A DNA stretch of 64,000 nt, from positions 11,424 to 75,423 of the forward strand of contig JAKALT010000002.1 in assembly GCA_021813125.1 (NCBI GenBank), read 5' to 3'. How positions within the stretch are numbered: position 1 is the stretch's first letter; every line of letters begins with the position of its first letter. The notes under the pieces were generated by a model that did no database searches, was not told the origin of the DNA, and saw only the letters and a list, made by a program, of their open reading frames with translations. The position numbers and the translations under genes are program-made. This document shows, in pieces, positions 1 to 64,000 of the stretch. The stretch comes from a bacterium. GTDB taxonomy: Bacteria; Patescibacteriota; Microgenomatia; Curtissbacterales; GWA2-41-24.

Positions 1-1424
1 AAAATACTTGCATTCAACCTTACCTTTCGAGCCTCTTCAGCTTTTATATGTCTACCTGTGACTGTAAATGCAGTTCTGTCTCCTTGAGAAACAAGGCTTG
101 GATAAGGACAGTCTTCGTTGCACCCTTCGCTCTCTTTGACATCCATGCAACCAGTAACAAAATGATAATTTTGCTCTCCGATATTAGAAATATCTTGTGG
201 AGCAATAACCATTGATAAAAACTGTAAAATCTGCATAGAAGCAGTTGATAAACTAAAAGCAAACACATTTTCATTTCGTTTGATGGGATGTTCATCAGGC
301 AAAGAACTAATATAAGTTGGGTCATCTAAATAACCTTCCCGTTCCACCGATACCAACCCAGGATCATATTGCTTGAGACATTCTAAACATTTTCTTGTCG
401 GTCCAACGATATGAGCTTTCCAATCCGCCCCCTTTAGAATTCCTTTAGGGCTAACACTTACAGTTATCCCTCCATCTATAATTGGGATTAAGTGAGCATA
501 GGCAATAAAATTTAACACACTTCTAGCCCAAGGTCGGTCAACACAACTGAATATTACATCGCAATCAAGAGCTTCCCTAAAACCATCTTCTTCAACAACG
601 CTATATTCTAGTGACTCAGCTGTAAAATCGGTTGATGTTGCGTTTTTCCGAATCGCACGTGCCACAACATTCACTTTAGACTTACCTACATCTTCTCTGG
701 TCGCATGTAATAATCTGTCTAAGTTAACAAGTTCAACGCTATCAAAGTCAATCAATTTGATGTTTGCTATCCCCATTCTAGCGATTGACTCGGCTACCAT
801 AGACCCAACGCTGCCAACACCGATAATCCCGACTTGTATTCTTGCCAGATCAGCTTGTTTATTCTCTCCCCAAGCAGAAATAGTGCGCTCTAACTCTCTT
901 CTAAACTCTGGTTTAGGTAAAAGCTGTTCATTAAAAGTAATATTCAGCGCGTCACCTATAATTCTTACGGTTTTACACCAAAATCTTTCATATGTTCGAG
1001 GTTTAATTTTTTCCCAAAATCTTGCACTCCATGCCCCATCAGTACCAAGAGTTAACCCAACTAAGGGAAACCGAGTGGCCCCCCTTGTAGGTGCAGCATG
1101 GTTTAATTCTGCAAAAAAATCATCTCTGCTCATGTCTTGCCAGCCGGGACTAGTATGGCTATGCATAAACGCTAAACAGGCATTCTTTGAAGATGCTATA
1201 GAAAGAGCCCTTTCGAAGTAGCCAGGCAGAAAACCTGCGTTCTTATGTAGCACATGTTCTCCCTTCTCAGGAAGGATAAGTTCTCTAATAAGTGCAGTTT
1301 CCCTATTACGTCCGATGCTTGGATACCATATAGCAAAACACAAATTTTCTTGTCCGTCTTTCCTCAGCAAGTGTTCTAAAGCCTGTTTGTGAATGTCAGA
1401 AGGAATCGCTACGCTATAATTCAT
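1..1424 (-). CDS. JAB/MPN (JAMM) metalloprotease domain fused to E1-like ThiF/MoeB adenylyltransferase domain; C-terminus truncated by window edge
   Basis: Manual minus-strand translation from the ATG at 1424 is open to position 1 with no stop, so the track omits it because the stop lies outside the window. The N-terminus carries a JAMM-like E...HSH-x8-S-x2-D motif (QENLCFAIW ... MHSHTSPGWQDMSRDD). It is followed by a glycine-rich GIIGVGSVGS (GxGxxG) nucleotide-binding loop, IDFDSVELVNLDR, and two CxxC pairs (CLEC ... CNEDC) typical of MoeB/ThiF/E1 zinc sites. The start overlaps the upstream gene's stop (ATGA). Confidence 0.7.
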   Translation of the reverse strand, partial: MNYSVAIPSDIHKQALEHLLRKDGQENLCFAIWYPSIGRNRETALIRELILPEKGEHVLHKNAGFLPGYFERALSIASSKNACLAFMHSHTSPGWQDMSRDDFFAELNHAAPTRGATRFPLVGLTLGTDGAWSARFWEKIKPRTYERFWCKTVRIIGDALNITFNEQLLPKPEFRRELERTISAWGENKQADLARIQVGIIGVGSVGSMVAESIARMGIANIKLIDFDSVELVNLDRLLHATREDVGKSKVNVVARAIRKNATSTDFTAESLEYSVVEEDGFREALDCDVIFSCVDRPWARSVLNFIAYAHLIPIIDGGITVSVSPKGILKGADWKAHIVGPTRKCLECLKQYDPGLVSVEREGYLDDPTYISSLPDEHPIKRNENVFAFSLSTASMQILQFLSMVIAPQDISNIGEQNYHFVTGCMDVKESEGCNEDCPYPSLVSQGDRTAFTVTGRHIKAEEARKVRLNASI

Positions 1425-1789
1425 TGAGTTGAAAAAAGATGACGGACATATCTCATATAATCCCTAACAGCTCTTTTAGTTTTAGCCCATTCCCCGGGAG
1501 GGAAGGGTCTGCTCCAGTATTCCCAGTCGGGTCCAAAATTAGGACTCTCTGCAACTCTTGCGGGATGACTTGTCTCATTTGGATTAATTGGTAGGATTCT
1601 AGGCGACACATGAAGACCGCCTGGAGGGTTTAAATTCCAGTCTTGCGGAACATCAAGACCTAGTTTTATCGATTGGTCTTTAAATTTTCCATCTAACACA
1701 ACATAATCAAACACAATTTTATTATCGTTTAACACCTCAGCTTGGTAGCCTAGTGTATTAAGCTCATCGATAAATTCCTGTGTTGGCAT
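1421..1789 (-). CDS. UBC-fold E2-like protein with no cysteine (UEV-like, predicted catalytically inactive E2)
   Basis: 122 aa. An N-terminal helix, a PPGGLHV flap, then SHPAR...DWEYWSRP resembling the HPN...W-S-P core of E2/UBC. The sequence contains no Cys at all. It is translationally coupled in the operon: it starts 3 nt after the Ubl-like gene's stop and overlaps the downstream gene (ATGA). Confidence 0.4.
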   Translation of the reverse strand: MPTQEFIDELNTLGYQAEVLNDNKIVFDYVVLDGKFKDQSIKLGLDVPQDWNLNPPGGLHVSPRILPINPNETSHPARVAESPNFGPDWEYWSRPFPPGEWAKTKRAVRDYMRYVRHLFSTQ

Positions 1790-1792
1790 ACT

Positions 1793-2053
1793 TTAAGAAA
1801 CCGGCGTCTCGCCGGTAAACACCGAAATAAATTTCATTTTTTCATGCATGTGAATTGACTCATCCATCTTATCTTTGTAAGACTCTCTGTGATTACCTTG
1901 CATTTGGACTAAATAATGATTTTCAGGATCAATTCCAGCTTTTTCTAGTATCTGTCGTGGAGTTAATGTCTTTTCAGTAGTGTATTGCTCTTCGTCGTCA
2001 ACCATATATTCTATTTCTTTATTTTTAGGTTCATCGTTTGACATACTTTTCAA
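1793..2053 (-). CDS. small acidic protein, putative beta-grasp ubiquitin-like (Ubl) protein; C-terminus ...VFTGETPVS with no Gly-Gly
   Basis: 86 aa with a strong SD (GAGGAGG) about 9 nt upstream of the ATG. It is the first gene of a three-gene operon that contains E2-like and JAB-E1 genes. The segment LTPRQILEKAGIDPENHYLVQ is compatible with a beta-grasp fold. The call rests mainly on operon context. Confidence 0.3.
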   Translation of the reverse strand: MKSMSNDEPKNKEIEYMVDDEEQYTTEKTLTPRQILEKAGIDPENHYLVQMQGNHRESYKDKMDESIHMHEKMKFISVFTGETPVS

Positions 2054-2092
2054 CCTCCTCTCTGTTCAATTTTGCAGTTGCTTTCAGTGAAT

Positions 2093-2130
2093 TTGACATT
2101 AAGGTTAATATACCATAAACTGTAAGGTAT
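2093..2130 (+). promoter_or_regulatory. candidate sigma70-like promoter (TTGACA-17-TAAACT) for the LexA-paralog operon, overlapped by inverted repeat ATACC-N11-GGTAT (2110-2130) as candidate operator
   Basis: TTGACA at 2093-2098, a 17-nt spacer, TAAACT at 2116-2121. The 5-bp inverted arms at 2110-2114 and 2126-2130 straddle the -10. This sits in the divergent intergenic region between the Ubl operon and the lexA-like gene. Confidence 0.3.
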
Positions 2131-2147
2131 CAACAATAGTTAAGTGT

Positions 2148-2750
2148 ATGCTTCCACCAAAGCAAAAAGCGGTTTACGATTTTATAAAAAAATTCCAAGT
2201 TGAACATGGGTTTGGGCCAACTCTAGATGAAATAGCGACCAAACTCAAAAAAACAGTTCCCACGATTCACCAACACGTGCAAGCACTGAGAGCTAAAGGC
2301 TTCCTAAAACAAGTTGGAGTTGTCGCCAGAAGTATATCAACATTTGATTCAAACGAGGAGGTGAGTGAGATTCCTCTTTTGGGCTATGTTTCAGCCGGTA
2401 GTGGTATTGAGAATATTGAAAATCCAGAAACCATAAAGGTTCAGAATTCTATGATTTCTCCCCAAGGGGCTCACTTCGCCCTGATCGTGAAAGGAACTTC
2501 AATGATAGAAGACGGGATATTTCCTGAAGATATAATCGTGGTAAAACGCCAAAACTTCGCTGATAATGGAGACGTCGTTGTGGCTTTGACAGGTTCTCAG
2601 GATAGAGCACTTGCCACTGTCAAGCGGTTTTACAACCAAGGCGATAAAATTGAACTAAGGCCCAAAAATCCAATACTGCCCTCAGTTTTTTACGATCCAG
2701 GCCAAATAGAAATTAGAGGAAAATTTGTTGGGTTAATTAGAAGAGCTTAA
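2148..2750 (+). CDS. LexA-family repressor paralog (wHTH plus S24 autopeptidase), first gene of the R-M operon
   Basis: The N-terminus has a LexA-type winged HTH (GPTLDEIATKLKK...HVQALRAKGFL). The C-terminus has S24 catalytic motifs: VKGTSM (Ser) and VVKRQ (Lys). It is separated from dcm by 18 bp. Confidence 0.8.
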   Translation: MLPPKQKAVYDFIKKFQVEHGFGPTLDEIATKLKKTVPTIHQHVQALRAKGFLKQVGVVARSISTFDSNEEVSEIPLLGYVSAGSGIENIENPETIKVQNSMISPQGAHFALIVKGTSMIEDGIFPEDIIVVKRQNFADNGDVVVALTGSQDRALATVKRFYNQGDKIELRPKNPILPSVFYDPGQIEIRGKFVGLIRRA

Positions 2751-2768
2751 CTTGTTATTATTATAACT

Positions 2769-3806
2769 ATGAAAAAGTATTCTGTCATTTCTTTGTTTAC
2801 TGGTTGCGGCGGCCTTGATTTGGGATTCGTTGGTGGCTTCACTTTTATGAACAAGCTTTATCCAAAAAGCAATTTTGAAATTATTTGGGCCAATGACATT
2901 GATAAACCCTCTTGTCAAACCTTTAGCAATTACTTCGACCATGACATTGTTTGCGGAGATATCACCCAAATTCTTGACGGTAACCCGAACTCATTTTTTG
3001 ATAAACCCTTGCCAGAACATGCCGACATAGTTATTGGTGGTTTTCCTTGCCAAGATTTTAGCCACGCTGGCAAAAGAAAAGGCTTTAACGCTAAAAGAGG
3101 TCTACTTTATCAGAGTATGTGTGAGGTTGTGAGACGCACAAAACCTATCTTGTTTGTCGCTGAAAATGTAAAGGGGCTGACGACCATGGATGATGGGAGA
3201 GCTTTAAAAACTATTATTAATGACTTTGAAAAGTTAGGATACAACGTTACCTACAAATTATTAACCGCCGCAGACTATGGAGTTCCTCAAATTAGAGAAA
3301 GAGTCATTATCGTTGGGACACGAAAAGAGAGTCTTCCCCTCTTTGAACACCCAAAGCCAATTCTAGATAAAAATGAGTGGGTTACACTTAAAGAGGCTAT
3401 TGGCGATTTAGAAAATGTTCCTGAAGGGGCGGTAGCTAACCATTATTGGTCTAAAGCTAAGATGTTTCCAGGAACGCAAGGGAACACTTTTGTTTCCCCT
3501 GATAAGCCTGGTCCAACGATGAGAACGGAGCATCATGGTAATATCGAATGGCATTGGAATAAAAAAAGAAGATTATCGGCCAGAGAAGCGGCAAGGATTC
3601 AATCTTTTCCTGACGATTTCGTTTTTTACCCTTCGACTTCATCAGCTTATAAACAAATTGGTAACGCCGTTCCACCGGTATTAGCCTGGCACGTCGCTAG
3701 AGCAATTGAAAAGTTTCTTAATAAAAACGTTGAAAAAAGTAAGGTTGAATCCAGCCCATCCCTTGATAGACTACTTGCCACTCAAACTGAAGCCAGAACT
3801 TTATGA
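2769..3806 (+). CDS. dcm: DNA (cytosine-5)-methyltransferase
   Basis: Motif I FTGCGGLDLGF, motif IV GFPCQDFS, motif VI ENVKGL, and the C-terminal QIGNAVP. Confidence 0.9.
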   Translation: MKKYSVISLFTGCGGLDLGFVGGFTFMNKLYPKSNFEIIWANDIDKPSCQTFSNYFDHDIVCGDITQILDGNPNSFFDKPLPEHADIVIGGFPCQDFSHAGKRKGFNAKRGLLYQSMCEVVRRTKPILFVAENVKGLTTMDDGRALKTIINDFEKLGYNVTYKLLTAADYGVPQIRERVIIVGTRKESLPLFEHPKPILDKNEWVTLKEAIGDLENVPEGAVANHYWSKAKMFPGTQGNTFVSPDKPGPTMRTEHHGNIEWHWNKKRRLSAREAARIQSFPDDFVFYPSTSSAYKQIGNAVPPVLAWHVARAIEKFLNKNVEKSKVESSPSLDRLLATQTEARTL

Positions 3807-4867
3807 TTGTTATAGATGATCCCAACATACTTCAAGAGAGCTTCTTACGGCTCTTGGAAAATACTAAAACTCACACTCTTGACGAACTTGTCGCTTTAGG
3901 AGGAAAAGCTAAAAAACTTAATGGTGATGAATTTGAAAATATCGTTTATAACAGTAGTTTAACTGCCTCAAAGAAAACTGAGTTTGAGGGTCACGTGATT
4001 CACACAGGTCCTCACGCTTTTCCTGATATCATAGCGAAAAAATACTTCGGGATTGAAGTAAAAATGACGACTGGTGATAAGTGGGTTTCCACCGGGAACA
4101 GTATTTTGGAAAGCACGAGAGTCGATGAGGTTGAGAAGATCTACATGTTTTTTGGCAAATTCGGTGGAGGCATAGATATTCGCTACAGGAATTATCAGGA
4201 TTGCTTATACGATATCGGTGTTACTCACTCACCTCGATACAAGATTGACATGGATTTAGTTGAGGGAAATTCAATTTTCGACAAAATGGGAGTTTCCTAC
4301 GAGGAGCTTCGAAAAGAAAATAACCCCATAAATAAGATTAAGGACTACTATCGGAATCAATTGAAAGATGGCGAAGAGTTGTGGTGGATTGACGCTCAGG
4401 TAGAAGACAAAACGGTAAGCCCCATCATTAAACCCTTTCGGTTATTGAGTCGAGAAGATCAAAAAAATTTCATTACCGAGGCAATGATTCTTTTTCCTGA
4501 GATATTCGGAAAGAGCGTCACTAAGTACGAAAGACCAGCGGCTTACCTTATCACAAAATATAACTCCGTGTCCTCCAGTTTAAGAGATATATTCACGGCT
4601 GGTGGCCAGGTAGAGCTATCCGTCATGGGTAAAAAAGTGATAGTCCCAAGGATATTCGCCCACTTGCTAGAAGAAGCTAAGAATATCCAGCGTAAAATCG
4701 CAGAGTTAAATGTGAATGATTTAGCGTACTACTGGAGAACGCAACGAATAGATGAGCCTCGTGTTGATCAGTGGAAACAGTTAGTCAATCAAGAAACGGG
4801 TGGACAACTTGATGGTTTAACTGCCTCCAGTATTTACGAATGGGGACTAAAAGAAGACGAAAAATAA
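3803..4867 (+). CDS. putative type II restriction endonuclease (PD-(D/E)xK) cognate to the C5-methyltransferase
   Basis: It overlaps the dcm stop (ATGA). FPDIIAKKYFGIEVKMT fits the PD...E-x-K nuclease motif. Its position lies between the MTase and vsr. Confidence 0.5.
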   Translation: MIVIDDPNILQESFLRLLENTKTHTLDELVALGGKAKKLNGDEFENIVYNSSLTASKKTEFEGHVIHTGPHAFPDIIAKKYFGIEVKMTTGDKWVSTGNSILESTRVDEVEKIYMFFGKFGGGIDIRYRNYQDCLYDIGVTHSPRYKIDMDLVEGNSIFDKMGVSYEELRKENNPINKIKDYYRNQLKDGEELWWIDAQVEDKTVSPIIKPFRLLSREDQKNFITEAMILFPEIFGKSVTKYERPAAYLITKYNSVSSSLRDIFTAGGQVELSVMGKKVIVPRIFAHLLEEAKNIQRKIAELNVNDLAYYWRTQRIDEPRVDQWKQLVNQETGGQLDGLTASSIYEWGLKEDEK

Positions 4868-5307
4868 AAAATTACGCCGGACGTGACTACAAAAAAGAAA
4901 GGGTGCCGGATAAACAATCTCCATTGTCTCGATCGGCTCAAATGTCCAAGATTCGGTCTAAAGACACTAAGTTTGAGGAAGATTTTATAAACACCTTGAA
5001 AGGCATATACGACAAGAACTTTCTAACCCACGTCCGCTCGGTCAAAGGTAACCCAGATATAGTTTTTAGTGAAAAGAAATTGTGCTTGTTTTTAGATAGC
5101 GACTTTTGGCATGGTTGGCAATATCCTAGGTGGAAACACTTACTGAAAGATGATTTTTGGAGAAGTAAAATCGAAAATAATAGGCAGAGGGACGTTAAAG
5201 TAACGAGATTTTTGAGAAAGAGTGGTTGGAGAGTTATAAGAGTCTGGGAACACCAGTTAAAAGACAAAGATGCTGTTCTAGCGAAAATACGACAATCGCT
5301 CCAATAA
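4840..5307 (+). CDS. vsr: very short patch repair endonuclease (Vsr); true start may be the internal ATG at 4942
   Basis: MSKIRSKDTKFE ... GNPDIVF ... CLFLDSDFWHGW ... WRSKIENNRQRD ... GWRVIRVWEHQL matches Vsr family signatures. The first 34 codons overlap the REase 3' end. Confidence 0.85.
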   Translation: MGTKRRRKIKNYAGRDYKKERVPDKQSPLSRSAQMSKIRSKDTKFEEDFINTLKGIYDKNFLTHVRSVKGNPDIVFSEKKLCLFLDSDFWHGWQYPRWKHLLKDDFWRSKIENNRQRDVKVTRFLRKSGWRVIRVWEHQLKDKDAVLAKIRQSLQ

Positions 5308-5338
5308 AAATTTGATCAATAAATTCTAAGGATTGGTC

Positions 5339-7036
5339 CTACTTTGATTTACTCTTTGAAGCTTGTTTATCATCTTCGGGAGGTATTTCGCCTATTTGTG
5401 CTACATGACCGCTTATGTTCAGCGTCAGAATTGTTTTGTTCTCGTTCTTTTTTACTCTTGGATATTTTTTGAGGAATTCTCGGTTCTCACTTAGCAGATA
5501 AATGGTTTCATAAACTGAGCCGTTTGTTCTCCTTAAATCTCTGCCATGTAATAATCCTTCTCTTCGTATTTTTTTAACGGAAGAGGGATGGATATTATGC
5601 CTTGAATTTAATTGCGAATGTGAAATCCACTCATCTTCGTTATCGAACAGGTGTTTCTTTAGTTGGGGTATAACTCCTTCCTTAATGTTGCGCCAACAAT
5701 CCGCGCAGCGGATACCCTCTAAGTTCCACCAGATTTCGTTGCCATAATGGCCTTCGTAGCAAATTCCACAGTTGTAATAGCCATCCGCATCAAGGAAAAA
5801 TCCATCCGGCTCTTTTTCCAGCCTTCTTTTTCTCACGGCATCAATTCCTTCCTGCTCACCTCGCATTTGCGCAAGCTTCACCCAACTGCTGGTACTGTAT
5901 TTCATTCGCTTTTCAGGGTCTAGCGCTATTGGTTGCTCTTTTTTCCCTTCGTAAAGCTTTAGCAAATCCTCTTCGCGTTCATATCCCTTTAGCCTTCCAG
6001 AAAGAACACCGAGTCGATAACTCACGTTATCCATAAGTCGCCAGTTAGTATTTCCTAACTCATTTTTAAGGAGCTTCTCAAGTGTACTTACACTTATGTT
6101 TTCTCTTCGTGAGGCTTCGGCATCCTGCAACGTAAACGGAACGAAAATAAATTGTCCTATTTCCGGAGCAGAAAAGGAAAGCTTCACATAGTTCGCCTTT
6201 CCCAATATATCCGTTAAGCGTTTTTCCAGCTCAACAATAGTTAACTTTTTAAGCCTGCTGACTTGCTGGTAAGCGCTGTTATCATATTTTTGCTTTGTTT
6301 CATCATGAACAAGTTTAGCGTATTCCATTGCCTCCAGTTCAAACAGGTACTTTTCTCCTTGCTCATCTGTTAAGCAAAAGGCGGTTCTGTACTTTTCCAA
6401 CAGCTCTTTATCTGCCTGTTCTTTTTGCTGATACTCTTTATGGTTCATTTCAAAGTCATCCACTTCAGTTTCGGTATAGCCACAGAACTTACATTTTCTC
6501 GTCCAGGTTATAATTTTTCCTTGCTTTGCTTTTGTATGCTTTACTTCAATTTCTCTGTTGCATTTAGGGCAAAGGTCGGGCTTCGATTGTCTTATTTGGC
6601 CGTTTTCGTAAACCCATTCTTGTTTTTTGCACTTGGTACAGCGAAAAAGAAATATGACCCGCATTGGCTGGTCGGTATAATCTTCAAGATGCTTAGTCTC
6701 GGTTGCTTGCATTATTGCTTTGCATGATGGGCAGTAGATACTTTGGGGTTCAACTGCACTGTCATACTTTTCCTGTTTAATTCTGTCTGCATCCATCCAT
6801 TTTTTAAGCGTTTCCTTCTTGCTTTTGTATTCCTGAGCCTGAGTTAACCATAATTGCCAATACATCAGTTTTGTCGTGTTACTGTATTTATCCTGCTTTG
6901 ATATTCCTTTAAACTCTTTACTGGTTAAGCCTTTCTGGTAAATGTCTTCGAACATTTCAACAATCTTGAGACACTCTTTTATCGTTAAAAGATCGTAACG
7001 GTCAATATAATTTTGCTCGTTTTGCAAATAATCCAT
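5339..7036 (-). CDS. large (565 aa) protein with multiple CxxC zinc-ribbon motifs, unknown function
   Basis: CPSCK...CTKCK and CPKCN...CKFCG zinc ribbons, a coiled-coil-like middle, and a C-terminal CGIC-YEGHYGNEIWWN-...-CADC cluster. It is convergent with vsr and divergent from the XRE regulator. Confidence 0.55.
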   Translation of the reverse strand: MDYLQNEQNYIDRYDLLTIKECLKIVEMFEDIYQKGLTSKEFKGISKQDKYSNTTKLMYWQLWLTQAQEYKSKKETLKKWMDADRIKQEKYDSAVEPQSIYCPSCKAIMQATETKHLEDYTDQPMRVIFLFRCTKCKKQEWVYENGQIRQSKPDLCPKCNREIEVKHTKAKQGKIITWTRKCKFCGYTETEVDDFEMNHKEYQQKEQADKELLEKYRTAFCLTDEQGEKYLFELEAMEYAKLVHDETKQKYDNSAYQQVSRLKKLTIVELEKRLTDILGKANYVKLSFSAPEIGQFIFVPFTLQDAEASRRENISVSTLEKLLKNELGNTNWRLMDNVSYRLGVLSGRLKGYEREEDLLKLYEGKKEQPIALDPEKRMKYSTSSWVKLAQMRGEQEGIDAVRKRRLEKEPDGFFLDADGYYNCGICYEGHYGNEIWWNLEGIRCADCWRNIKEGVIPQLKKHLFDNEDEWISHSQLNSRHNIHPSSVKKIRREGLLHGRDLRRTNGSVYETIYLLSENREFLKKYPRVKKNENKTILTLNISGHVAQIGEIPPEDDKQASKSKSK

Positions 7037-7130
7037 TAATCTCTGGTTAAATAAAATTTTAATAAATTACTTTACAGACATGATTATAATATAAAACTAT
7101 CTCTAAAGGTTGTATAATAAGACTTAAAAT

Positions 7131-7337
7131 ATGGTATCTAAAAACAGACTAGGTGAAAATCTAAAAAAAGCCAGACAGAAGGCAGGGCTATCACAAGTAC
7201 AGTTGGCCAAAAAAGCAAAAATACACGCAAATTATTACGCGCGGGTCGAACGTGGCGAAGTTAACCCTTCGGTTGAAATAGTGGAAAATATAGCCAAAGC
7301 TCTGAATGTAAAATCATCAGAGATATTACCCTTTTAA
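7131..7337 (+). CDS. XRE-family helix-turn-helix transcriptional regulator
   Basis: 68 aa with GLSQVQLAKKAKIHANYYARVERGE, a typical Cro/C1 HTH. Confidence 0.8.
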   Translation: MVSKNRLGENLKKARQKAGLSQVQLAKKAKIHANYYARVERGEVNPSVEIVENIAKALNVKSSEILPF

Positions 7338-7399
7338 TCTGAAAATTCAAAAAGAGCGTAATTGGATTGTCAGAACAGGTTATTTGTATCTTCCTGCGC

Positions 7400-7428
7400 T
7401 TGATAGGCTTCCATTAATTTGCTAAAAT
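7400..7428 (+). promoter_or_regulatory. candidate promoter TTGATA-17-TAAAAT upstream of tRNA-Arg
   Basis: The -35 is at 7400-7405 and the -10 at 7423-7428. The tRNA starts at 7484. Confidence 0.35.
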
Positions 7429-7483
7429 GAGCCAAGATCGGGAGTACAATTAGTTCAAAATAATTTGCGTCTCCCGCTCATTA

Positions 7484-7556
7484 GCCCGCGTAGCTCAACG
7501 GATAGAGCACTCGCGTTCTAAGCGATTGGTTGGGGGTTCGAATCCCTCCGCGGGCG
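7484..7556 (+). tRNA. tRNA-Arg (anticodon TCT)
   Basis: Hand-folded cloverleaf: acceptor GCCCGCG/CGCGGGC, D-arm GCTC-AACGGATA-GAGC, anticodon loop GTTCTAA, T-arm GGGGG-TTCGAAT-CCCTC. No CCA is encoded. Confidence 0.7.
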
Positions 7557-7633
7557 CTTACTTTTTCTTGTAAACTTCTTTTACTAAAAACAGTGAATGA
7601 GTAAAATGATTTTTGGTATAATTTGGTATGTTT

Positions 7634-7708
7634 GGTGGCTGTAGCTCAGTTGGTTAGAGCGCTGGCTTGTGGAGCCGGATGTCGGGGGTTCGAGTCCCCT
7701 CAGCCACC
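7634..7708 (+). tRNA. tRNA-His (anticodon GTG) with encoded G-1
   Basis: G-1 pairs with discriminator C. Acceptor GTGGCTG/CAGCCAC, anticodon stem CTGGC/GCCGG, loop TTGTGGA, T-loop TTCGAGT. An extended -10 (TGgTATAAT) lies about 12 nt upstream. Confidence 0.8.
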
Positions 7709-7714
7709 CATAAT

Positions 7715-9088
7715 CTACTTTGGTAATTGGTTGTAGATTTTCTCTGAGTTTTTGTAGACAACCTGATAGGTATAGGGATAATAGAGAAAAGCTGCAGGGT
7801 CGTCTTCGACAAGAAATCTTTGAAAATCGGCGTACAAATCTTTCCTTAGGCCTTCGTCTTGAGTTGAGCGGGCGTCTTCTAGGATTTTGTCTATTTTTAC
7901 ATTAACATAGCCTGTAATATTGGTCGCTTTTTGGGTTGAGTGCCATAGCGGGTACTGATCCGGGTCGGGAGGGAGATGATTTATTGCCAAAAGGGCCTGA
8001 AAATTTGCAGGAATACCCTTTTCCTGTTTTAGCTTCACATTTACACCGATTGCTTGCCAGTTATCCTGTATTTGCTTGGCTACCTCGTCAAGGCCAGGCA
8101 TAACCGAAAGAGTTATGGTTTGCCCTTTGGCATTTGTTCTTGAGAGCATCTCTTTGGCTTTTGCAGGACTAAAATCGTATCTTTTGACTGAAGGATTGTA
8201 TGCCCAACTTGCAGAAGAAATTGGGCTGAATGCACTTTCACCGTCAAAATTATCCTTATTTATGGCGTATGTTAGTGCCTGCCTTAAATCCCGAGATGAA
8301 AGGAGCTGGTCACCGGTTTTGAAAAACACTGTAACCAGTGAACTTTCGTCTGTATCCTGTTTTACGTCAACGTTGGGCCACGACTTAAAAGCTTTTGCGT
8401 TTGCTACTTTTAGAATTTTTATATCACCCATTTTGAGGGCAGTTATTGCCTGTTTTTCTGAGGGGTAAAATTTAATCTCGACTTTTGGCAGGTTGGGGTT
8501 TTTGGGATGAAGCCTGATCCTTTTCACCATTGAATCGACCTGGTCGATACCTACAATTCTAAATTCACCCGTACCGTAAAAGGTCTTTGTCTTAAAAACC
8601 GGTTTATCTAACGCTTCAAGGAATGAAGATATGGGATTTGGGAGATGAAATTCGATTGTTTTGTTGTTTATTGCACTTGCGGTTACATTTGTTATGGCTA
8701 TGCTTATATCTTTGGCATCTACAGGTGTTGCATCGTGCCAGGTGAGATTATCTTTTAGAAAAACGGTGTAAGTTTTTTGATCTTCCGAAACAGTCCAGTG
8801 TGAGGCAAGTGAAGGTTGGGGTTTTCCGTCGGGGCCTTCCGTTATAAGCGATTGCGTAGCAAGAGTTAGGACTTCTGTCGGGATTTGTTCCAACGTGTAG
8901 TTGCCAACGTAGCCTATTGTAAGTGTGCTGCCGTTATTGATTACAGGAAGAAGTTTTACCAATGCCAAAATAAAAAGAATAAGTATTATGAATGAAATTA
9001 AAACTCTACGCTGATACCTGTTTGCGTAGGCCAGGGATAAATGCCACCAAAATTTAAGGCGTCTTGTGCGAACGGATAAAAATGACAT
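7715..9088 (-). CDS. ABC transporter substrate-binding protein, family 5 (peptide/nickel type), membrane-anchored
   Basis: An N-terminal TM anchor and DppA/OppA-like periplasmic-binding architecture over 457 aa. Confidence 0.6.
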   Translation of the reverse strand: MSFLSVRTRRLKFWWHLSLAYANRYQRRVLISFIILILFILALVKLLPVINNGSTLTIGYVGNYTLEQIPTEVLTLATQSLITEGPDGKPQPSLASHWTVSEDQKTYTVFLKDNLTWHDATPVDAKDISIAITNVTASAINNKTIEFHLPNPISSFLEALDKPVFKTKTFYGTGEFRIVGIDQVDSMVKRIRLHPKNPNLPKVEIKFYPSEKQAITALKMGDIKILKVANAKAFKSWPNVDVKQDTDESSLVTVFFKTGDQLLSSRDLRQALTYAINKDNFDGESAFSPISSASWAYNPSVKRYDFSPAKAKEMLSRTNAKGQTITLSVMPGLDEVAKQIQDNWQAIGVNVKLKQEKGIPANFQALLAINHLPPDPDQYPLWHSTQKATNITGYVNVKIDKILEDARSTQDEGLRKDLYADFQRFLVEDDPAAFLYYPYTYQVVYKNSEKIYNQLPK

Positions 9089-9094
9089 TTAGAT

Positions 9095-9310
9095 TTAAAT
9101 TAATATTTGCAGAACAGATACTAAAAAAAACAAAAATGCAAAAATTACGGTAAAGTACATAAAAAGTTTTTCTATACCTCTTCTTGAACGATAAACGCCC
9201 CCCGCCCCGCCAAAAACGGAACCAAGGCCCGACCCTTTTGACTGCAGAAGAATCAATGTTATGAGCGTGATAGACACAGCAAGCTGCAAAATTAAAAGGA
9301 AAGTTTTCAT
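9095..9310 (-). CDS. secG: preprotein translocase subunit SecG
   Basis: 71 aa with two TM segments and the glycine-rich QSKGSGLGSVFGGAGG motif. Confidence 0.65.
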   Translation of the reverse strand: MKTFLLILQLAVSITLITLILLQSKGSGLGSVFGGAGGVYRSRRGIEKLFMYFTVIFAFLFFLVSVLQILI

Positions 9311-9315
9311 AAATT

Positions 9316-10311
9316 TTATAAGTTCTTTATTGCAACAGCAACTTTTTGAGGGTCATGGTAAAGAGGAAACTCTTCGTTTACAAAATCCCCTTCTATAACC
9401 CTGAAATTGTATTTTTCAACTTTTGCCTTATCATATTTTACATAAGAATAGCTTAATTTGCTTGGGATTTTTGGGTTTGTGTTGGTATTTACAAGTATAG
9501 TGTCAAAAATGTTTGCACCCAAGTTATGTTCGAGCGCTTTAAGATAGTCCGAAACGGAAAATCCCGAAGTCTCAAAAGGTTTATTGGCGATATTGACAAT
9601 AAAAAGTTTTTTGGCAGTGGATGTGGTGATTGCTTTTTTAATTTGAGGCACAATAAGAACCGGTAAAACAGTACTGAACAGATCGCCTGGGCCTGCTATT
9701 AGAACCTGTGAGGCTGCGATTGCTTCGACTGACGGCTTATAGGCTTTGGGTGATTCTGGACTTAAGTGGACTTCGGTTAAAGTTCGCGAACCATTATATT
9801 TGCCGAAATCTATATTCTTTTCCCCGAATATCCTTTTCCCTTCTTTGGTTTTTGCCCATATATTTACGTCACCGACAGTTGCCGGCAGCACTCTTCCGGT
9901 TGAGGAAATAATTTTTGAAAGCTCCTCCAGGGCTTTGTTAGCATTGCCGTTGTAAATGTGTGTTAAGGCCACGAATATGAGGTTTCCAAGTTTTTGACCA
10001 CCCAGGTCAGTATCTTTGCCGTAACGCTTGCCTTCAAATCTGTAAAGAAACAAATCGCGAATTACCGATTCTTCTTCTGACAAAGCCGCAAGACAGTTAA
10101 TAAGGTCTCCGGGCGGTGGAACCGCAAAGGCGCGCCTTAATCTGCCGGCAGAGCCTCCGTCGTCTGCCATGGAAACTATTGCCGTTATATCCAGATTTAA
10201 ATCCCTGAGCCCCTTTAATATTTGGGCTGTTCCTACGCCTCCACCAAGGCATGTTATGGTGTTTTTTGTCTCCGGTATTTCGAAGTAATGTTTAAGAAAT
10301 TTTCTAAACAT
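9316..10311 (-). CDS. YvcK/CofD-family gluconeogenesis factor (UPF0052)
   Basis: CLGGGVGTAQ ... MADDGGSAGRLRR ... PPGDLINCL motifs. Confidence 0.8.
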   Translation of the reverse strand: MFRKFLKHYFEIPETKNTITCLGGGVGTAQILKGLRDLNLDITAIVSMADDGGSAGRLRRAFAVPPPGDLINCLAALSEEESVIRDLFLYRFEGKRYGKDTDLGGQKLGNLIFVALTHIYNGNANKALEELSKIISSTGRVLPATVGDVNIWAKTKEGKRIFGEKNIDFGKYNGSRTLTEVHLSPESPKAYKPSVEAIAASQVLIAGPGDLFSTVLPVLIVPQIKKAITTSTAKKLFIVNIANKPFETSGFSVSDYLKALEHNLGANIFDTILVNTNTNPKIPSKLSYSYVKYDKAKVEKYNFRVIEGDFVNEEFPLYHDPQKVAVAIKNL

Positions 10312-10362
10312 TGTTTGGGTATATTAAACTAAAAATGACGATCTGTCGAGCATAAAACCTGC

Positions 10363-10764
10363 CTATTCAAAGATTATATGGAGGATTTTTTGCAGAATGG
10401 TAATGGTGATTGCGATTGTTACGATTGTCAGTACCTGGTTTAGGTGTATAGCCGGAAGTATTACTCCATTAATATTTGCGCCCGGGAAAGTGTATGGCCT
10501 TATATGAAAACCGGGGAGAAAATTCATTAGCGCAAAAAGGAATGCCACGTTCAAAACAGCCGAAACAAGGCCAAATGTCAAAATATTTATGGGAAGAAAA
10601 ACAATTGAAAAGATCGGGTTTATGAGAAGGGTTATCAGCCAGAAACCGCCGACAAGGAGAAGCAGATTTTTAGGGTCATTACCCAGGCCCACAACCGGCA
10701 ATAAATTAATGGTTGTGTAGACTGAGGCTATTGCAATTAAGAGTGATTTTATGTAATGACGCAT
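10363..10764 (-). CDS. small polytopic membrane protein (DUF360/holin-4-like)
   Basis: 133 aa with four hydrophobic segments. Confidence 0.35.
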   Translation of the reverse strand: MRHYIKSLLIAIASVYTTINLLPVVGLGNDPKNLLLLVGGFWLITLLINPIFSIVFLPINILTFGLVSAVLNVAFLFALMNFLPGFHIRPYTFPGANINGVILPAIHLNQVLTIVTIAITITILQKILHIIFE

Positions 10765-10797
10765 CGGGACAGTGCCACTGCAATTGATTTTTGCATT

Positions 10798-12075
10798 TTA
10801 GCTTACGCTTTTCAAGTTGGAGGTCAAGAAAGTTTTAGATCTTAAATGCCTATGGTAAGTAATAGCAAAACGGTGCGCTTCGTCCCGAATGGCTTGAGTT
10901 AACTGCCTTGCTGGACTTTCCTTTGGGAGGGCAATCGGTTGTATTTTCCCCGGAACGAATATTTGCTCGAGACGTTTTGCCAAAGACACAACTTGGATAT
11001 TATCATTTTTCGATTTAGATAGTGCTGAAAGGACTGCGTTTAGCTGTCCCCTGCCGCCGTCTATAATCATAAGGTCCGGCTCTGGCCATGTGTTTTTAAA
11101 GCGCCTTGCTACTACCTCCTTTAACATCAGGTAGTCATTGGGTTTTTGTGAGAACTTGATTTTAAAACGCCTGTATTCGGATTTTTCGGGAACCCCGTTT
11201 ATAAAAACAACCATAGAACCTGTTGCATGTTTTCCCTGCAAGTTAGATATGTCATAACACTCTATCCTTTTCGGAAGTTTTTTAAGAGTGATTTTCTCCT
11301 TTAAGTCTTTTAGTCTTTGCAGCGTTAAGTCGTCTACAAGCGTTGGTTTTTCCAAAAATTCTCTTGGGGTGTGGAAAATTGAGTTTAGATATTCCAGCTT
11401 TTGAATCTGGTTTTTGATTCGTGCTGCCTCTTCAAAATCCTGTTTTTTCGATGCAATTTGCATATCTGCCGTCAGGTCTTTTATCAAACTTTGACTTTTG
11501 CCTGAGAGAAGTTTTTTTATGTGGGCAACGGTTTTTTTATAGGCAATTGCCGATGTTTTCCCTTCATAAGGATATGGGCACAGCCCCAAGTGCACATAAA
11601 GACAAGGTTTTTTAGGGTTTTTATGCTGACAGTAAGGGAAAACTTTACGAATAAGTTTTAGTATGTCCTTCGTAACTTTTGCAGACGGGAAAGGGCCTTT
11701 TATAAAAACTCCCCTTTGGGGCGTTACTTTTCTTGTTAATGTAACAAGAGGAATTTCCCCTTCTATTTTGATATATATTGGACTCTTGTCGTCTTTTGCA
11801 ATTACATTATAAAAGGGCTTGTAGGTTCTTATTAGCTCAGACTCGAGCATTAAAGCTTCAAACTCGGAAAAGACCTTGATTGTTTTTACATCTGCAATAT
11901 TTTTGACCAGCATGTCAGTTTTAGGGCCGAGATTTTTATTTGTAAAATAGGAAGCTACCCTTTTTTTAATGGAAACCGATTTTCCAATGTAGATGACTTT
12001 TTTGTCTTTTGAAATAAATTGGTAAATTCCCGGGCCGTTTGGGAGGTTACTAAGCTTTTCCTTGAATGATTTCAC
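10798..12075 (-). CDS. uvrC: excinuclease ABC subunit C (short form, 425 aa)
   Basis: N-terminal GIY-YIG (GPGIYQF...IYIGKS), and DEAHRFAITYHR in the C-terminal endonuclease domain. It is shorter than typical UvrC and the HhH tail appears to be absent. Confidence 0.8.
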   Translation of the reverse strand: MKSFKEKLSNLPNGPGIYQFISKDKKVIYIGKSVSIKKRVASYFTNKNLGPKTDMLVKNIADVKTIKVFSEFEALMLESELIRTYKPFYNVIAKDDKSPIYIKIEGEIPLVTLTRKVTPQRGVFIKGPFPSAKVTKDILKLIRKVFPYCQHKNPKKPCLYVHLGLCPYPYEGKTSAIAYKKTVAHIKKLLSGKSQSLIKDLTADMQIASKKQDFEEAARIKNQIQKLEYLNSIFHTPREFLEKPTLVDDLTLQRLKDLKEKITLKKLPKRIECYDISNLQGKHATGSMVVFINGVPEKSEYRRFKIKFSQKPNDYLMLKEVVARRFKNTWPEPDLMIIDGGRGQLNAVLSALSKSKNDNIQVVSLAKRLEQIFVPGKIQPIALPKESPARQLTQAIRDEAHRFAITYHRHLRSKTFLTSNLKSVS

Positions 12076-12099
12076 AGAAGTTGAATTGTAGCAAATATC

Positions 12100-13980
12100 T
12101 CAAGTTTGCGCCCGATTATGTTTTTTGTGATGTCTATTGTAGAATCGCAAACCTAAATAGAGTAATACTATGACAACGGGAAAAGATGCTAAAAACGGTA
12201 GGGTAAAGGCGATTTCGTATATTGGTTTTATTAAAATAGGTTTTGAGATTTGAGCGTCTGCAAAACCTAGAATAAGATTGTCTTTTTCCTGATTTAGGTT
12301 GCTTTTGGTTTCAATGTCAAATTTAAAATTCCTGTTTGCAAAAGGCGGAAGCACGGCAACCAGAAGAGGATTTGGGGACGTTATAGAAAGTAGTTTTGAA
12401 GAAAGTGAAAGTTTTTGGTTGATAATCGAAGTTGAGCCTGAATTGACTAAGTTTGCCGTAACTGTTGTGGGTATCTGGGAGTAAATTGCTTCGGGTGTTA
12501 ATAGCTGCAATTGCGCTGTTGCAGTCGGTGTCGGTAGGTTTTCGGCAAAGGAAACATCAACACTTTTTTGATTCAGCCTTGTTTTGTCTTTAAACGCGCC
12601 TGCAGGTAGCGGGTCTGTTGAGGAAATACCTCTTTGAATAAAAGTTATATGGTTGAAGTCCAGTTTGTTGAAGTAATCTAATCCCCCTGATGTTGAACCC
12701 CAAGTAGGGTCTACCTGAACCCACCCCAGGTTGTCGTCCCAATATTCCGGCCATGCGTGAAGTACGTCCCCGCTGTTTAAAGTTAGTGAGAGAGGCCTTA
12801 GGCGCTCGTTTTGAGTGTAGGCATAGCCTTCCACTTCTCTTGCGGGAATTTTGGCTGCCCTGGCTATTGCAATAAACAAATCCGTAAATTCCATGCATAT
12901 TGAATCTTTGGGCGTTTGAATTGCTGCTGCAGCCCCTTTTCTTTCTATTGTCTGCTGCGTTAGGCGTTCGGTACTGTAAGAGAGGTATGTTGAAACAAAA
13001 TTATATATCTGTTCTGGGGTTTTAAGCTCGTTAGCCTTATCTTTTATGAAGCCGTTGTCCGTTTCCCAATATCTTTGGGGTTGGATATATTGGTTTTTTT
13101 GGTCTTGTGTCAGTTTCGTGTAAATGTTTCTGAAAGGCTTGCTGAAGACTTCAACATAACCCTGGGCGGTTATATTTAATTTTTGCTTAGGCGACAACTT
13201 ATACTTGGCGACAAAATTTCCCTCGTCGTCCACAGTTACATCCTCGGGTTTCGGGTCCATTTTTTCGAGTACAATTTTTTGATAATTGTTATCAGGCGGA
13301 AGCGTGATTGTAGACGTTTGGCTAGTCACGTTATTGTTCTGGAGAAAATAATTAAGCTTAAAGGCGAATACCTGTTTTTCCCCGAAAGACATTGAAATAC
13401 CAGATTGCAGAAGCTGGTCTTTTGAAAAGGTAAATTCCTGGGTTTGCGATTTTTGCTGGCTTGTCACGGGCTTTGGGGTAGTGAAGGCGACGGGTCCAAA
13501 AATCCTGGGTATGCTAAGTGTTGCACTGTAGCTTCCCATATCCTGCGAAGAAGCAAGCCTTGGTATAGAAATTTCCCAAATTTGCCCAGATTTGGTTGCG
13601 AGTTCGTCGGAAGAATAAGACAGGCTCCAGTTTAGTTTTTTGCCCTCCCCTATTACGCGCTGGTTGAATTTGACAGTTATTGTTGTGACGTTATTGTCGA
13701 AGTTTACTTTGGTATCAAGATTACCCGTGTCGTCTGCAGCTTTTACATTGGTGACTTTTGTTGATCCTATTTTTAGTTCAAACTTGTCAGCGTAATAATT
13801 TGCGGTTTTGTTGGTAAGTGTTATGTTTTGGTTAACATCGGTTTTACCATTTGCGGAAACGGAATAATTTACCTGATAATCGGTTTGAAATTCACCCTCG
13901 GCTTTTGCGACTCTTGGAAAGCAAAAGGTAAGGAATACAAAAAGAGATGCCAGAAGAAAAAATCGGGCAAGCGATTTCAC
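12100..13980 (-). CDS. secreted transglutaminase-like domain protein with signal peptide and C-terminal TM
   Basis: Signal peptide MKSLARFFLLASLFVFLT...AKA. Transglutaminase core Cys/His/Asp: ICMEFTDLF ... HAWPEYW ... VDPTW. Confidence 0.7.
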   Translation of the reverse strand: MKSLARFFLLASLFVFLTFCFPRVAKAEGEFQTDYQVNYSVSANGKTDVNQNITLTNKTANYYADKFELKIGSTKVTNVKAADDTGNLDTKVNFDNNVTTITVKFNQRVIGEGKKLNWSLSYSSDELATKSGQIWEISIPRLASSQDMGSYSATLSIPRIFGPVAFTTPKPVTSQQKSQTQEFTFSKDQLLQSGISMSFGEKQVFAFKLNYFLQNNNVTSQTSTITLPPDNNYQKIVLEKMDPKPEDVTVDDEGNFVAKYKLSPKQKLNITAQGYVEVFSKPFRNIYTKLTQDQKNQYIQPQRYWETDNGFIKDKANELKTPEQIYNFVSTYLSYSTERLTQQTIERKGAAAAIQTPKDSICMEFTDLFIAIARAAKIPAREVEGYAYTQNERLRPLSLTLNSGDVLHAWPEYWDDNLGWVQVDPTWGSTSGGLDYFNKLDFNHITFIQRGISSTDPLPAGAFKDKTRLNQKSVDVSFAENLPTPTATAQLQLLTPEAIYSQIPTTVTANLVNSGSTSIINQKLSLSSKLLSITSPNPLLVAVLPPFANRNFKFDIETKSNLNQEKDNLILGFADAQISKPILIKPIYEIAFTLPFLASFPVVIVLLYLGLRFYNRHHKKHNRAQT

Positions 13981-14015
13981 AGTGTGTTAAGTATCTGTTG
14001 TCGGCCCTTGGGCTG

Positions 14016-16901
14016 TCAAGACATGTGCTTTTTCAAAAATTGACCCGTGTAAGACTTATTGATTTTTGTTAAATCTTCGGGTGTTGCCGTTGCTATCACG
14101 TGACCGCCAGCGTTGCCGCCTTCAGGTCCAAGGTCAATTATCCAGTCCGCGTTGGCTATTATGTCCATGTTGTGCTCAATAACAATTACGGTGTTACCTG
14201 TTGATACCAGTCTATCTAAAATTGTTAGTAACCTTTCAATATCTGCAAAATGAAGGCCGGTTGTGGGCTCGTCCAAGATGTAAATTGTTTTGCCGGTCGC
14301 CTTTTTTGAAAGCTCTGTTGCAAGTTTTACACGTTGTGCCTCACCCCCGGAAAGCGTCGGTGCTGGCTGTCCAAGGTGTATATACGAAAGGCCTACATCA
14401 TTTATAGTTTCCAGCTTTTGTTTAATTTGCGGAATATTTTCAAAAAACTCCAGGGCTGTTTCTACAGTCATTTGCAGTACCTCTGAAATATTTTTGCCCT
14501 TATAGTGAACCTCTAATGCTTCTTCGTTGTACCTTTTTCCTGCACAAACTTCGCAATCAACGTAAACATCCGGCAAAAATTGCATCTCTATTTTTACCTG
14601 ACCTTCTCCTTCACAAGCTTCGCAGCGTCCGCCTTTGACGTTAAACGAAAATCGTCCGGGGTTATAACCACGAATTCTGGCGTCTGTTGTTTGAGAGAAT
14701 AATTCACGGATGTGTGTAAAAGCACCGGTGTACGTTGCAGGGTTTGAACGTGGCGTTCTGCCGATAGGCGACTGGTCTATAAGAATTACTTTATCAACAT
14801 TTTCCAAGCCTCGAAGTGATTTGTAAGCTCCAGGTTTATCTTTTGAACTGTAAAGCTCTGAGGCGATTGCGTTATATAAAACGTCGTGAATTAGTGTTGA
14901 TTTCCCCGACCCCGAAACACCAGTTATACAAATTAGGTTTCCCAAGGGAAGAGTAATGTCGATATCTTTAAGATTGTGTTCTCTGGCGCCAATAAGCTCA
15001 AGAGTTTGGCCGTTTAGGGAAACGCTGCGCATTTTTGGAAGCTTGATTTTCTTTTTGCCGGACAGATATTTTCCGGTAAGTGAGTTTGGGTTTTTAGTTA
15101 TTGATACAGGCGAACCTTGCGCAATAATCTTACCTCCATGTTCACCTGCACCAGGGCCGAAATCCAAAATCTCATCTGAGGCGAACATCATTTCGCTGTC
15201 GTGCTCAACTACTACAACAGTATTTTCCAGATCGCGAAGTTTTTTCAGTGTTGATATGAGTCGCCGATTGTCTCTTTGGTGAAGACCAATTGACGGTTCG
15301 TCCAAAACATATAACACACCCGAGAGGCCAGAGCCTATTTGTGAAGCAAGCCGTATGCGCTGCGCCTCGCCTCCCGCCAAGGTAACCGCGGACCTGGCGA
15401 TTGTCAAATAGTCCAGGCCAACGTCTACAAGAAATTTTGTCCGAGTCAACAGTTCTTTTAAAATAGGCTTAGCGATTAAAGCTTCTCTTTCTGAAAGCAG
15501 GGGCGGGTCATTATTTTCTAATTTTTGAAGCCATAAAAAGAGGTCTTGTATGCTTTGGATTGAGATATCTGCAATTGACCTTTTTTCAATTGTGACAGAT
15601 AGCGCTTCGGGTTTTAACCTGGTTCCCAGGCAAGTTTCGCAGTCTTCCTGCCGCATAAATCGTTCAATTTCCCGCCTGACGAAATCCGATTCCGTTTGTG
15701 AATATTTAAGCTCTATATTTTTTAATACACCTTCAAAGTTGCTATCCCAGGAAACAATCTTGCCAAACCTGTTCGGTCCTTTAACTCTGTATAACTTGTC
15801 GTCTGTTCCGTTTAGTATCTTGTCTTGTGAATTTTGGTCAAGATTGCTAAAGGGTATATTTAAGGAAACGCCATTTTCTTTGCAAACTGTTTCAAGAACC
15901 CTCCAAGACCAGGAATCGCTACCAACAATTCTGGCCCAAGGCAGGATTGCGCCTTCTGCTATTGTGAGATTGGGATTAATAACAAGCTTGGGGTCTACTT
16001 TTTTAATCACGCCAAGGCCATTACATTTAGGGCATGCCCCATGAGGAGAGTTAAAAGAAAAAGACCTTGGTTCTATTTCCGGAAGAGATATGTTGTCAAC
16101 CGGGCACGTAAATTTTTCGGAAAAAAGATGATCTTTTAGCTCCTTAGGATACTTGGGAATTTCGAAGCTTTTATCCAGAATCTCTGAGGCAATTAGTGAA
16201 CCTTCAGAAAGTTTTAATGCCTGTTCTGTGGATTGGCTAAGCCTTTGTTTTTCTGCCGGAATTACAAGTCTGTCTATTACAACGTCAATTGTGTGTTTGT
16301 TCGTTTTAATAAGCGTAAAATCTTCGTCAATTTCGCGTATTTGCCCGTCTATCCTTGCTTCACGGTAGCCCTTTTTTAAAAGGTCCCTAAACAACTGGGT
16401 AAATTCACCTTTTCGATCTTTTACAACTGGAGCAAGGAGAAGTATTTTAAGATTCTTGGTGTTTGTTTGAGTTGGGAGTTTTTGAATTTCGTCGACAATT
16501 TGAGAAGCAGATTGGTGCGAAATTTCCCGCCCGCAGATTGGGCAATGCGGGTGACCGATGCGGGCAAAAAGTAGTCTTAGATAATCATAAATCTCCGTCA
16601 CCGTACCAACTGTTGAACGTGGGTTGTGTGACGTTGACTTTTGATCTATGGAGATTGCCGGCGAAAGGCCTTCTATTGAATCAACATCCGGTTTGTCCAT
16701 TACACCCAAGAATTGACGTGCGTATGATGCGAGCGATTCAACATACCTCCGTTGGCCTTCGGCATAGATTGTGTCAAAGGCAAGAGATGATTTCCCCGAA
16801 CCGGAAATTCCGGTGAAGACGATTAGTTTATTTTTAGGGATCTCAACGCTTAAGTTTTTGAGGTTGTTTTCCCTCGCGCCTTTTACAATTATTTTATCCA
16901 T
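14016..16901 (-). CDS. uvrA: excinuclease ABC subunit A
   Basis: Two ABC ATPase modules ([16 protein letters not shown]), zinc-finger CxxC pairs, and the LSGGEAQR signatures. Confidence 0.95.
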
Positions 16902-17001
16902 TAGTAAATTTTTATACCCGAATAAATACCGAAACTAAATTACTATATGAGGTAAAATTTTAACACCTTTGGCAATAATTTGGAAGCTTCCAATTGGGGC
17001 A

Positions 17002-18996
17002 CTATTGTGTTTTAAGTTCGATGATTTGATCCCTTAAATAGGCAGCTTTTTCGAAATCGAGAATACGGGCTGCGTTTTTCATTTCGCGGTTTAAGAACTT
17101 TATTAGTTTTGTTTTGTCTTCCGGCAAAATTGACCCCTCTTTTGCCCTTTCCATGACGCTGGCTATTACCGTATCCCTGTAGATAAGCTTTTTTTCCTCT
17201 TCTTTTTGACGCTCGACTACCTTTTCTCTGATAGGTTTTTCGATTGACCGTGGGTTTATATGATTTTTTTGGTTGTAATCCGTTTGAATACGTCTCCTCC
17301 TTGTTACTTCTTTTATTGCTTTGTCCATTGATTTTGTGACAACATCGGCATAGAGGATGACCGATCCGTCTATATGGCGGGCGGCCCTGCCCATTGTCTG
17401 GATTAAAGATGTTTGCGAACGTAGGAACCCTTCTTTGTCTGCATCGAGGATTGCTACTAGGGTTACTTCGGGAAGATCCAAACCTTCACGTAAAAGGTTG
17501 ATACCTACCAAAACATCGTAATTGCCCAGCCTTAGATCATCTAATATGTCAGTCCTGTCTAACGTTTCGATTTCGCTGTGAAGGTAAGTGACACGAACGT
17601 TTCTCTCTTCAAGATATTTGGAAAGTTCTTCGGCCATTCTTTTGGTAAGCGTTGTGACCAGAACCCGCTGGTGCTTTTTGACCCTTTTTTCGATTTGGGA
17701 GATCAAGTCCTCTATTTGCCCTTCCGTTTTGCGAACGGAGATTTCCGGGTCTATTAAGCCGGTCGGGCGGATTAGCTGTTCAACCACCTGGTTTGATATG
17801 GATATTTCGTACTCCGCGGGTGTTGCCGATGTGTAAATTGCCTGATTTATGCGCCTTGCGAATTCCTCAAATTTTAGCGGGCGGTTGTCGAATGCCGAAG
17901 GAAGGCGAAAGCCGAAATCGACAAGCATTTGTTTTCGGGCATGATCGCCGTTGTACATTCCTTGAATTTGGGGAATTGTCATATGGGATTCGTCTATTAC
18001 CAAAAGGTAATCTTTTGGAAAATGTTCAATTAATGAAAACGGAGCTTCGCCTGGTTTCCTGCCGTCGAAATAACGTGAGTAGTTTTCGATACCTTTGCAA
18101 TAACCCAGTGTCTTTATCATTTCCAGATCATAATTAGTACGTTGTTTGAGCCGGTGGGCCTCTAAAGCCTTTCCTTTTGACTCTAAAAATTTCAACTGGC
18201 TTTTAAGCTCTTCTTTTATTGCGGAGAGCACCTTTTCGTTTGTTGGGTCGGCCGTTACATAATGTTTTGCTGGATAAAGCGCGTAAAGGGTTAAATCTTT
18301 GATTAATTTACCTGTCACCGGATGGACCATCTCTATTTTTTCGAGTTTTTCGTTTGAAAAGCTTAGCCTCAGTCCGTTGTTTTCGTATGCAGGGATAATT
18401 TCAATCTTTTCTCCGCGGATCCGATATGTGCCTCTGCTAAAATCGGTGTCGTTTCTTTGGTATTGAAGCCTGGCAAAGTCTGTCAAAAGACCTATCCTTG
18501 ACCATGTTTGGCCAACTTTCAAATCGATTCTGGCGTTTTTGTATTCCTGGGGAGACCCAAGATTGTAGATTGCCGAAACTGAAGCTACGACTATTACGTC
18601 GTTTCTTGTGGAAAGAGACGTAGTTGCGGCAAGCCTAAGCCTATCTATTTCTTCATTTACCTCGGTCTCCTTCTCTATATAAGTGTCCGTTGAAGGGATG
18701 TAAGCCTCGGGCTGGTAGTAATCGTAGTATGAGACAAAGTAGCAAACTGCATTGTTGGGGAAAAACTCGCGGAATTCCTGATAGAGTTGGGCGGCAAGGG
18801 TCTTGTTGTGGCTTATGATTAAAGTAGGTTTTTGGACTTTTTGGATGACGTTTGCGATCGTAAATGTTTTACCGGATCCGGTGACACCTAGCAGAGTTTG
18901 GTGTTGATAGTTTTTGCCGATGCCACTTACCAGCTTCTCAATTGCTTGAGGCTGGTCACCGGTTGGTTTGTATGATGATTTCAGATCAAATTTCAT
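17002..18996 (-). CDS. uvrB: excinuclease ABC subunit B
   Basis: GVTGSGKT Walker A, helicase motifs, and a C-terminal UVR domain. Confidence 0.95.
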   Translation of the reverse strand: MKFDLKSSYKPTGDQPQAIEKLVSGIGKNYQHQTLLGVTGSGKTFTIANVIQKVQKPTLIISHNKTLAAQLYQEFREFFPNNAVCYFVSYYDYYQPEAYIPSTDTYIEKETEVNEEIDRLRLAATTSLSTRNDVIVVASVSAIYNLGSPQEYKNARIDLKVGQTWSRIGLLTDFARLQYQRNDTDFSRGTYRIRGEKIEIIPAYENNGLRLSFSNEKLEKIEMVHPVTGKLIKDLTLYALYPAKHYVTADPTNEKVLSAIKEELKSQLKFLESKGKALEAHRLKQRTNYDLEMIKTLGYCKGIENYSRYFDGRKPGEAPFSLIEHFPKDYLLVIDESHMTIPQIQGMYNGDHARKQMLVDFGFRLPSAFDNRPLKFEEFARRINQAIYTSATPAEYEISISNQVVEQLIRPTGLIDPEISVRKTEGQIEDLISQIEKRVKKHQRVLVTTLTKRMAEELSKYLEERNVRVTYLHSEIETLDRTDILDDLRLGNYDVLVGINLLREGLDLPEVTLVAILDADKEGFLRSQTSLIQTMGRAARHIDGSVILYADVVTKSMDKAIKEVTRRRRIQTDYNQKNHINPRSIEKPIREKVVERQKEEEKKLIYRDTVIASVMERAKEGSILPEDKTKLIKFLNREMKNAARILDFEKAAYLRDQIIELKTQ

Positions 18997-19037
18997 ATCA
19001 ATCGTACATTATATCTTAAATCTAATAGATATGGCTC

Positions 19038-19067
19038 TTGACAACTTCGGGTTTTATTTGGTATATA
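19038..19067 (+). promoter_or_regulatory. candidate promoter TTGACA-18-TATATA for lexA, in the uvrB-lexA divergent region
   Basis: TTGACA at 19038-19043 and TATATA at about 19062-19067. The start codon is at 19077. Confidence 0.35.
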
Positions 19068-19076
19068 TAGTGTAAC

Positions 19077-19697
19077 ATGAGTTTGGTTTTATATAAACGA
19101 CAAAAGCAGATACTGGATTTTCTCAATGATTACATTGAAAAATACGGCCATGCACCTACTTTGGTAGAAATTGCAAAAAAGTTAGGAGTAAAATCTCTCG
19201 CGACAGTTCATGAGCATCTACAAACGCTGGAAAAGAAAGGACTGATAAAGAAATCGGGCGGTATTTCCAGGAGCATAGAACTTATTGATCAAAAAATAGG
19301 GAAAGTCGTAAGAGGTATAGAGTTACCGCTTTCGGGGTTTATAGCCGCAGGAGCACCAATTGAACCTTATACTGACCCTAACGCTACTTTTGCGGTATCC
19401 GCAAACATGGTTTCTCCTAACAAAAAATCATATGTGTTGCAGGTCAAAGGGGAATCAATGGTTGACGACGGTATTTTGGACGGTGATTTTGTGGTTATAG
19501 AAGAAACAAACCAGGCAAATAACGGAGATATTGTAGTTGCAATGATCGAAAACGGCATCGTCACACTAAAACGATTTTTCAAGGAAAAGGACAGGGTTAG
19601 GTTACAACCGGCAAATACAACAATGCAGCCAATTTTTGCAAAAAGTGTGACTATTCAGGGCAAGTGTGTTGCGGTAATCAGGCGTTACCAGAGTTAA
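19077..19697 (+). CDS. lexA: LexA repressor (canonical copy, divergent from uvrB)
   Basis: LexA wHTH (APTLVEIAKKLGVKSLATVHEHLQTLEKKGLI). S24 motifs VKGESM and VTLKRF. Confidence 0.9.
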   Translation: MSLVLYKRQKQILDFLNDYIEKYGHAPTLVEIAKKLGVKSLATVHEHLQTLEKKGLIKKSGGISRSIELIDQKIGKVVRGIELPLSGFIAAGAPIEPYTDPNATFAVSANMVSPNKKSYVLQVKGESMVDDGILDGDFVVIEETNQANNGDIVVAMIENGIVTLKRFFKEKDRVRLQPANTTMQPIFAKSVTIQGKCVAVIRRYQS

Positions 19698-19716
19698 TTA
19701 AGAAAATATCTAGTGT

Positions 19717-21072
19717 TCACAGAAAAGATAATAGAAGTGCTACCGCAAATATTCCCATCACAAGAAATGCAGTCCATAGCCCCAGCTTTGACCAAACGCC
19801 GCTCTTATGCTCTCCCATGATATCTTCCCTTGCCGAAACGCGAGCTATCAGATAAATTAGCGGAACAGCTGCTATTCCATTGAAAACGGCAGTGAGAACG
19901 AGCGCTTTCATCGGGTCAAAGCCGACGAAGTTAAATATCAGTCCTACCAGTGTTCCAAAAATTATAACGAAGTAGAATTCCCGAGCTTGTTTAAATTTGC
20001 GAAACAATCCTTCGCGCCAGTTAAATGTTTCGGAAACAGCGTATGAAGATGAGCCTGCAAGTATTGGCACGCTTTGAAGGCCGATTCCAATTACGCCAAT
20101 GGAAAAGATTAGCTTTGCCAAAAAACCGGCATTCGGAAAGCTTTGCACCAAAGGTTCAAGTGCTTTGGCTGCATCTGCGGCTGTTTTAATGTCGGTTATA
20201 CCTGCGCGGTTTAAGACTACCGCGCCAACAACAATGATAAACCAGGCGCTAACGTTGGAGAAAAGCATTCCTACTGCTGTGTCGATCCGCAGCCGTTTAA
20301 GATATGGTTTTGAAATACGAGGAATACTTTGCGTGTTTTCCGCCAAACGATGTTCTGCAATTTCGTCCTCAACAACGTTACTGGTCTGCCAAAAAAATAA
20401 GTAAGGCGAAATAGTCGTTCCAAAAATTCCAACAATTATGTAGAGGAAGTCCTTGTTTAATTCTACATGTGGAATTAACGTTGCTTTTAAAATCTCGACC
20501 CATGGTACCCGAACCATAAAAGCAGTAATAAAATAAGCGAATAAAGCCATCGCAAGCCACTTTAAAATGTGCATATAAGTTCTGTAGGAAACCATGATTT
20601 CCAAAATCAAAATAATGATTGCAAAAGTAACTGCCAAAAGCGCAAAAGGTACATTTGGTAGTAGCAGGCGGGTGCTTGCGGCCATTGCGCCGATATCCGA
20701 ACCGATATTAAATGTGTTAGCGGTAACAACAAGAGCTACAACTGGATAAAGAATTTTTTTTGAGTAATGGTCACGAACAGTAGCAGCTAAACCCTTACCG
20801 GTGACAGCCCCAACTCTTGCGCAGGCTTCCTGGACGGCTGTCATTAGCGGGAAGGTGAAAAGCATCGTCCATGGCATATGGAAGCCAAATTGAGTACCTG
20901 CTTGTGAATAGGTTGCAATACCGGAGGGGTCGTCGTCTGCCGCTCCTGTTACAATACCGGGGCCAAGAATGCGCAGAAACCGGCTAAAACCCTTTTTTTT
21001 AGATTCCCGTGGAAAAGCAGGGGTTTTTTTTTCGTGCTTTATGAGTTCATCCGGAAATTGAGGAGCACCCAT
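19717..21072 (-). CDS. mntH: NRAMP-family divalent metal (Mn/Fe) transporter
   Basis: GPGIVTGAADDDPSGIATYSQAGTQFGF NRAMP signature in a polytopic protein. Confidence 0.85.
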   Translation of the reverse strand: MGAPQFPDELIKHEKKTPAFPRESKKKGFSRFLRILGPGIVTGAADDDPSGIATYSQAGTQFGFHMPWTMLFTFPLMTAVQEACARVGAVTGKGLAATVRDHYSKKILYPVVALVVTANTFNIGSDIGAMAASTRLLLPNVPFALLAVTFAIIILILEIMVSYRTYMHILKWLAMALFAYFITAFMVRVPWVEILKATLIPHVELNKDFLYIIVGIFGTTISPYLFFWQTSNVVEDEIAEHRLAENTQSIPRISKPYLKRLRIDTAVGMLFSNVSAWFIIVVGAVVLNRAGITDIKTAADAAKALEPLVQSFPNAGFLAKLIFSIGVIGIGLQSVPILAGSSSYAVSETFNWREGLFRKFKQAREFYFVIIFGTLVGLIFNFVGFDPMKALVLTAVFNGIAAVPLIYLIARVSAREDIMGEHKSGVWSKLGLWTAFLVMGIFAVALLLSFL

Positions 21073-21120
21073 AATTTAAGAATACGTATTAGTGCCTTTT
21101 TTGTCCAGATGTACCGGCAA

Positions 21121-21768
21121 TTAAGAAATTTGTGATTTGTGGGTTTTTGTTTTTTTTAGCTTTAAATAAATGTAGGCTGCAATGAGAATTATAAAAATAA
21201 CCACGATCGCTATATCAAATTTTCTAAAAATTGGCCTTAATATTTGCCAATTTTGGCCCAGGACGAAACCGATATATGCCAGAAGGTACGACCATATAAG
21301 CGACCCGAAAAAAGTTAGTGCCGAAAATTTCCAGAAGTCGACTTTGGCTATTCCGGCCGGGAGTGAGATGACTGTCCTTACGGCAGGAAGGAGTCTTGAT
21401 GCTGCAGCGAGCCATTGACCATGTTTGTTAAACATTTTTAGGGCTGAGTCGAATTCTTCTTCTGTAAGAAGGATAAATCTGCCGTATTTAATAACAATTT
21501 TTCTGATGTACTTTTCACCTTTGGTATAACCCAACCAGTAAGCAAGCCATGACCCGAAAAGGTTGCCAAGTGTTCCAATCAGTGCTACAAGGGGTAAACT
21601 AAATCTGCCAGTTGCGGCGAGGAAACCGGAAAAAGGCATTATTACTTCCGACGGAATCGGGATAAGCGCTGATTCGAGCGTCATTAGAAGAAAAATGCCG
21701 CTGTAGCCCATTTGGGAAATTATCCCCATCACCCAAAAGACTATCTGCTCTAAAATTGACTCGTGCAT
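21121..21768 (-). CDS. DedA-family membrane protein
   Basis: DedA/SNARE-associated signatures: GFLAATGRFSLPLVALIGTLGNLFGSWLAYWLGY. Confidence 0.75.
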   Translation of the reverse strand: MHESILEQIVFWVMGIISQMGYSGIFLLMTLESALIPIPSEVIMPFSGFLAATGRFSLPLVALIGTLGNLFGSWLAYWLGYTKGEKYIRKIVIKYGRFILLTEEEFDSALKMFNKHGQWLAAASRLLPAVRTVISLPAGIAKVDFWKFSALTFFGSLIWSYLLAYIGFVLGQNWQILRPIFRKFDIAIVVIFIILIAAYIYLKLKKTKTHKSQIS

Positions 21769-21810
21769 AATTTGACAATTAACAAGTAACCATTAACAAT
21801 TAACCTTAAA

Positions 21811-22467
21811 ATGGGTACTTTGTATATTGTATCGACTCCTATAGGCAATTTAAAAGATATCACTTTAAGGGCAATTGAGATCTTGGGAAATGTAGATATT
21901 GTTGCTTGTGAGGACACAAGGGTTACAGGTCGGTTGCTAACCCATTTAAATATTTCCAAAAAAATGCTGGCAGTTTCGGATTTTAACGAAGAGAAAATGG
22001 TTAGTGAGATTATTACGATTTTGAATGCCGGGAAAGATATTGCACTTGTTTGTGATGCCGGTACACCACTTATTTCTGACCCTGGCTTTAAAATAGTGCG
22101 TGAAGCGGTAAGTAGGAACATTCGTGTTGAATCCATCCCCGGTGCTTCCGCATCCATTGCCGCACTCAGTATCTCGGGGCTTGCTACTGACAAATTCATG
22201 TTTATCGGTTACCTTTCAAAAAAGGACTTAAAAAGGGAAAGCCAGATTAAAGACATAAAGAAAATTGCTGAAACAGTAAAAACTACGTTTATTTTGTACG
22301 AATCTCCGTATAGGGTAGTAAAAACGCTCGATTCGATAAAAAATGTTTTTGGGGATATAAATATAGTTGTTTGCCGTGAATTGACAAAATTGCACGAAGA
22401 AATTTATCGGGGAAAGATTAGCGAATTTAAAATGAATTTAAAAGGCGAGTTTGTGATTCTATTTTAG
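21811..22467 (+). CDS. rsmI: 16S rRNA (cytidine1402-2'-O)-methyltransferase RsmI (short form)
   Basis: LYIVSTPIGNLKDITLRA...ACEDTR tetrapyrrole-methylase fold N-terminus, typical of RsmI. Confidence 0.7.
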   Translation: MGTLYIVSTPIGNLKDITLRAIEILGNVDIVACEDTRVTGRLLTHLNISKKMLAVSDFNEEKMVSEIITILNAGKDIALVCDAGTPLISDPGFKIVREAVSRNIRVESIPGASASIAALSISGLATDKFMFIGYLSKKDLKRESQIKDIKKIAETVKTTFILYESPYRVVKTLDSIKNVFGDINIVVCRELTKLHEEIYRGKISEFKMNLKGEFVILF

Positions 22468-24062
22468 AGCAGGCTGCGGCCGGTCATTTGAGAAGGTTTA
22501 GGGATTTGCAATACACCTAAAACCGTTGGTGCAATATCTGCAAGCAGGCCCTGGGGCAATTGCTGGGCATTTCCTTCTAATTCTCTAAAGAGAAAAATAG
22601 CAGGGACGGGGCTTATGTTGTGCTCAGTATCGGTTTCGCCTGTCCTTAAATTTATCATTTCTTCGGCATTGCCATGGTCAGCAGTTATAATCAGGCCTCC
22701 ACCGCAACCTAAAACTGTTTTTGCCAATATGCCTAAATTGTGATCTATTGTTTGCACCCCTTTTATGGTTGCTGCAATATTGCCGCTATGACCAACCATG
22801 TCGGCATTCGCATAATTAACAACAATAAAGTCATACATTTTAGTATTAATCTTTTCAATCAACCTTTGAGTTAAAATGTTAGCTGACATTTCTGGAGCTT
22901 TGTCGTAAGAAGCTACTTTTGGAGAATCAATGAGAATGCGATCTTCTCCTTTAAACGGTTTTTCAAAACCGCCATTAAAAAAGTAAGTAACGTGGCCATA
23001 TTTTTCTGTTTCGGCAATATGCAGTTGGCGAGCGTTTCTTTCTGCAAAAATTCTAGCGATCGGCATTGTTACCTCTTCAGGATTAAAAGCTGCGGCTGTA
23101 ACAGGTAAATCTTTAGCATAGCGCGTTAGCGAAACGAAAAATAAATTGGCTATTTTGGTGCCTCTTTGAAACCCAGCAGCTTGCTCGCCCGATGATGTTT
23201 TCAAATTGGAAAGATCGTCCAGCACGAATGCTTCTGTTAATTGTCTTGCCCTGTCTGGGCGGTAATTAAAAAATATCAAAGAATCATTAGGTGAAACCGC
23301 ACCTGTGGGGATGCCCCTTTCGTCAGCTATCATTGTGGGTTCAATAAATTCATCAGTTTTACCGTTTGCATAGGACGCGTCTATGACAGCAAGAGCATTT
23401 ACGGCTTTGTTTTGACCTTTTCCTACAATTGTCCAATAAGCTTTAGCAGTTCTGTCCCAACGATTATCCCGATCCATTGAAAAATACCTGCCACTAACTG
23501 AGGCAATTTCGCCCAAATTTCCGGTTTTTAACTTATTCTCCAGGTCACTCATGTAGATTTTTGCGGAAGTTGGCGGGCTATCCCTGCCGTCCGTAAAAAG
23601 ATGAAGTTTAATTCTGGATGCAGGTACCTGTTTTTTTTGAAGTAGAGTTAAAAGTGCATAGAGGTGGCTCATTTCGCTGTGAACTGCGCCCAAGCCAACA
23701 AGACCCATTAAGTGTATGTTTGAGTTATTTTTTGTGATGTGGTCAATTGCTCCTATTAAAGCTGGGTTTTCGAAAAAGGTACCGTCTGCAATAGCATTAT
23801 TAAGCCTTAGTAGATCCTGGAACACGACCCTGCCTGCCCCAAGGTTGATATGGCCTACTTCGCTATTGCCAACATGGCCTTCAGGAAGACCGACCGCCTG
23901 ACCGGATGCAACAAGTAAGGCGTGCGGGTAAGAAAACCAAAAATTGTTGAAGTTGCTCGGGTTTGCTCTTGTGATTGCATTGCCCGGACTGTCTTGGGAA
24001 ACACCCCAGCCATCCAAGATACACAAGACAACAGGTTTAGGTTTTTCGGTTACTCTTAACAT
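22464..24062 (-). CDS. gpmI: 2,3-bisphosphoglycerate-independent phosphoglycerate mutase
   Basis: 532 aa with iPGM motifs. It is contiguous with eno. Confidence 0.9.
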   Translation of the reverse strand: MLRVTEKPKPVVLCILDGWGVSQDSPGNAITRANPSNFNNFWFSYPHALLVASGQAVGLPEGHVGNSEVGHINLGAGRVVFQDLLRLNNAIADGTFFENPALIGAIDHITKNNSNIHLMGLVGLGAVHSEMSHLYALLTLLQKKQVPASRIKLHLFTDGRDSPPTSAKIYMSDLENKLKTGNLGEIASVSGRYFSMDRDNRWDRTAKAYWTIVGKGQNKAVNALAVIDASYANGKTDEFIEPTMIADERGIPTGAVSPNDSLIFFNYRPDRARQLTEAFVLDDLSNLKTSSGEQAAGFQRGTKIANLFFVSLTRYAKDLPVTAAAFNPEEVTMPIARIFAERNARQLHIAETEKYGHVTYFFNGGFEKPFKGEDRILIDSPKVASYDKAPEMSANILTQRLIEKINTKMYDFIVVNYANADMVGHSGNIAATIKGVQTIDHNLGILAKTVLGCGGGLIITADHGNAEEMINLRTGETDTEHNISPVPAIFLFRELEGNAQQLPQGLLADIAPTVLGVLQIPKPSQMTGRSLL

Positions 24063-25318
24063 TAGGAAAGCTCATGTTCTATAGCCAGAAGCCGATTGTA
24101 TTTTGCTACCCTTTCTCCCCTTGCAGGTGCGCCAAATTTAGCGTAATCGGATCCTATGCCCACAGCAAAATCTGCAATGAAATCATCGTCGGTTTCGCCA
24201 GATCTATGCGAAACTATTGTCTTGAAATTTGCAGCTTTGGCAGCTTTTACTACATCGAGCGTTTCGCTAATTGTGCCGACCTGATTTGGTTTTATGATTA
24301 TTCCATTGCATGATTTTTTATCGATTGCCTTTTTAAGCCTTTCCATATTGGTTGTTATTAAATCATCGCCCACTATTATTGTTTTCTCTCCCATTGCTTC
24401 TGTCATCTTGTGCCATCCGTCCCAATCGTCTTCGGAAAGAGGGTCTTCCAGGGAAAGTAGATGGTATTGTTCGTTTAGGGCAACAAAAAAATCTATAAAT
24501 TCTGAAGCTGTTAAACCAACGGGTCTATCCTTAATTTTATATACGCCACCCTTCATAAATGTTGATGACCCAACATCGACGCTTAGGAAAGTATCGAGAC
24601 CTAATGTGTAGCCGGCTCTGGTAACCGCCTCCTCTAAAATTTTAAAAGCATCTGAGTTCGAATATAGTGTCGGTGCATATCCGCCTTCTTCACCCAGTAG
24701 CGTGATACCGCTATGGTTTGTAATGACCTCTTTTAACGAATAATAGATTTCTACCCCTGTTTTTAAATTTTGGGAATAAGAGTTTGCACGGGGCGGTACT
24801 ATTAAAAATTCTTGAAAATCAATATTTCCGCCTCCGTGCTTGCCGCCGTTTAGAATATTAAACATTGGTGTTGGTATAGAAAACTGGTTGCTTTTTTGAC
24901 TCGAAAGAAGCATCGAGATGTATTGGTAAAGAGTTAATTTGAGCGAAGCCGCCTGGGCACGAGCTATGGCTCCTGAAAGAGCTAGGATGCTGTTTGCTCC
25001 CATTTTTGATTTATTGTCTGTTCCGTCAATTTGAATCATGATCTTGTCCATTTCCAGCTGGTTTGAAGCATCTTTGCCTATTAATGCCGGTGCCAGAAAA
25101 GTGAGGATGTTTTCAAGAGCTTTTAGTACGCCATGCCCCCCGAACCTGCTACTGTCGCCGTCCCGAAGTTCCACGGCTTCATGTTTGCCTACAGAAATTC
25201 CAGAAGGGGTTGCAAAACCGCCCACGGCTCCATCTTCAAGCTGAACAATGGCTTCTATTGTTGGCATACCACGGCTGTCTAAAATTTCTCTTGCAATTAT
25301 TTTTTTGATTTTGGCCAT
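24062..25318 (-). CDS. eno: enolase
   Basis: REILDSRG ... canonical enolase N-terminus and length. Confidence 0.95.
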   Translation of the reverse strand: MAKIKKIIAREILDSRGMPTIEAIVQLEDGAVGGFATPSGISVGKHEAVELRDGDSSRFGGHGVLKALENILTFLAPALIGKDASNQLEMDKIMIQIDGTDNKSKMGANSILALSGAIARAQAASLKLTLYQYISMLLSSQKSNQFSIPTPMFNILNGGKHGGGNIDFQEFLIVPPRANSYSQNLKTGVEIYYSLKEVITNHSGITLLGEEGGYAPTLYSNSDAFKILEEAVTRAGYTLGLDTFLSVDVGSSTFMKGGVYKIKDRPVGLTASEFIDFFVALNEQYHLLSLEDPLSEDDWDGWHKMTEAMGEKTIIVGDDLITTNMERLKKAIDKKSCNGIIIKPNQVGTISETLDVVKAAKAANFKTIVSHRSGETDDDFIADFAVGIGSDYAKFGAPARGERVAKYNRLLAIEHELS

Positions 25319-25319
25319 T

Positions 25320-27593
25320 TTAGTTTCTTGAAACTAATTTTTTTTCCGCTTCTGAGATGATTTCTCTAGTTGATTCCACGACATCCGGGTCAACGGATAT
25401 CGATGTCACACCCCAGGACACTAACATTTCTGTAAGCTGGGGATAAACGGAAGGTGCTTCGCCGCAAATTGAGCTAGTTATGTTAAATTTGTTTGCAGTT
25501 TTTACAATTTTCTCCAAGCACCACAAAACCGAGGGGTCCATTTCGTAATACTCGCTAGCGACCTCTTCGTTGTCTCTATCTGTTCCCAAAACCAGCATTG
25601 TTAAGTCGTTTGTACCAATAGAGATACCGTCTATCCCTACATCTATGAAGTTTTCCAAAGATAAAACATTTGTAGGCAATTCTGCCATCATGTAAAACTT
25701 AAAGGTGGGGTCGTTAAACAAGCCTTTTTCCTCGACTATGGAGCGCACTGTTTTTAATTCCTGAGGGTTTCTTACAAAAGGAATCAAAAGATGTACATTT
25801 TGATGAATTTTCCGAACTTCCAATAAGCTATCCAGTTCCATTTTAAATACATCTGGATCTTTGATATATCTGTAAGCACCACGATAACCCATGAGCGGAT
25901 TGGGTTCCTGGGGCTCGTATTTGTCTCCACCCTTTAAATTTCGATATTCATTTGATTTAAAGTCGCTCGCCCTGTAGATAATAGGCCTTCTGCCGAAAGC
26001 TTTAGCAAACACTGACAGGCTTTTTGAAAATTCTTGAACAAATTCATGCTGTTTTTTTTGCCGGATGTACTCTTTTGGGTGCTGACCGATTTTGGCAAGC
26101 AGAAATTCTGCCCGCAACAATCCGACACCATCTACGTTTTTAGCAGCAACTATTGGTGCCTGATCAGGGTCTGCAAGATTTACGTATAAGTGCGTTGCCG
26201 TTCTCCTTTGTCTTACGTGCTGACTTTCCTTTTCGGCCGTAGTGATTTTGGCCTTTTGTTTTATAGATGAGCCAAGATAAATGATCCCTTTTGAACCGTC
26301 AACGGTGACGACCATGCCGTCTTTTAATTTTTTTAGCGCTCCCTCCACCCCAACAGCACTTGCTATGCCAAGCTCTCTTGAGACGATAGCTGCATGCGAT
26401 GTTCTGCCACCTTTTTCTGTGACAATGGCAACTGCTCTTTTCATTGCCGGTACAAAATCCGGATTAGTCATTTCTGTTACTAAAACAGTCCCTTTGGTCA
26501 CCTTATTTAATTCTGATACGTTTTTTACTATTACAACTTTTCCCGATGCTATTGCCGGAGATGCCGGTGAACCGACTGCTAATACTTTGAGTTTTTCGGT
26601 TTCTTCAATTTTTTGAGGTTTTTGCTCTTTTTTGATTGTTGTTACGGGTCTCGTTTGAACTATATAGATTTGGCCTTTTTCGATTGCCCATTCGATATCC
26701 TGCGGGAAAAAGTAGTGCTTTTCTAACGTGAGACCAATTTGAGCTAGAGATATTATTTGTTCGTCAGTAATCTTTTGATCTTTACTGTGGCTTCTCGAGA
26801 TTTTTAAAAGTACGTCTTTTGATTTTACTTTGACCAATTGGTTTTTTTGAGCATTTATTTTTTTTGCCGTGATTTTTAAGCTTTTTTTGTCTACTTCATA
26901 GTGGTCCGGAGTTTCTTCGCCTTGAACTATCAGCTCCCCGAGGCCAAATATTGCTTCAATTACAACTATTTTTTTATTGGATGTTACCGGATCTAAAGTA
27001 AACATAATTCCGGAAGAATCTGATTGAACCATTTGCTGAACGGGAATTGCGATTTTAACTTTAAAATCGTCATAGTTTTTTTGACGCCTGTAGAAAATAG
27101 CTCTGGCTTCAAAAAGCGATGCCCATGCTTCCAGAACAGCTTTTTTCAGCTCCTCTTTACCGCTGATATTTAAAAATGTCGATTGCTGCCCCGCAAATGA
27201 TGCATCGGGTAGGTCTTCCGCCGTTGCGGACGAGCGCACAGCTACATAAACGTTTTTGCCTTTGCCTAATTTTTCATAGAAATCAAAAAGGGTTTTTTGC
27301 AATTTACTATCGAGCTCGATTTCCAATATTTCTTTTTGGCAGGCTTTTGCTTTCTCTTCGAGCTGCAGGGGGTTGTCGGCATCCAGGTTGTAGAGTATTC
27401 CTTTGATTCTGTCTGCCGCGCCGGAAGTGGTTATAGCTTTAAAGTAAGCCTGGGATGTAACGATAAAACCATTTGGGATAGGAATATTGGCGCGGTACAT
27501 TTCGCCAAGGTTGGCCCCCTTGCCACCAACCATCTCGACGTCGTTTTTGTCTACTTCTGAAAACCAGACAATATCCTGCATAATTTCCGCCAC
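25320..27593 (-). CDS. ppsA: phosphoenolpyruvate synthase / pyruvate, water dikinase (PEP-utilizing enzyme)
   Basis: MVGGKGANLGEM ATP-grasp N-terminus, a GGRTSHAAIVSRELGI phosphohistidine domain, and a C-terminal PEP-utilizing TIM barrel over 757 aa. Confidence 0.8.
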   Translation of the reverse strand: MAEIMQDIVWFSEVDKNDVEMVGGKGANLGEMYRANIPIPNGFIVTSQAYFKAITTSGAADRIKGILYNLDADNPLQLEEKAKACQKEILEIELDSKLQKTLFDFYEKLGKGKNVYVAVRSSATAEDLPDASFAGQQSTFLNISGKEELKKAVLEAWASLFEARAIFYRRQKNYDDFKVKIAIPVQQMVQSDSSGIMFTLDPVTSNKKIVVIEAIFGLGELIVQGEETPDHYEVDKKSLKITAKKINAQKNQLVKVKSKDVLLKISRSHSKDQKITDEQIISLAQIGLTLEKHYFFPQDIEWAIEKGQIYIVQTRPVTTIKKEQKPQKIEETEKLKVLAVGSPASPAIASGKVVIVKNVSELNKVTKGTVLVTEMTNPDFVPAMKRAVAIVTEKGGRTSHAAIVSRELGIASAVGVEGALKKLKDGMVVTVDGSKGIIYLGSSIKQKAKITTAEKESQHVRQRRTATHLYVNLADPDQAPIVAAKNVDGVGLLRAEFLLAKIGQHPKEYIRQKKQHEFVQEFSKSLSVFAKAFGRRPIIYRASDFKSNEYRNLKGGDKYEPQEPNPLMGYRGAYRYIKDPDVFKMELDSLLEVRKIHQNVHLLIPFVRNPQELKTVRSIVEEKGLFNDPTFKFYMMAELPTNVLSLENFIDVGIDGISIGTNDLTMLVLGTDRDNEEVASEYYEMDPSVLWCLEKIVKTANKFNITSSICGEAPSVYPQLTEMLVSWGVTSISVDPDVVESTREIISEAEKKLVSRN

Positions 27594-27637
27594 ATCTTAA
27601 CTTGCAGGATGGGCAGTTAATTTATTGTAACAAATAT

Positions 27638-28324
27638 TTAGTTTGAGAAGTGCCTGAAAAGCATAAGGGAGATTAAGCTTTTTTCGTCCTGATTGGTTTG
27701 GCCGCTTTTTATGATCGTTTCTATCTTTAATGTTGATGAAAATAGGCGTTTTAGAGTTGCTAAATTTAAGGCCCTTGCCTGATATTGTAACTTTTCCATC
27801 TGCCAATTTTGTAAAGGCTTTTTGGAAATGTCTGAAATTTTTTTTGCAGAATAGCCTAATTTAATAAGTATCAGCAAAAACAACCGGTTTTCTATTTGCC
27901 ACGTCAGCGAAACTTTTGAGTCCCCAAGTTTTCCCAGTAGTGTTTGTTGATTATTGCTACCTGTGCCAATTGAATCGAGAAATTTAAAAAGAATAGGGTT
28001 AGGCTTAAAAAGCTTTATAACAGTCTCTTTGGGTAGAAGATTTAAAGTTGAGGGTGGTAACTCCTTTTTCTCCCAAAGTATTACTATGTCACCAGCAGAT
28101 AATTTGTTAAGGTCATTCGGGTTTATTAGCTTATTGGAAATAAGATCTTCACCAATAGTTACTTTTTTAGTCTCAAACATGTTTGTCGTGAAAAGCGCTT
28201 GATAGGCCAATTGGCTACTCTCCGCAGACAACCTTTGTTTTGTAAAGTCTTGGTATTTACCTATTACGTTTTGAAGTTCAAGATATGAGTTTTGGATATC
28301 TTCTCCGTGAACCAAAATGAGCAT
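27638..28324 (-). CDS. putative DNA polymerase III delta subunit-like protein (short)
   Basis: The N-terminus ILVHGEDIQNSYLEL resembles the HolA start. Otherwise a weak call. Confidence 0.3.
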   Translation of the reverse strand: MLILVHGEDIQNSYLELQNVIGKYQDFTKQRLSAESSQLAYQALFTTNMFETKKVTIGEDLISNKLINPNDLNKLSAGDIVILWEKKELPPSTLNLLPKETVIKLFKPNPILFKFLDSIGTGSNNQQTLLGKLGDSKVSLTWQIENRLFLLILIKLGYSAKKISDISKKPLQNWQMEKLQYQARALNLATLKRLFSSTLKIETIIKSGQTNQDEKSLISLMLFRHFSN

Positions 28325-28578
28325 TACAGTTTGAAGACTTTTGATTTCGCCTTAACATCGCCCTCGACTTTAAGGCCAAACTCATCTCCTGCTTTTGCAA
28401 TATCTATCTGGGCGTGTTCTATTTGCATGGAGCTGACTTTCTGGGATAAACCATTACCTTTTTCGTCTGAAATTTCTATTTCATCCCCTACTTTGAGATC
28501 ACCTTTTGTGATTTTTATGATAGCTACTTTTATTTTGTCGTAATAATGCTGTACTTGCCCTATTTGAATCTTTTTCAT
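28324..28578 (-). CDS. small beta-barrel protein resembling EF-Tu domain 2
   Basis: 84 aa with the pattern VGDEIEI...KVSSMQIEHAQIDIAKAGDEFGLKV. Confidence 0.3.
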   Translation of the reverse strand: MKKIQIGQVQHYYDKIKVAIIKITKGDLKVGDEIEISDEKGNGLSQKVSSMQIEHAQIDIAKAGDEFGLKVEGDVKAKSKVFKL

Positions 28579-28584
28579 TTTATC

Positions 28585-28794
28585 TTAGATGTCCTTATCT
28601 TCCTCGAGTATCTTAGTAATTTTTTCATTTGCTTCTTTAAGTTTACTCCTGCACAGTTTATGGAGTTTTACACCCTCTTCTAGCAGGCCTAAGCCTTTTT
28701 CCAGATCTAAATTCGGGTCTTCAAGCTGGGAAACTATTTCCTCAAGTCTTAATATGGCTTTTGAAAAATTGATCGTTTCTGCTTTTTTAGCCAT
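28585..28794 (-). CDS. xseB: exodeoxyribonuclease VII small subunit
   Basis: 69 aa with FSKAILRLEEIVSQLE...LEEGVKLHKLCRSKL. It overlaps xseA. Confidence 0.8.
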   Translation of the reverse strand: MAKKAETINFSKAILRLEEIVSQLEDPNLDLEKGLGLLEEGVKLHKLCRSKLKEANEKITKILEEDKDI

Positions 28795-30052
28795 CTTTTT
28801 TTGTAGATTTTACTTTTGCGTTTATTAAACCGTCACGTAATTTTACCCCAATTGAGCTTTGCTGCTCAACGGCGGCAATTGTTTTTATTATTTGGCCATT
28901 TTGGTTGTAGGTAATGGAGTAACCTCTGTCGAGGGTATTTTGAGGAGAGAGGATTTGCAACGATTTATTAAGTGATGATTCATTGTTGTCTTTTGCTTGA
29001 ATTAAATAATAGATATTTTTAAACATTTGCTCCTTCAGGAGTGAAGTTTTCCCCTGGGCGTCGAAAAGTAAATGCTTCTTGTGTTTTTCCAAATAGCTTT
29101 CTGCTGTATTTAATCTGTGGGGCAAATCCCGAAAGGATACCTTTGCTTGACTGAGACGAAAATAAAATGAGTCTAATAATTGTTGACTTTCTGCAAACAA
29201 CCTTCTTAGTTTTGTGTTGAGATAAAACTCGACGTTTTCTAATTTTTCTTCAAGATTTATATAAGAGCTGACAATAATGTTTGCAGCGTCCGTAGGGGTC
29301 GATGCCCTGACGTCTGCTGCCAACTCCGCAAGGGTGACATTTATCTCGTGGCCGATTGCTACAACTGTTGGAGTTTTCATTTTTGCAATAGTTCTAACAA
29401 CAGATTCATCGTTAAAGACTTCAATTAAAGATTCTTCCTGGCCACCTCCTCGGGTAATAACAATAACGTCAAAACCTTTTTCGTCTGCGCGAGGCAACCG
29501 GTTTACAATTTGACTAATAGCCTTTCGGCCGCCAACTGTTATATCCATTGTGAAAAGCTCAATAAGGGGAAACTTATCAACGCTCATTGTCTTAAAATCG
29601 TGCCAGCCTGCCGAACCCATCGATGTTATTACACAAATTTTTTTTGGATACTTGGGAAGCTTTTGCTTTTTGCTTTCATCAAAAAGGCCTTCTTTTGAGA
29701 GTTTTTCATAAAGTTTTTGAAATTCCTGCTGCAGCACTCCGCCACCAGTGAGTTTTACTACGGCAATCTTAAATTTATATTCGTTTTTTTTAAATAGAGT
29801 TAAATTTCCGTAGGCTAATATTTTGTCGCCAACTTTCATTTCTGGCAGGTTGGCAAATCTAGTTGATTCTATAAAGCAGGGAAGGGTGCTATTTTCGTCT
29901 TTTAGAGTGATAAACGCATTGAACCATTTCGGGTCTTTTTGCACGGCAGATATTTCGCCTTCAACCCAAAAGATCATCTCCTCCAAAAGGAGCTTTGCAG
30001 ACTGATTAACCTCTGCAATTGAATAAATTTGGTTACCCTCTTGTATTTTCAT
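28787..30052 (-). CDS. xseA: exodeoxyribonuclease VII large subunit
   Basis: OB-fold N-terminus and VIVITRGGGQEESLIEVFNDE catalytic region. Confidence 0.9.
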   Translation of the reverse strand: MKIQEGNQIYSIAEVNQSAKLLLEEMIFWVEGEISAVQKDPKWFNAFITLKDENSTLPCFIESTRFANLPEMKVGDKILAYGNLTLFKKNEYKFKIAVVKLTGGGVLQQEFQKLYEKLSKEGLFDESKKQKLPKYPKKICVITSMGSAGWHDFKTMSVDKFPLIELFTMDITVGGRKAISQIVNRLPRADEKGFDVIVITRGGGQEESLIEVFNDESVVRTIAKMKTPTVVAIGHEINVTLAELAADVRASTPTDAANIIVSSYINLEEKLENVEFYLNTKLRRLFAESQQLLDSFYFRLSQAKVSFRDLPHRLNTAESYLEKHKKHLLFDAQGKTSLLKEQMFKNIYYLIQAKDNNESSLNKSLQILSPQNTLDRGYSITYNQNGQIIKTIAAVEQQSSIGVKLRDGLINAKVKSTKKDG

Positions 30053-30126
30053 GCATCAGCAAGTATAGCATTTAGCTTTATTTTGCTCCCTTGACAGCAT
30101 TGTTTTCAGGATGTATAAAATGTGTG

Positions 30127-30173
30127 CTTATCGCAAGATAGGCAACTCGAAAGGGCTTCTCGCAAGAGAGGCC
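30127..30173. promoter_or_regulatory. two tandem hairpins with GCAA (GNRA) loops sharing a TCGCAAGA core
   Basis: CTTATC-GCAA-GATAGG at 30127-30142 and GGCTTCTC-GCAA-GAGAGGCC at 30154-30173, followed by TTTTCTT. They lie in the intergenic region upstream of xseA and downstream of the 30185-30856 gene. Confidence 0.3.
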
Positions 30174-30184
30174 TTTTCTTATAT

Positions 30185-30856
30185 CTAAAAGTATTTCAGG
30201 CTAGAAATCATTTCTTCTAACACTTTTTCCGCTCCGGTAACATCTTCATTTGGGTTTAACTGCTGGTAATAGATAACAAGCGGCATTCTGCCATCGAAAA
30301 TTAGGTAGCTTCTTTTTACAAGCCCCAGGGGAACAAATCCGTTGCCAGTTGAGGTCGTGTCGATTATTTCAGTAGATCTTCCATTTATTTCCAAATTTTT
30401 TGTTGTTAAAACGTTTTGATAATCGTTTGGGTTCTCATAAAGCTTAACCGTTGCTTGCCAGTCTGCTGATGCAACGGGTACTACTGAAATAGGAACAATA
30501 TCATGTTCCAAATAGCCCGGCACAACAAACGAAAATGGTGCAAAAAAAGTGCACTCCTGATATTTGTTGTTATACGTAGTAAACCAATCTTTAGGATAAG
30601 AAATCTGGAAAGAGTAGGTCGTATTTGAGCAAAAATTCACGCTTGACGGAATAACAGATCCGCTCTGGGTATCGGTATAGGGTTGCGGTTTTTCAATTTG
30701 ATTACCGCTATCTATTTCTGTTCTGACTCCCTTTACCAGCGGAACATTTTTTGCGGACGAATATTTACCCAACATAAAAGCTGTCAAGCCATAGACACTA
30801 ATAACTCCAACAATAAGCGTTGCTTTTATGAGTGATTTAAATTTTTTTAACGTCAA
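30185..30856 (-). CDS. membrane-anchored hypothetical extracellular protein
   Basis: An N-terminal TM segment then a Ser/Thr/Asn-rich body. No recognised motif. Confidence 0.45.
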   Translation of the reverse strand: MTLKKFKSLIKATLIVGVISVYGLTAFMLGKYSSAKNVPLVKGVRTEIDSGNQIEKPQPYTDTQSGSVIPSSVNFCSNTTYSFQISYPKDWFTTYNNKYQECTFFAPFSFVVPGYLEHDIVPISVVPVASADWQATVKLYENPNDYQNVLTTKNLEINGRSTEIIDTTSTGNGFVPLGLVKRSYLIFDGRMPLVIYYQQLNPNEDVTGAEKVLEEMISSLKYF

Positions 30857-30913
30857 CCAACGATCCTTTCTGAAAGGAACTTTAGCTGCCCCATCATTAA
30901 GAAGGCTAAAGCC

Positions 30914-31162
30914 TTACTGTTGAGGAGTTTGTTCAGGTGCAGGTACTTCTGTTGGTAATCCCGGATCGCCTGCTGGCGGTGGGACAGGAAGACCTTGATC
31001 TGCATCTGATGGTGGTGCCGGAGGAACATCCATTCCACCCTCAGCTGGTTCTTCCGGAGCCGGAGTTGGTGTTGGTTCCGGAGCCGGAGGAGTTTGCGTT
31101 TGGCCGCCATCACCATCTGCCGGTGGCATAGGGTTTTGGCTGTTTTGGTCGTTAGGATCCAT
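30914..31162 (-). CDS. small proline-rich acidic low-complexity protein
   Basis: A strong SD (AAGGAGG) 8 nt upstream. Contains PAPEPTPTPAPEEP repeats. The overlapping alternative-frame ORF 30853-31116 is considered spurious. Confidence 0.4.
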   Translation of the reverse strand: MDPNDQNSQNPMPPADGDGGQTQTPPAPEPTPTPAPEEPAEGGMDVPPAPPSDADQGLPVPPPAGDPGLPTEVPAPEQTPQQ

Positions 31163-31224
31163 AAATTTAGCCTCCTTTATACAATTCTAACAAATTAGAT
31201 AGGTTAGTTGTAAAGGACTAAATT

Positions 31225-32271
31225 TCAACTTGTCATAAATGTTGATCTAAAATATTTCATAAGTGGCTGTATTGGACCCTTAGCACCTTCAAACTTGACA
31301 CTTTCGTCTTTGATTCTCGACTCAAGCGAATTAGCTTGAAATCTAACGGAAGCAAATCTGTCCAAGTTTTCATTGAGAACAAGAAGCTTTTCCTTTTCTG
31401 CAAGTAGATTTGCCGCGATTTCACTGTTTTTAGTTTTTGCATTTATGAGTTTTTGGTAAGCCTGCTCCAAGGGTTCAGCCTCGTCCGGCTTTTGTTCCTG
31501 TTTTAGCTTAAGGGTTGACGTTATGTCCGATGAAAGATTCACAAAGAGCTCAAGGTAGGCTACCTCGTCGTTATAGTAATCTTTAAAATCCGGTTGAGGA
31601 GAAAGCCTGGCAATATTTGTTAATGCATTCTGCGCTTTCGCTTTTTTATCTTCATAATAAGCCAATACTTTTTGAGGATCTTTAGACTTCCAAACCGAAT
31701 CGTCCGATAGGATCGGTAAATAGAAATCCGAACCCAGTGCAAGCAGCATATCTTTAAAAAACTGATGGTTTTTTTCTGTTTGTCCCAATAATTCTTCCGA
31801 CTGGCTGTAGTAGTTAATTAAGTCACGCGTCAGATTTTGAAATACAGGCGGGACGGCCTCTTTTTGCAGCATACTTTTCTGAAACTGGACGTTTTGTTTT
31901 GTAAGACGTATTTTCTCAAGAAGTTTTTGTTTGTCCGCAAGGTCTACGAAGAAGCCTTCTTGCGCATTCTGGTTGTTTTGTAAATTGTCGATGACTGACA
32001 CTTTCTCTCCCGCAACTTGAAAAGTACTAAGAACGTCATTCAGTGACTGTTTGGTAGATATAAAGCCAACCGATGTTGTTTGAATAAAGTCGGCAGCGGC
32101 TATTTGAGGTTGTATGGTTTTTGTGTAGTAAAAAAATGCGGCACTTAGCAGGCCTGTTATGGTAAACATACCGATAAATGTTGCCAGAACCAGGCTCCTT
32201 ACAACTTTTTTTTGGGTAGTATTAGGACCGCTGAGGAAATCAAGATACTCTCTATATGACAATTGCGGCAT
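31225..32271 (-). CDS. membrane-anchored hypothetical protein
   Basis: A single N-terminal TM segment and a coiled-coil-like body. Confidence 0.45.
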   Translation of the reverse strand: MPQLSYREYLDFLSGPNTTQKKVVRSLVLATFIGMFTITGLLSAAFFYYTKTIQPQIAAADFIQTTSVGFISTKQSLNDVLSTFQVAGEKVSVIDNLQNNQNAQEGFFVDLADKQKLLEKIRLTKQNVQFQKSMLQKEAVPPVFQNLTRDLINYYSQSEELLGQTEKNHQFFKDMLLALGSDFYLPILSDDSVWKSKDPQKVLAYYEDKKAKAQNALTNIARLSPQPDFKDYYNDEVAYLELFVNLSSDITSTLKLKQEQKPDEAEPLEQAYQKLINAKTKNSEIAANLLAEKEKLLVLNENLDRFASVRFQANSLESRIKDESVKFEGAKGPIQPLMKYFRSTFMTS

Positions 32272-32297
32272 GCCTTTAACTTTATTCTAAGTCAAAG

Positions 32298-32993
32298 TTA
32301 TCTTCTTTGCCACACAAAATATACTGCTGTTAAAAAGCCGACAAGAAAACCCCCTGCGTGAGCTGAATAGGCTATACCGTCAAACGTACCAGTTTGAGCT
32401 ATAGACGAAAAGCTTGAAAATGCCTGAATTAAGAACCAGTAAATCAGCATGAATACGGCCGGAACGCCAATAATTAAGGGCAAAAAGAAAACGGGTATTA
32501 ATGTATCAACTTTGTTGCGCGGGAAAAACTTTAAATAAGCGCCTAAAATTCCGGCTATTGCGCCTGATGCTCCGATCATGGGAAGGTTTGAGCTTGTTAT
32601 AAAAACGTATTGAATTAACGCTGCAAAAATGCCGCAGAAGAGGTAAAAAATTAAATATTTAATGTGTCCGATTTTGGCTTCAACGTTGTCCCCAAAAATC
32701 CACAAAAACCACATGTTTGAGATTATGTGCAAAAATCCTGCATGCAAAAACATCGATGTGACAAACGGTGATAAAGTATTTATGTCTGCAAAGTTGATAT
32801 TTGCCGGAATTAGTGCGTACTTTGCTATAAAACCCTCTAAACTTGCGCTTGTCAGCTCAAGATAAAAAACGTAGATATTTGCAGTTATTATGACCAGATT
32901 TACGAACGGAAATTTATTGGAATTTTTGGTATCTCTAATTGGAAACATGCTTCTGTAATAAGTTAGGATACTAGGAACCTTTGTTTTTGACAA
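32298..32993 (-). CDS. rhomboid-family intramembrane serine protease
   Basis: GASGAIAGILGAY (GxSG) and AHAGGFLVGF (His) in a polytopic protein. Confidence 0.8.
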   Translation of the reverse strand: MSKTKVPSILTYYRSMFPIRDTKNSNKFPFVNLVIITANIYVFYLELTSASLEGFIAKYALIPANINFADINTLSPFVTSMFLHAGFLHIISNMWFLWIFGDNVEAKIGHIKYLIFYLFCGIFAALIQYVFITSSNLPMIGASGAIAGILGAYLKFFPRNKVDTLIPVFFLPLIIGVPAVFMLIYWFLIQAFSSFSSIAQTGTFDGIAYSAHAGGFLVGFLTAVYFVWQRR

Positions 32994-33040
32994 ATGAATG
33001 TTTGATTTTTTAAAAAAGTGATATTATAATTGCGGCCAAG

Positions 33041-33289
33041 ATGGCTAATCCTGAAGTTCCTGGTCCAGATTCAGCTGAACTGCGAAAATTGACTGACGAA
33101 GAGTTTGTAGAAAGAGAATGTGGGCCCGGATGGCACAAACAGCCTGGGGCAATGTATATACATGGCCGAAATGCTGACGTCGAAGTAACATTTTGGTCAA
33201 GAGAAGGCAGCAGGCAAGTTCGTATGCTCACAAAGGGTTTGCCAAAAGGTTCCGTTCCTCGTGAAGAGTTTGCTTTCCTAAGATCTTAA
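33041..33289 (+). CDS. hypothetical small protein
   Basis: 82 aa with a promoter-like TTGACA ... TATTATAAT upstream. No recognisable motifs. Confidence 0.35.
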   Translation: MANPEVPGPDSAELRKLTDEEFVERECGPGWHKQPGAMYIHGRNADVEVTFWSREGSRQVRMLTKGLPKGSVPREEFAFLRS

Positions 33290-33320
33290 TCTCTGAACAT
33301 TCTATTCTTTATGCACTGAT

Positions 33321-33614
33321 TTGGTTTATACCAATATTGACATTCGGGTTTTATTTGGGTATAAAGGAGGTATGGATACTGATGTTGATGACAGGGTAAA
33401 AGTTTGGGCTTTTTTCGATTCCAGTATATTTCCTATTGCCATGAATTGGCGAAGACGCTATATAAAATTTGAGAGGGTGATTTTGACAACAGTAAAGAAG
33501 GTTGGGGGCGTTCGGCTGGTTGATTTTGTTTGTGCAGGGGAAGGTGCTAATTACAAGATTGAATACAATACTTCCGATTATTCATGGAAGGTAAAAAGGG
33601 TGATGGATAAGTAA
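33321..33614 (+). CDS. hypothetical small protein
   Basis: 97 aa, co-directional and 31 nt downstream of the previous ORF. Confidence 0.35.
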   Translation: MVYTNIDIRVLFGYKGGMDTDVDDRVKVWAFFDSSIFPIAMNWRRRYIKFERVILTTVKKVGGVRLVDFVCAGEGANYKIEYNTSDYSWKVKRVMDK

Positions 33615-33696
33615 ACGTCTATGGCTAATCGATTATAAGAGAGCTTGTTTCTCGCTAACTCGAGATAGACAATCGATAACAAAAAACCCTTAGCTT

Positions 33697-33748
33697 AAGG
33701 CCAGACCTTTTGCGGACGTAACATCTGGACTTAAGGTCTGGCCTTTTT
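33697..33748 (+). terminator. hairpin AAGGCCAGACC-(27 nt)-GGTCTGGCCTT followed by a T-run; copy A of a recurrent palindromic element
   Basis: An 11-bp perfect stem followed by TTTTT at 33744-33748. It lies between the small ORFs and dinB. Confidence 0.45.
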
Positions 33749-33772
33749 GCCTTGTCGCTTGTTAGGTGTTAC

Positions 33773-35071
33773 ATGTCAAATGTTAATAGTCGAATTATCA
33801 TCCACGCCGATTTAAACAGTTTTTTTGCAACCGCCGAACAGCAGGCAAATCCCGCTTTGCGCACTAAGCCCGTAGGTGTAGTTAAAGCCCGTGGTAGGAG
33901 TTGCATTATCGCAGCTTCGGTGGAAGCTAAAAAATATGGGGTGGGCACGGGAAGCCGTACATATGATGCCAAAAAACTTTGCCCCGATATTATTCTGGTC
34001 CCTGCGGATTTTGCAAAGTATGAGTATATAAGCCGCAGGTTTATCGAAATTTGCGCAAGCTATTCCCCGCTTTGTGAAGCTTTTTCGCTCGATGAGTGTT
34101 TTATAGATGTTACCGAAACTGAAAAATTTTGGGGCAATGCTTTTAATATTGCTTTTGATATTAAAGAGAGACTAAGAAAGGAAGTTGGCGACTATATGAC
34201 TTGTTCCGTCGGAATTTCCCACAACAGATTACTTGCAAAATTGGCTTCGGAGCAGATTAAGCCTGACGGGCTTTTCTGGATAACAGAAGATAACATGCTT
34301 GAGGTTTTGGACAGGTCGAAACTGACTGATGTTTGCGGCTTAGGATTCGGGCTTTGGCGTCGTTTGGCTTTACTTGGGATTGACTCCTTTTCCGATTTGC
34401 GGGCTTGTAAGATAGAGTTTCTCTACAAACACTTCGGGCCCTTTTGGTCGGTTCACCTTTACAATACAGCCCGAGGTATAGATGAGTCTGCGGTCGTGCC
34501 GATTGAAAAAATACCGCAAGCCAAATCGGTTGGCAGAACGTATACAACACATCGCTTACTGAACAACAAGCTTGAGATTTATAAAGTACTGCGCAATTTA
34601 TGTGAAGAGGCAGCCGAAAAAGCCAGGGCAATGAAACTTTGCGGGCGATATGTAGCATTTTGTCTTCGGACTTCGCCAAGATCTTGGTCTGCCAAAGATC
34701 AAAACAGCGGTGAAGCCAGGTCGTGGTATGGACATAAAACATTGGCAAGATACATTGACAGCGGCCGGGAACTTTTTGGCGTTTGCCAGCAAATTGGTGC
34801 GGAGTGGCAGTTAAAAGACGTGATTTTTTGCGGTGTTACTCTTGGAATGCTTACCCGAAGCGACTGGCAAACTATTCCAATTTTTAAAGCAGACAGAAAA
34901 CGTGCGTGTTTGACCTCATCAGTAGATTTTATTAACAAACGCTACGGCAATTACACGGTTTTTCCGGGACAGCTCTTGGGAATGCCTATTGTGATGCCGG
35001 AAGTGACTGGTTTTTTTGGGGACCGCAAATACCGCCTGGCTGATTTTAAAGTGACTGACTCCCCCGTTTGA
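33773..35071 (+). CDS. dinB: DNA polymerase IV (Y-family translesion polymerase)
   Basis: IIIHADLNSFFATAEQQANPALRTKPVGVV, a Y-family palm N-terminus. I prefer the ATG at 33773, which has AGGTG 4 nt upstream, over the track's TTG at 33752. Confidence 0.85.
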   Translation: MSNVNSRIIIHADLNSFFATAEQQANPALRTKPVGVVKARGRSCIIAASVEAKKYGVGTGSRTYDAKKLCPDIILVPADFAKYEYISRRFIEICASYSPLCEAFSLDECFIDVTETEKFWGNAFNIAFDIKERLRKEVGDYMTCSVGISHNRLLAKLASEQIKPDGLFWITEDNMLEVLDRSKLTDVCGLGFGLWRRLALLGIDSFSDLRACKIEFLYKHFGPFWSVHLYNTARGIDESAVVPIEKIPQAKSVGRTYTTHRLLNNKLEIYKVLRNLCEEAAEKARAMKLCGRYVAFCLRTSPRSWSAKDQNSGEARSWYGHKTLARYIDSGRELFGVCQQIGAEWQLKDVIFCGVTLGMLTRSDWQTIPIFKADRKRACLTSSVDFINKRYGNYTVFPGQLLGMPIVMPEVTGFFGDRKYRLADFKVTDSPV

Positions 35072-35203
35072 CATTTTTGTGAATTTGAGCAAATAATAGG
35101 TTGAGGTCAACAAACTGATTCATTGAATTAGGGCAGTTGGCTTATAATGTTTGTGTTTCGGCTTAATAAGTGCTATAATTTAGGTTTCTAAGACGAGGTT
35201 TGT

Positions 35204-35596
35204 ATGGTTGTAGAGGCGGTTGAAAGAAGATTAATAGGTGCAGGCAAGGCTGAAGTTGAAGCCGGCCAGGTTGTATTTAATCCTGAACACCGCGAAGATA
35301 ATTTAGAAAGGCTAATTAAACAGCTTGGTGTCAGGTTTGTAAATTTAGATGACCCGGATTATTCTTTCCCACTTTCGAATTTAAGCCTTCCCCAAGATGC
35401 AAAGATGGCTCTTCAGAATGTTGGGTCTCAAATCAGGAGAATTGAAAATTTTAAACGAAGCGTTAGCAGGCGAGAGGTTGAAGTAGCACATCAAGGTCTT
35501 CGTCGTTATATGATTCTGAAAATGCCGCTAATCCGGCCTTACTTATCTAGGGTCTTGGCATATAATTTAGAGGGCGCAGAATATGCTGCGGCTTAA
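35204..35596 (+). CDS. hypothetical protein
   Basis: 130 aa, no recognised motif. Confidence 0.35.
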   Translation: MVVEAVERRLIGAGKAEVEAGQVVFNPEHREDNLERLIKQLGVRFVNLDDPDYSFPLSNLSLPQDAKMALQNVGSQIRRIENFKRSVSRREVEVAHQGLRRYMILKMPLIRPYLSRVLAYNLEGAEYAAA

Positions 35597-35613
35597 TTGG
35601 CAATAGTCTTGTC

Positions 35614-37104
35614 TCAGATTGATTTTTTCAATTTTAGTTTGTACCAGATAAAGTTTTCATCTTCGTAGCGTAAGTATTTGTCGTCTAATATTTGCTTTGC
35701 CTTTTGATCTAGCGGGTCGTGATCTTTTGGGCGTATTACCAAAAAATATAATGAGTCAAAATTGCGAGGTAGGCTTTCGCCATAAGCAATGTTTCTGTCT
35801 GCATAATAGCCTATAAATACCTCCTGGAATTCTTTATAGGAATTTGAGGTTATGAAGCTAACTGCACTGGATGGGGATTCCTTATTTATCAGCCTGCCTG
35901 CCAGAAAACCTCTTTTATTGGTATCTGTTGCAATCAGAGCTTTTGTAAATTTTAACTGGCTTAAAAATGCAAAATTTAAAATAGCGATTAATACAACCGG
36001 AAAGACTAGTGACTTTTGGAATCTTGCTAAAATTTTGAACGTAATATAAGAAAACGCCAAAACCATAAATGGCGAAAGATAGTAGATCATAAAATCGTGA
36101 ATAAAAGAAAGTTGGGAAAACACAACAAGCTGCAAAAGCCCGTAAACTAACAACGATAATATTGATGCCTCGGCAAAATTAAATTTTTGCTTTCTGAATA
36201 TGAAGCGACAGGCTAAGTAAAAAAGGAAACCAACTGCAGCTATAAAAACAGGCGGCGTATAGTAAACTTTTGCGAGAAGAATTTCTTGTTTGAGATATTT
36301 TATAAGCGTAAACCCATATAAGTCAGAGGTTAAATAAGGGTTTATTCTCGACAAAACGTTGCTAAAAACGTCACCCGTTAATCCCCTTTGGAGCAAACGG
36401 ACATGAACAAGCTGAATGGCAAACGTAATTAAAGAAATAGGAATTAGAAGAAGTATTTTTTTCTTAAAGAAATTGGGTGTTTTGTATATAATTTGTAAAA
36501 ATAATAAAGCTACAACAAGATAATAAGCACTCCAATTGATTAGGCCTCCAAAAATAATTGCGGCAATTAAAAGTAAATAGTACTTACTGTCTTTAGTTTT
36601 AAAATACCGTAGGTACGCCCAAAAACCTGCCATGGAAACAGACGGCACAACAACATCATGTACTGGGAGCTTTCCAAAATAAGCAAATATTGGTGTTATA
36701 ACAAGGGCTAGTGAGGCATACAAGCCCATCAGAGGTGAATGTAATTCTCTGCCTATTTTATAAATTAAAAACAAGAGCAATAATGAAAAAAATACAATAG
36801 TTAAACGCGCTGATGATTCCGATTCACCTAAGAGGCGAAAGGACAAGCTAATCATTATTGGCAATCCTGGTGGGTAATGCGTAATGTATCCAAAATTTTC
36901 GGGCTTTTGGTAATCTACATTTAGTACCTGGCCGAATTTTGTAGTTAAAAACCCATAACGGTTATAGTTTCTTGCAACATTGCTATATTGAATGCCGATC
37001 CAATCGTGATGGCCCCAAAAAGGCTTATCGATTTTTATTGTTAGAAGCCAGAATGCGAATACCAAAACTAGTGAAACCAGAAGCAAACCTGGTAAGTTTT
37101 TCAT
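35614..37104 (-). CDS. polytopic membrane glycosyltransferase, family 39 (ArnT/PMT-like)
   Basis: 496 aa with many TM segments. The N-terminal FWGHHDWIGIQYSNVARNY region is typical of GT39/GT83 enzymes. Confidence 0.45.
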   Translation of the reverse strand: MKNLPGLLLVSLVLVFAFWLLTIKIDKPFWGHHDWIGIQYSNVARNYNRYGFLTTKFGQVLNVDYQKPENFGYITHYPPGLPIMISLSFRLLGESESSARLTIVFFSLLLLFLIYKIGRELHSPLMGLYASLALVITPIFAYFGKLPVHDVVVPSVSMAGFWAYLRYFKTKDSKYYLLLIAAIIFGGLINWSAYYLVVALLFLQIIYKTPNFFKKKILLLIPISLITFAIQLVHVRLLQRGLTGDVFSNVLSRINPYLTSDLYGFTLIKYLKQEILLAKVYYTPPVFIAAVGFLFYLACRFIFRKQKFNFAEASILSLLVYGLLQLVVFSQLSFIHDFMIYYLSPFMVLAFSYITFKILARFQKSLVFPVVLIAILNFAFLSQLKFTKALIATDTNKRGFLAGRLINKESPSSAVSFITSNSYKEFQEVFIGYYADRNIAYGESLPRNFDSLYFLVIRPKDHDPLDQKAKQILDDKYLRYEDENFIWYKLKLKKSI

Positions 37105-38057
37105 TCGGTGAAGACTTGGGTTATCATTTCTCCATAAGCACCACCGTTTATGGCGCCCACTCCGATTTTATGAAACGCCGGATCCAAAATGTTTCGCCTG
37201 TGACCCTCACTTGCCATGAGGCCCTGGTGGGCCGTTTGTAAATTTGGAGCCAGTGCAAGATTTTCCCCTGCATAAGTATAAGCTATACCTGCCTCGCTTA
37301 GGCGATCGCCAACATCCTTACCTTCCGGTGAATAATGGGAAAAATAACCGCGCGTGAACATATCCTTGCTATGGGCGCGCGCAACATCCGCCAGGGAGTT
37401 GTTCCACGCAAGCGGTGCAACACCTACTTTTGCTCTCTCACTATTTACCAGTTTTAGCATTTCCTGTTCGTCCGTGTAATTTACTGTCAGCTGGTCCTGT
37501 TTAAAATGTAAATCGACCGAACCTTTTTCTTCAGGATTGACAGTTAAAAAAGTCAGTCCTTGTTTTGTAATTGGCCCAAATACTTTGTCCAGAGGACGTT
37601 CCAGGGTCATGGCTTTGCCAATAAGAACTGAGCCAATTTTTGATTTAAAGATATCGTTTTTTATGTCCGGTCTTGCGGGAAGCGAAACAAAAAGAAGTAA
37701 TATAAATGAAATAAAAAGCAGGGCATTTATGATGGAGGGCAAAAAGCCTAAATACAGATTTAGCTTGTTAGCTTCAAATCTCTGCAGATACTTTAAGAGA
37801 AAACCGTTTAATACGGCAGAAAAAAGAATTTCGACTAGAACCCAAATTATTAAAAAGCCAACTGGCGCAGCTACAATTGGTGCCAAATTGAAGCCTTTGG
37901 TCAACAAGTTTCCTACAGATGAATAAAAAAGGAGAGCGGTAACGAGGGAAAGTGCGAATCCGAGAATATTTATCGCCTGGTTCAAAAATCCCTGGCCCTG
38001 GCCTTCGATTGCGAATGCCAAAAGCACTAAGATGATTACGAGGTCTATGCAGTTCAT
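37101..38057 (-). CDS. CvpA-like membrane domain fused to a CAP/SCP/PR-1 domain
   Basis: A TM-rich N-terminus and a C-terminal CAP signature: GYFSHYSPEG...GENLA...GHRRNILDPAFHKIGVG. Confidence 0.6.
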   Translation of the reverse strand: MNCIDLVIILVLLAFAIEGQGQGFLNQAINILGFALSLVTALLFYSSVGNLLTKGFNLAPIVAAPVGFLIIWVLVEILFSAVLNGFLLKYLQRFEANKLNLYLGFLPSIINALLFISFILLLFVSLPARPDIKNDIFKSKIGSVLIGKAMTLERPLDKVFGPITKQGLTFLTVNPEEKGSVDLHFKQDQLTVNYTDEQEMLKLVNSERAKVGVAPLAWNNSLADVARAHSKDMFTRGYFSHYSPEGKDVGDRLSEAGIAYTYAGENLALAPNLQTAHQGLMASEGHRRNILDPAFHKIGVGAINGGAYGEMITQVFTE

Positions 38058-38144
38058 AATGTTTGCTCCTGTAATTTTACTCTTTGGTTTGGTTGATGAT
38101 CAATGTTACTTTGGATATAATATCAGTCACGATTATTCTCGTTT

Positions 38145-38216
38145 GGCCCGCTAGCTCAATGGTAGAGCAGTTGCCTTTTAAGCAATTGGTTACAGGTTCG
38201 AATCCTGTGCGGGTCA
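38145..38216 (+). tRNA. tRNA-Lys (anticodon TTT)
   Basis: Acceptor GGCCCGC/GCGGGTC, anticodon stem GTTGC/GCAAT, loop CTTTTAA, T-arm ACAGG-TTCGAAT-CCTGT. Confidence 0.8.
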
Positions 38217-38274
38217 CAAATTGATAGTTTGATATGAAGATCTTGAAGCTAACGGCTAAGCAATTTTATATTTA

Positions 38275-38688
38275 TTGATGGCTAAATACCCTGAAGTTAC
38301 TGTAGGCGCGTTTATCCGCAATCAAAAAAATCAAATACTCTTAATAAAGTCTGCCAAATGGGGCAACAAGATCTATGTTGTTCCGGGTGGCCACATAGAA
38401 ATAGGCGAAACTATCGAAAATGCGCTTAAGAGGGAGGTGCTAGAAGAAATAGGTGTCGAAGTTGATTTTATCAGACTCGTTTCAATAAGTGAGGCAATAT
38501 TTCCTAATTTGTATTATAAAAGAAAACACTTTATCTTTCTTGAATGTGAATGTAAGATTAAAAATGGTCAAAAAATTAAGGTTGATAATCGGGAAATTCA
38601 AGAGGCCCGGTGGTTTAGTTTAAAAGATGCTCAAAAGCAAAATACGGATCCGTATACAAAGGCTGTCCTAAAAAAACTAGAAAGTTAA
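38275..38688 (+). CDS. NUDIX hydrolase
   Basis: Nudix box GGHIEIGETIENALKREVLEEIGVEV. Confidence 0.8.
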   Translation: MMAKYPEVTVGAFIRNQKNQILLIKSAKWGNKIYVVPGGHIEIGETIENALKREVLEEIGVEVDFIRLVSISEAIFPNLYYKRKHFIFLECECKIKNGQKIKVDNREIQEARWFSLKDAQKQNTDPYTKAVLKKLES

Positions 38689-38792
38689 ATAAATATCTCG
38701 CTTTTAATATTCCCGAATTTTCACTTGCTTTTTTCATATGTATATTCTTAAATAAAAGTGTAGCAGTAAATGTGGAAAGGAGGTGAGAATTT

Positions 38793-39461
38793 GTGATAAA
38801 TGATTTGTCTACTGCAGTTTCTTCAGCCATATTAAAATCACTTGCCGCTTTTATTAATTTCGTACCTGCCTTTATCGGCGGCTTGATAATTTTAATTGTC
38901 GGCCTTGTTATTGCAGCTGTCGTATATCGTGTCGTGTTTGGCCTTTTGAAAATGGTCCAGCTTGAGAAATTTTTGGCGAGGTACGGCGTCACTAAGCTAG
39001 AGGGTAAAGACATCGAATGGAGCGAAATTTTAGCAGAGTTAGGTAGATGGACTATAATAATTGTCTTTTTGGTGCCCACGCTTCAGGCATGGAGACTTGA
39101 TGCCGTTAATACGGTATTAAACAGGGTAATTTTGTACATTCCAAACGTAATTGTGGCTGTTATAGTTGCGATGGTCGGCCTTGCCTTTTCCAGACTCGGA
39201 TACAGAGTTGCCAGAAGCGCGAGTCAGTCGCTGGGAAAACACGTTTCCAATACTGTTGGGCTCGTTGCAGAATGGTCCATTATAGTCTTTGTTGCGTTTT
39301 TGGTCCTTCACCAGTTAGGTGTTGCGCAGGAGCTTCTTAGGATACTCTTTGCGGGCTTAGTGGCAATGCTTGCATTGGCAGGCGGGCTAGCATTTGGTCT
39401 TGGTGGCCAAGGAACAGCAAGGACTTTGCTTGAGGCTTTGATGGATAAGTTCAAGAAATAA
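38793..39461 (+). CDS. polytopic membrane protein (TM-helix repeat, MscS-N-terminal-like)
   Basis: GTG start with an AGGAGGTG SD. Repeated hydrophobic helices. Confidence 0.45.
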   Translation: MINDLSTAVSSAILKSLAAFINFVPAFIGGLIILIVGLVIAAVVYRVVFGLLKMVQLEKFLARYGVTKLEGKDIEWSEILAELGRWTIIIVFLVPTLQAWRLDAVNTVLNRVILYIPNVIVAVIVAMVGLAFSRLGYRVARSASQSLGKHVSNTVGLVAEWSIIVFVAFLVLHQLGVAQELLRILFAGLVAMLALAGGLAFGLGGQGTARTLLEALMDKFKK

Positions 39462-39544
39462 CTTTAGGCCCTAGACTTAAGGTTCTAGATTTTAGAGTTA
39501 TGTGTGTTGTGTGGTAAAATTTCCTAGCTTTGTTTTGAAGTTTT

Positions 39545-39616
39545 GGCTCCATCGTCTATCGGTTAGGACGGGACCCTTTCAAGGTCCAAAGCGGGGTTCG
39601 ATTCCCCGTGGAGCCA
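39545..39616 (+). tRNA. tRNA-Glu (anticodon TTC)
   Basis: Acceptor GGCTCCA/TGGAGCC, anticodon stem GGACC/GGTCC, loop CTTTCAA, T-arm CGGGG-TTCGATT-CCCCG. Confidence 0.8.
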
Positions 39617-39648
39617 CATAAGCTTTCAATTCTTGATATAATTTGTGA

Positions 39649-40029
39649 ATGGTTGAAAATCGCATTGGTTTGCCAAAAGCACCTATTGAAGAGCGCATTG
39701 TTAACAGTCTAGTTTTCCCCCTCCAACATTTAGAAAGTTGCATAGAACAATTGAGAGATGGTGCTGTGATTACCGGCGAAGCGCTGGAGCATCTTCGACA
39801 AAGTAACCGTGTCTGTCGAAGTATTAACATTGGTGTAGCCGTTTCTGGGCGTATAATCGGCACCGCATTGGTAAGAAGCACTACGGATGGAGTCAAAGGT
39901 AAACTTTTAAGAGCGAGTGGTGTTTTGATACTTGAACATGCAGCAAACCAAGCTAAAGCCGCTGACGAAAAGTTGCGAATGCAAGGCGTACTTAACTCAA
40001 AAGATTCGATTAGCAAGCACGATCTTTAA
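39649..40029 (+). CDS. hypothetical protein (uncertain; overlaps an antisense ORF)
   Basis: 126 aa with charged composition. I prefer it over the minus-strand ORF 39579-40016, which overlaps tRNA-Glu. Confidence 0.3.
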   Translation: MVENRIGLPKAPIEERIVNSLVFPLQHLESCIEQLRDGAVITGEALEHLRQSNRVCRSINIGVAVSGRIIGTALVRSTTDGVKGKLLRASGVLILEHAANQAKAADEKLRMQGVLNSKDSISKHDL

Positions 40030-40505
40030 TTTGTTGTGGAATTGTCATTAGCAAACCTGATCATCCATTTTGTAATCCTGCCACAAATTGTGTTTGTTAG
40101 TGTTTCACCGTTTTGAACTAAAAATTCTTGCAGGGCAACTAAATCATTAATACTACTTCTGCACTCTTCTTTAAACCATCCTTGCAAACACGGATTACTT
40201 TTTAAATCCTCTTGTTGCCTGATGCTTTGGGCTAAGGCTAGCGGGTTTCCTCTTATTTGCATATCCCCATCCAGGATATCGTCCATTTGCCTCATAAAAA
40301 AATATGAAGCCCTGGCAACTTGTCCAAGCTCTCTTTCTTTGCAAGAAAGGGCATAGAGGCCGAGCACTAACGTTATATGGCTTGGCGTATCTTTTTTAGC
40401 CAACCGTAAAGCTTCTCTTGCGTTTTCCCACTCAACACCCATATTCGATACGCCATTATCTAATACGAAGATACGAGGTTCAACAGCAGAGAGTAGAGCA
40501 CACAA
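40026..40505 (-). CDS. hypothetical protein; RQMDDILDGD resembles an isoprenoid-synthase aspartate-rich motif but the protein is too short
   Basis: 159 aa. Possibly a gene fragment. Confidence 0.35.
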   Translation of the reverse strand: MCALLSAVEPRIFVLDNGVSNMGVEWENAREALRLAKKDTPSHITLVLGLYALSCKERELGQVARASYFFMRQMDDILDGDMQIRGNPLALAQSIRQQEDLKSNPCLQGWFKEECRSSINDLVALQEFLVQNGETLTNTICGRITKWMIRFANDNSTTN

Positions 40506-40516
40506 AAAACAATAGT

Positions 40517-40978
40517 TTATTTAATAAGGAGAAACGCTCCAAGAACAATCAACAGTCCACCGATAACGGACTTGGCAGTAAGCGATTCTCCTAAAAACAA
40601 AGCAGCAAAAAGGATTACAAAAACTACACTTAGCCTGTCTATTGCGGAAACTGATGTTGCGGGGCCTAATTTGAGCGCAAAAAAATAAAAGAACCAGGAA
40701 AGGGCACCGGCAATGCCTGCTAATAAAATGTATAAATAGGCTTTATTGGAAATCTGGGATAGGTCCCATTTTCTCAAAAAAAGTGATGCCAGGATCAATA
40801 AAGCCGCCATCACTATTGCTCTTAGGGTAGTTGCTAGAGTTGTATCCACTTTCCCAAGCCCGATTTTGCCGAATATCGCAACGAGGGCTGCAAAGATTGC
40901 AGAAAGAGAAGCAAATATTAAATACATTTGTTTATTATAATTAGCAACCCCAGCGAAAACTAGATTGCGACTGAACAC
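40517..40978 (-). CDS. small EamA/DMT-superfamily membrane transporter
   Basis: 153 aa with four or five TM helices and an EamA-like pattern. Confidence 0.55.
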   Translation of the reverse strand: MFSRNLVFAGVANYNKQMYLIFASLSAIFAALVAIFGKIGLGKVDTTLATTLRAIVMAALLILASLFLRKWDLSQISNKAYLYILLAGIAGALSWFFYFFALKLGPATSVSAIDRLSVVFVILFAALFLGESLTAKSVIGGLLIVLGAFLLIK

Positions 40979-42912
40979 CTTGAAAGCTCTGCATTTACCG
41001 ACTGTTTTAGGTTCATATCATTGTAACTTTTTTGCTGCATTTCGCGAGCAAAATTCAAAGCCAGATCACATTTATTCTGTCTTGCGTTAATTACCGACAT
41101 ATAGAAACTGAAGATTGGATCTTTGGGAATTATACTTCTTGATTCAACCGCCAGTTTTGTCGCCGCTTCTAGGTCATTTTTGTTATTTAAATAGTACAAA
41201 ACCAGTTGCGAGCGCGCAAAAGCGTTTTTGTTGTCAAAACCGATTAAATCATGGAGCTGTTTTACTGCCTGATCCTCGTCTTTTGTATCAAACGACAGAT
41301 TTAAGGGATAATATGCTTTTTGTGCCTGAATTTTGGACAAATCAACAGGCAATTTTTCAATGACATCGCTCCTTGCGTAAACTATGGCATCCGAATCAAC
41401 ATAGACTAATTTCCAGTTCGGCAACCTGTAGACAGGAGTAAAATTATCGTAAATAGAATCGTATTGACTATTTACTACGGTATCGATATTGTAAATGTGT
41501 ATTAATTCTTGCCAATTTTCTGTACCCGCGCTGAGGTTACCTTCATTTTTTAAATCCTCTGCCGTACGAAAGTCCCAAAGAGAGTCTGAGAATGTTTTTG
41601 TACCTGGCAAATACCAAAGAAAATAATTATCCCAAAGTTTCGACGTAAAAATTCGACGGGAGTTTAGGTTGTTAAAGATAAAGGATGGAATACCGGGTGG
41701 AAATTGTTCCGTCCAACCAAAATTCCGAACTGCAATATAATTTCCTTTTGCATCTTGATTGTACCGCCAATATTGACGCCATCCTAATACGTGGCCAACA
41801 AGTACTGAACCAACTGTCAATGAAAGTATTACAAGGTAAACGGTTGCCAGGGCGTATTTAAAAATTGATTTATTGAAATTTGCTTTAGTTATTAGAGAAA
41901 ACAGATAAGGGAAAATTATCACGATACTTGCCGATATATAGCGAAAATACTTAAAGGGAATTAAGAATATTGCAAAGTATATTGCAAATTGTGCATGTTT
42001 AAAATAATTTTTTGGCTTTTTAAAAAGATAGACTGCTTGTAAGACAAATAATATTAGTAAGACAATTACGTAGCCGTATATTTCAAATGGTATCTGGTTA
42101 ATGTAATCCATTTTGATCTTTCCAAGTCTTTGTGTAATTGAATCCATTTCGCCTACGTCAAAATTTCCAACAAGATTAACCTGAGAGAAGTAGAATGTTT
42201 TGCTAAATTGGAGAGTTGCAACTAATAGAGAAATCAGTGCAATAGATAAAAATAGTTTTAGGCTTTTGTCAAAAACTTTATATTTAAGACCCGAAAAGGC
42301 CGCCCACGCTGTCCAAAAAGATAGTATTACGTAACCTACAACCACAAAAGGGTGCATATTTGGCCAAGCCAAAAAAACCAAAGGCAATAACCACGCAAGT
42401 TTTGACAAACGCTTTTTTGAGCATTGGTAAAAACAGATATAATTTATAAGCGTAAGGGATAACAAACTAAAATTTTCCACCCGGTCGAGACTTAACCTAG
42501 CAGTTATTACATAACCTAAAAAGATCAGTGCAGTGTTAGTCAGTAGGTTATTTTCAATGAAAATCTTTATTGTTAAGTAAATGAAAAAAATAATGCCTAG
42601 CCCGAAAAAAATTCTCTCTAAATAGATGGTTTTTAAGCCCAAAATATGAACAGGCACGTACATTAAAAAACTTGAAAGCCATTCTGTTGAGCGATTTAGG
42701 TAGAATTCATTTCTACTTGAACCATAAACAAATCCGTCATTACTTGGTACGCTTTTTTGCTGCCATATTTGTCTTCCAAGCGAGAGGTGCCAATAAGAAT
42801 CAGTGGACCCTGGAGCCGTGTGAGATCTGACGAAATATATACAAAGAAGAATAAACGTAAAAAGGGTTAATAAGCTTATTTGCTTAAGTTTACCAATGAA
42901 ATAATTGAACAC
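40960..42912 (-). CDS. large polytopic membrane protein with C-terminal TPR-like region (putative GT-C-type glycosyltransferase)
   Basis: 650 aa with more than ten TM helices then a soluble helical-repeat C-terminus. Confidence 0.4.
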   Translation of the reverse strand: MFNYFIGKLKQISLLTLFTFILLCIYFVRSHTAPGSTDSYWHLSLGRQIWQQKSVPSNDGFVYGSSRNEFYLNRSTEWLSSFLMYVPVHILGLKTIYLERIFFGLGIIFFIYLTIKIFIENNLLTNTALIFLGYVITARLSLDRVENFSLLSLTLINYICFYQCSKKRLSKLAWLLPLVFLAWPNMHPFVVVGYVILSFWTAWAAFSGLKYKVFDKSLKLFLSIALISLLVATLQFSKTFYFSQVNLVGNFDVGEMDSITQRLGKIKMDYINQIPFEIYGYVIVLLILFVLQAVYLFKKPKNYFKHAQFAIYFAIFLIPFKYFRYISASIVIIFPYLFSLITKANFNKSIFKYALATVYLVILSLTVGSVLVGHVLGWRQYWRYNQDAKGNYIAVRNFGWTEQFPPGIPSFIFNNLNSRRIFTSKLWDNYFLWYLPGTKTFSDSLWDFRTAEDLKNEGNLSAGTENWQELIHIYNIDTVVNSQYDSIYDNFTPVYRLPNWKLVYVDSDAIVYARSDVIEKLPVDLSKIQAQKAYYPLNLSFDTKDEDQAVKQLHDLIGFDNKNAFARSQLVLYYLNNKNDLEAATKLAVESRSIIPKDPIFSFYMSVINARQNKCDLALNFAREMQQKSYNDMNLKQSVNAELSRCSVAI

Positions 42913-42954
42913 GTCACATTAATATAATCAAATTTACTTATAATGAGAAGGCGG

Positions 42955-43599
42955 TTATTTTGAAAAGTACTTTGTGCTTTTGAGAAAACCTATCGAAAGA
43001 ACTCCGAAAAGTGCGCCGAGAAGTATCCCTCCTACAACATCGCTTAACCAGTGTTCTCCGAGATAAATTCTAGATATTGCCATCAGCAGCAATGATATAA
43101 CAAAAAAAGTTGATGCTGAAACTCTATTTTTAGAGGAAGACAAATAATAAAGGAGCAGCACAATTATAAAGGTCGTTCTAAACATATGTCCCGAAGGATA
43201 AGAATAGTTTGTGTGAACGTATGTTGTTGGGAACAAAATATCTACGTGGCGAAAAAACAGCTTAGGTGGAGAAGGGTGAAATAAGTACAGTTTTCCACTT
43301 AGCTCTGCCAGCGTTCCGATTATAAACGCGAAAACAACGTATATTGCCGGTTTTATGCTTCTGCCATATTTGGAAATTAAAATTGCCGCTAAAACAGCAG
43401 CAGTTACCTCAAACGAACCCAAAAAACTCAAAAATGAAAAAGGTAGGTCAAGCAAATGGGGTATTACTTTTTGGAAAAAGATTGTTGCCTGGGTGTCTAA
43501 TTTTGCGAAGAAATTTAATCCGACAACAACTGTGAAGGTTACAAATAAGCCAAAAAACCCAAGGGCTTGAGTTTTTAACCTTTCATTTTTTTTGGACAT
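42955..43599 (-). CDS. PAP2-family phosphatase
   Basis: SYPSGHMF and SRIYLGEHWLSDVVGG PAP2 motifs. Confidence 0.75.
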   Translation of the reverse strand: MSKKNERLKTQALGFFGLFVTFTVVVGLNFFAKLDTQATIFFQKVIPHLLDLPFSFLSFLGSFEVTAAVLAAILISKYGRSIKPAIYVVFAFIIGTLAELSGKLYLFHPSPPKLFFRHVDILFPTTYVHTNYSYPSGHMFRTTFIIVLLLYYLSSSKNRVSASTFFVISLLLMAISRIYLGEHWLSDVVGGILLGALFGVLSIGFLKSTKYFSK

Positions 43600-43628
43600 T
43601 AGTTAATTTTAGCAAATGGAATTATCAG

Positions 43629-43904
43629 ATGCTTTTTTATATAATCTTTAAAGTGTTGAAAATTGTACTTTACACAACAACGACTTGTCCGTTTTGCAAA
43701 ATGCAAAAGGATTACCTAAAGTCCAAAAATATAGATTTTTCCGAAATACTAGTTGATGAAAATCCCGAAGAGGCTCAAAAAATGATTGAACTTTCGGGGC
43801 AATTAGGCGTTCCTTTTACGGTTATCACAAAAGACGACGGCTCTTTGGAAAAAATCTTAGGTTTTGACAAAGCAAGGCTTGATTCAATTTTGGGATTTAA
43901 CTGA
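43629..43904 (+). CDS. glutaredoxin-like protein
   Basis: CPFC active site in a thioredoxin fold (YTTTTCPFCKMQKDYL). Confidence 0.75.
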   Translation: MLFYIIFKVLKIVLYTTTTCPFCKMQKDYLKSKNIDFSEILVDENPEEAQKMIELSGQLGVPFTVITKDDGSLEKILGFDKARLDSILGFN

Positions 43905-43914
43905 CTTCTGACAT

Positions 43915-44760
43915 TTATTTACCTGCGCAGAGAGTGTTGAGAGAATTGATATCGCTTTGCGTTGGTTTTAAGGATTCTGTTGTATAGGGATACATGATTG
44001 AGCTTGAGTCTTCGTTATGGCTAATTCCCAGCGCGTGCCCTAATTCGTGCGCAATTGTGTGTTCGAGCTCATTTTTTGTGCTGTTAAAATAAATTTCAAT
44101 TCTGTTTTCCTGGCCAATATACAGGCCTTCTTCGGGTTTTTGGGCAAGTTCCGCATTAAACTTTTCGATTTTTTGATTAAGATTTTTAACGTTACTGTTG
44201 TAATTTGCTGTCTGCAAATTCAGCTTTTGGGCTAAAGTATTAATGCTGTCCGACTGCTTTTGAAGATCTTGCTGCTGCTTTATAAGTTTATTATATTCAT
44301 CCGGAGGTGCTCCCCCTTTTTGATTCCAGTAATCAATTTGACTGTTTAAATTGGCGACACGAGTTTTAAAATCGGCTACAAGCTGATTATATTGGGCTAT
44401 TTGAGGCTGAAGATCTTGTTTGCCACCTTGAAGAGTGTTTTCTAAATTGTTGATTTGGCTTGTTAAAGCTTGCCTTTGGTCGTAAATCATGTTTATTTGC
44501 AGTTTTGCATTTGGGTCGTATGCAAATAATTGCTTTCCTTCTGCTTTATTCCATATATCCGCAGCACTTTGGATGTCAGACTTAAGTTGGTCTTGCGAGA
44601 TATTGAAGCGGCTGTCAACAAAACCTATGCTGTAGTACGTTGGTTTGTCGCAGGGCGATTTGTTAAGTAGCTTTTCAACGTTGAAAGTTTTAGGGTAAAC
44701 GTGCGTTAAGACAACCGCAATTATTGTTATATAGATTGCAAAATAGGCAAGCTTTTTCAT
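43915..44760 (-). CDS. matrixin-family (M10) zinc metalloprotease with N-terminal anchor and coiled coil
   Basis: HELGHALGISH zinc-binding motif and an SIMYP Met-turn. Confidence 0.8.
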   Translation of the reverse strand: MKKLAYFAIYITIIAVVLTHVYPKTFNVEKLLNKSPCDKPTYYSIGFVDSRFNISQDQLKSDIQSAADIWNKAEGKQLFAYDPNAKLQINMIYDQRQALTSQINNLENTLQGGKQDLQPQIAQYNQLVADFKTRVANLNSQIDYWNQKGGAPPDEYNKLIKQQQDLQKQSDSINTLAQKLNLQTANYNSNVKNLNQKIEKFNAELAQKPEEGLYIGQENRIEIYFNSTKNELEHTIAHELGHALGISHNEDSSSIMYPYTTESLKPTQSDINSLNTLCAGK

Positions 44761-44795
44761 TATCTGCCACTATTTTACTTGATTAGGAAAATTTT

Positions 44796-46160
44796 TTGTT
44801 TAATACTAAAATAGTGCGGTTAACTTTTTTTGGGGCCACGCGTGAGGTTACAGGTTCAAGTATCCTAATTGAGGCAGCCAACCGGAAGATCCTTTTGGAT
44901 TGCGGACTCTTTCAGGGAACTAAGTCGAGCGAGGAAAGAAACTATGCTCCATTTTCATTTAGAGCAGCCGACATTGATTTTGTTGTAATTTGTCATGCCC
45001 ATTTAGACCATACGGGCAGACTGCCCAAGCTGGCGCGGGAAGGGTTTCGCGGGAAGGTTTTTGCAACAGCGCCCACGCGAGAACTTACTCAGCTTGTTTT
45101 GGAAGACAGTGAAAAGCTTATGGAAGAAAAAGCGGAGCGTGAAAATATTCCACCACTTTACGAACTTGAGGATGTAGCGAGAATACTTGAGCTGTTTGAG
45201 GCTCTTGCCTACGAAGAAACCATTGAAATTTCTCCGGGGATTAAACTGACCTTAAAAAACGCCGGACACATACTCGGATCTGCCATTGCTATTGTAGAGA
45301 GCGAAGGCGTTAGAGTTGCCTATTCAAGCGATTTGGGCAATGTTCCCTCTTTACTTTTGAACCCGCCCGCCCATGTAGATAACGCCGATTACGTTATTTG
45401 TGAAAGCACTTACGGTGGAAGGGTACACGAGGATATAAAATTGAGAAAGTTGAAACTTGCCGAAGTTATAAATAATACTATAGCCCAGAACGGAATATTG
45501 ATGATTCCAAGTTTTGCCATTGAGCGAACCCAAGAGCTTCTTCATGATATTGAGGATTTTTGTTCAATCTCAGGATGCGAAAGACCTACGTTTTATCTGG
45601 ACAGCCCTCTAGCGCAAAAGGTAACTGCAGTCTTTGGAAAATACCCGGAATACTTGAGCGAAACGTTAAGGAAAAACCATAAGAACAAAAACTTTTTTGG
45701 GCTTGAGCGAATTCATTTTGCAAATACTGTAGAGGAATCAAAACAACTGGAGTTTGCGCCAAACCCCAAAGTTATTATCGCGGGATCGGGCATGATGAAC
45801 GGCGGCAGAATTCTTCATCATCTTTTAAATTTTGCAGGGGACGGCAAGAACAGCATTCTGATTTTGGGTTACCAGGCCCAGGGGACTTTAGGCAGAAAAA
45901 TATTTGAAGGCAATCGAGAGATTAAGATTTACGGCAAAAAGATTATCGTAAATGCCCAGATTAAGTCGATTGGCTCTTACAGCGCTCATGCAGATATGCC
46001 ACAGCTTATAGACTGGCTTTCCTATTCCAAAAACGTCAAAACGATTTTTTTAACGCATGGTGAAGTTGACCAGCAGTTAACCTTATCCTCGAAAATCAAA
46101 TCCGAGCTCGGCAAGCAGGTCGTTATCCCGCAAATGGGTGAATCACATGACTTATACTAG
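44796..46160 (+). CDS. MBL-fold beta-CASP ribonuclease (RNase J-like)
   Basis: ICHAHLDHTG (HxHxDH) plus a beta-CASP region. Confidence 0.7.
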   Translation: MFNTKIVRLTFFGATREVTGSSILIEAANRKILLDCGLFQGTKSSEERNYAPFSFRAADIDFVVICHAHLDHTGRLPKLAREGFRGKVFATAPTRELTQLVLEDSEKLMEEKAERENIPPLYELEDVARILELFEALAYEETIEISPGIKLTLKNAGHILGSAIAIVESEGVRVAYSSDLGNVPSLLLNPPAHVDNADYVICESTYGGRVHEDIKLRKLKLAEVINNTIAQNGILMIPSFAIERTQELLHDIEDFCSISGCERPTFYLDSPLAQKVTAVFGKYPEYLSETLRKNHKNKNFFGLERIHFANTVEESKQLEFAPNPKVIIAGSGMMNGGRILHHLLNFAGDGKNSILILGYQAQGTLGRKIFEGNREIKIYGKKIIVNAQIKSIGSYSAHADMPQLIDWLSYSKNVKTIFLTHGEVDQQLTLSSKIKSELGKQVVIPQMGESHDLY

Positions 46161-46166
46161 AAAAAA

Positions 46167-46811
46167 ATGGCAAAAATAGTACCGGGAATATTGACAGCAG
46201 ACGAGAAGGTGTACATTGAAAGACTACGCTTGGCCGAACATTTAAGTGATCTTATACAGATCGATGTAGTTGACGGGAAGTTTTCAAAAAATATAACAGT
46301 CGGCGCTGAAATTATCGAAAAGTACCCTTCAAGTTCATTTTTGGAAATACAGCTTATGGTTTTGGACCCGATACCTTACATAAGTGCCTTGGGGCAACTT
46401 GAATTTGTTTCCAGAATAATTTTTCCATTTGAAATCACTGTAAACCGAAATGAGGCCGTTTATTCTATCAAGAAATTCGACAAACAGGTTGGCCTTTCGT
46501 TGAACCCTGATACTCCTGTCGAGGATGCTTATGATTATTTTAGTGATTTGGACCTGCTGCTTCTTATGACCGGAAACCCCGGATACTCGGGCCAGGCGCT
46601 TGGAAAAGATACTTTTAAAAGAATTAAAGAAGCAAAACTTTTGGATTTAACGCTTCCCCTTGAAATTGATATAGGGGTTAATGAGGAGAATACGAGGCAG
46701 CTTGCTTTGGCGGGGGCTGATTTTTTAGTAACGTCATCGGCAATTTTTAATGCTAAGGATACTAAAGTTGCCTTCGATAAACTTGATATGCTTGCTAAAG
46801 TTAAACGATAA
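46167..46811 (+). CDS. rpe: ribulose-phosphate 3-epimerase
   Basis: IVPGILTAD ... DVVDGKF ... LMTGNPGYSGQ ... VTSSAIF match Rpe motifs. Confidence 0.7.
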   Translation: MAKIVPGILTADEKVYIERLRLAEHLSDLIQIDVVDGKFSKNITVGAEIIEKYPSSSFLEIQLMVLDPIPYISALGQLEFVSRIIFPFEITVNRNEAVYSIKKFDKQVGLSLNPDTPVEDAYDYFSDLDLLLLMTGNPGYSGQALGKDTFKRIKEAKLLDLTLPLEIDIGVNEENTRQLALAGADFLVTSSAIFNAKDTKVAFDKLDMLAKVKR

Positions 46812-46835
46812 TAGTATAAGATCCATTTAACAAAA

Positions 46836-47471
46836 ATGCTTAAAAAGCCTGTCCGTTCTGTTTTTGGCGAGGAAGCCCAGATTAAAAACATCACTTTTTT
46901 AGGTTATGCAGACGCAAAAGAAGCTGATGACCCCTTTAAGTCGGCTTTTAAAACTGCGGCGTTATGCGCAAAACACGGTTACACGGTTGTTAACGGAGCT
47001 GGCCCGGGAATAATGAAAGCGGCAACGCTTGGAGCACAAAGTGAAGGCGGAAAAACGATCGGTGTGACTTTCTACCCAAAGGACATACCTGTTTTTGAAG
47101 GGCGTGACGAGACTAATAAAGTAGATGAGCTGATTGTTGAGAAAAATTATTTAGAAAGGACGCTGAAGCTTCTTGAAATTGGCCAAGTTTTTATTATTTT
47201 TAACGGAGGAACCGGAACAATTTCCGAATTCGGAATGGCCTGGGGGCTGGCAAGGCTTTATTTTGGGCACCATAAGCCACTTATTCTCTTCGGTGATTTC
47301 TGGCAGGAGATTATTTTCGCATTTACACGAGGGATGTATATAAGGCCAGAGGAACGGCTGGTTTTTCAAATTGTAAACAAGCCCGAAGATGCAATAAAGG
47401 CAATTGAAGAATTAAAAAAAGAATTCAAACCGTCTGATCACAACCATCAGCATCCAACTTTTTCTATTTAG
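46836..47471 (+). CDS. LOG-family (TIGR00730) Rossmann-fold nucleotide-binding protein
   Basis: FNGGTGTISEFG and GAGPGIMKA motifs. Confidence 0.7.
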   Translation: MLKKPVRSVFGEEAQIKNITFLGYADAKEADDPFKSAFKTAALCAKHGYTVVNGAGPGIMKAATLGAQSEGGKTIGVTFYPKDIPVFEGRDETNKVDELIVEKNYLERTLKLLEIGQVFIIFNGGTGTISEFGMAWGLARLYFGHHKPLILFGDFWQEIIFAFTRGMYIRPEERLVFQIVNKPEDAIKAIEELKKEFKPSDHNHQHPTFSI

Positions 47472-48467
47472 ATGGGCAAAGCAATTGACCTTATAACTGT
47501 TGGAGACTCTACAATCGACACTTACATAAAAATTGAGGACGCTTCTGTTTTTTGTGATATTAATTCCAAAGACTGCAAAATTTGCATTGAATACGGCAGC
47601 AAAATCCCTGTTGAAGCAATAGCCCATGGGGTAGCCGGAAACGCTGCCAATGTCGCTGTGGCGACATCAGTACTCGGTCTTAAGTCAGGAATCTATACCA
47701 ACCTCGGGAAAGACACTCAAGGAGATCTAATAAAAAATGCGCTGGTCTCAAAGGGTGTTTTGGCAGATTACATAGTAGAGTCTTCCGATAAAAGTTCAAA
47801 TCTATCGGTTGTTTTAACCTTTCAAGGAGAGAGGACAATTTTTGTTTATCACCAAAATTGGGATTATAAATTACCGGTGGATATGACGCCTTCAGGTTGG
47901 CTCTATCTAACTTCCATGGCAGAAACGTTCACCAAATCTAATCTGATGGAAGAGGTTTGCAGATATGTTGACAAGACAGGTTCAAAACTTGTTTTTGCGC
48001 CGGGAACTTATCAGCTTAAAGCCGACATTAAAAAATATCCGAGGGTTTTGGAACGGTGTGAAATTTTGATAGTAAATTTAGAAGAAGCGCGCAAAATTTT
48101 GGGTCTTGAGGACCTGGACGGGATTAACATTCGCGATATCCTTTCCAAATTACTGCTTATGGGGCCCAAAATAGTTGTAGTCACAAGCGGCGATGAGGGT
48201 TCTTACGCTTCCGACGGGAAAGAATATTTACGACTGGGCATTTACCCAACGCATGTTGTTGAAAAAACCGGCGCCGGGGATGCATATTCGGCTGCATTTG
48301 TAAGTGCTCTAAATTACGGTATGAAGTTTAGTGAAGCCATGGTGTGGGGTTCTATAAATTCCGCCCATGCAATTTCTTCGATTGGTGCGCAAAATGGCCT
48401 GATGGGCCGTGAAGAAATAGAGAGATACCGCGCTACTGTCCCAGAATTTGTGGCAAGCGCCCTCTAA
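47472..48467 (+). CDS. PfkB-family carbohydrate kinase (ribokinase-like)
   Basis: GAGDAYSAAF signature with a ribokinase-like N-terminus. Confidence 0.8.
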   Translation: MGKAIDLITVGDSTIDTYIKIEDASVFCDINSKDCKICIEYGSKIPVEAIAHGVAGNAANVAVATSVLGLKSGIYTNLGKDTQGDLIKNALVSKGVLADYIVESSDKSSNLSVVLTFQGERTIFVYHQNWDYKLPVDMTPSGWLYLTSMAETFTKSNLMEEVCRYVDKTGSKLVFAPGTYQLKADIKKYPRVLERCEILIVNLEEARKILGLEDLDGINIRDILSKLLLMGPKIVVVTSGDEGSYASDGKEYLRLGIYPTHVVEKTGAGDAYSAAFVSALNYGMKFSEAMVWGSINSAHAISSIGAQNGLMGREEIERYRATVPEFVASAL

Positions 48468-49455
48468 ATCGTTTATCATAGTTATAATGCCCAGGGTTTT
48501 TATAACCGGAGTAATTCCGGATGTTGGAATTAGCGCTCTCCATCAAAAAGGCTTTACAGTTGATATTAATAAAACAGGGAAAGATTTAAGCGCAAGCGAA
48601 TTAAAAAAAGCGTTTGAAGAGTACGACGCTATTATCCCCTTTGTTAACAATAAAATTGACCGCGACTTGATAAAGTCGGCTTCATCTAATCTTAAGGTTA
48701 TTGCAAATTATGCAGTAGGCTTTGACAACATTGATGTTACCGCTGCAAACGAAAAAGGCATTGTCGTCTGTAACACACCCGGGGTGGCCAATGAATCCGT
48801 AGCAGAACATGTGTTTGCACTGATTTTTGCCTGCAACAAATCAATTATTCCTGCTGATAAGTTTGTGCGAGACGGAAAATATAAGCGCTGGGACCCGAAT
48901 TTATTCCTTTCGCACCAGGTATGGGGGCAAACAATCGGGATAATTGGCCTTGGCAGAATAGGAACTTTTGTTGGCCAGATAGCTTACGGGGGATTTAGAA
49001 TGAATGTTTTGTACTACGACATTAAACGGGCGGAGGATTTTGAACTCATTTGCGAAGCCAGGTACGCAGCTGTTAATGATATTTTAAAAGAAGCTGATAT
49101 TGTGACACTTCATGTTCCGTTAAATGAAAAAACCCAACATATGATTGGCCGAGATGAGCTTAGAAATATGAAAAAAACAGCAATTCTAATTAACACATCA
49201 AGGGGTCCTGTTGTTGAGGAGAAAGCACTTGTTTGGGCTCTCAAGGAAAAAGTTATTGCGGCTGCAGGGCTTGATGTTTTTGAATTCGAACCGGTTATTT
49301 CTAAGGAGCTGCTGGAACTTGATAACGTTGTTGTAACCCCCCACGTTGCATCGGCAACCTATGAGACAAGGGAGACGATGTCCAGAATTGTAGCGCAAAA
49401 TATAATTGATGTTTTTGAAGGGGGTACTCCTCAAGGACTGGTAAAGTTACCTTAA
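48448..49455 (+). CDS. D-isomer-specific 2-hydroxyacid dehydrogenase (glycerate/hydroxypyruvate reductase-like)
   Basis: GIIGLGRIGTFVGQIA NAD-binding loop and VTPHVAS. Confidence 0.85.
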   Translation: MWQAPSKSFIIVIMPRVFITGVIPDVGISALHQKGFTVDINKTGKDLSASELKKAFEEYDAIIPFVNNKIDRDLIKSASSNLKVIANYAVGFDNIDVTAANEKGIVVCNTPGVANESVAEHVFALIFACNKSIIPADKFVRDGKYKRWDPNLFLSHQVWGQTIGIIGLGRIGTFVGQIAYGGFRMNVLYYDIKRAEDFELICEARYAAVNDILKEADIVTLHVPLNEKTQHMIGRDELRNMKKTAILINTSRGPVVEEKALVWALKEKVIAAAGLDVFEFEPVISKELLELDNVVVTPHVASATYETRETMSRIVAQNIIDVFEGGTPQGLVKLP

Positions 49456-49977
49456 CCTGGAATCGACTCTCTTTGCTCGGGCATAGACCATTCGTTGGTA
49501 ATTCTTAACGGTAGAAGGTTGCAATCCATAAACAGTTCCGGTAAGTTCTATCGCTTGCGCAATAAGATCTCTTGTCCAGCCAACATCGTCATTGAGTTCC
49601 TTGGCTAATATTGGCCTTTCTTTTACATATCTTCTTGCAAGAGTTTTTGCAGGAAGTTTTCGTAAATGTGCTTTTGCAACTTCTTCTTGAAACACTGCTT
49701 GTGGATCAAAAACTAAATCGCCCACTTCGGGTGAGGAAGCATAAATGCCTTTTCGTTGGTCACTAACTCTAAAATTAAATGCGTGACGCATGTTTTCCCA
49801 ACCTTGAGCTAAGCGCCTTAATGCACCTTCAAGACCACCTGACCAAACTTCTTCTAGTACTACAGACTTTTCATCACCTGTAAGGCTTTTTAAGGCACGC
49901 CTTGCCTTTCTGAGTCTTGGTGCCGCTTCATGGAAGCCTCTTAACGTAAGCTGTCGTGCATAAGCTCTCTCTGGCAT
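49447..49977 (-). CDS. hypothetical Arg/Ala-rich protein
   Basis: 176 aa. It overlaps the convergent dehydrogenase gene end by 9 bp and sits downstream of yraN in the same orientation. Confidence 0.4.
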   Translation of the reverse strand: MPERAYARQLTLRGFHEAAPRLRKARRALKSLTGDEKSVVLEEVWSGGLEGALRRLAQGWENMRHAFNFRVSDQRKGIYASSPEVGDLVFDPQAVFQEEVAKAHLRKLPAKTLARRYVKERPILAKELNDDVGWTRDLIAQAIELTGTVYGLQPSTVKNYQRMVYARAKRVDSRLR

Positions 49978-50009
49978 AAAGGGGATTATATATCTTTAGC
50001 CTTCTAAGT

Positions 50010-50363
50010 TCAAAATCCCGCGTTTTTGATGAGCTTGATAGAAGGTGTTGACGTGGACAGATCAACGCTTACAACATCTATTCGTTCCTGGAGTGGAAGA
50101 TTTCTTCTATTTACGCGGTAAAATTTCGACGCACGTTCCAGAAATTTTAACTTGTGGTATGTTACGGCCTCTTCCGGCAGACCGAAGTCGTGATTTGATC
50201 TGGTTTTCACTTCAATATAAACCAATACGCCGCTTTCGAGGGCAATAATGTCGATTTCTCCGCCGCGTATACGGAAATTTCGCTCGATTATTTTGTAACC
50301 TTCGCGTTTTAGAAAATCGCACGCCAAATCCTCTCCGAATTTTCCTATTGCAGCTTTGTCCAT
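50010..50363 (-). CDS. yraN: YraN-family (UPF0102) predicted endonuclease
   Basis: GKFGEDLACDFLKREGYKIIERNFR...GEIDIIA...YIEVKTR. Confidence 0.8.
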   Translation of the reverse strand: MDKAAIGKFGEDLACDFLKREGYKIIERNFRIRGGEIDIIALESGVLVYIEVKTRSNHDFGLPEEAVTYHKLKFLERASKFYRVNRRNLPLQERIDVVSVDLSTSTPSIKLIKNAGF

Positions 50364-50389
50364 ATTTGTTTCTAACTCATCTTTGTTTC

Positions 50390-50438
50390 AAGGTCAGGTC
50401 TTAGCCTTGGAATATTCCAACAAAGGCCTGACCTTTTC
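50390..50438. repeat. nested palindromic element (copy C): AAGGTCAGGTC...GGCCTGACCTT enclosing the perfect 14-bp palindrome TTGGAATATTCCAA
   Basis: Outer arms at 50390-50400 and 50425-50435. The inner palindrome is at 50407-50420. A TTTT tract follows. It lies between rnhB and yraN on the opposite strand. Confidence 0.35.
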
Positions 50439-50454
50439 CTGACACTTTGATTGT

Positions 50455-51072
50455 TCACGAATATAGGAAGTCTAAGTTGTAGGACATCCTGTGAATTTTT
50501 GATAGCCCAAACATTTGAATAGCTCTTTGATGTTGGGGAGTTCCGTAACCTTTATGCGTTTGAAAATTGTATTTTGGATATTTCCGGGCCAGCTTTTCCA
50601 TTAGGCTGTCCCGAAAAACTTTAGCAATTATTGAAGCTGCTGCAATCGATGCGCAAGTCATATCCCCGTGTTTTATTGCTCTTTGCTTAATGCTTGAGCT
50701 TATGTATTTGATATGGAAAGCGTCAACAAGGCAATATTCAGGCCTTGGGGAAATACTACTTACAATTCGCCTAAAAGCGACTTGGGTCGCTTTGGCTATT
50801 CCCAGTTTGTCGATTTGTTGATGAGATACTTCCGAAATTAGAAAGCCGAGTGAGTTTTTTCTTAAAATTTTATCCAATTCTTCTCTTTTTTTAGGTTTAA
50901 GAAGTTTGGAATCGGCAAGCCCTTTAGGGATCTTAAAATCCAGTGGCAGAATAACGCCTGCCGCTACAAGCGGGCCTGCCCATGAGCCCCTACCAACTTC
51001 GTCGATGCCCACTATTGTTTTTATCCCTTTTTGCCAAAGGGCTTTTTCTTCTGACAAGTCAGGCAGAAACAT
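50455..51072 (-). CDS. rnhB: ribonuclease HII
   Basis: IVGIDEVGRGSWAGPLVAAGVIL. Confidence 0.9.
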   Translation of the reverse strand: MFLPDLSEEKALWQKGIKTIVGIDEVGRGSWAGPLVAAGVILPLDFKIPKGLADSKLLKPKKREELDKILRKNSLGFLISEVSHQQIDKLGIAKATQVAFRRIVSSISPRPEYCLVDAFHIKYISSSIKQRAIKHGDMTCASIAAASIIAKVFRDSLMEKLARKYPKYNFQTHKGYGTPQHQRAIQMFGLSKIHRMSYNLDFLYS

Positions 51073-51076
51073 TTTC

Positions 51077-51352
51077 TTATTTCGTTTTTCTTAAATAGTA
51101 GAGCTTTGCGCGCCTTGCGCCTGTAGATTTAACCACGGTAATTTTTTCTATGGAAGGCGAGGCGACCGGAAAAATCCGTTCGACAAAAACGCCGTCTGCA
51201 CCGCGTTTTCTAACAATAAAGGTGCGGCTTTCTTTTTGGCCTCTAAGGGAAATGACAACACCTTCAAAGGGTGTTGCATGGACTTTGTTGTCCTGCGGGT
51301 CTTTGGTGAAAACACGGATAATATCACCAACTTTGAAATTTGTCGTATCCAT
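51077..51352 (-). CDS. rplS: 50S ribosomal protein L19
   Basis: FKVGDIIRV ... RKRGADGVFVERIFPVASP. Confidence 0.9.
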   Translation of the reverse strand: MDTTNFKVGDIIRVFTKDPQDNKVHATPFEGVVISLRGQKESRTFIVRKRGADGVFVERIFPVASPSIEKITVVKSTGARRAKLYYLRKTK

Positions 51353-51391
51353 AGGGGTAAAGTATATCCAAAAAGACTATTTTTGTAAACC

Positions 51392-54300
51392 TTAATTTGT
51401 TATATGGCAACCAAGGCTTGTGAGGCTTTCCTCGAGATCAAAATTTCTCTCAACCCCAAACGGCACAGGAATTTTGCGGAGTGCACTATCTTTTCCCGGA
51501 AGGATTAAAAATGCCGGGTTGTTGCCTGGATTTTCCTTTAAAACTTCGTAGATTTTAGAAAGGAGGATTCTGTCGGCATCGGAAGGGATGGAAACGTTTA
51601 TTTCATCACCTCCGATATCTTGGGGAATTTCTTCCAATAAGGAGACATTGTCTGCTATAAGATTTGCACTTTCGTCGTCTGCCTCAAGCTTTCCGGATAT
51701 AATTACTATTTGGTCCATGGCAATTATGTCTCTTGCGCTTTGATAAGTTTTAGGAAAAACGATGACTTCAATCGTACCCGTTGTGTCCTGAAGCTTAAGA
51801 AAACACATTTCCTGCTGTTTAAGTTTTGTGACAGTTTTTCTGATTGAAGCAATTATGCCGCCAAGCTTTATGGTTTTATTGGCATAAGTGAAACGGTCTA
51901 TTTCGCCAATTTTTACCGTCGTTACCTTGTCTATTTTGTCGGAAACCTTTGCAAGCGGATGCTCGGTTAAATAGAAGCCCAAAAGTTCCCGCTCCCAGGA
52001 AAGAATTTCTTCTTTTGGAGCCTCATCTCCTGAATTGAGTGCAGAACTCATAGATTTGGACATGACAGTTTTTTCTTCTAACTCTTCCTCGCCAAAAAGC
52101 GTTCCCTGGCCTTCTGCTATAGTTTTGGAAAGAGATGTGCCTGCAGATTTGATATCGTCTAAAATTTTGAGCATAGCGTTTCTTTTCCCGAAACTGTCCA
52201 TGGCCCCGGCTTTTATCAGGCTTTCCAGTGTTTTTCGGTTTACCGCCCTTAAATTGACTCTTGATACAAAGTTGTCCAGTGATTTGAAAGGCCCGCGGGC
52301 AACCCGCTCTGAAATAATAGCTTCAATTGCAGCCTTGCCAACGTTTTTAATTGCCGAAAAACCAAAGCGAATGCCGTCTCTTTTGGCTTTCTGGCCCTTG
52401 GCGCCTACTAAATCTGAGTTGATTTTTTCTATAGCAAAGCCTGTTTTGGATTCATTGATGTCCGGTGGTAGAACCAGAATACCCATTTTTGAGCATTCAT
52501 CCACAGCAGAGGCAATTTTATCGGTGTCGTCAGCTTCCGCCGTCATCACTGCGGTCATAAACTCAACCGGGTAGTTTGCTTTCATAAATGCAGTCTGATA
52601 GGCGATAATCGCGTAAGAAGCCGCATGGGCTTTGTTAAACCCGTAGGCCGCAAACGGTTCAATAAGCTTAAACAATTCTTCCGACTTTTCACCTGTCATG
52701 CCGTTTTTGATGGCACCATCGATAAACTTTTCGCGTTGTTTTGTCATTTCTGCAGGAATCTTTTTACCCATAGCCTTACGGAAATTGTCGGCTTCTTCCC
52801 AGCTATAACCGGCAATATTAATTGCTGTTAATAAAACATCGTCCTGGTAAACTATGACTCCATATGAAAGGTCTAAATAATCCTTCATCCGGGGATCGAA
52901 ATACTTTATTTTTTTAGGATCGTTTTTTCTTTCAATAAATTCGGGGATAGAGTTCATCGGACCGGGACGAAAGAGTGAGATCATCGCCATGATGTCAAAA
53001 ACAGTTGTAGGCCGTAATTCTTTCAGGTACCTTGTCATGCCTGATCCACCTAATTGAAAAAGGCCCATTGTTTCTCCCTTTGCCAAGAGCGCAAATGCCT
53101 TTTTGTCATCAAGAGGTATGTCTGTTAAATTAATTTTGATGTTTTTTTCCGTTTGGACGATTTTTACCGCTTGACCCAAAATTGAAAGGTTTCTGATTCC
53201 TAAAAAATCCATCTTTACAAGACCGACGTCCTCGACATCGTGCATATCGTATTGGGTGATTATTTTTTCGCCAGTGGTTTCTTTTTGAAGTGGTGTGTAA
53301 TTTGTGAGGTCGTCGGGACCGATTACAACTCCTGCCGCGTGCACAGAAACATGCCTGGCATTTCCCTCGACCTTTTCTGCAAGATCTAAAAGTTCTTTTA
53401 CTTCTGAATCTTCTGTGTAAAGATTTCCAAGATCCCTGTTTTGCTTTTTGGCAAGATCCAAAGACATCGGGAATCCCTGTGCTCCGAATGGAATCATTTT
53501 GGCAATTCTATCCGCTTTTGAGTATGGCCACCCTAAAACCCGTGCCACATCCCGGACGGCCGCCCGGGCCATCATTGTCCCAAATGTACCAATTTGGGCA
53601 ACCTTTTCGTGGCCGTATTTCTCACGAACGTACTGGATTACTTCATCACGTCTGTTGTCTTCAAAATCGACATCAATATCGGGAAGCGTTGGCCTGTACA
53701 AGTTTAAAAACCTTTCGAAGGGAAGTTTAAAATAAAGCGGGTTTACCGTTGTTATTCCCAGAGCGTAAGAAACAAGGCTTCCCGAGGCAGACCCGCGAGT
53801 AGTAGAGATAATTCCTTTTTCCCGAGACCAGTTTACAAAATCAGAAACAACCAGAAAATACGCAGAGTAACCTTTTTTGGCGATAACCGAAAGTTCGTAG
53901 TCGAGCCTTTCTTGAATTTCCGGTGTCACTTTTTCTACCTTAGATTTAATTCTTTCATAGCAAAGTTCTTTTAGATATTCATCTGCCGTTTGCTCGGTCG
54001 GAACTTTATATTTTGGGAAGGCAACTTTTCCTAAGGTAAGATCTATTTTTACTTTATCGGCAACTTTAACTGTATTATCTACAGCTTCAGAAATGTCCGG
54101 AAAAAGTTCTCTCATTTCCTCGTCGCTTTTTAGAAAGAAGGTGGGGGAGTCAATCATCCTTAGGCGTTTTTCGTCTTGGATATTTTTACCCGTCTGAATG
54201 CAGACAATGGCATCTTGAGCACTTGCATCTTGGGGCAGGACATAATGAATATCGTTTGTTGCAACCAGCATTAGCCCCATTTCTTTTGATAATTTCTTTG

Positions 54301-54931
54301 CTCCTTCTATAATTTTCAGCTCTTCCCGATGCATTCTTTCCAGCTCGTTGTAAATATAGGAACCTTTGTCGTGTGCTGCCTGGAATTTAGAGAATTCGTG
54401 CCTTTGGACTTCCAGAAAAAAATCGTCTTTTCCAAATATTTCTTGATATTCACCTGCCAGTTTTTTCGCCGCCTTCATATCTCCTTTTGCAAACTCCTTC
54501 GATATTTCGGACGAGTTGCAGCCTGAAAGTGCCATTAATCCTTTTGCATGTTTTGCGAGAGTTTGTTTGTCTACTCTCGGTCGGTAATAAAATCCTTCAA
54601 GTTGGGCTATTGTTACTAGCTTCATCAGGTTGATGTAGCCTTCCCTATCCTTTGCCAAAACTGTCAAATGATGGTAATCGCTATCTTTTCCAGCCTCTTT
54701 ATCTTTCAGGGTTCTTTTGGCCAGATACATTTCGCAGCCTATAATTGGATTAAGGCCTTGCTCTTTGCACTCTTTGTAAAACTTGACCGCACCATACATT
54801 GATCCGTGATCTGTGATTGCCAGATGCTGCATGCCAAATATTTTTGCCTGAGTCACCATTTTGGGGATCTTGGAAAGACCGTCCAGGAGTGAATACTCAC
54901 TGTGCACATGAAGATGGACAAATTTAGACAT
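51392..54931 (-). CDS. dnaE: DNA polymerase III alpha subunit
   Basis: 1179 aa with an N-terminal PHP (HLHVHSEYSLLDG), a polymerase core and OB fold. Confidence 0.95.
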   Translation of the reverse strand: MSKFVHLHVHSEYSLLDGLSKIPKMVTQAKIFGMQHLAITDHGSMYGAVKFYKECKEQGLNPIIGCEMYLAKRTLKDKEAGKDSDYHHLTVLAKDREGYINLMKLVTIAQLEGFYYRPRVDKQTLAKHAKGLMALSGCNSSEISKEFAKGDMKAAKKLAGEYQEIFGKDDFFLEVQRHEFSKFQAAHDKGSYIYNELERMHREELKIIEGAKKLSKEMGLMLVATNDIHYVLPQDASAQDAIVCIQTGKNIQDEKRLRMIDSPTFFLKSDEEMRELFPDISEAVDNTVKVADKVKIDLTLGKVAFPKYKVPTEQTADEYLKELCYERIKSKVEKVTPEIQERLDYELSVIAKKGYSAYFLVVSDFVNWSREKGIISTTRGSASGSLVSYALGITTVNPLYFKLPFERFLNLYRPTLPDIDVDFEDNRRDEVIQYVREKYGHEKVAQIGTFGTMMARAAVRDVARVLGWPYSKADRIAKMIPFGAQGFPMSLDLAKKQNRDLGNLYTEDSEVKELLDLAEKVEGNARHVSVHAAGVVIGPDDLTNYTPLQKETTGEKIITQYDMHDVEDVGLVKMDFLGIRNLSILGQAVKIVQTEKNIKINLTDIPLDDKKAFALLAKGETMGLFQLGGSGMTRYLKELRPTTVFDIMAMISLFRPGPMNSIPEFIERKNDPKKIKYFDPRMKDYLDLSYGVIVYQDDVLLTAINIAGYSWEEADNFRKAMGKKIPAEMTKQREKFIDGAIKNGMTGEKSEELFKLIEPFAAYGFNKAHAASYAIIAYQTAFMKANYPVEFMTAVMTAEADDTDKIASAVDECSKMGILVLPPDINESKTGFAIEKINSDLVGAKGQKAKRDGIRFGFSAIKNVGKAAIEAIISERVARGPFKSLDNFVSRVNLRAVNRKTLESLIKAGAMDSFGKRNAMLKILDDIKSAGTSLSKTIAEGQGTLFGEEELEEKTVMSKSMSSALNSGDEAPKEEILSWERELLGFYLTEHPLAKVSDKIDKVTTVKIGEIDRFTYANKTIKLGGIIASIRKTVTKLKQQEMCFLKLQDTTGTIEVIVFPKTYQSARDIIAMDQIVIISGKLEADDESANLIADNVSLLEEIPQDIGGDEINVSIPSDADRILLSKIYEVLKENPGNNPAFLILPGKDSALRKIPVPFGVERNFDLEESLTSLGCHITN

Positions 54932-54978
54932 AATTCTCTAGATCATTCTATCATTGATGATTAATTATAGGCGATTGC

Positions 54979-56298
54979 CTACCGGAGCTGATTTTCAAGC
55001 AGACTTTTAACATCATTTGCATTTGCCTGCCCTTTTGTTTTTTGCATAACAATTCCTATTAAAACCTGAATCGCATTTGTTTTGCCTGCTTTATAAGCGG
55101 CAACTATGTTTTTATTTTCTTTAATTACCTCACCTACAATCTTTTCCAGGTCTGACTGGTCTATGGTTACTCTTGAAGTTTGAGCCTTAATCGTTCGAAT
55201 CAATTCGGCGGGTAGCGTTTTTTCCAGATCAGTTTTTTTGTTAATAATTATATTGGCAATTTGCTTGGGGATGATGTTATGTGCGTTACCAATCTTTACT
55301 GCCTCATCGAAAAAATCTGCAGTTTGTTTTTCTCTGGTTAATATTTCCGCATCATAAGACGTGAGCGAATACTGTTTTTTAAAACGGGCAAGTTTTGCCT
55401 GGGGCAATTCCGGCAGGCTTTTTTTGGTCTTTGTCACATCTTCCCTACTAATTGTAAACAGCGGAATGTCCGGTTCCGGAAAATAACGGTAATCGTGCGC
55501 CTCCTCTTTACTCCTCTGGGAGAGTGTCGCCTGTTTTTGCTCATTCCAACCGCGTGTTTCTTGCTTTGGGGTCTCCCCTTTTTCCAAAAGCTCCTTTTGC
55601 CTTTCCAGTTCAAAATTTATTGCCTTTTCGACAAACTTGAATGAATTGATGTTTTTGACTTCGACTTTATATCCAGGCAATCCGTTTTCTCCCGGCCTTT
55701 TGAGTGAGATATTTGGCTCCAGCCTCATATCACCTTTTTCCATATCCGCTTCTGAAACGCCAAGATACCTTACTGTCTGCTGGAGTAACTTAAGGTATTC
55801 GACAACTTCCACGGCATTTTCAAAATCAGGCTCGGTAACAATTTCAACCAAAGGGACTCCAGACCTATTAAAATCTATTAAGGATACGTTTTTTGCGTTT
55901 ACTTCGGCGTGGGTTAGTTTGGCAGTATCTTCTTCCATGTGTGCGCGGGTAATTCTGATTTTCTTGCCGTTTGATAAAGTGATGTTTCCGTTTACACAAA
56001 ACGGCTGGTCGTACTGGCTAATTTGATAGCCTTTCGGAAGGTCAGGGTAAAAATAATTTTTTCTGTCGAACTTGGAAAACGTTGGAATTTGGCAATTTAG
56101 CGCAAGACCAATGGCAATACACCATTCTATTGCCTTCTTGTTTGGAACCGGCAGAGCGCCAGGAAGACCCAGACAAACAGGACAAGTGTGCGTATTTGGC
56201 TTTTTGCCAAAATAATCCGCTGAACAAGAACAAAACATTTTGGACTTTGTGTAAAGTTCAACATGGACTTCAAGACCGATCACCGGTGTGTATTTCAT
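54979..56298 (-). CDS. gatB: Asp-tRNA(Asn)/Glu-tRNA(Gln) amidotransferase subunit B
   Basis: Canonical GatB N-terminus IGLEVHVELYTKSKMFCSC. Confidence 0.95.
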   Translation of the reverse strand: MKYTPVIGLEVHVELYTKSKMFCSCSADYFGKKPNTHTCPVCLGLPGALPVPNKKAIEWCIAIGLALNCQIPTFSKFDRKNYFYPDLPKGYQISQYDQPFCVNGNITLSNGKKIRITRAHMEEDTAKLTHAEVNAKNVSLIDFNRSGVPLVEIVTEPDFENAVEVVEYLKLLQQTVRYLGVSEADMEKGDMRLEPNISLKRPGENGLPGYKVEVKNINSFKFVEKAINFELERQKELLEKGETPKQETRGWNEQKQATLSQRSKEEAHDYRYFPEPDIPLFTISREDVTKTKKSLPELPQAKLARFKKQYSLTSYDAEILTREKQTADFFDEAVKIGNAHNIIPKQIANIIINKKTDLEKTLPAELIRTIKAQTSRVTIDQSDLEKIVGEVIKENKNIVAAYKAGKTNAIQVLIGIVMQKTKGQANANDVKSLLENQLR

Positions 56299-57701
56299 AG
56301 TTTAGGTTTTACTTTATGGAAATCTGTATTTTTTTCAAATTGATTTGCCACGTTCAGAATAATGCTTTCTGAAAACTGCGGTCCAATTATTTGCATTCCG
56401 ACTGGTAAATCCTCTCTAGAAAAGCCACAAGGAACGTTAATACCCGGTAGGCCGGCAATTGATGACGGCTCCACTAAAATGTCTGCCATTTCCCCAAACA
56501 TGGGATGCCCTTTGCTTGCGCCAAGAGGCAAGGCTGTCGACGGGCTTGTCGGCCCTACTATTACGTCGACCTGCTTAAAGGCTTTTTTAAAATCTTCAAT
56601 AATTAGAGTCCGGACTTTTTGAGCTTTGTTGTAATACTGGTCGTAGTAGCCTGCAGACAGTGCGTAGGTGCCTAACATTATTCTTCTTTTTGCTTCTTCT
56701 CCAAATTTGCTGCGGCCGTTCCCATATCTGATTCCGTCGTACCTTGCCAAATTTGAAGAAACTTCTGCTCTTTGAATTATCGTATAAACAGCAATTGCAT
56801 ATTGCGGATCAAATAATTTGATTTCCTGGATTTTTGCCCCTAATTCTTCAAAAACTTTAAGCGCTTGTTCAACTTTCTTTTCGACTTCGCTCTCGCATTT
56901 TTTAAAATATTTACTCGATATTCCTATTTTAAGGCCAGAGATATTTTTGTTTAGGTTTTTCGAATAATCTTCAACTATATTCGGAGATGTTGTTGCGTCG
57001 AATTTGTCTTTACCTGCAAGTATATTTAAAATCATTGCACTATCCTCAACTGTTTTTGTGATTGGACCTGGACTGTCGAGCGAAGAACCCATAGCTACAA
57101 CACCATAACGACTTACTCTTCCGTAGGTTGGTTTAAGTCCAACGACACCACACCAGGCAGCCGGCTGGCGAATTGAGCCCGCTGTTTCGGACCCTATTGA
57201 TGCTACAACCTCATCCGCGGCCACACTTGCTGCCGAACCGCCGGAAGACCCACCCGGGAGTGTTTTTATATTCCATGGATTTTTTGTTGGGCCAAAATCA
57301 GAGGTTTCTGTTGACGATCCATGCGCCCAGGCATCCATGTTGGTTTTGCCGACAATAACTGCCCCAGCTCTTTTCAAACTTGCAACCACAGTAGCATCGT
57401 AAGGAGGAATGTAACTTTCGAGAACTTTACTTGAAGCAGTGGTCTGTATACCGATAGTGTTGAAATTATCTTTGACGCTTATGGGGATGCCCAAAAGCGG
57501 CTTTTTGTCACCCTGGCTTAATAATTCGTCAGCTTTTTTTGCCTGATCTTGCGCTTCTTTTTCACAAACAGTTATAAAGGCAGAAATTTTGGGTTCCAAT
57601 TTTTTAATTCTTTCGAGATAGAATCGAGTAAGCTCCAATGATGTAGCTTTTTTTTGTCTTAAAAGTTGTTTCGCTTGTTGTAAGCTCAAATTGTTTAACA
57701 T
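56295..57701 (-). CDS. gatA: Asp-tRNA(Asn)/Glu-tRNA(Gln) amidotransferase subunit A
   Basis: Amidase signature GGSSGGSAASVAA. It overlaps gatB (ATGA). Confidence 0.95.
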   Translation of the reverse strand: MLNNLSLQQAKQLLRQKKATSLELTRFYLERIKKLEPKISAFITVCEKEAQDQAKKADELLSQGDKKPLLGIPISVKDNFNTIGIQTTASSKVLESYIPPYDATVVASLKRAGAVIVGKTNMDAWAHGSSTETSDFGPTKNPWNIKTLPGGSSGGSAASVAADEVVASIGSETAGSIRQPAAWCGVVGLKPTYGRVSRYGVVAMGSSLDSPGPITKTVEDSAMILNILAGKDKFDATTSPNIVEDYSKNLNKNISGLKIGISSKYFKKCESEVEKKVEQALKVFEELGAKIQEIKLFDPQYAIAVYTIIQRAEVSSNLARYDGIRYGNGRSKFGEEAKRRIMLGTYALSAGYYDQYYNKAQKVRTLIIEDFKKAFKQVDVIVGPTSPSTALPLGASKGHPMFGEMADILVEPSSIAGLPGINVPCGFSREDLPVGMQIIGPQFSESIILNVANQFEKNTDFHKVKPKL

Positions 57702-57703
57702 AG

Positions 57704-58018
57704 CTATTGTTCTTCCAGTATTGCTTCGGTGACAACAAAGCCGTTATAAGTTGACTTGGCGTTTTGAAGGGCTTCTTCTTGCGAAAATGACGGCGCAGCT
57801 ATATCTTCTCTTGTGATATTTTCAAGGTTGGTTACCTGGCTAGTGGGTTTGACATTTTTTGTATCAATTTCTTGAAGCTTTTCAATATACTTTATTGTTT
57901 CCTCAAGTTGGCCTTCGAAGGTTTTCTTTTCGCTTTCCGAAATGGGAATATTTGCCAGTATTGCGACATGGTCTACATCTATCGATGCGCTTGACGTTTT
58001 ACCTTTGACGTTTGACAT
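57704..58018 (-). CDS. gatC: Asp-tRNA(Asn)/Glu-tRNA(Gln) amidotransferase subunit C
   Basis: 104 aa, positioned immediately upstream of gatA. Confidence 0.8.
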   Translation of the reverse strand: MSNVKGKTSSASIDVDHVAILANIPISESEKKTFEGQLEETIKYIEKLQEIDTKNVKPTSQVTNLENITREDIAAPSFSQEEALQNAKSTYNGFVVTEAILEEQ

Positions 58019-58021
58019 AAC

Positions 58022-58966
58022 TTATTGCATTGCGCGGAGGGCTTTGACGCGCTCGGCAATTGGCGGGTGGGTATTGAATAAATTGGCAAATAGACTTACG
58101 CCTTTGTGGGCATCTTTAAACGGATTGGCAATGTAAAGGTGGGCGGTTGCTTTGTTGGCAACTTCCAGCGGCTCCGGATCATTTGAGATTTTAATTAGAG
58201 CGGATGCCAATTCTTCGGGGTTTCTTGTTAAAAGCGCGCCGGAGGCGTCCGCTAAAAATTCCCTTTTTCTGGATATGGCTAGTTGGATCAGTGTTGCCGC
58301 AATAGGCGCCAGGATCGCCATAACCAGGCCTAACACTACAAAAACTGCCTGACCTCCCCTATCTTCGTCCCTATCGCCTCTTGAGTAAAACGAGATCCTT
58401 AGAAAAAAGTCTGCAAGAAGAGCTACCGTTCCGACTAAAATCGAAACTATGGTCATTAACCTTGTGTCGTAGTTGCCTACATGTGACAGTTCGTGCGCTG
58501 TAACACCTTCCAGTTCCAATTTGCTGAGTTTTGAGAGAATTCCTGTTGTGAAAGCAATAGCCGCGTGCTGAGGATCCCTGCCTGTTGCGAAAGCATTTGG
58601 GGCACCATCTTCGATTATGTAAATTTTAGGCATTGGAAGACCTGATGCAATGCATAAATTTTCTACAGTTCTGTAAAGTGTCGGGTTATCTTTTTTCTGG
58701 ATTTGTTTGGCTTTTGAGATTGCCATAACTATTTTGTCACTGTTGTAGTAGGAAAAGAAATTCATAATGCCCGCAATAATTAAGGCAATCCCCGAAAAGC
58801 CAAGTGCCGATGGGCCGCGAAAGCCTAAGGCATTTGAGAAAATAAAAACGACAAAGGTTATAAAGATTGCAAAAAGAAGCATAATTAGCCAGGTTTTGAA
58901 GCGGTTTGATTCTATGCCGGTGTATGCTGTCATAATGCTTGGATTATACCTGAAAATGGTAGACAA
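58022..58966 (-). CDS. htpX: HtpX-like M48 zinc metalloprotease
   Basis: HELSHV zinc motif and an N-terminal TM pair. Confidence 0.85.
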   Translation of the reverse strand: MSTIFRYNPSIMTAYTGIESNRFKTWLIMLLFAIFITFVVFIFSNALGFRGPSALGFSGIALIIAGIMNFFSYYNSDKIVMAISKAKQIQKKDNPTLYRTVENLCIASGLPMPKIYIIEDGAPNAFATGRDPQHAAIAFTTGILSKLSKLELEGVTAHELSHVGNYDTRLMTIVSILVGTVALLADFFLRISFYSRGDRDEDRGGQAVFVVLGLVMAILAPIAATLIQLAISRKREFLADASGALLTRNPEELASALIKISNDPEPLEVANKATAHLYIANPFKDAHKGVSLFANLFNTHPPIAERVKALRAMQ

Positions 58967-58990
58967 AGTTAAGGTCGGCTTCTGTAGGTT

Positions 58991-59036
58991 AAGGCCAGGC
59001 CTTTGTTAAGAAACCCCTAAGATAAGGCCTGGCCTT
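58991..59036. repeat. palindromic element copy B: AAGGCCAGGCC-(24 nt)-GGCCTGGCCTT
   Basis: Arms at 58991-59001 and 59026-59036 in the divergent htpX/yjbQ intergenic region. It closely resembles copy A at 33697-33748. Confidence 0.35.
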
Positions 59037-59091
59037 TGCACCGTCTTTTGACTTTTCATAAATTGTGTGTGTAAAATCTAAAGGTTAACGG

Positions 59092-59622
59092 ATGAAGGCC
59101 TTTTTAAAAGAGCTGAAGTTCAAGTCCACAAAGCCTACTTATTTTTTGGACATCACGCCAGACATCAACGCCGCAATATCAAAGTCCAAAGTAAAACAAG
59201 GCTTTGTTTTTGTAAACACTAAGCACACAACGCTTGGAATTGTTGTTAATGAAATTGCAGAGCCAAATCTTCTTGAGGATATACTCCATCACACATTGCA
59301 TTCAATTCCTGAAGATAAGAGGTCGACAAGGGTTTCAAAAGACTACAAACACCCCACTACCGACTACAGACACAGATGCCAAGATAACCCTTACTGTAAT
59401 GAAATTGACGAAGACTATAATGCTGCAGCCCATATAAGGGCTCTGGAATTTTCTCACCCAAGTGTAGTTGTGCCGATACTTGCCGGTAAGCTGGAACTTG
59501 GAAAATACCAACAGGTTGCCGCGTTCGAATTTGACGGGCGTGACGGAAAAGGCAAAAACCCTGTCCGTGATAGAACAATACAAGTTTGGATTTGCCCGGC
59601 GGAAAAGATAACGAAAATTTAA
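59092..59622 (+). CDS. YjbQ-family (UPF0047) protein
   Basis: 176 aa with YjbQ-like conserved regions (VNTKHTT ... NEIDEDYNAAAHI). Confidence 0.65.
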   Translation: MKAFLKELKFKSTKPTYFLDITPDINAAISKSKVKQGFVFVNTKHTTLGIVVNEIAEPNLLEDILHHTLHSIPEDKRSTRVSKDYKHPTTDYRHRCQDNPYCNEIDEDYNAAAHIRALEFSHPSVVVPILAGKLELGKYQQVAAFEFDGRDGKGKNPVRDRTIQVWICPAEKITKI

Positions 59623-59628
59623 ACGTTG

Positions 59629-60699
59629 TTAAACTTTGCTTTTAATTTCCTGGGCTAAATAGGGATTCCACATTGCGCCGGTTGCGCTCATAACACAATC
59701 CGCTCCGGCTTTTTTGTACTCTTGATAATCTTTGGCATTTAGAACGCCACCGACGCCGGTGATGCTGAATCTGTAATTTTTCTTGTCTTTGATTGATTTT
59801 AACCTTTTGACCGTATCGAGTCCCGCCCATTTGATTCCATATCCGCAAACACCGCTTCGTAATCGGTTAGGCCCGGGAAGAGCTTGATTGCCATCTTCGT
59901 CTACAATCGTTGCCTGAAGTGTGTTAATACCCGCAACATCGTTAGCATATTCGTTGGCAATTTCTGCGAGTTTTTGCAAATCTTTCTCACTTTTGTAATA
60001 TCCGATCTTTAAGATCAAGGGGGTATTTCCGATTTCTTTTCTGATTCCTTTGACAACTTTTTCTGTGACTGGAAGGTTGTAGCAGACCAAGCCTTCGTTG
60101 CCGATGTTGGGACATGAAAGGTTTGCCTCCAAAACTTTGGCACCTGTTTCGTGTGCCAGCTTTGCCACTAGTGTGAAATCTTCAATAAATTGGTTCTGGG
60201 TCTGGTCTTTTTTGACCGTTCCCATAAAACTTAAGACCATCAGTTGGCCTTTTTTTGCATAGCTTATGGCTTTTTTGACATCTTCTTGCCAAATTTCCGG
60301 TTTCCTGGATGGAACACCAAATGAATTGGTAATGGAAATGGGATCCTGGTAATTTTCATCGGCAGTCACTTCTTTTTCCAACCGTTTTAGCTTTAAATCT
60401 TTTTCCCGGAAATGGACAGACAGGATGTTTGGAAATGCATGACAGGGGAATACATTTGCACGTACGGTTTTGTAAACACAAACGTCAAAACCTTTTTCGA
60501 ATGCTGATTTTATAAATTTACTGTTTAAGAGGGGGCCGGCGGGGATACCGAAGGGCAGATAAACTTTATGCCCCAAAAAATCATATTGAGGTTCGCCTTT
60601 TTGAATGTTTACTTTTCCGTCTGCAAAAGCACCGAATGGACCTTCATCGTAATTTTCCTCGTAAGAAATTGTGGGATCATAAAAAGGAACTTGAAGCAT
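59629..60699 (-). CDS. pyrD: dihydroorotate dehydrogenase, class 1 (Cys active-site base)
   Basis: NLSCPN active-site motif and a TIM-barrel length. Confidence 0.8.
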   Translation of the reverse strand: MLQVPFYDPTISYEENYDEGPFGAFADGKVNIQKGEPQYDFLGHKVYLPFGIPAGPLLNSKFIKSAFEKGFDVCVYKTVRANVFPCHAFPNILSVHFREKDLKLKRLEKEVTADENYQDPISITNSFGVPSRKPEIWQEDVKKAISYAKKGQLMVLSFMGTVKKDQTQNQFIEDFTLVAKLAHETGAKVLEANLSCPNIGNEGLVCYNLPVTEKVVKGIRKEIGNTPLILKIGYYKSEKDLQKLAEIANEYANDVAGINTLQATIVDEDGNQALPGPNRLRSGVCGYGIKWAGLDTVKRLKSIKDKKNYRFSITGVGGVLNAKDYQEYKKAGADCVMSATGAMWNPYLAQEIKSKV

Positions 60700-60726
60700 T
60701 TTGCCTATTTTAACCTACAAAGCGGA

Positions 60727-61389
60727 CTATTCAAACCCCATCTTTTTGCCCCAGCTGCGGGGATCTTGTGCCCATGTAAGAATTGTTGATACCTGATCTT
60801 TTTTTAAATAACCTTTTCTTGCTGCAACCTTTGCTGCAGTTTCGAGATCGGAAAGCGCGTGTAGTTTAACTTTGGCTTTTTTAAGGTTTTCTTTGGACTC
60901 TTCCATTTGGTATGTAAAAATTGCAAGCTCGTCGGTTACTTTAGCCCCTAATTTTCTAAGGGCTTCGATTACCCTAACGGAAGACCCTGCCGTAGAAACC
61001 AAATCTTCGATGACAAGGACCTGTTGTCCCCTTTTAATTTGACCTTCTACTTGATTGCCACGTCCATGTTCTTTTGGTTGTGAACGAACATAAACCATTG
61101 GGATATTTAATTTTTGGGCAATAAAGGCGGCATGAGGAATTCCTGCCGTTGCGGTTCCCGCAACAACATCCGGAATGCCTATTTTTTTTACTTCGGTAAT
61201 TAAAAAATTTACTATTTGATCGCGTGATTTTGGATGAGAAATGATCAAGCGGTTGTCTGTATAAACGGGGCTTAAAATACCTGAGTCGAATTTGAAAGGC
61301 TTGTTTCTGGAAAACAAAATGGCGCCGATGTCCAAGAGAATTTCTGCAACTTTTTGTGATGTCTTAATTTCTGTATTTGTTGATTTCAT
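60727..61389 (-). CDS. pyrE: orotate phosphoribosyltransferase
   Basis: PRPP-binding VLVIEDLVSTAGS. Confidence 0.9.
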   Translation of the reverse strand: MKSTNTEIKTSQKVAEILLDIGAILFSRNKPFKFDSGILSPVYTDNRLIISHPKSRDQIVNFLITEVKKIGIPDVVAGTATAGIPHAAFIAQKLNIPMVYVRSQPKEHGRGNQVEGQIKRGQQVLVIEDLVSTAGSSVRVIEALRKLGAKVTDELAIFTYQMEESKENLKKAKVKLHALSDLETAAKVAARKGYLKKDQVSTILTWAQDPRSWGKKMGFE

Positions 61390-62149
61390 TTTTTAAATCC
61401 TCTGCTGTCTTTTTGGGATCTTCGGCGTAAATTATGCCGCGTGAACTATTTATTATCAAGCCGTTTCCGTTGCCGGTTAATCCATTTTCGAGCGTCGCTT
61501 TTAAGTCTCCACCCTGGGCACCAATGCCAGCTATCAGAAACGGCATCTCTGGTGCAAGTTTTCTCAGAACCCCTATTTCTTGCGGCCAAGTTGCGCCTAT
61601 TTCCAAAAAGACATTAGGATATTTTTCGCTCCAGCTGATTATTTTTTTGGCAACTTCTACATACAGGGGGGTTTCTCCTACTTTTAGATCTTGGAAATCA
61701 GATGCACCCTGGTTGGATGTCCGGCAAATTACAAAAATCCCTTTATCTTCTCTTTGAAAAAAAGGCTCTAGCGAATCGAATCCGCAATAAGGGGTAACAG
61801 TTACGGCGTCAGCATTTACCATATCGAAAACTTCTCGAACGTACATTTCAGACGTGTGGCCAACATCGTTTCTTTTGGCATCTAGAAGGACCGGGATTTT
61901 CGGATAATTTTTATGGATATAGTTTACAGTTTGGATTAAACTTTCAAGCCCTTTTACGCCTGCGGCTGCATAAAATGCGATCTGAGGTTTATAGCAACAG
62001 ACGGATGATGATGTTTGGTCTATAATCTTTTTATTGAAGTCAAATTGGCTCTGCCCATTTTTAAGTTTTTGTGGATCCGGGTCTAGCCCCACACAGAGCA
62101 GGCTGTCGTTAAGTTTTTGAACCGCTAATAATTTATCGATAAATTTCAC
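61364..62149 (-). CDS. pyrF: orotidine 5'-phosphate decarboxylase
   Basis: LCVGLDPD and DAKRNDVGHT motifs. Confidence 0.85.
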   Translation of the reverse strand: MKFIDKLLAVQKLNDSLLCVGLDPDPQKLKNGQSQFDFNKKIIDQTSSSVCCYKPQIAFYAAAGVKGLESLIQTVNYIHKNYPKIPVLLDAKRNDVGHTSEMYVREVFDMVNADAVTVTPYCGFDSLEPFFQREDKGIFVICRTSNQGASDFQDLKVGETPLYVEVAKKIISWSEKYPNVFLEIGATWPQEIGVLRKLAPEMPFLIAGIGAQGGDLKATLENGLTGNGNGLIINSSRGIIYAEDPKKTAEDLKNEINKYRN

Positions 62150-63054
62150 TGAAGCTCTTCTTTAAGGCAGTCTGCAATAATTCCAGACACTGAAACTGTT
62201 TCTATTTTTTTACTTTTGTTTTCATTTTTAATACTGTCGGTTACAAAAATTTTGTCGATTTGGCTTGCTTCAAGATTTTTTATGGCATCACCCGCAAATA
62301 CCCCGTGAGTAGCACACACGATAACTTTCTTAACCCCTTTTTTCTTTAGAGAGTTAGCACTTTCTATAATTGTTCCCCCTGTTGAGATTACGTCGTCTAT
62401 TATGATTGCTGTGTCACCGGAAACTTCACCGGAGATCGAAAGTACTTCCATGTGATCCCTGACATTTGCTTGCCTCCGTTTTTCAATTACCGCAAGGGGT
62501 GCATTTAGGATTGCCGCAAAATTTCGCGCTCTTTTAACGCCACCCTCATCCGGCGCAACTACCAGCGGATTTTTGAACTGCTCCTTTTTAAGAGCTTCTG
62601 CTAAGGTTCCGAGCCCAGAAAGATAAATAACCGGCACATTAAAAAAACCAACAATTGCATCTGCGTGAAGGTCAAGACAAATAACTTTGTTTACTCCGCT
62701 TGCAATTATTAAATCCGCTATAACTTTTGCCGAAATTGGTTCTCCCCGACGTGTCTGCTTTTCTTTTCTGGAGTAGCCAAGATAAGGAATAATTGCCGTG
62801 ACTTTATGGGCCCCCGACCTCCTGAGTGCATCTGCAATAAGTGAAAGTTCGATTATATTGTCGTTTACCGGTATAGAGTTTGACTGCAAGATAAAAACCG
62901 TTGAATTGTTGACGTCGTCTTCTATCCATACATCTATTTCGGTATCGGAAAACATACCAAGATCGATTTTTCCTAAAGGTATTTTTGATTTTTGAGAAAC
63001 GAGTTTGGCTAGTGGTAAATTTGAGGACCCTGCGAATATTTTTGGGGAATTCAT
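62146..63054 (-). CDS. prs: ribose-phosphate pyrophosphokinase
   Basis: Canonical Prs motifs: DLHADAIVGFF, IIDDVISTGGT. Confidence 0.95.
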   Translation of the reverse strand: MNSPKIFAGSSNLPLAKLVSQKSKIPLGKIDLGMFSDTEIDVWIEDDVNNSTVFILQSNSIPVNDNIIELSLIADALRRSGAHKVTAIIPYLGYSRKEKQTRRGEPISAKVIADLIIASGVNKVICLDLHADAIVGFFNVPVIYLSGLGTLAEALKKEQFKNPLVVAPDEGGVKRARNFAAILNAPLAVIEKRRQANVRDHMEVLSISGEVSGDTAIIIDDVISTGGTIIESANSLKKKGVKKVIVCATHGVFAGDAIKNLEASQIDKIFVTDSIKNENKSKKIETVSVSGIIADCLKEELQ

Positions 63055-63058
63055 CGAT

Positions 63059-63646
63059 TTAGAATTTCACTTTGACGTCGGCCCTCGCACCCTCATCTGC
63101 TTCAAAAAACAGTTCATCTTTAAATCCAAGCATGTTGGCAATTAGAACATTCGGGAAAACTTTAATTTTTGTGTTGTAATCCATGACGTTTGAGTTGTAA
63201 AACTGCCTTGCTGCCGCTACTTTAGTTTCTGTGTCCGAAAGTTCTTCCTGGAGTTCTTTAAAATTTTCCGATGCCCTTAAGTTTGGGTAAGCTTCTGCCA
63301 CTGCAAAAAGACTTTTTAGGGCGCCTGTCAGCATGTTATTTGCAGATGCCGCTTCTTTTGGAGTTTTTGCTCCTACTAACGCAGACCTCGCCTTGGTAAC
63401 ATTTTCAAAAACCTCTTTTTCGTGTTTTGCATATCCTTTGACAGTTTCCATTAAATTGGGAATAAGTGAGGACCTTCGCTTTAGTTGAACGTCTATTTGT
63501 GACCATGCTTCCTTAACGCGGATTCTTGCAGTAACTAGGCCGTTATAAAGGACCCAGATATAAATTAATATAATTGCAACTACCCCAAGTACTACTAAGT
63601 TTGATGGCATGGTTGTATCATACTCCAAATATTTTACTGAATTCAA
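63059..63646 (-). CDS. lemA: LemA-family protein
   Basis: An N-terminal TM segment then LemA-like helical regions. Confidence 0.8.
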
Positions 63647-64000
63647 GCCAAGGCAGGGTATTGGCGATATCTTTGCCTTCTGCCCATCCGCGTCTTGCGA
63701 CCGATACTCCGAATTCCATGTTGTCCATTTGGGCTGTATCGTGGGCGTCGGTGTTTATGATCAGTTTTACTTTTGCGCCAATTGCTTCTTTGACTAAAAT
63801 GTCAGGAAGGTCCAGGCGATTTGGCCAGGCATTAATTTCTAACATCGTGTTTGTTTTCACGCAGACTTTAAACACTTCTTGCCAATTGGCATCAGAAGAA
63901 TCCCTTTGCAAAAGTAGCCTATTTGTCGGATGTGAAATAACGTTTACATAAGGAGATTCACAGGCTTTAAGAATCCTTTTTGTTATGAGTTCTCTTGGTT
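63618..64000 (-). CDS. PHP-domain protein (PolX C-terminal PHP-like), N-terminus beyond window edge
   Basis: Manual extension of the track ORF: the frame stays open to position 64000. It contains [11 protein letters not shown] and IINTDAHD, typical of PHP phosphoesterase domains. It overlaps lemA by 29 nt. Confidence 0.5.

What the first reader, a model, noticed from the sequence alone, without database searches (positions are those of the whole stretch)
1..2053. Compact Ubl-like / Cys-less E2-like / JAB::E1 fusion operon
Three translationally coupled genes on the minus strand encode, in order, a small putative beta-grasp protein, a UBC-fold protein without any cysteine, and a single polypeptide joining a JAMM metalloprotease domain to an E1 (ThiF/MoeB) adenylation domain with a 2xCxxC zinc site. 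Bacterial E1-E2-JAB-Ubl cassettes are established, described computationally and more recently shown to act in antiviral defence. This arrangement is unusual in three ways: JAB fused N-terminal to E1, an E2 that cannot form a thioester, and a Ubl with no C-terminal Gly-Gly. The cassette sits in a defence-type island next to an R-M system. It may be a non-canonical conjugation or deconjugation system, or an E2-independent E1-to-target transfer system.
Basis: partly seen in the sequence, partly recalled or inferred. Interest (0 to 1): 0.8.

Follow-up and report, generated by a model that had tools for sequence, protein, structure and literature searches.

The report
Cysteine-free bacterial ubiquitin-like conjugation cassette
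Three coupled genes on a mobile island encode a small ubiquitin-like protein, an E2-like enzyme and a protease-E1 fusion of the recently described cysteine-free "Bub" protein-tagging pathways, here in a reduced form that lacks the usual fourth gene and whose tag ends in serine instead of glycine.

Summary
The minus strand carries a beta-grasp Ubl (83 aa, 1793-2044), a cysteine-free UBC-fold protein (122 aa, 1421-1789) and a JAB::E1 fusion (1-1424; 487 aa in the full contig).

The E1 keeps the invariant crossover-loop tyrosine (Y371). The E2 keeps a serine (S93) that aligns with the BubB catalytic serine.

The locus is still not a textbook Bub operon. No DUF6527/BubE gene was found here or in the 17 related loci with sequence beyond the E1 gene. 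Ubl and E2 are separate genes. The E2 motif is WSRP, not WSRH. Every Ubl of the clade ends in, or carries before a short extension, an invariant Thr-Pro-Val-Ser.

A genuine LexA sits where relatives carry CapH/CapP-like regulators.

Verdict: new variant of a known kind, moderate interest.

The parts
1793..2044 (-). Ubl (BubA-like), 83 aa. It has a single beta-grasp domain and no Cys. The C-terminus is ...FTGETPVS-COOH, with the Ser83 codon at 1796-1798 and the TAA stop at 1793-1795.
   Evidence: ORF and ribosome-binding site. AF2 pLDDT 86.8 with beta-beta-alpha-beta-beta-beta topology. Foldseek top hits are 8u38, 9ea8_B (BubA 155-229), 9d59 and 9cd2, at TM 0.61-0.71 normalised to the query. 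hhalign of the family against classical BubAB gives E=2e-11, with terminal S aligned on terminal G. V82 and S83 are invariant in A2 (18 sequences); 12 of the 16 Ubl homologs end exactly at S, and 7 of 9 Ubls read in related genomic loci do the same.
1421..1789 (-). E2-like protein (BubB-like, Prok-E2_E type), 122 aa, no Cys. The proposed catalytic Ser93 (codon 1511-1513) lies in the WEYWSRP motif. Other invariant residues include H75 (1565-1567), Y91, R94 and P95.
930..1424 (-). JAB/JAMM metallopeptidase domain of the JAB::E1 fusion, approximately residues 1-165. Active-site residues are E26 (1347-1349), H88 (1161-1163), H90 (1155-1157), S99 and D102 (1119-1121). The start ATG overlaps the E2 stop as ATGA.
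   Evidence: Alignment to Citrobacter BubCD peptidase domain residues E28, H91, H93 and D104. Across 12 JAB::E1 proteins E26, H88 and H90 are invariant, and S99 and D102 are kept in at least 90%.
1..902 (-). E1 (ThiF-type) adenylation domain of the JAB::E1 fusion, from about residue 175 to residue 474. The last 13 residues lie left of the window. Features: GxGxxG at 202-207, R237 (714-716), D296 (537-539), zinc site C346/C349 plus C435/C439, and the proposed catalytic Tyr371 (312-314) in the crossover loop. There is no Cys between 349 and 426.
   Evidence: Pfam ThiF 2.6e-32. PDB best hit BubCD 9ea4 at E=5e-23 (single sequence) and 3e-36 (profile). Y371 is invariant in 12 proteins, including a classical BubCD. 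Cysteine positions. Full-length sequence.
2045..2147 (.). 103-bp divergent intergenic region between the Ubl operon and lexA. It presumably holds both promoters and the operator.
   Evidence: Sequence. A sigma-70-like TTGACA-17-TAAACT faces lexA at 2093-2121. No clear palindromic operator was found.
2148..2750 (+). LexA repressor, 200 aa (winged HTH plus S24 autopeptidase, with an Ala-Gly site and Ser/Lys dyad). It is transcribed divergently from the cassette and is the inferred DNA-damage-responsive regulator. It occupies the position held by HTH plus Peptidase_M78 (CapH/CapP-like) regulators in relatives.
   Evidence: NCBIfam TIGR00498 LexA equivalog scores 151.7 bits, above the 110.95 cut-off. 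Pfam LexA_DNA_bind plus Peptidase_S24. Regulators in relatives. The link to the cassette is an inference from position.
2769..5307 (+). Context, not part of the cassette. A type II restriction-modification system with repair gene: m5C methylase (2769-3806), restriction enzyme (3803-4867) and Vsr endonuclease (4840-5307), co-directional with lexA.
   Evidence: Pfam DNA_methylase 1.7e-78 and Vsr 1.5e-13. PADLOC REase_II 7.7e-42.

Best explanation
The cassette is a reduced relative of the Type I Bub (operon type 6e) bacterial ubiquitination-like pathway, carried on a roughly 12-kb integrative element.

Proposed mechanism, inferred by homology to Citrobacter Bub:

1. The E1 domain of the JAB::E1 protein binds the 83-aa beta-grasp Ubl and adenylates its C-terminal carboxylate, here that of Ser83.
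2. The acyl group passes to the hydroxyl of Tyr371 in the E1 crossover loop as an oxyester.
3. It then passes to Ser93 of the 122-aa E2-like protein as a second oxyester.
4. Finally it reaches a lysine of a target protein.

No cysteine takes part.

The JAB domain is the only peptidase of the system. In relatives whose Ubl carries a short extension or is fused to the E2, it would cut right after the conserved ...TPVS to mature the Ubl. In this locus the Ubl is already mature, so the JAB domain most likely removes the Ubl from targets. That is the role assigned to the missing BubE protease in classical Bub operons.

Expression is probably kept off by the divergently encoded LexA and released on DNA damage or phage infection. 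The biological role, most likely anti-phage or stress defence of the host or element, is the least certain step.

Shown by tools: homology, folds, conserved residues and gene context. Inferred: every chemical step and the role.
For: JAB::E1
- Its best solved-structure match is Citrobacter BubCD over both domains (E=5e-23; profile E=3e-36).
- JAB residues E26, H88 and H90, adenylation residues R237 and D296, and crossover-loop Y371 are invariant across 12 JAB::E1 proteins, including a classical BubCD. S99 and D102 are kept in at least 90% of them.
- Y371 lies 22 residues after the CxxC. By my own recollection of the UBA5 zinc ligands, that matches the spacing of UBA5 Cys250 from its CxxC. BubCD Y370 is named as the catalytic residue in PMC11601596.
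- There is no Cys in the crossover loop.

E2
- It gives a full-length Prok-E2_E match. Classical BubAB hits the same Pfam family at 105 bits.
- hhalign places its invariant WSR on the WSR(H) catalytic motif of BubB.
- All 36 homologs and the window protein keep [W/L]SRP.

Ubl
- It is a beta-grasp closest to BubA and multi-ubiquitin structures.
- The family aligns to BubAB with E=2e-11, with its terminal Ser on the Gly after which BubCD cleaves.
- Natural Ubl-E2 fusions and short C-terminal extensions exist in the clade (P0030, P0032, PVSRN, PVSDCEE).

Context
- The same trio recurs in Archaea, Planctomycetia, Acidobacteria, Bacteroidota and Actinobacteria, and related BubE-less trios lie on plasmids.
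- Seven related loci have a divergent HTH plus Peptidase_M78 regulator, as described for Bub operons. Here the regulator is a true LexA.
- The island has tRNA genes at one edge and a large serine recombinase and a TraD-like ATPase on the other side.
Against: - Nothing was tested biochemically. Every chemical step is inferred by homology at 26-29% identity to classical BubCD.
- The accessory residues said to activate the BubB serine are not kept. The His of S-x-H is an invariant Pro95, and the Asp position is Ser or Gly.
- The Pfam E2 hit is below the gathering score (21.9 against 25). The E2 profile-profile probability is only 64%.
- A C-terminal Ser has no precedent known to me among conjugated Ubls.
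- BubE is absent, although it is stated to be present in all Bub operons.
- Even classical Bub operons have not yet been shown to protect against phage.
- LexA is co-directional with the restriction-modification genes and may control them rather than, or as well as, the cassette. No operator was identified.
Confidence: 0.72

Rival explanations
1. The E2-like protein is a catalytically inert, RWD-like adaptor. The E1 either hands the activated Ubl directly to targets or only adenylates it.
For: There is no cysteine in the window protein and no conserved cysteine in its family. Iyer et al. 2006 classed these domains as inactive E2/RWD-like. The His and Asp that accompany the catalytic serine in Type I BubB are not conserved here.
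Against: S93, R94 and P95 are invariant in 31 aligned sequences, and all 36 homologs keep the SRP motif. The serine aligns with the BubB serine whose mutation, together with the neighbouring His (S333A/H335A), abolishes conjugation. An inert adaptor would not need an invariant Ser, His75 and Tyr91.
Confidence: 0.12
2. The system does not conjugate proteins. The ThiF-type domain adenylates the C-terminal serine of the small protein for other chemistry, such as a thiocarboxylate sulfur carrier or a MccB-like peptidyl-nucleotide or cyclised product. The JAB domain only matures the precursor.
For: After BubCD, the nearest solved relatives are TcdA, UBA5, MoeB, MccB and ThiF. Unlike Citrobacter BubCD, this E1 keeps the ThiF/MoeB-type zinc cysteines. 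A non-glycine terminus recalls MccA, which by my recollection ends in Asn.
Against: There is no rhodanese domain and there are no sulfur-metabolism or export genes nearby. A conserved E2-fold partner with an invariant serine is always present. The substrate is a folded 83-aa BubA-like beta-grasp protein, not a short peptide. The setting is a mobile element, not a biosynthetic cluster.
Confidence: 0.08
3. The locus is a decaying Type I Bub operon. A nonsense mutation split BubAB, BubE was lost, and the genes are no longer functional.
For: The Ubl stop is in frame with the E2 start and only one codon away. Fused versions exist in relatives. There is no DUF6527 gene.
Against: The split layout, with the Ubl ending exactly at ...PVS, recurs across distant bacterial and archaeal lineages at 45-80% Ubl identity. 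All catalytic residues are intact. The genes are tightly coupled, and the Ubl gene has its own ribosome-binding site. Near-identical copies occur in several metagenomes.
Confidence: 0.03

Closest known systems
Type I Bub pathway (BubAB, BubCD, BubE; formerly 6E.1/DUF6527 operons), Citrobacter sp. RHBSTW-00271; Ye, Gong, Chambers and Corbett 2024, PMC11601596; PDB 9ea4, 9ea8, 9eae, 9eav
   Same: - JAB/JAMM peptidase fused N-terminally to a ThiF-type E1, with no crossover-loop cysteine and an invariant tyrosine.
- Cysteine-free Prok-E2_E/BubB-type E2 with a conserved W-S-R serine.
- BubA/multi-ubiquitin-type beta-grasp Ubl.
- Same gene order.
- Location on mobile elements, with a DNA-damage-type regulator upstream.
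   Different: - No BubE/DUF6527 serine protease.
- Ubl and E2 are separate genes here.
- The Ubl ends in an invariant Ser, not Gly.
- The E2 motif is WSRP rather than WSRH, and the accessory Asp is not conserved.
- The E1 keeps a CxxC...CxxxC zinc site that Citrobacter BubCD lacks at the first motif.
- The regulator is LexA rather than CapW or CapH/CapP.
- Identity to classical BubCD is only 26-29%.
Operon type 6e of Iyer, Burroughs and Aravind 2006 (PMC1779556): polyUbl, inactive E2/RWD-like protein, JAB-E1 fusion and metal-binding protein Y
   Same: A Ubl (solo in at least one listed genome), a separate or fused cysteine-free E2-fold protein and a JAB fused to E1. Distribution is sporadic and tied to mobile elements.
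   Different: The fourth, metal-binding protein Y is absent. I take Y to be what is now DUF6527/BubE, but I did not test that equivalence. The paper predicted an inactive E2.
Type II Bub (BubA, BubBD, BubE; E. coli ZDHYS365)
   Same: Cysteine-free Tyr/Ser relay and a BubA-type Ubl.
   Different: Type II fuses E2 to E1, has no JAB domain, uses Lys plus His around the E2 serine, and encodes BubE.
Bil systems (BilABCD, Types I and II) and Type II CBASS Cap2/Cap3
   Same: Bacterial Ubl or substrate conjugation with E1, E2 and JAB components, located in defence islands. PADLOC E1-E2 (Cap2) models hit the ThiF domain.
   Different: Both use catalytic cysteines. The Bil E1 has tandem adenylation domains plus a Cys domain and a separate JAB. 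CBASS has an E2-E1 fusion and conjugates a CD-NTase, not a Ubl. No CD-NTase or effector is present here.
BubE-less trios on actinobacterial plasmids (Clavibacter pCCa, Mycobacteroides abscessus plasmid 1) and haloarchaeal plasmids
   Same: The same three-gene layout without DUF6527. The JAB::E1 is 38-43% identical in the actinobacterial plasmids and about 28% in the haloarchaeal ones. The actinobacterial loci have CapH/CapP-like regulators upstream.
   Different: The actinobacterial loci have a di-Ubl ending ...GGVA and the E2 motif RHSR(D/E). The haloarchaeal locus has a Ubl ending ...GSGRS, an E2 with a WSH motif and a DEAD/DEAH box helicase gene directly downstream. These are annotated only as 'multiubiquitin domain-containing protein', 'hypothetical protein' and 'ThiF family adenylyltransferase'.

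Membership tests
Type I Bub (6E.1) | JAB/JAMM peptidase fused N-terminally to a ThiF-type E1 (BubCD) | tested here: met
   The full-length match to Citrobacter BubCD 9ea4 covers both domains (E=5e-23; profile E=3e-36). The residues aligned on the BubCD peptidase active site are present (E26, H88, H90, D102). Across 12 proteins E26, H88 and H90 are invariant and D102 is kept in at least 90%.
Type I Bub (6E.1) | E1 crossover loop without cysteine and with an invariant tyrosine (BubCD Y370) | tested here: met
   Y371 is invariant in 12 JAB::E1 proteins, including Pontibacter BubCD. There is no Cys between C349 and C426. Exact equivalence to Y370 is inferred, because the HMM alignments to 9ea4 stop at residue 352-355.
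Type I Bub (6E.1) | Cysteine-free UBC-fold E2 (BubB, Pfam Prok-E2_E) with a catalytic serine | tested here: met
Type I Bub (6E.1) | Invariant His (S-x-H) and Asp accompanying the E2 serine | tested here: not met
   The clade has an invariant S93-R94-P95. The column of the classical Asp (D160 in Pontibacter BubAB) holds Ser or Gly. Other invariant residues (H75, Y91, R94) may substitute.
Type I Bub (6E.1) | Ubl encoded as a fusion to the E2 (BubAB) and released by the JAB domain | tested here: not met
   A TAA stop and one codon separate the Ubl and E2 here. Most clade members are split, and a few are fused (P0030, P0032, L010).
Type I Bub (6E.1) | Multi-ubiquitin-type beta-grasp Ubl with a conserved C-terminal glycine | tested here: not met
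   The fold criterion is met: Foldseek top hits are 8u38, 9ea8_B and 9d59. The terminus is an invariant Ser that aligns on the classical Gly. Pfam Multi_ubiq does not hit the window protein, but it hits relatives.
Type I Bub (6E.1) | BubE (DUF6527/PF20137) serine protease gene in the operon | tested here: not met
   No DUF6527 hit was found among the neighbours scanned here. None was found in the called or annotated genes, or on the cassette strand, of 17 related loci with sequence beyond the E1 gene. The positive control, Pontibacter BubE, scores 76 bits.
Type I Bub (6E.1) | Frequent association with DNA-damage-responsive regulators (CapW/BrxR or CapH plus CapP) | tested here: inconclusive
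   Seven related loci have a divergent HTH_3 plus Peptidase_M78 pair or fusion. The window has a LexA instead. It is functionally analogous but a different family, and it may serve the adjacent restriction-modification genes.
Operon type 6e (Iyer et al. 2006) | Ubl or polyUbl, inactive E2/RWD-like protein, JAB-E1 fusion and metal-binding protein Y | tested here: inconclusive
   The first three components are present. No fourth conserved gene was found. No sequence of protein Y was available for direct comparison.
Bil (BilABCD) | E1 with inactive plus active adenylation domains and a catalytic-Cys domain, E2 with a catalytic Cys, and a stand-alone JAB | tested here: not met
   There is a single adenylation domain, no catalytic Cys in E1 or E2, and the JAB is fused. 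Definition taken.
Type II CBASS (Cap2/Cap3) | E2-E1 fusion (Cap2) and JAB (Cap3), together with a CD-NTase and an effector | tested here: not met
   PADLOC E1-E2 models hit only the ThiF segment, residues about 186-350. There is no CD-NTase or effector in the neighbourhood.

The most novel reading that the evidence does not exclude
This clade would be a ubiquitin-like conjugation system whose modifier is activated and attached through a C-terminal serine rather than glycine. It would run entirely without cysteines and make do with a single peptidase, the JAB domain, which cuts after Ser. That makes a self-contained three-protein writer and eraser. It was missed by published Bub censuses because those were seeded on the DUF6527 gene that this clade lacks. 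The terminal hydroxyl might even take part in the chemistry.
Probability: 0.45. Interest if true: 0.65.

Novelty: new variant of a known kind. Interest (0 to 1): 0.45.

Why it matters
[quoted passage not shown] Their biological role is still unknown.

This minimal three-gene clade shows which parts are dispensable: BubE, the Ubl-E2 fusion, and the His and Asp around the E2 serine. It also shows which parts are not: the E1 tyrosine, the E2 serine and the JAB site.

An invariant serine terminus would relax the near-universal rule that conjugated Ubls end in glycine. It would also say something about how E1 active sites accept the tail.

The swap between CapH/CapP-like regulators and a true LexA strengthens the idea that these cassettes are switched on by DNA damage or infection.

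In practical terms, censuses seeded on DUF6527 will miss this clade.

Tried and rejected
1. Recoding or readthrough joining the Ubl and E2 into a BubAB-like fusion, for example UGA read as Gly. Rejected: the stop is TAA, and the other genes of the island are intact under the standard code.

2. Gly78 of ...FTGETPVS as the true processed terminus. Rejected: that column is K, R or E in 4 of 18 sequences, whereas V82 and S83 are invariant, and the profile alignment puts S on the classical G.

3. A GC-rich terminator-like hairpin at the Ubl 3' end (1801-1825), which might set Ubl:enzyme stoichiometry. It is not significant (z=-1.1) and is not conserved in 8 relatives.

4. A palindromic LexA operator in 2045-2147. 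None was found. CTGT-N9-ACAA is only a loose resemblance to the E. coli box.

5. Attachment-site direct repeats flanking the island. None was convincing. There is also no GC anomaly; the region is about 40% GC throughout.

6. PADLOC gives no system-level assignment, only Cap2-type hits on the ThiF domain.

7. Pfam Prok-JAB and Multi_ubiq do not hit the window proteins. NCBIfam and PHROGs have nothing for the Ubl or the E2.

8. Phage genomes hold no full-length relatives.

9. Sequence searches of the PDB with the E2 or Ubl alone found nothing significant. Fold comparison was needed.

10. The supplementary tables of the Bub paper are not held, so the published operon list could not be checked directly.

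11. The 118-aa gene downstream in the closest relative (L017) has no Pfam hit. By eye it is hydrophobic, and it is not conserved elsewhere.
Full report
**What is in the sequence**

The minus strand of window 1-2053 holds three tightly packed ORFs.

- An 83-aa protein starts at the ATG at 2044, preceded by GGAGG, and ends at a TAA at 1793-1795.
- A 122-aa protein runs from 1789 to 1421.
- A long ORF starts at 1424, overlapping the previous stop as ATGA, and runs off the window.
- One codon separates the first stop from the second ATG, and the two ORFs are in the same frame.

An exact-sequence look-up of the 122-aa protein found the same locus on a 112-kb metagenome contig (L001). That contig gives the full third protein, 487 aa, so the window lacks only 13 residues. 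The 122-aa protein has no cysteine.

**What the proteins are**

*The long protein (JAB::E1).*

- It has a ThiF domain (Pfam E=2.6e-32).
- Its best match among all solved structures is Citrobacter BubCD (9ea4). The match covers the N-terminal peptidase domain and the E1 domain, with E=5e-23 for the single sequence and 3e-36 for a family profile.
- The residues aligned on the BubCD peptidase active site are present (E26, H88, H90, D102). Across 12 homologs from bacteria and archaea, E26, H88 and H90 are invariant, and S99 and D102 are kept in at least 90%.
- The same alignment shows invariant adenylation residues (G202, G207, D226, D228, N234, R237, K250, D296, R301).
- Exactly one tyrosine in the crossover loop, Y371, is invariant. 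It is also present in a classical BubCD.
- Y371 lies 22 residues after a CxxC. No cysteine occurs between C349 and C426.
- The zinc site is C346xxC349 plus C435xxxC439.

*The 122-aa protein (E2-like).*

- It gives a full-length but sub-threshold Pfam match to Prok-E2_E (21.9 bits against a 25-bit cut-off).
- Its AlphaFold2 model is very confident (pLDDT 95.4).
- Foldseek returns almost only E2 enzymes.

*The 83-aa protein (Ubl).*

- Its model is a beta-grasp (pLDDT 86.8).
- The best matches are the bacterial multi-ubiquitin/BubA structures 8u38, 9ea8_B, 9d59 and 9cd2.

**What is already known**

Iyer, Burroughs and Aravind (2006, PMC1779556, Table 1 row 6e) described operons with four components:

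- a solo or tandem Ubl;
- an "inactive E2/RWD-like" protein, sometimes fused to the Ubl;
- a JAB fused to E1;
- a metal-binding protein.

Ye et al. (2024, PMC11601596) renamed these Bub pathways. They showed the following for Type I:

- BubCD cleaves the BubAB fusion after a conserved glycine.
- BubCD has no catalytic cysteine and uses the invariant crossover-loop Tyr370.
- BubB uses Ser333, accompanied by His335 and Asp299.
- A fourth protein, BubE (DUF6527), is a serine protease present in all Bub operons.

**How this locus differs**

I took a textbook Type I Bub operon from a Pontibacter plasmid (L016) as reference. It encodes BubAB (Multi_ubiq plus Prok-E2_E at 105 bits), BubCD, DUF6527 and an ImmA/IrrE-type regulator. 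I then built a profile of 25 classical BubAB proteins.

1. *Catalytic motif of the E2.* Classical BubB domains have an invariant Q-x-W-S-R-H-R-T. The window's E2 family (31 aligned, 36 found) has an invariant W-S-R-P; S93, R94 and P95 are invariant. Profile-profile alignment places WSR on WSR (E=6.3e-5, probability 64%). S93 is therefore the likely catalytic serine. The accessory His is replaced by Pro, and the Asp column holds Ser or Gly. H75 and Y91 are invariant and could substitute.

2. *C-terminus of the Ubl.* Classical BubA ends ...DQTEG before the E2 domain. In this clade the Ubl ends with an invariant T-P-V-S.
   - Twelve of 16 database homologs stop exactly at Ser.
   - The others add 2-4 residues (PVSRN, PVSRH, PVSDCEE).
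   - Two further proteins, found as E2 homologs, are fused to the E2 after PVSD.
   - Seven of the 9 Ubls I read in related genomic loci also end at Ser. One adds Ser-Arg, and one ends TPTS.
   - The profile alignment puts this Ser on the classical terminal Gly (E=2e-11).
   - Gly78 is not conserved.

3. *No DUF6527.* None was found among the neighbours scanned here. None was found in the called or annotated genes, or on the cassette strand, of 17 related loci with sequence beyond the E1 gene. The genes downstream of the E1 differ from locus to locus.

4. *Gene layout.* The Ubl and E2 are usually separate genes.

5. *Zinc site.* The E1 keeps the ThiF/MoeB-type zinc cysteines, whereas Citrobacter BubCD has no CxxC at that point.

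The published Bub census was drawn from DUF6527-containing operons. It would not have captured this clade. I found no later paper on it in the held library.

**Distribution**

- The JAB::E1 family has 266 cluster representatives at E<1e-30.
- It has matches in 146 plasmid records.
- It has no full-length relative in phage genomes.
- The Ser-terminus trio occurs sporadically in two archaeal MAGs, one of them Thermoplasmata, and in Planctomycetia, Terriglobia, Acidobacteriaceae, Daejeonella, Solirubrobacterales and Ktedonobacterales.
- Other BubE-less trios have different termini. They include actinobacterial plasmids with a di-Ubl ending GGVA and an E2 with RHSR, and haloarchaeal plasmids.

**Context**

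In window coordinates the island reads as follows.

- tRNA-His and tRNA-Arg (7484-7709).
- A small HTH protein (called at L001 4453-4659, about window 7131-7337).
- A 565-aa zinc-ribbon protein (5339-7036).
- Vsr, a type II restriction enzyme and an m5C methylase (5307-2769).
- LexA (2750-2148).
- The cassette (2044-1).
- Left of the window, a TraD/HerA-like ATPase and a large serine recombinase.

This is a small integrative element next to tRNA genes, the setting reported for the studied Bub operons.

The 200-aa protein transcribed divergently from the cassette passes NCBI's LexA equivalog threshold (151.7 bits against 110.95). By eye it has the Ala-Gly cleavage site and the Ser/Lys dyad.

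In seven related loci the same divergent position holds an XRE-type HTH plus Peptidase_M78 pair or fusion. That is the CapH/CapP architecture reported for 31% of Bub operons.

I infer that LexA is the regulator here and that it supplies the same DNA-damage logic. It is co-directional with the restriction-modification genes, so it may serve them too. I found no operator.

**Mechanism proposed**

All steps below are inferred by homology.

1. The E1 domain adenylates the carboxylate of Ser83.
2. The Ubl passes to Tyr371 as an oxyester.
3. It passes to Ser93 of the E2 as a second oxyester.
4. It passes to a target lysine.

The JAB domain matures the extended or fused precursors found in some relatives by cutting after Ser. 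With BubE absent, it probably also reverses conjugation.

The role is most likely stress- or infection-induced defence. This has not been shown even for classical Bub operons.

**Rival readings**

The rivals are an inert E2 adaptor, non-conjugating chemistry at the Ser terminus, and a decaying operon. They are discussed with their evidence in the dedicated fields, and together I give them about 0.25.

**Verdict**

- The locus is a new variant of a known kind: a BubE-less, split, Ser-terminated relative of Type I Bub under LexA.
- Interest is moderate. It rests mainly on the invariant serine terminus and the minimal three-protein make-up.

Noticed in passing
window 2148-5307 (+): A genuine LexA (TIGR00498, above the cut-off) lies 19 bp upstream of, and co-directional with, an m5C methylase, a type II restriction enzyme and a Vsr nicking endonuclease. 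This looks like a restriction-modification operon headed by an SOS repressor inside a mobile island. LexA may control the restriction-modification genes, the divergent Ubl cassette, or both.
   Followed up: partly
window 5339-7036 (-): A 565-aa protein with several CxxC zinc-ribbon-like pairs matches no Pfam, NCBIfam or PHROGs family. It gives only weak hits to zinc ribbons and to an excisionase-like region near residues 467-503. It lies between the restriction-modification genes and the tRNA edge of the island.
   Followed up: partly
window 7484-7709 (+); L001 12259-16886 (left of the window): tRNA-Arg(TCT) and tRNA-His(GTG) mark one edge of the island. On the other side of the cassette, outside the window, are an 836-aa TraD/HerA-like ATPase (best PHROG match 5156, unknown function), a 133-aa ORF and a 555-aa large serine recombinase. 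No flanking direct repeats and no GC shift were found.
   Followed up: partly
window 2130-2143 and 6231-6244: An exact 14-nt repeat (TCAACAATAGTTAA on the + strand) occurs once just upstream of the lexA start codon and once inside the 565-aa ORF. About 0.4 such pairs are expected by chance in 14 kb, so it may mean nothing.
   Followed up: no
window 1801-1825 (-): A GC-rich hairpin (CCGGCG-AGA-CGCCGG) followed by a T-rich stretch sits exactly at the Ubl stop codon. It is built from unusually GC-rich codons for a 40% GC genome. It is not significant against shuffles (z=-1.1) and is not conserved in relatives.
   Followed up: yes
L014 4188-6479; L015 4099-6479; L024 3089-5614: Other BubE-less Ubl/E2/JAB::E1 trios lie on plasmids.
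- Clavibacter and Mycobacteroides abscessus: a di-Ubl ending ...GGVA and an E2 with an RHSR motif.
- Haloplanus: a Ubl ending ...GSGRS, a 163-aa E2-like protein with a WSH motif, a 587-aa JAB::E1, and a DEAD/DEAH box helicase gene directly downstream.

Public records annotate the E2-like genes only as hypothetical proteins.
   Followed up: partly
L008 6354-7995: In a Planctomycetia MAG the JAB::E1 gene is split into two frames (6354-6719 and 6745-7995). This is either a frameshifted pseudogene or an assembly error.
   Followed up: no
L017 9375-9731: The closest relative of the cassette (70% E2 identity) has a hydrophobic 118-aa ORF with no family match directly after the E1 gene, followed by an N6/N4 methylase and a PD-(D/E)XK nuclease. 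This is another restriction-modification neighbour, but of a different type and on the other side.
   Followed up: partly
window 38145-38216 and 39545-39616 (+): Two more tRNA genes lie in the host part of the window. They were not examined further.
   Followed up: no

Follow-up and report, generated by a model that had tools for sequence, protein, structure and literature searches.

The window, i.e. the whole stretch of 64,000 nucleotides that was analysed, comprises near its first position two sets of genes that are read away from each other, with a gene for a second LexA protein (in the following, the paralog) at the head of the plus-strand set. The genes and their determined properties are as follows:

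1..1424, minus strand: ThiF/E1-type adenylyltransferase, 487 aa, 3' gene of the divergent operon
1421..1789, minus strand: E2-like protein, 122 aa
1793..2044, minus strand: Ubl-like small protein, first gene of the divergent operon, 83 aa (ATG 2044) or 86 aa (TTG 2053), ending in ...FTG-ETPVS
2148..2750, plus strand: LexA paralog, 200 aa, LexA-type winged HTH (recognition helix PTIHQHVQALRAKG) and S24 autopeptidase (Ala83-Gly84, Ser118, Lys159)
2769..3806, plus strand: C5 cytosine DNA methyltransferase (Dcm type), 345 aa (PF00145 264.8 bits; TIGR00675 255.8; PADLOC MTase_II 339.8)
3803..4867, plus strand: Type II restriction endonuclease (REase), PD-(D/E)XK, EcoRV-like fold, 354 aa
4840..5307, plus strand: Vsr very-short-patch T:G mismatch endonuclease, 155 aa (PF03852 50.9 bits; TIGR00632 98.0 compared to a cut-off of 97.85; PADLOC Vsr)

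The paralog had been described in the sequence-only reading as a full LexA-like protein with the S24 Ser/Lys dyad, and the profile searches confirmed this description. Residues 2-56 matched LexA_DNA_bind (PF01726) with 34.4 bits compared to a cut-off of 23.7, the C-terminal domain matched Peptidase_S24 (PF00717) with 91.6 bits, likewise above the Pfam cut-off, and the lexA equivalog model TIGR00498 gave 151.7 bits (cut-off 110.95). Ala83-Gly84, Ser118 and Lys159 align with the residues of the host LexA. They are unchanged in 22 relatives as well as in 37 proteins of a sister clade, which shares just 38-44% identity with the paralog clade; this invariance is partly built in, since the loci, chosen by LexA homology alone, were fetched using the peptide patterns PTIHQH and SM[IV][DE]DGI. 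Compared to the host LexA, the paralog showed 38% identity and a recognition helix of PTIHQH instead of ATVHEH. Judged by its domains and its identity values, the paralog is a genuine full-length LexA of a lineage separate from the host LexA, and it is a member of a conserved Microgenomates (CPR) clade with 58-72% identity inside the clade.

All four plus-strand genes were found where they had been placed before. The gap between the lexA paralog and dcm amounts to 18 bp, and a sequence scan revealed no terminator-like site between them, which supports the earlier claim that the paralog heads the operon of methyltransferase, endonuclease and Vsr. Dcm and REase overlap by 4 nt and REase and Vsr by 28 nt, and from this spacing the paralog and the R-M genes are almost certainly co-transcribed. 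The C5 methyltransferase, the PD-(D/E)XK endonuclease and Vsr form one unit of the Type II R-M plus Vsr kind. The same three-gene synteny is conserved in another CPR genome (L155), where it is headed by a 73-aa HTH protein. Since that small protein stands at the head of the same cassette, the paralog takes the controller slot of the Dcm-REase-Vsr unit.

The divergent genes had been read as an Ubl/E2/JAB-E1 operon, of which the E1 part proved solid, while the other assignments are weaker. The E1 adenylyltransferase of a Bil-like system (Multiubiquitin / Prok-E2_E / JAB / E1) was found by ThiF (PF00899 in the public gene call; NCBIfam ThiF/E1) and by the PADLOC E1-E2 models with up to 64.7 bits; the 3' end of its gene lies about 39 nt beyond the window edge. 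In its N-terminal region, a JAB domain is visible just as a JAB-like H-x-H...S-x-x-D motif, and neither Pfam nor BLAST detects one. The E2-like protein reached 21.9 bits with Prok-E2_E (E=1.6e-4), under the curated cut-off of 25, and the Ubl-like protein matched Multi_ubiq below threshold (E=0.11, 13.2 bits), covering profile positions 7-65 of 69, with no BLAST similarity to the multiubiquitin of L087. The window E1 clusters with the E1 of L087 and L088, whose partners exceed the cut-offs of Multi_ubiq and Prok-E2_E; both cut-offs are also passed in L015, another locus with a related E1.

The region between the divergent operons had been given as 2054-2147 and was corrected to 2045-2147 (103 bp), since ATG 2044 is the start of the Ubl-like gene in the public gene call. 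It contains the following elements:

2093..2121, plus strand: promoter-like site of the paralog/R-M operon, TTGACA-17-TAAACT (consensus scan, 10/12 matches)
2099..2107: upstream half-site-like element TTAAGGTTA, consensus TTAAGGTA, right after the -35 (conserved column block in the cross-locus alignment)
2105..2133, minus strand: candidate promoter of the divergent operon, TTGATA (2133..2128)-17-TATTAA (2110..2105), read from the sequence
2111..2129: candidate operator, 19-bp palindrome TACCATAAACTGTAAGGTA (TACCWTA-N5-TAWGGTA)

The palindrome overlaps the -10 of the plus-strand promoter and lies inside the spacer of the candidate minus-strand promoter. It is the single match in the 64-kb window, and matches occurred in 0 of 100 shuffles. 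Each related locus contains one copy, 29-51 nt ahead of the paralog ATG, scoring 22-34 bits in the 21 loci with the standard 11-nt spacing, and no further site above 20 bits was found in 275 kb. The TTGACA/TTGCAA and TAnnnT hexamers of the plus-strand promoter are kept in register in about 30 related loci, and the corresponding minus-strand hexamers (TTGCAA/TTGCAC and TATnTT) are conserved in related loci as well. The CC and GG columns of the palindrome are invariant and fall outside every promoter hexamer; their conservation is therefore not explained by promoter sequence. The minus-strand promoter at 2105..2133 is a candidate which the consensus scan of the window did not pick up, and it is weak here, since its -10 TATTAA lacks the final T. 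Altogether, one conserved palindrome within a back-to-back promoter region strengthens the earlier suggestion that the paralog may also regulate the divergent operon.

The host LexA, which lies outside the module, served as a comparator:

17002-18996: uvrB, divergent from the host lexA
19077..19697, plus strand: canonical host LexA, 206 aa (TIGR00498 200.8 bits), divergent from uvrB

A second, canonical lexA adjoining uvrB was thus present in the window as reported before, and both uvrB and uvrA were confirmed; recA was not found within the 64 kb. Host LexA orthologues of other Microgenomates show 52-62% identity, with the divergent uvrB kept in six of them, while no uvrB was found near the paralog at any paralog locus. 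The promoter element of the host lexA, TTYG-N7-TTYG, is unlike the palindrome of the paralog.

A comparison of the related loci showed which neighbours are constant. For the upstream side, 28 paralog loci offered enough flank, and in 26 of them a divergently transcribed operon lies directly upstream, 23-111 bp away. These operons are mostly recognisable defence systems, namely CBASS types I and III, Bil-like/multiubiquitin, Thoeris and TIR-caspase. In 9 of 26 related loci, a small DUF2188 protein is the first divergent gene, whichever defence system comes next; this window has no DUF2188 gene. The downstream slot is variable and holds R-M genes, an XRE gene, a ParB-methylase/terminase block, or nothing. 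Co-directional genes downstream are often R-M, with gaps of -8 to 50 bp, and comprise type III, MvaI/BcnI, BsuBI/PstI, EcoO109I-like and BsaWI-like + Vsr systems. R-M genes follow the LexA-like gene in at least 9 of about 26 own-clade loci, and in the sister clade, which has an identical recognition helix, Type II methyltransferase genes are headed by it in about 33 of 38 loci. Hence, the proposed comparison with related genomes did reveal a recurrence of LexA-like genes upstream of R-M systems. Sister-clade loci have the LexA-like gene at the head of the methylase only, the REase having its own small XRE gene, and the AGGTA unit of the upstream half-site-like element is repeated in their promoters. 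Since the most constant partner of the paralog is the divergent non-R-M operon, the framing of the paralog as a specific R-M controller was rejected; the earlier interpretation is partly supported and too narrow.

Two further genes follow the R-M operon in the window:

5339..7036, minus strand: Cys-rich (zinc-ribbon-like) protein, 565 aa, probably further island cargo
7131..7337, plus strand: XRE-type HTH protein, 68 aa, similar to C proteins and CapH (HTH_3 62.8 bits; PADLOC Control_protein 53.6, capH 48.5)

The 565-aa protein showed no Pfam, NCBIfam or PADLOC match. Homologues are encoded in L086 (50% identity), as the fourth gene of a Thoeris-type divergent operon, and in L077 (41% identity), adjoining an XRE gene. 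The XRE protein of the window shares 63% identity with that of L072, where the gene lies 60 nt downstream of the paralog, and 52-53% with those of L009, L011 and L012; further homologues are located 4-6 kb downstream in L073, L077 and L080. By this homology, the XRE gene recurs as a neighbour downstream of the paralog, and the R-M operon and the 565-aa gene of the window look like cargo inserted between the two.

Among known systems, LexA of E. coli and B. subtilis (TIGR00498) shares with the paralog the architecture, the length, the Ala-Gly site and the Ser/Lys dyad, and the paralog probably likewise autoregulates via a palindrome at its own promoter. It differs in the recognition helix, in a single-copy operator (TACC-N11-GGTA), and in its position in a variable island between defence operons. 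No repair-gene regulon is visible, the palindrome occurring once in 64 kb, not at the uvrC-uvrA-uvrB-lexA cluster, and once per related locus. The genes for CapW, CapH/CapP and CapK/CapS lie upstream of defence operons and encode repressors that respond to DNA damage; the papers describing them mention neither LexA nor S24 (10.1101/2022.04.27.489752, PMC11662680, PMC13373217). Like CapW/BrxR (wHTH-WYL), CapH-CapP (HTH + metallopeptidase) and CapK-CapS, the paralog is located directly upstream of diverse anti-phage operons including CBASS, often divergently, and by analogy it would share the logic of a repression relieved by damage. Nevertheless, it belongs to an unrelated family and comprises neither WYL-WCX, nor an XRE HTH with M78-type peptidase, nor kinase and repressor domains. 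While the Cap regulators depend on ssDNA binding, a partner protease or a kinase, the paralog as a single polypeptide would sense damage by RecA-stimulated self-cleavage.

Similar to the genes of R-M controller (C) proteins and RptR, the paralog gene opens an R-M transcription unit and has a palindrome at its own promoter, although this palindrome, overlapping the -10, is unrelated to known C-boxes. Control of the LexA type does not appear in the R-M reviews or in the RptR paper. C proteins are small XRE HTH proteins of about 70-100 aa, whereas the paralog comprises 200 aa with a winged HTH and a protease domain, a potential damage input and a second, non-R-M operon facing it. Pfam gave no HTH_3 match for it, and PADLOC, which has no model for this type, returned no regulator model and no Control_protein match. 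Based on the length, the LexA_DNA_bind and S24 domains and these missing matches, a typical C protein was ruled out.

S24 repressors and LexA-controlled operons are also known from mobile elements, for example lambda CI with rexAB, SetR of SXT, and the SaPI packaging operon under host LexA. The layout of the paralog resembles cI-rexAB, where an autocleaving S24 repressor sits at a pair of divergent promoters and shares its transcript with defence genes, and terminase-containing operons stand behind the LexA-type repressor in four related loci. Most paralog loci, however, are flanked on both sides by defence genes and not by lytic or transfer genes. UmuDAb-DdrR of Acinetobacter consists of a LexA-like S24 repressor and a small gene divergent from it (PMC7273328). 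In its position, this small gene parallels the DUF2188 first gene of the related loci; UmuDAb targets error-prone polymerase genes, unlike the proposed defence cargo of the paralog.

Taken together, we consider it probable (about 0.6) that the paralog is a local, autoregulated LexA-type repressor, likely cleaved with the help of RecA, which controls swappable defence cargo on both sides; we thus propose a local rather than a global SOS regulator. This reading builds on the domains, the residue conservation, the single-copy palindrome with its place relative to the promoter-like hexamers, and the recurrent genomic association, from which we infer that the paralog binds DNA, represses both promoters and is cleaved with RecA stimulation, and that it is co-transcribed with the R-M genes. 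A paralog dimer would bind the palindrome in the compact promoter region and cover the -10 of its own promoter, which would also drive Dcm, REase and Vsr, and the same palindrome would serve the opposing promoter from inside the spacer ahead of the Ubl-like/E2-like/E1 operon. In unstressed cells, both operons would be kept low and self-limited by the repressor. DNA damage or phage replication would lead to RecA-ssDNA filaments, which would stimulate self-cleavage at Ala83-Gly84 via Ser118/Lys159 and thereby derepress both operons. Repressor and operator would form a portable cassette, with the flanking genes as exchangeable defence cargo.

It is conceivable, though unlikely, that a prophage, satellite or integrative element encodes the paralog mainly as its own immunity or maintenance repressor, like lambda CI or SetR, with cleavage leading to element induction and the defence genes being passengers. 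Such an origin would fit the downstream genes of L016, L017, L073 and L086 (an unknown gene, a ParB-N6/N4 methylase, a TerS-like HTH and a large terminase), the serine recombinase and HerA/DUF87 ATPase near L001, the recombinases, integrases or conjugation-type ATPases near L072, L073 and L074, and the end of the window island at tRNA-Arg/tRNA-His. Yet a search for att-like repeats found none, the window island contains no phage structural or replication genes, and L003 and L007 are surrounded by housekeeping genes and have no element gene within 8 kb. Each locus has one operator within +/-8-10 kb, so that no wider element regulon is visible. An identity with phage CI or ICE SetR itself was ruled out by the LexA-type N-terminal domain (CI and SetR are XRE type), by the lack of a paralog relative among 2.9 million viral contigs, and by element genes near some loci only.

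Less probable still, the paralog could be an R-M controller analogue that does not cleave itself, with S24 serving dimerisation only; the methylase (and REase) would then be made in a burst when a new host is entered, before steady autorepression sets in, with no damage input. The small HTH protein in the otherwise identical L155 cassette speaks for this reading, as does the sister-clade arrangement of methylase and REase, which resembles the repression of M promoters by controller proteins as known from Esp1396I-type systems. Against this, two clades of low mutual identity have kept the Ala-Gly site, Ser and Lys without exception, as would hardly be expected unless cleavage were under selection, and the most constant partner is not an R-M system. 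That the paralog is a second global SOS repressor, a duplicated lexA with diverged motif placed beside defence genes by chance, we regard as highly improbable: it passes the lexA equivalog model, and other phyla are known to have duplicated lexA genes with diverged motifs (PMC8565304), but the palindrome is absent from the remaining 62 kb of the window, the uvrC-uvrA-uvrB-lexA cluster included. Furthermore, the flanks change at every locus while the cassette stays constant, which is the pattern of a mobile module and not of a chromosomal regulator.

For the preferred reading of a local repressor of defence cargo, two points have to be kept in mind. In a survey of E. coli, defence expression was negatively correlated with recA transcription (10.64898/2025.12.14.694197), and SOS induction of defence is therefore no general rule. 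Since ParB-methylase/terminase genes, integrases and recombinases occur near some loci, the cassette may act mainly as an element repressor and only secondarily as a defence regulator. In the searchable literature, we found no description of such a LexA-type switch flanked by defence genes. The recurrence of the repressor and its site beside many anti-phage systems in related uncultured bacteria suggests a portable, damage-triggered immunity switch.

By sequence criteria, the second LexA of the window (the paralog) belongs to the LexA family. It reaches 151.7 bits on the NCBIfam lexA equivalog model (cut-off 110.95), and both LexA domains as well as Ser118 and Lys159 are present, which bears out the sequence-only reading of a full LexA-like protein with the S24 dyad. 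All ORFs named in that reading were found in the window.

Features discussed (window positions)
2148-2750, + strand: LexA paralog, 200 aa; PF01726 (LexA-type winged helix) 34.4 bits, PF00717 (S24 peptidase) 91.6 bits
2769-3806, + strand: C5 methyltransferase (dcm), 264.8 bits, starting 18 bp past the paralog gene
3803-4867, + strand: Type II restriction endonuclease (REase), 4-nt overlap with dcm; PADLOC REase_II 141.4 bits
4840-5307, + strand: Vsr; profile matches including PADLOC
5339-7036, - strand: Cys-rich protein (zinc-ribbon), 565 aa, without match in Pfam, NCBIfam and PADLOC
7131-7337, + strand: XRE protein, 68 aa; PADLOC Control_protein and capH models matched
2111-2129: candidate operator, palindrome TACCWTA-N5-TAWGGTA, from cross-locus comparison
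First gene of the divergent operon, - strand: Ubl-like protein, 83-86 aa; Multi_ubiq E=0.11 only
Second gene, - strand: E2-like protein, 122 aa; Prok-E2_E 21.9 bits, below the cut-off of 25
Third gene, - strand, extending past the window start: ThiF/E1 protein, 487 aa; profile matches
19077-19697, + strand: host LexA, 200.8 bits; divergent from uvrB, near uvrA and uvrC

A protein search with the paralog yielded at least 120 clusters of 58-72% identity, all of about 200 aa and with the same two domains, whose named sources are Microgenomates, Gottesmanbacteria or Patescibacteria. The identity to the host LexA amounts to 38%. In 22 aligned members of the paralog clade, Ala83-Gly84, Ser118 and Lys159 showed no variation, and the recognition helix reads PTIHQHVQxLRxKG, whereas that of the host LexA reads ATVHEHLQTLEKKG. 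Judged from these comparisons, the paralog represents a conserved lineage of its own; PADLOC has no model for it.

Related loci were fetched solely by paralog homology (exact-protein look-ups, one genome scan and one metagenome scan), resulting in 31 distinct paralog proteins. Upstream DNA was long enough in 28 loci, and in 26 of them the next gene is divergently oriented, at a distance of 23-111 bp. The downstream co-directional genes follow with gaps of -8 to 50 bp. The comparison also answers positively whether LexA-like genes recur upstream of R-M genes in related genomes.

Flanking genes of the paralog in the window and in the fetched loci (L-numbers)
Divergent, patatin + CD-NTase: L003, L080
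Divergent, CD-NTase + Cap15: L007
Divergent, SMODS + HORMA + AAA + CARF effector: L009, L011, L012
Divergent, SMODS/AGS_C sets: L073, L074, L077
Divergent, Bil with BilD: L005
Divergent, multiubiquitin + Prok-E2_E + E1: window, L015, L087
Divergent, ThsB/ThsA-Macro Thoeris: L086
Divergent, TIR + caspase-like C14: L019, L071, L072
Divergent, small HNH-like/GIY-YIG pairs: L014, L084, L095
Downstream R-M, Dcm-REase-Vsr operon: window
Downstream R-M, type III: L003
Downstream R-M, N6 methylase + BsuBI/PstI REase + GmrSD: L005
Downstream R-M, N6/N4 methylase + MvaI/BcnI: L014, L084, L087, L095
Downstream R-M, Dcm + BsaWI-like REase + Vsr: L082
Downstream R-M, EcoO109I-like REase + Dcm: L019
Downstream, XRE gene: L009, L011, L012, L072
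Downstream, gene without assignment + ParB-methylase + TerS-like gene + terminase: L016, L017, L073, L086
Downstream, nothing: L007, L074, L078

A DUF2188 protein of 75-80 aa is the first divergent gene in 9 of 26 loci (L007, L009, L011, L012, L017, L071, L073, L077 and L097), independent of the defence system after it (CBASS types, TIR-caspase, SMODS + UvrD); the window has no such gene. DUF2188 may be part of the regulatory module rather than of the defence systems, possibly as a co-regulator.

For the window itself, both the MTase-REase-Vsr gene set and the 18 bp between paralog and dcm were found as the sequence-only reading had placed them. Since neither a terminator-like nor a + strand promoter-like site was detected in this gap, co-transcription of paralog and dcm is likely. 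Pfam and NCBIfam searches with the ORF at 3803-4867 gave no match and a PDB sequence search nothing significant; it was identified only by fold search and PADLOC. Its assignment as Type II REase is based on the fold search, on the PADLOC match, on a PD-(D/E)XK motif (D75...E85-x-K87) invariant in 24 homologues and on the Dcm-X-Vsr gene order, which recurs in a Moranbacteria contig. In the Moranbacteria locus L155:2754-6592, a 73-aa HTH_17/MerR-like gene heads the Dcm-REase-Vsr cassette, behind which come a 111-aa gene and then a gene for a Peptidase_M78 (ImmA/IrrE-like); this combination of HTH and Peptidase_M78 genes is reminiscent of CapH/CapP.

The XRE protein of the window is 63% identical to the one directly after the paralog in L072. 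XRE genes directly adjoin the paralog in L072, L009, L011 and L012, whereas in the window, L073, L077 and L080 the distance to the XRE gene downstream is 4-6 kb. Since XRE is kept as a downstream neighbour, near or far, the paralog and XRE look like backbone genes between which the R-M operon and the 565-aa gene were inserted as cargo, which suggests that the paralog-XRE interval is an insertion hotspot. Homologues of the 565-aa protein occur in L086, fourth in a Thoeris-type operon (50% identity), and in L077, adjoining the XRE gene (41% identity); the protein is a candidate new defence-island gene.

The Ubl/E2/JAB-E1 operon proposed for the opposite strand was recovered in part. The E1 (ThiF) protein was identified, while the Ubl and E2 matches remained below threshold and JAB was assigned by an H-x-H...S-x-x-D motif only; the JAB region of the E1 fusion gave no Pfam match and no BLAST similarity to the JAB-motif protein of a related locus. 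BLAST likewise showed no similarity between the Ubl of the window and the L087 multiubiquitin. Three genes precede the window start (L001:2757-7384, on the window's own contig): one for a large serine recombinase (555 aa), one of 133 aa, and one for a DUF87/HerA-like ATPase (836 aa) with PADLOC mad8/HerA matches. ARAGORN predicted a tRNA-Gly at L001:2840-2913, which overlaps the recombinase ORF at its 3' end, and the island may extend over about 12.4 kb from this tRNA to a tRNA-Arg (window 7484-7557). A search of L001 for att-type direct repeats marking the island ends gave only short chance-like pairs.

All paralog upstream regions comprise one architecture, cTTGACa-TTAAGGTA-N5-TACCwTAaAcTaTtAGGTA-gtGCAAnAg. 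In the window, a half-site-like element (TTAAGGTTA, 2099-2107) directly follows the -35 of the paralog promoter. The palindrome is imperfect there and was revealed only through cross-locus comparison; a repeat finder reported no inverted repeat in the intergenic region. It has a single match in 64 kb, even with 2 mismatches allowed, and with 0 mismatches none of 100 shuffles gave a match. On a weight matrix derived from 19 loci, the promoter site scores 22-34 bits wherever a locus has the standard 11-nt spacing, and over 275 kb of related loci no further site exceeded 20 bits. On the + strand, the hexamers are TTGACA-17-TAAACT, the -10 falling within the palindrome. Across loci, the minus strand shows a conserved TTGCAA-like hexamer, 17 nt and TATnTT, with the palindrome in the spacer; the window version of this candidate opposing promoter, TTGATA-17-TATTAA, is weak. 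Since the columns of highest information (CC and GG) lie outside every promoter hexamer, the conserved palindrome argues for a protein-binding site. An E. coli-like SOS box, CTGTTCAATTTTGCAG at 2063-2078 (CTGT-N8-(G)CAG-like, resembling CTGT-N8-ACAG), where the 5' leader of the Ubl-like gene presumably lies, is probably a chance occurrence, because it is conserved in no related locus.

The second lexA was confirmed next to uvrB. It closes an excision-repair cluster at 10798-19697 (uvrC, transglutaminase-core protein, uvrA, uvrB, then divergent lexA). Host-type orthologues in other Microgenomates showed 52-62% identity, and a divergent uvrB is kept in 6 of 9 fetched host-type loci; uvrB lies near no paralog locus. 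The host promoter (TTGACA 19038-19043, TATATA 19062-19067) holds TTCG-N7-TTTG (19046-19060) in its spacer. This TTYG-N7-TTYG direct repeat recurs in about 5 of 7 orthologous canonical-lexA promoters examined, differs from the paralog palindrome, and may be the SOS box of these Microgenomates. Housekeeping genes make up the remainder of the window (enolase, iPGM, PPDK, DnaE), and no recA was found in the window. The stretch belongs to a metagenomic contig of 112 kb from a Microgenomates-type CPR bacterium.

A sister clade (L105-L154) comprises 50 further metagenome loci with 38 distinct proteins of about 202 aa, which share 38-44% identity and the PTIHQH helix with the paralog. Since these loci were retrieved by the peptide patterns PTIHQH and SM[IV][DE]DGI, the invariance of both motifs is partly by construction; Ala-Gly and Lys lie outside the patterns, and 37 sequences show no variation at Ala-Gly, Ser or Lys. 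About 33 of the 38 have a Type II methyltransferase gene, in most cases dcm, as their immediate downstream neighbour (gap about 27 bp); after it there is typically an REase gene in convergent orientation, then an XRE gene of 73 aa (LexA-like -> Type II methylase <- REase <- XRE). CD-NTase/Cap15 or SMODS genes lie upstream of several loci. The promoters show AGGTA units as direct repeats around the TATAAT box and a conserved upstream GGGGATAAC element; the repeats and the common helix fit a shared helix-half-site recognition.

Altogether, the best-supported reading is that the paralog acts as a local, autoregulated LexA-type repressor of both flanking operons. It would occupy one operator within the back-to-back promoter region, thereby silencing both operons, and would probably be inactivated by RecA-stimulated self-cleavage. 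The R-M operon would then show an expression burst on entering a naive cell, autorepression afterwards, and induction on DNA damage from phage replication or self-restriction. In the sister clade, the methylase alone would respond, speculatively as a safety feedback.

The terminase-linked loci and nearby recombinases could also point to a mobile-element repressor with the defence genes as passengers. This is unlikely, since no relative was found on the viral contigs searched, each locus has only one operator, chromosomal settings without element genes occur, and the DNA-binding domain is LexA-type, not XRE-type. The paralog holds the position of an R-M controller protein, yet is not one; that it works as a non-cleaving analogue of such a controller is less probable still, considering that the cleavage residues are invariant across two diverged clades. 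A second global SOS repressor is very improbable, as the operator is private and single-copy and the distribution follows a mobile-module pattern; control of a repair regulon, which defines a functional LexA, was found for the paralog neither in the 64 kb nor in 275 kb of related loci.

Few regulator families are known that keep toxic immune systems off until they are required (CapW/BrxR, CapH-CapP, CapK-CapS, RptR and C proteins), and the defence repertoire of CPR bacteria has been poorly charted. As a local repressor, the paralog is proposed to work like the damage-responsive CapW/BrxR, CapH-CapP and CapK-CapS, but has no domains in common with them. Reviews describe R-M systems under C proteins or the methylase itself, and a recent preprint places some defence genes within global LexA regulons, with nothing further on the point. 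The CapH/CapP, CapK/CapS, BrxR and RptR papers and an R-M review make no mention of LexA-type control, and in the literature searched on LexA/S24 with defence systems, CPR or R-M no description of such a cassette was found; the published CPR LexA box lies outside this comparison.

With a probability of roughly 0.4, we propose an undescribed, portable, self-cleaving LexA-type immune switch in CPR bacteria, which by a private AGGTA-based operator and a bidirectional promoter would tie CBASS, Bil-like ubiquitination, Thoeris, TIR-caspase and Type II/III R-M systems to RecA activation, and in the sister clade would put the R-M methyltransferase under the same control. Both the operator and the protein are small and clearly delimited, so that the idea is directly testable. 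The cassette is a marker of defence islands in CPR bacteria, and its recurrent neighbours, the 565-aa zinc-ribbon protein and DUF2188, are candidate new defence or regulatory genes. If true, RecA activation would be tied to immunity in the most direct way possible, through a LexA-type repressor dedicated to it, and R-M systems would come under a damage signal, while in the sister clade self-restriction damage would feed back to more methylation.

Follow-up and report, generated by a model that had tools for sequence, protein, structure and literature searches.

The locus and its island

The window, by which the whole analysed stretch of 64,000 nucleotides is meant, carries a gene for a 565-aa multi-zinc-ribbon protein close to two tRNA genes. 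The following features were found at and around this gene:

1..7483, no strand: part, within the window, of a lineage-specific 12.4-kb integrative island, delimited by the gene content of the parent contig, syntenic relatives and tRNA positions
2148..5307, plus strand: operon of LexA-like, Dcm, type II restriction endonuclease (REase) and Vsr genes, convergent with the 565-aa gene
4840..5307, plus strand: vsr (Pfam Vsr, 1.5e-13)
5339..7036, minus strand: 565-aa multi-zinc-ribbon gene, open reading frame (ORF) with ATG start, long-form member of an unnamed family
7037..7130, no strand: AT-rich divergent intergenic region of 94 nt, containing an AT palindrome (7047-7066) and, for either gene, promoter-like hexamers
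7131..7337, plus strand: 68-aa XRE-family HTH regulator (Pfam HTH_3, 3.1e-17; PADLOC Control_protein, 4.7e-15)
7484..7557, plus strand: tRNA-Arg(tct), right-hand boundary of the island (ARAGORN)
7635-7709: tRNA-His, following tRNA-Arg (ARAGORN)

The 565-aa gene and vsr are convergent with 31 nt between their stop codons. This arrangement agrees with the preliminary description of the locus, whose 565-aa ORF, 68-aa XRE gene, 94-nt divergent gap and convergence with vsr were all recovered at their coordinates. The number of homologues and a start methionine that is the same in these homologues indicate that the 565-aa gene is real and not a chance ORF. The genes of the convergent operon are separated by short gaps or overlap, and their Pfam matches are Peptidase_S24 together with LexA_DNA_bind, DNA_methylase (1.7e-78) and Vsr, while the type II REase matches PADLOC REase_II (7.7e-42).

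Within the window, the island comprises the XRE gene, the 565-aa gene, the Vsr-REase-Dcm-LexA genes and Mub-E2-E1. Beyond the left edge of the window it extends over a coupling-protein-like ATPase, a 133-aa ORF and, next to tRNA-Gly, a large serine recombinase. The insertion site of the island lies between tRNA-Gly(tcc) and tRNA-Arg(tct), with the 565-aa gene and the XRE gene at the tRNA-Arg end of the island. Relatives of the locus, which were retrieved via a protein-anchored search with the flanking SBP gene, show how the site appears when it is unoccupied: in L095 and L098 tRNA-Arg and tRNA-Gly are only 6 nt apart, compared to 12.4 kb in this genome, and L093, L094, L095 and L098 all have the conserved anchors but lack the whole block from XRE to recombinase. 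The synteny common to these four relatives includes UvrA, transglutaminase, UvrC, CofD, SecG and SBP5 up to ExoEndoPhos-h148. An exact-DNA search of JGI metagenomes for strain variants yielded zero matches.

No att-like repeat was found between the island ends by blastn-short. The one notable match, of 15 nt (CATTTTAGCAAATTA / CATTTTACCAAATTA), was considered as att and rejected, as it precedes both tRNA-Arg and tRNA-Gly and looks like a tRNA promoter (TG-TAAAAT site). A search for flanking inverted or direct repeats between 4700 and 7700 returned only short matches at chance level, which also led to the rejection of a transposon reading of the 565-aa gene. At the 60 other loci that were scanned, tRNAs are rarely near the family gene; the link to tRNAs is specific to this island.

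The protein family and its predicted architecture

In agreement with the preliminary description, which had recognised no family, neither the libraries (Pfam, NCBIfam, PHROGs, PADLOC, PDB) nor Foldseek offer a name for the 565-aa protein, and no description of its family was found in the literature. At least 628 full-length homologues were found and a profile search returned 949 clusters at 50% identity, with every lineage that could be judged belonging to the Patescibacteria. Judged by its sequences, this is a large, unnamed and unannotated family confined to the Patescibacteria (CPR), a group which accounts for much of bacterial diversity and in which about half of the genes have no assigned function.

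The family core of ~360 aa consists of a helical hairpin, two zinc ribbons, a further helical hairpin and an S24e/L23-like domain. The majority of members are short forms of ~360 aa, which match query residues 1-361 and do not contain the C-terminal module. In the long form of the Microgenomates a treble-clef zinc finger and a winged helix are added to the core. The winged-helix domain was also found as a stand-alone 194-aa protein (P0264), and a rare fusion of a family member to a P-loop kinase-like domain (P0126) hints at an enzymatic partner being needed by some members. Several genomes or MAGs contain two family copies (L002/L028, L005/L012 and L010/L043), which are, with 47-71% identity, old paralogues and not recent copies. 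Disrupted copies were observed at L005, L087 and L044. No family match was obtained by tblastn in 50,697 phage records or in 72,556 plasmid records. In IMG/VR only one contig matched; it contains type I R-M genes together with a split copy of the family gene, and no phage structural genes were seen on it. A phage or plasmid gene was rejected on the basis of these searches.

The AlphaFold models of the full-length protein (pLDDT 84.4) and of its last 147 residues (pLDDT 87.5), analysed for secondary structure by DSSP, predict the following domains:

6752..7036, minus strand: N-terminal helical hairpin, residues 1-95 (DSSP helices 7-38 and 47-93)
6455..6745, minus strand: two C4 zinc ribbons, residues 98-194 (Cys pattern, conservation and three-stranded ribbons in the model)
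6251..6454, minus strand: second helical hairpin, acidic, residues 195-262 (helices 195-220 and 224-251; ends near the near-invariant C221)
5942..6250, minus strand: alpha/beta domain of beta-beta-alpha-beta-beta topology, residues 263-365 (DSSP), end of the family core
5657..5800, minus strand: treble-clef C4 zinc finger, residues 413-460 (C423, C426, C444, C447; invariant W436, W437 and N450)
5372..5656, minus strand: winged-helix-like domain, basic, residues 461-555 (DSSP alpha-alpha-beta-beta), in the long (Microgenomates) form only

The long helical middle that had been ascribed to the protein is thus partly retained, namely in the hairpin at 195-251 and in a helix at 384-408, but in the AlphaFold model an alpha/beta domain (267-363) lies between the two. 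The protein contains exactly 14 cysteines, of which C102/C105/C133/C136 belong to zinc ribbon 1, C156/C159/C182/C185 to zinc ribbon 2 and C423/C426/C444/C447 to the C-terminal cluster, with C22 and C221 lying outside of the three C4 sites. All 14 are invariant in 29 homologues (49-78% identical to the query), for which the mean column identity is 66% over the whole length. Among 57 diverse members each of them is invariant or conserved to at least 90% in the columns present in short forms, and for the eight ribbon cysteines this holds family-wide. The positions and the conservation of these residues confirm the two N-terminal CxxC...CxxC ribbons and the C-terminal CGIC...CADC cluster as first described, and at each of three predicted zinc sites two conserved CxxC knuckles are found, placed in the models on beta-hairpins or, for the treble clef, also at the start of a helix. 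Beyond the ribbons, Y10, D15, T18 and D84 of the N-terminal hairpin are invariant family-wide and Y14 and C22 nearly so, while the alpha/beta domain contains the motifs TNWRL (330-334), YRxG (340-343) and KxYE (350-353), with W332 and G343 being invariant throughout the family. The conserved non-Cys residues Y10, D15, T18, D84 and W332 could, together with C22 and C221, form an active site unknown to the libraries.

The median pI is 7.5 for the whole protein, 4.9 for the second hairpin, 5.0 for the treble-clef finger and 9.1 for the winged helix; the zinc ribbons and the winged helix are the basic regions. Given the acidic character of the treble-clef finger and of the second hairpin and the near-neutral protein as a whole, only the ribbons and the winged helix appear to be plausible DNA-binding regions.

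Foldseek comparisons of the models with PDB and BFVD did not yield any match at E <= 1e-3. Ranking best locally were eS24, the zinc ribbons of MqsA, NrdR (N-domain) and Lar in BFVD, and winged-helix regulators, XPA and TFIIE. Among the PDB matches eS24/S24e ranked first (E 0.008-0.1, target TM-score 0.36-0.61, probability up to 1.0), its placement on the alpha/beta domain (residues 283-351) being based on topology only. The C-terminal model yielded MarR, PadR, TFIIE and XPA at E 0.4-3 and nothing below 0.4, and the winged-helix region showed a weak Pfam match to the excisionase DUF1233 (E 0.06). When 57 members were compared with Pfam, only zinc-ribbon models were touched, all below threshold (DZR in 25/57 and HypA in 23/57 members). 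The sole match in PADLOC-DB v2 was a non-significant one to LmuB (E 0.0057, 13 bits) in the zinc-ribbon/helix region, and a PDB sequence-profile search returned insignificant matches only (POP6 with E 0.018, ZPR1 and Kti11). Neither the libraries nor Foldseek reveal a recognisable effector or enzyme domain, and the protein is, according to its models, built only of binding-type modules.

The best structural matches being to eS24 and the strong full-length conservation (mean column identity of 66%) would both be expected of a housekeeping factor that is specific to the lineage and associated with RNA or the ribosome, and whose gene just happens to be next to recombination hot spots. However, the eS24 matches are weak (best E 0.008), syntenic relatives do not have the island at this locus, pseudogenised and duplicated copies exist, the neighbours differ even for a 78%-identical homologue, and these neighbours are overwhelmingly defence or mobile genes. 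Such a factor is therefore the least probable of the explanations weighed here. The 565-aa gene is accessory cargo of defence/mobile islands and no housekeeping gene.

A further explanation, an unrecognised mobile-element enzyme (e.g., an unconventional recombinase, transposase, relaxase or replication initiator), would fit with the gene lying at the very end of the island beside a tRNA, with close homologues occurring in different contexts and with the invariance of Y10, D15 and D84. Moreover, the ribbons and coiled helices are reminiscent of zinc-ribbon modules as found in large serine recombinases and in IS1595/Cas12f-like proteins, and sub-threshold Pfam matches to such modules were obtained for 6-13 of 57 members. 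Nevertheless, this appears very unlikely, as neither terminal repeats around the gene (matches at chance level only) nor an att-like repeat at the island ends were found, the within-genome paralogues are old, and the island already contains a serine recombinase. Adjacent tRNAs are not usual at other loci, and the phage and plasmid collections gave zero matches. The alpha/beta domain is four-stranded, and there is no conserved DDE, HUH or RHRY-like set and no invariant His.

The C-terminal cluster and the XRE neighbour

The C-terminal cluster (CGIC-YEG-H430-YG-N433-EIWW-N438-LEGIR-CADC) had been described as possibly HNH-like or treble-clef. The treble-clef geometry is found in both models, in which a CxxC knuckle is followed by a beta-hairpin and by a helix at whose N-terminus the second CxxC is placed. 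The HNH nuclease, on the other hand, had to be abandoned. Position 430 is His in 18 of 29 homologues, Tyr in 6, Ala in 4 and Thr in 1, while Asn is present at position 433 in 20/29 and at position 438 in 23/29. No His is invariant anywhere in the wide family alignment, none of 57 members matches an HNH model of Pfam even at E <= 1, and no nuclease fold is among the Foldseek PDB matches of the whole protein or of the isolated C-terminal model. With no invariant catalytic His, no conserved Asn/His metal ligand and no HNH profile or fold match, the 565-aa protein is not an HNH nuclease.

The 68-aa XRE gene is separated from the REase gene by the 565-aa gene and has only tRNAs downstream. It is thus not placed like the gene of a controller (C) protein of an R-M system, which would lie directly upstream of its restriction gene and in the same orientation. 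At L087 a different XRE heads a type I R-M operon. In the divergent region, promoter-like sites on the minus strand were placed at 7116-7088 and 7142-7114 by consensus matches only. By-eye inspection of 130 nt upstream of 45 homologues and of the region upstream of lexA for an operator or SOS box did not reveal a common motif.

Across the family, an XRE-like gene within 400 bp is found in 9/82 loci, downstream on the same strand in four, upstream on the same strand in three and divergent in two, the latter being the window's own contig and one other. The XREs most similar to the 68-aa XRE (59-43% identity) mostly follow a family member directly and in the same orientation. As XRE adjacency is rare and its geometry varied, the link to XRE is facultative, unlike that of an obligate toxin and its regulator, and the lack of an adjacent XRE in 73/82 loci argues against the family being an obligate toxin. 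The conserved XRE adjacency by which a type II toxin-antitoxin system or a repressor-controlled toxin would be recognised was not observed. The preliminary description had taken the divergent pair for a typical layout of a regulated defence or toxin gene and had named conservation of this pair in other genomes as a check. With 2/82 loci the reading as a paired system largely fails this check. Partial support for it comes from the XRE genes within 400 bp in the nine loci.

A toxin or defence nuclease with a compact HNH or treble-clef active site, held by a divergent XRE repressor or antitoxin, would profit from the treble-clef geometry of the C-terminal C4 site being real, from the XRE genes within 400 bp in the nine loci and from the closest XREs mostly adjoining family members. 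In addition, the order of family gene followed by XRE in four loci resembles reversed toxin-antitoxin pairs, and the island context is rich in defence genes. Yet, with His430, Asn433 and Asn438 being variable, zero HNH or other nuclease matches by Foldseek, zero HNH matches by Pfam among 57 members, most of the family not having the C-terminal module and 73 loci without adjacent XRE, this explanation must be regarded as highly improbable.

Genomic surroundings, putative role and related systems

Defence genes were found within six genes of the family gene in 44/81 loci under a strict and 60/81 under a lenient definition, both of which are raw counts without a matched background. Among loci uncut by a contig end (at least 9 neighbours) the numbers were 36/59 (strict) and 49/59 (lenient). 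Defence-gene screens use guilt by association, i.e., the location of the majority of members within a few genes of known defence genes, and the family shows this majority, in raw counts that do not amount to an enrichment factor. In CPR genomes R-M genes are common, and a gene may be carried in an island as a hitch-hiker. The defence neighbours include type I/II R-M, HsdM/R/S, Shedu SduA_C, OLD, PLD, DUF2779, PDC-S39 and PDC-M14A, as well as CBASS in the form of TRIP13 (2.6e-124) with a SAVED nuclease (3.2e-103). For the uncharacterised DUF2779, a role as solo-Cas4-like nuclease has been suggested (PMC13621843). Large serine recombinases and a phage terminase cassette of TerL (phrog_38, 5.8e-78), TerS and ParB-MTase were found as mobile markers. 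Repressor-type genes nearby are LexA-like S24 (14/81 loci) and XRE (18/81). A recurrent frame consists of TerL, TerS and MTase on one strand and of LexA, cargo and the family gene on the other. The family gene itself is mostly located at the downstream end of operons or solitary, not upstream of a system. The context of the 78%-identical homologue is a different one, with type I R-M, YgjP, DUF2779 and FtsK-gamma. Defence and mobile surroundings are seen here and in most of 81 other loci.

On the whole, we tentatively favour, with somewhat less than even confidence, an accessory, non-catalytic binding protein of defence/mobile-element conflict, whose function is putative. The 565-aa protein would bind three zinc ions and act without catalysis, and it may recognise nucleic acid and/or a partner protein during the conflict between the cell and a phage or mobile element. 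Most likely it would sense or block on its own, or act as an adaptor to nucleases encoded nearby, such as R-M enzymes or the Cas4-like DUF2779, with the basic winged helix tethering the long form to DNA. In this genome the XRE would probably act as a repressor at the 94-nt divergent promoter region shared by the two genes, which would be a local arrangement and not a design of the family. A more specific version, possible but doubtful, is a CPR-specific single-gene immunity factor or sensing subunit without known effector domain, whose zinc-ribbon/plait core would detect invading DNA or a phage protein. Its mode of action would be occlusion, or the guidance of nucleases encoded nearby, either Cas4-like (DUF2779) or restriction enzymes.

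Alternatively, the protein might be a DNA-binding transcription factor or anti-repressor for neighbouring defence genes or for the life cycle of the element. The combination of zinc modules and winged helix without any enzyme domain would suit such a regulator, as would the recurrence of the LexA-like and XRE repressor genes nearby and of the frame with TerL, TerS and MTase opposite to LexA, cargo and family gene. Co-localisation with many unrelated defence systems or islands is likewise a property of WYL-domain regulators of the BrxR/CapW type, as described in PMC9122601. Still, we consider a regulator unlikely, as most of the family, being of the short form, does not have the DNA-binding-like C-terminal module, the gene is mostly at the downstream end of operons or alone, a conserved operator-like motif upstream is not evident, and 360-565 aa, conserved throughout, are large for a simple regulator.

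A strongly conserved, CPR-only family of about 950 clusters (50% identity), which rides with R-M, Shedu, CBASS and OLD, would, if it is an immunity or conflict factor, constitute a defence component without known effector domain and provide a handle on how tiny episymbionts meet phages and incoming DNA. Should the reading as a single-gene immunity factor be true, it would represent a new mechanistic class in a phylum with a barely charted immune repertoire. If the gene is only baggage or a regulator, an HNH or toxin annotation is removed before it propagates, and the tRNA-Gly/tRNA-Arg integration site is still documented. Documented as well is a recurrent variable cargo region in Microgenomates, which is bracketed by a LexA-like gene and the family gene.

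Several known systems share parts with the 565-aa protein. The two three-stranded CxxC...CxxC ribbons (98-194) are of the kind found in DZR, Zn_ribbon_8, the HypA zinc site, the N-domains of MqsA and NrdR, and Lar. However, these modules of 40-70 residues make up less than 20% of the protein and are uninformative on function, and an MqsA-type HTH, an ATP-cone or any other partner domain of zinc-ribbon families is absent. Residues 283-351 are predicted to have the beta-beta-alpha-beta-beta topology of the eS24/L23-like fold. The eS24 matches span about 100 aligned columns, but with 8-15% identity, E-values above any safe threshold and a genomic context that is not ribosomal. The C-terminal 147 residues are modelled like the DNA-binding domain of XPA and like TFIIE, with a C4 finger followed by a winged-helix-like domain, although the likeness to XPA, TFIIE, MarR and PadR is, at E >= 0.4 throughout and low probability, a resemblance only. 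With HNH/beta-beta-alpha-Me nucleases the protein shares the CxxC knuckle, the beta-hairpin and the helix opening with the second CxxC (420-452); unlike in these nucleases, the C-terminal module is acidic, dispensed with in short forms and variable at the positions of the catalytic His and the metal ligand. HigBA and MqsRA are reverse-order type II toxin-antitoxin pairs with an XRE-HTH antitoxin, and a small XRE 28-244 nt downstream of the family gene on the same strand in 4/82 loci is reminiscent of them. The family protein is, however, 5-10 times larger than these toxins, contains no toxin domain and varies in its XRE geometry. In comparison with the BrxR/CapW regulators, the 565-aa protein has neither a WYL domain nor an N-terminal wHTH and its core has no clear DNA-binding domain, but it shares with them, as they are described in PMC9122601, the co-localisation with unrelated defence systems.

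The zinc-ribbon gene and its product

A 565-aa multi-zinc-ribbon ORF, divergent from an XRE gene across a gap of 94 nt and convergent with vsr, had been read from the sequence in the preliminary description, and the ORF list and Pfam bore out all of these elements. The stop codons of the family gene (the 565-aa ORF and its homologues) and vsr are 31 nt apart.

Genes at the locus
5339..7036, minus strand: family gene, ATG start, 565 aa (mechanical ORF list)
7131..7337, plus strand: XRE gene, 68 aa, Pfam HTH_3 3.1e-17
4840..5307, plus strand: vsr, Pfam Vsr 1.5e-13, convergent with the family gene

Cysteines of the 565-aa protein (exactly 14)
C102/C105/C133/C136: C4 site 1
C156/C159/C182/C185: C4 site 2
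C423/C426/C444/C447: C4 site 3, the C-terminal cluster, with the spacing described earlier
C22 and C221: outside the C4 sites

All 14 cysteines are invariant across 29 homologues (49-78% identity), and in 57 diverse members, wherever the column is present, conservation is 90% or more, up to invariance. The 565-aa ORF is a real gene under selection. That no family could be recognised also held, as Pfam, NCBIfam, PHROGs, PADLOC and PDB sequences yielded only sub-threshold zinc-ribbon matches for the single sequence and likewise for the 29-sequence profile. When the 57 members were each scanned against Pfam at E <= 1, the recurrent models were zinc ribbons only (DZR 25/57, HypA 23/57, Zn_ribbon_8 17/57).

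A word-indexed search found at least 628 homologous proteins at E <= 1e-3, and an exhaustive profile search 949 representative clusters at 50% identity. The 120 homologues listed are near full length except for a few fragments, and carry no Pfam domain except an occasional zinc-ribbon match. Source names and record titles indicate Patescibacteria, with long forms (~555 aa) in the Microgenomates lineages Roizman-, Beckwith-, Woese-, Davies- and Levyibacteria and short forms (~360 aa) in Shapirobacteria and Parcubacteria lineages. Some MAG records with the family are titled Gammaproteobacteria, Pseudomonadales, Methanobacterium, Nanoarchaeota etc. (e.g., loci L003, L004, L006, L010, L032). In the one pair compared, L010 (titled Gammaproteobacteria) and the Levyibacteriota (CPR) locus L030 have DUF2779 neighbours of 89% identity, so such titles were treated as unreliable. 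In several genomes or MAGs the gene is present twice, as diverged copies, and three or more copies are split or truncated. The phage and plasmid collections gave no match to the family protein; in IMG/VR, one contig matched.

A confident AlphaFold model built on the 29-sequence alignment (mean pLDDT 84.4, pTM 0.65) divides the protein as follows.

Segments of the AlphaFold model
Residues 7-93: helical hairpin
Residues 100-194: two three-stranded zinc ribbons
Residues 195-251: second helical hairpin
Residues 267-363: alpha/beta domain, beta-beta-alpha-beta-beta with flanking helices
Residues 384-408: long helix
Residues 420-452: small zinc module of treble-clef geometry, the first CxxC forming a knuckle and the second opening a helix
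Residues 473-550: winged-helix-like domain

As the short forms align to residues 1 to ~361 only, the alpha/beta domain closes the family core, to which the long form adds 190 C-terminal residues. Among rare variants, P0264 (194 aa) stands alone as a short helical N-terminus with the treble-clef/winged-helix module, and P0126 (697 aa, one cluster) extends the long form at its C-terminus by a P-loop kinase-like domain (Pfam AAA_18 1.1e-6). A long form with the kinase-like domain (698 aa) also occurs at L038. Family-wide, Y10, D15, T18 and D84 of the first hairpin and W332 and G343 of the alpha/beta domain are invariant, Y14, C22, C221, T330 and N331 are near-invariant, and the 57-member comparison showed no invariant histidine. 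The segments differ in charge, with median pI values of 8.6 for the ribbons and 9.1 for the winged helix (both basic) against 4.9 for the second hairpin and 5.0 for the treble-clef finger (both acidic).

A Foldseek search of the full model against PDB and BFVD returned nothing at E <= 1e-3. The top PDB matches were chains of ribosomal protein eS24/S24e (E 0.008-0.1, probability up to 1.0, ~100 aligned columns), those from BFVD zinc-ribbon proteins (MqsA, the NrdR N-domain, Lar). The eS24 matches, which Foldseek reports without a query range, can be assigned by inference to the alpha/beta domain; the SCOP fold description of eS24, beta-(alpha)-beta-alpha-beta-beta, fits residues 283-351. A lineage-specific housekeeping factor of RNA or the ribosome, which such a resemblance might recall, is nevertheless very improbable for a gene that is an accessory island gene (see below).

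The nuclease reading and the XRE neighbour

The C-terminal cluster had been proposed to be an HNH-like or treble-clef nuclease motif. The treble-clef shape is present in the model, but the nuclease residues are not conserved: position 430 is H in 18, Y in 6, A in 4 and T in 1 of the 29 homologues, Asn433 is N in 20/29 and Asn438 in 23/29. No HNH profile matched any of the 57 members (Pfam, E <= 1). Residues 410-556, modelled separately (pLDDT 87.5) and compared with PDB by Foldseek, gave a best E of 0.41 with XPA, TFIIE and MarR/PadR-type winged helices among the matches, and neither a nuclease nor an HNH fold. As, in addition, the zinc module is missing from most of the family, a nuclease function of C423-C447 was rejected.

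The divergent pairing with the XRE gene was followed across 82 loci by an HMM made from XRE-like neighbours and run against all ORFs of at least 45 aa. Only 9/82 loci have an XRE-like gene within 400 bp of the family gene (4 downstream and 3 upstream on the same strand, 2 divergent), and 73/82 lack an adjacent XRE. The divergent arrangement is seen on the window's own contig and in L087, whose XRE stands first in a type I R-M operon. Given so few adjacent XREs in such varied geometry, the link, which is with one XRE subgroup, is facultative and geometry-free, and a conserved regulated pair is rejected. The closest relatives of the window's XRE (L022 59%, L004 51%, L028 46%, L026 44%, L059 43% identity) mostly lie directly downstream of a family member. 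In these five loci a trio recurs after the family gene: a same-strand XRE, then a convergent ~80-aa gene, then a 150-170-aa PLD-family nuclease (PLDc_2 2.9e-13). The last two usually follow these XREs, and the trio possibly represents an independent small module of defence or toxin type. Thus neither mechanistic hook of the supposed typical regulated defence or toxin gene, HNH or XRE pairing, holds, and an XRE-controlled nuclease toxin appears quite improbable.

An accessory gene of an integrative island

On the parent contig, UvrA, transglutaminase, UvrC, holin-like, CofD, SecG, SBP_bac_5, tRNA-His and tRNA-Arg(tct) are followed by the XRE, the family gene, Vsr-REase-Dcm-LexA and Mub-like/E2/E1(ThiF), then by an 836-aa DUF87/TrwB/TraG-like ATPase, a 133-aa ORF and a 555-aa large serine recombinase, and beyond these by tRNA-Gly(tcc), Exo_endo_phos and h148.

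Island features in the window
1-1424, minus strand: ThiF-type E1, 487 aa, truncated at the window edge (parent contig: ThiF 2.8e-32)
1421-1789, minus strand: Prok-E2_E-like gene, 122 aa (E 1.6e-4)
1793-2053, minus strand: multiubiquitin-like gene, 86 aa (Pfam Multi_ubiq E 0.12)
2148-5307, plus strand: LexA-like S24/dcm/REase/vsr operon
7484-7709: insertion-site tRNAs (4081-4306 / 16730-16803 in L088, the window's own island region)

A search anchored on the SBP protein recovered four relatives (L093, L094, L095, L098; SBP identity 76-59%) that share the synteny on the left and the Exo_endo_phos-h148 anchor on the right; none of them contains any of the XRE-to-recombinase genes. In the relatives tRNA-His, tRNA-Arg(tct) and tRNA-Gly(tcc) are contiguous, and tRNA-Arg and tRNA-Gly are separated by 6 nt in L095 and L098, compared with 12.4 kb in the window genome. 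The family gene and the XRE therefore lie within a lineage-specific integrative island. They occupy its tRNA-Arg end and the recombinase the opposite end, and insertion took place on the 3' side of tRNA-Gly. With its called 3' end, the recombinase ORF (L088 15219-16886) overlaps tRNA-Gly, which is on the opposite strand.

Within the island, Pfam identifies the C5 methylase dcm (1.7e-78) and, further left, the LexA-like S24 protein, and PADLOC the 354-aa ORF between dcm and vsr as a type II restriction enzyme (7.7e-42). The LexA-like gene ends 18 nt before dcm, and dcm, the REase gene and vsr overlap successively by 4 and 28 nt. As LexA appears to head this R-M operon, SOS-type control of the restriction system is suggested. 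The island also holds the multiubiquitin-like/E2/E1 genes as a three-gene operon (1-2053, minus strand), which encodes a ubiquitin-like conjugation system of the Bil/Bub/'6E' type.

Elsewhere, genes were called in 81 loci, six neighbours per side were clustered, and cluster representatives were annotated with Pfam, PHROGs and PADLOC. No fixed partner gene emerged across these loci.

Neighbours within six genes per side (loci of 81)
ParB-N + N6/N4 DNA methylase: 23
HsdM: 19
XRE: 18
LexA-like S24: 14
DUF2779 (Cas4-like): 13
HsdR: 10
TerS-like: 9
Trypsin-like protease: 8
FtsK-gamma: 7
PLD nuclease: 6
Large serine recombinase: 6
TerL (phrog_38, 5.8e-78): 6
Shedu SduA_C: 6
PD-(D/E)XK nuclease: 5
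OLD: 5
HsdS: 4
DUF4209 / PDC-S39: 4

Further neighbours are CBASS TRIP13 (2.6e-124) with a SAVED nuclease (3.2e-103), and PDC-M14A. As raw counts without a matched background, 44/81 loci (36/59 of those not cut by a contig end) have one or more defence genes by the strict definition within six genes, and 60/81 (49/59 uncut) if orphan methylases and Cas4-like nucleases are added. Mobile markers lie within the same distance in 17/81 loci. The 78%-identical homologue is found in a different island, with type I R-M, YgjP, DUF2779 and FtsK-gamma. Conserved hypotheticals are common in CPR; this family is unusually large, tightly conserved and consistently located among defence systems.

Two layouts recur. 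In one, TerL, TerS and the ParB-methylase occupy one strand, and the opposite strand carries LexA and an HTH protein of 69 aa, next a changing cargo (Shedu, CBASS, R-M and others), and finally the family gene. Variable defence cargo bracketed by LexA-like genes was also observed. The ParB-N/DNA methylase (phrog_498, 6.3e-70) and the small and large terminases form a phage-type one-strand cassette, which at 12 or more loci (L007, L010, L017, L023, L029, L042, L052, L054, L061, L065, L079, L092) adjoins a family member on its upstream side. No portal or capsid genes follow it in those loci, and it could be a satellite-like element or a CPR prophage remnant.

The second layout consists of an R-M system, DUF2779, 0-2 further genes and the family gene. 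DUF2779, uncharacterised and proposed as a solo-Cas4-like nuclease (PMC13621843), lies 1-3 genes upstream of the family gene in L001, L014, L033, L043, L060 and L072-L080, often preceded by an R-M system of type I or IIG together with a trypsin-like protease. As DUF2779 proteins are 60-67% identical where the family proteins (long vs short forms) are only 33-40% identical, sequence comparison points to a repeated or persistent association.

Proposed role and comparison with known systems

The family protein has a modular, binding-type architecture with three conserved C4 sites, and library and fold searches (Pfam, NCBIfam, PHROGs, PADLOC, PDB, BFVD) detected no catalytic signature. Tentatively, it is predicted to be a zinc-dependent, non-catalytic binder in the conflict between cells and mobile elements. 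It might work on its own, sensing or blocking, or serve neighbouring nucleases as an adaptor, and the long form could be tethered to DNA through its basic winged helix. In the window genome the XRE probably represses a divergent promoter region shared with the family gene. Weaknesses of this reading are the near-neutral charge of the whole protein and the conserved positions Y10/D15/T18/D84/W332 and C22/C221, which could constitute an unrecognised active site. A regulator of the island or element is unlikely, and an unrecognised mobile-element enzyme improbable. The remaining probability belongs to something else.

By sequence and by structure alike, neither the whole architecture nor the family has a characterised relative among known systems. 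A truly new type of immunity factor is a rather unlikely prospect. The modules themselves (zinc ribbons, treble-clef finger, winged helix, alpha-beta plait-like domain) are familiar, and the genomic setting is of a known kind, that of defence-island or integrative-island cargo.
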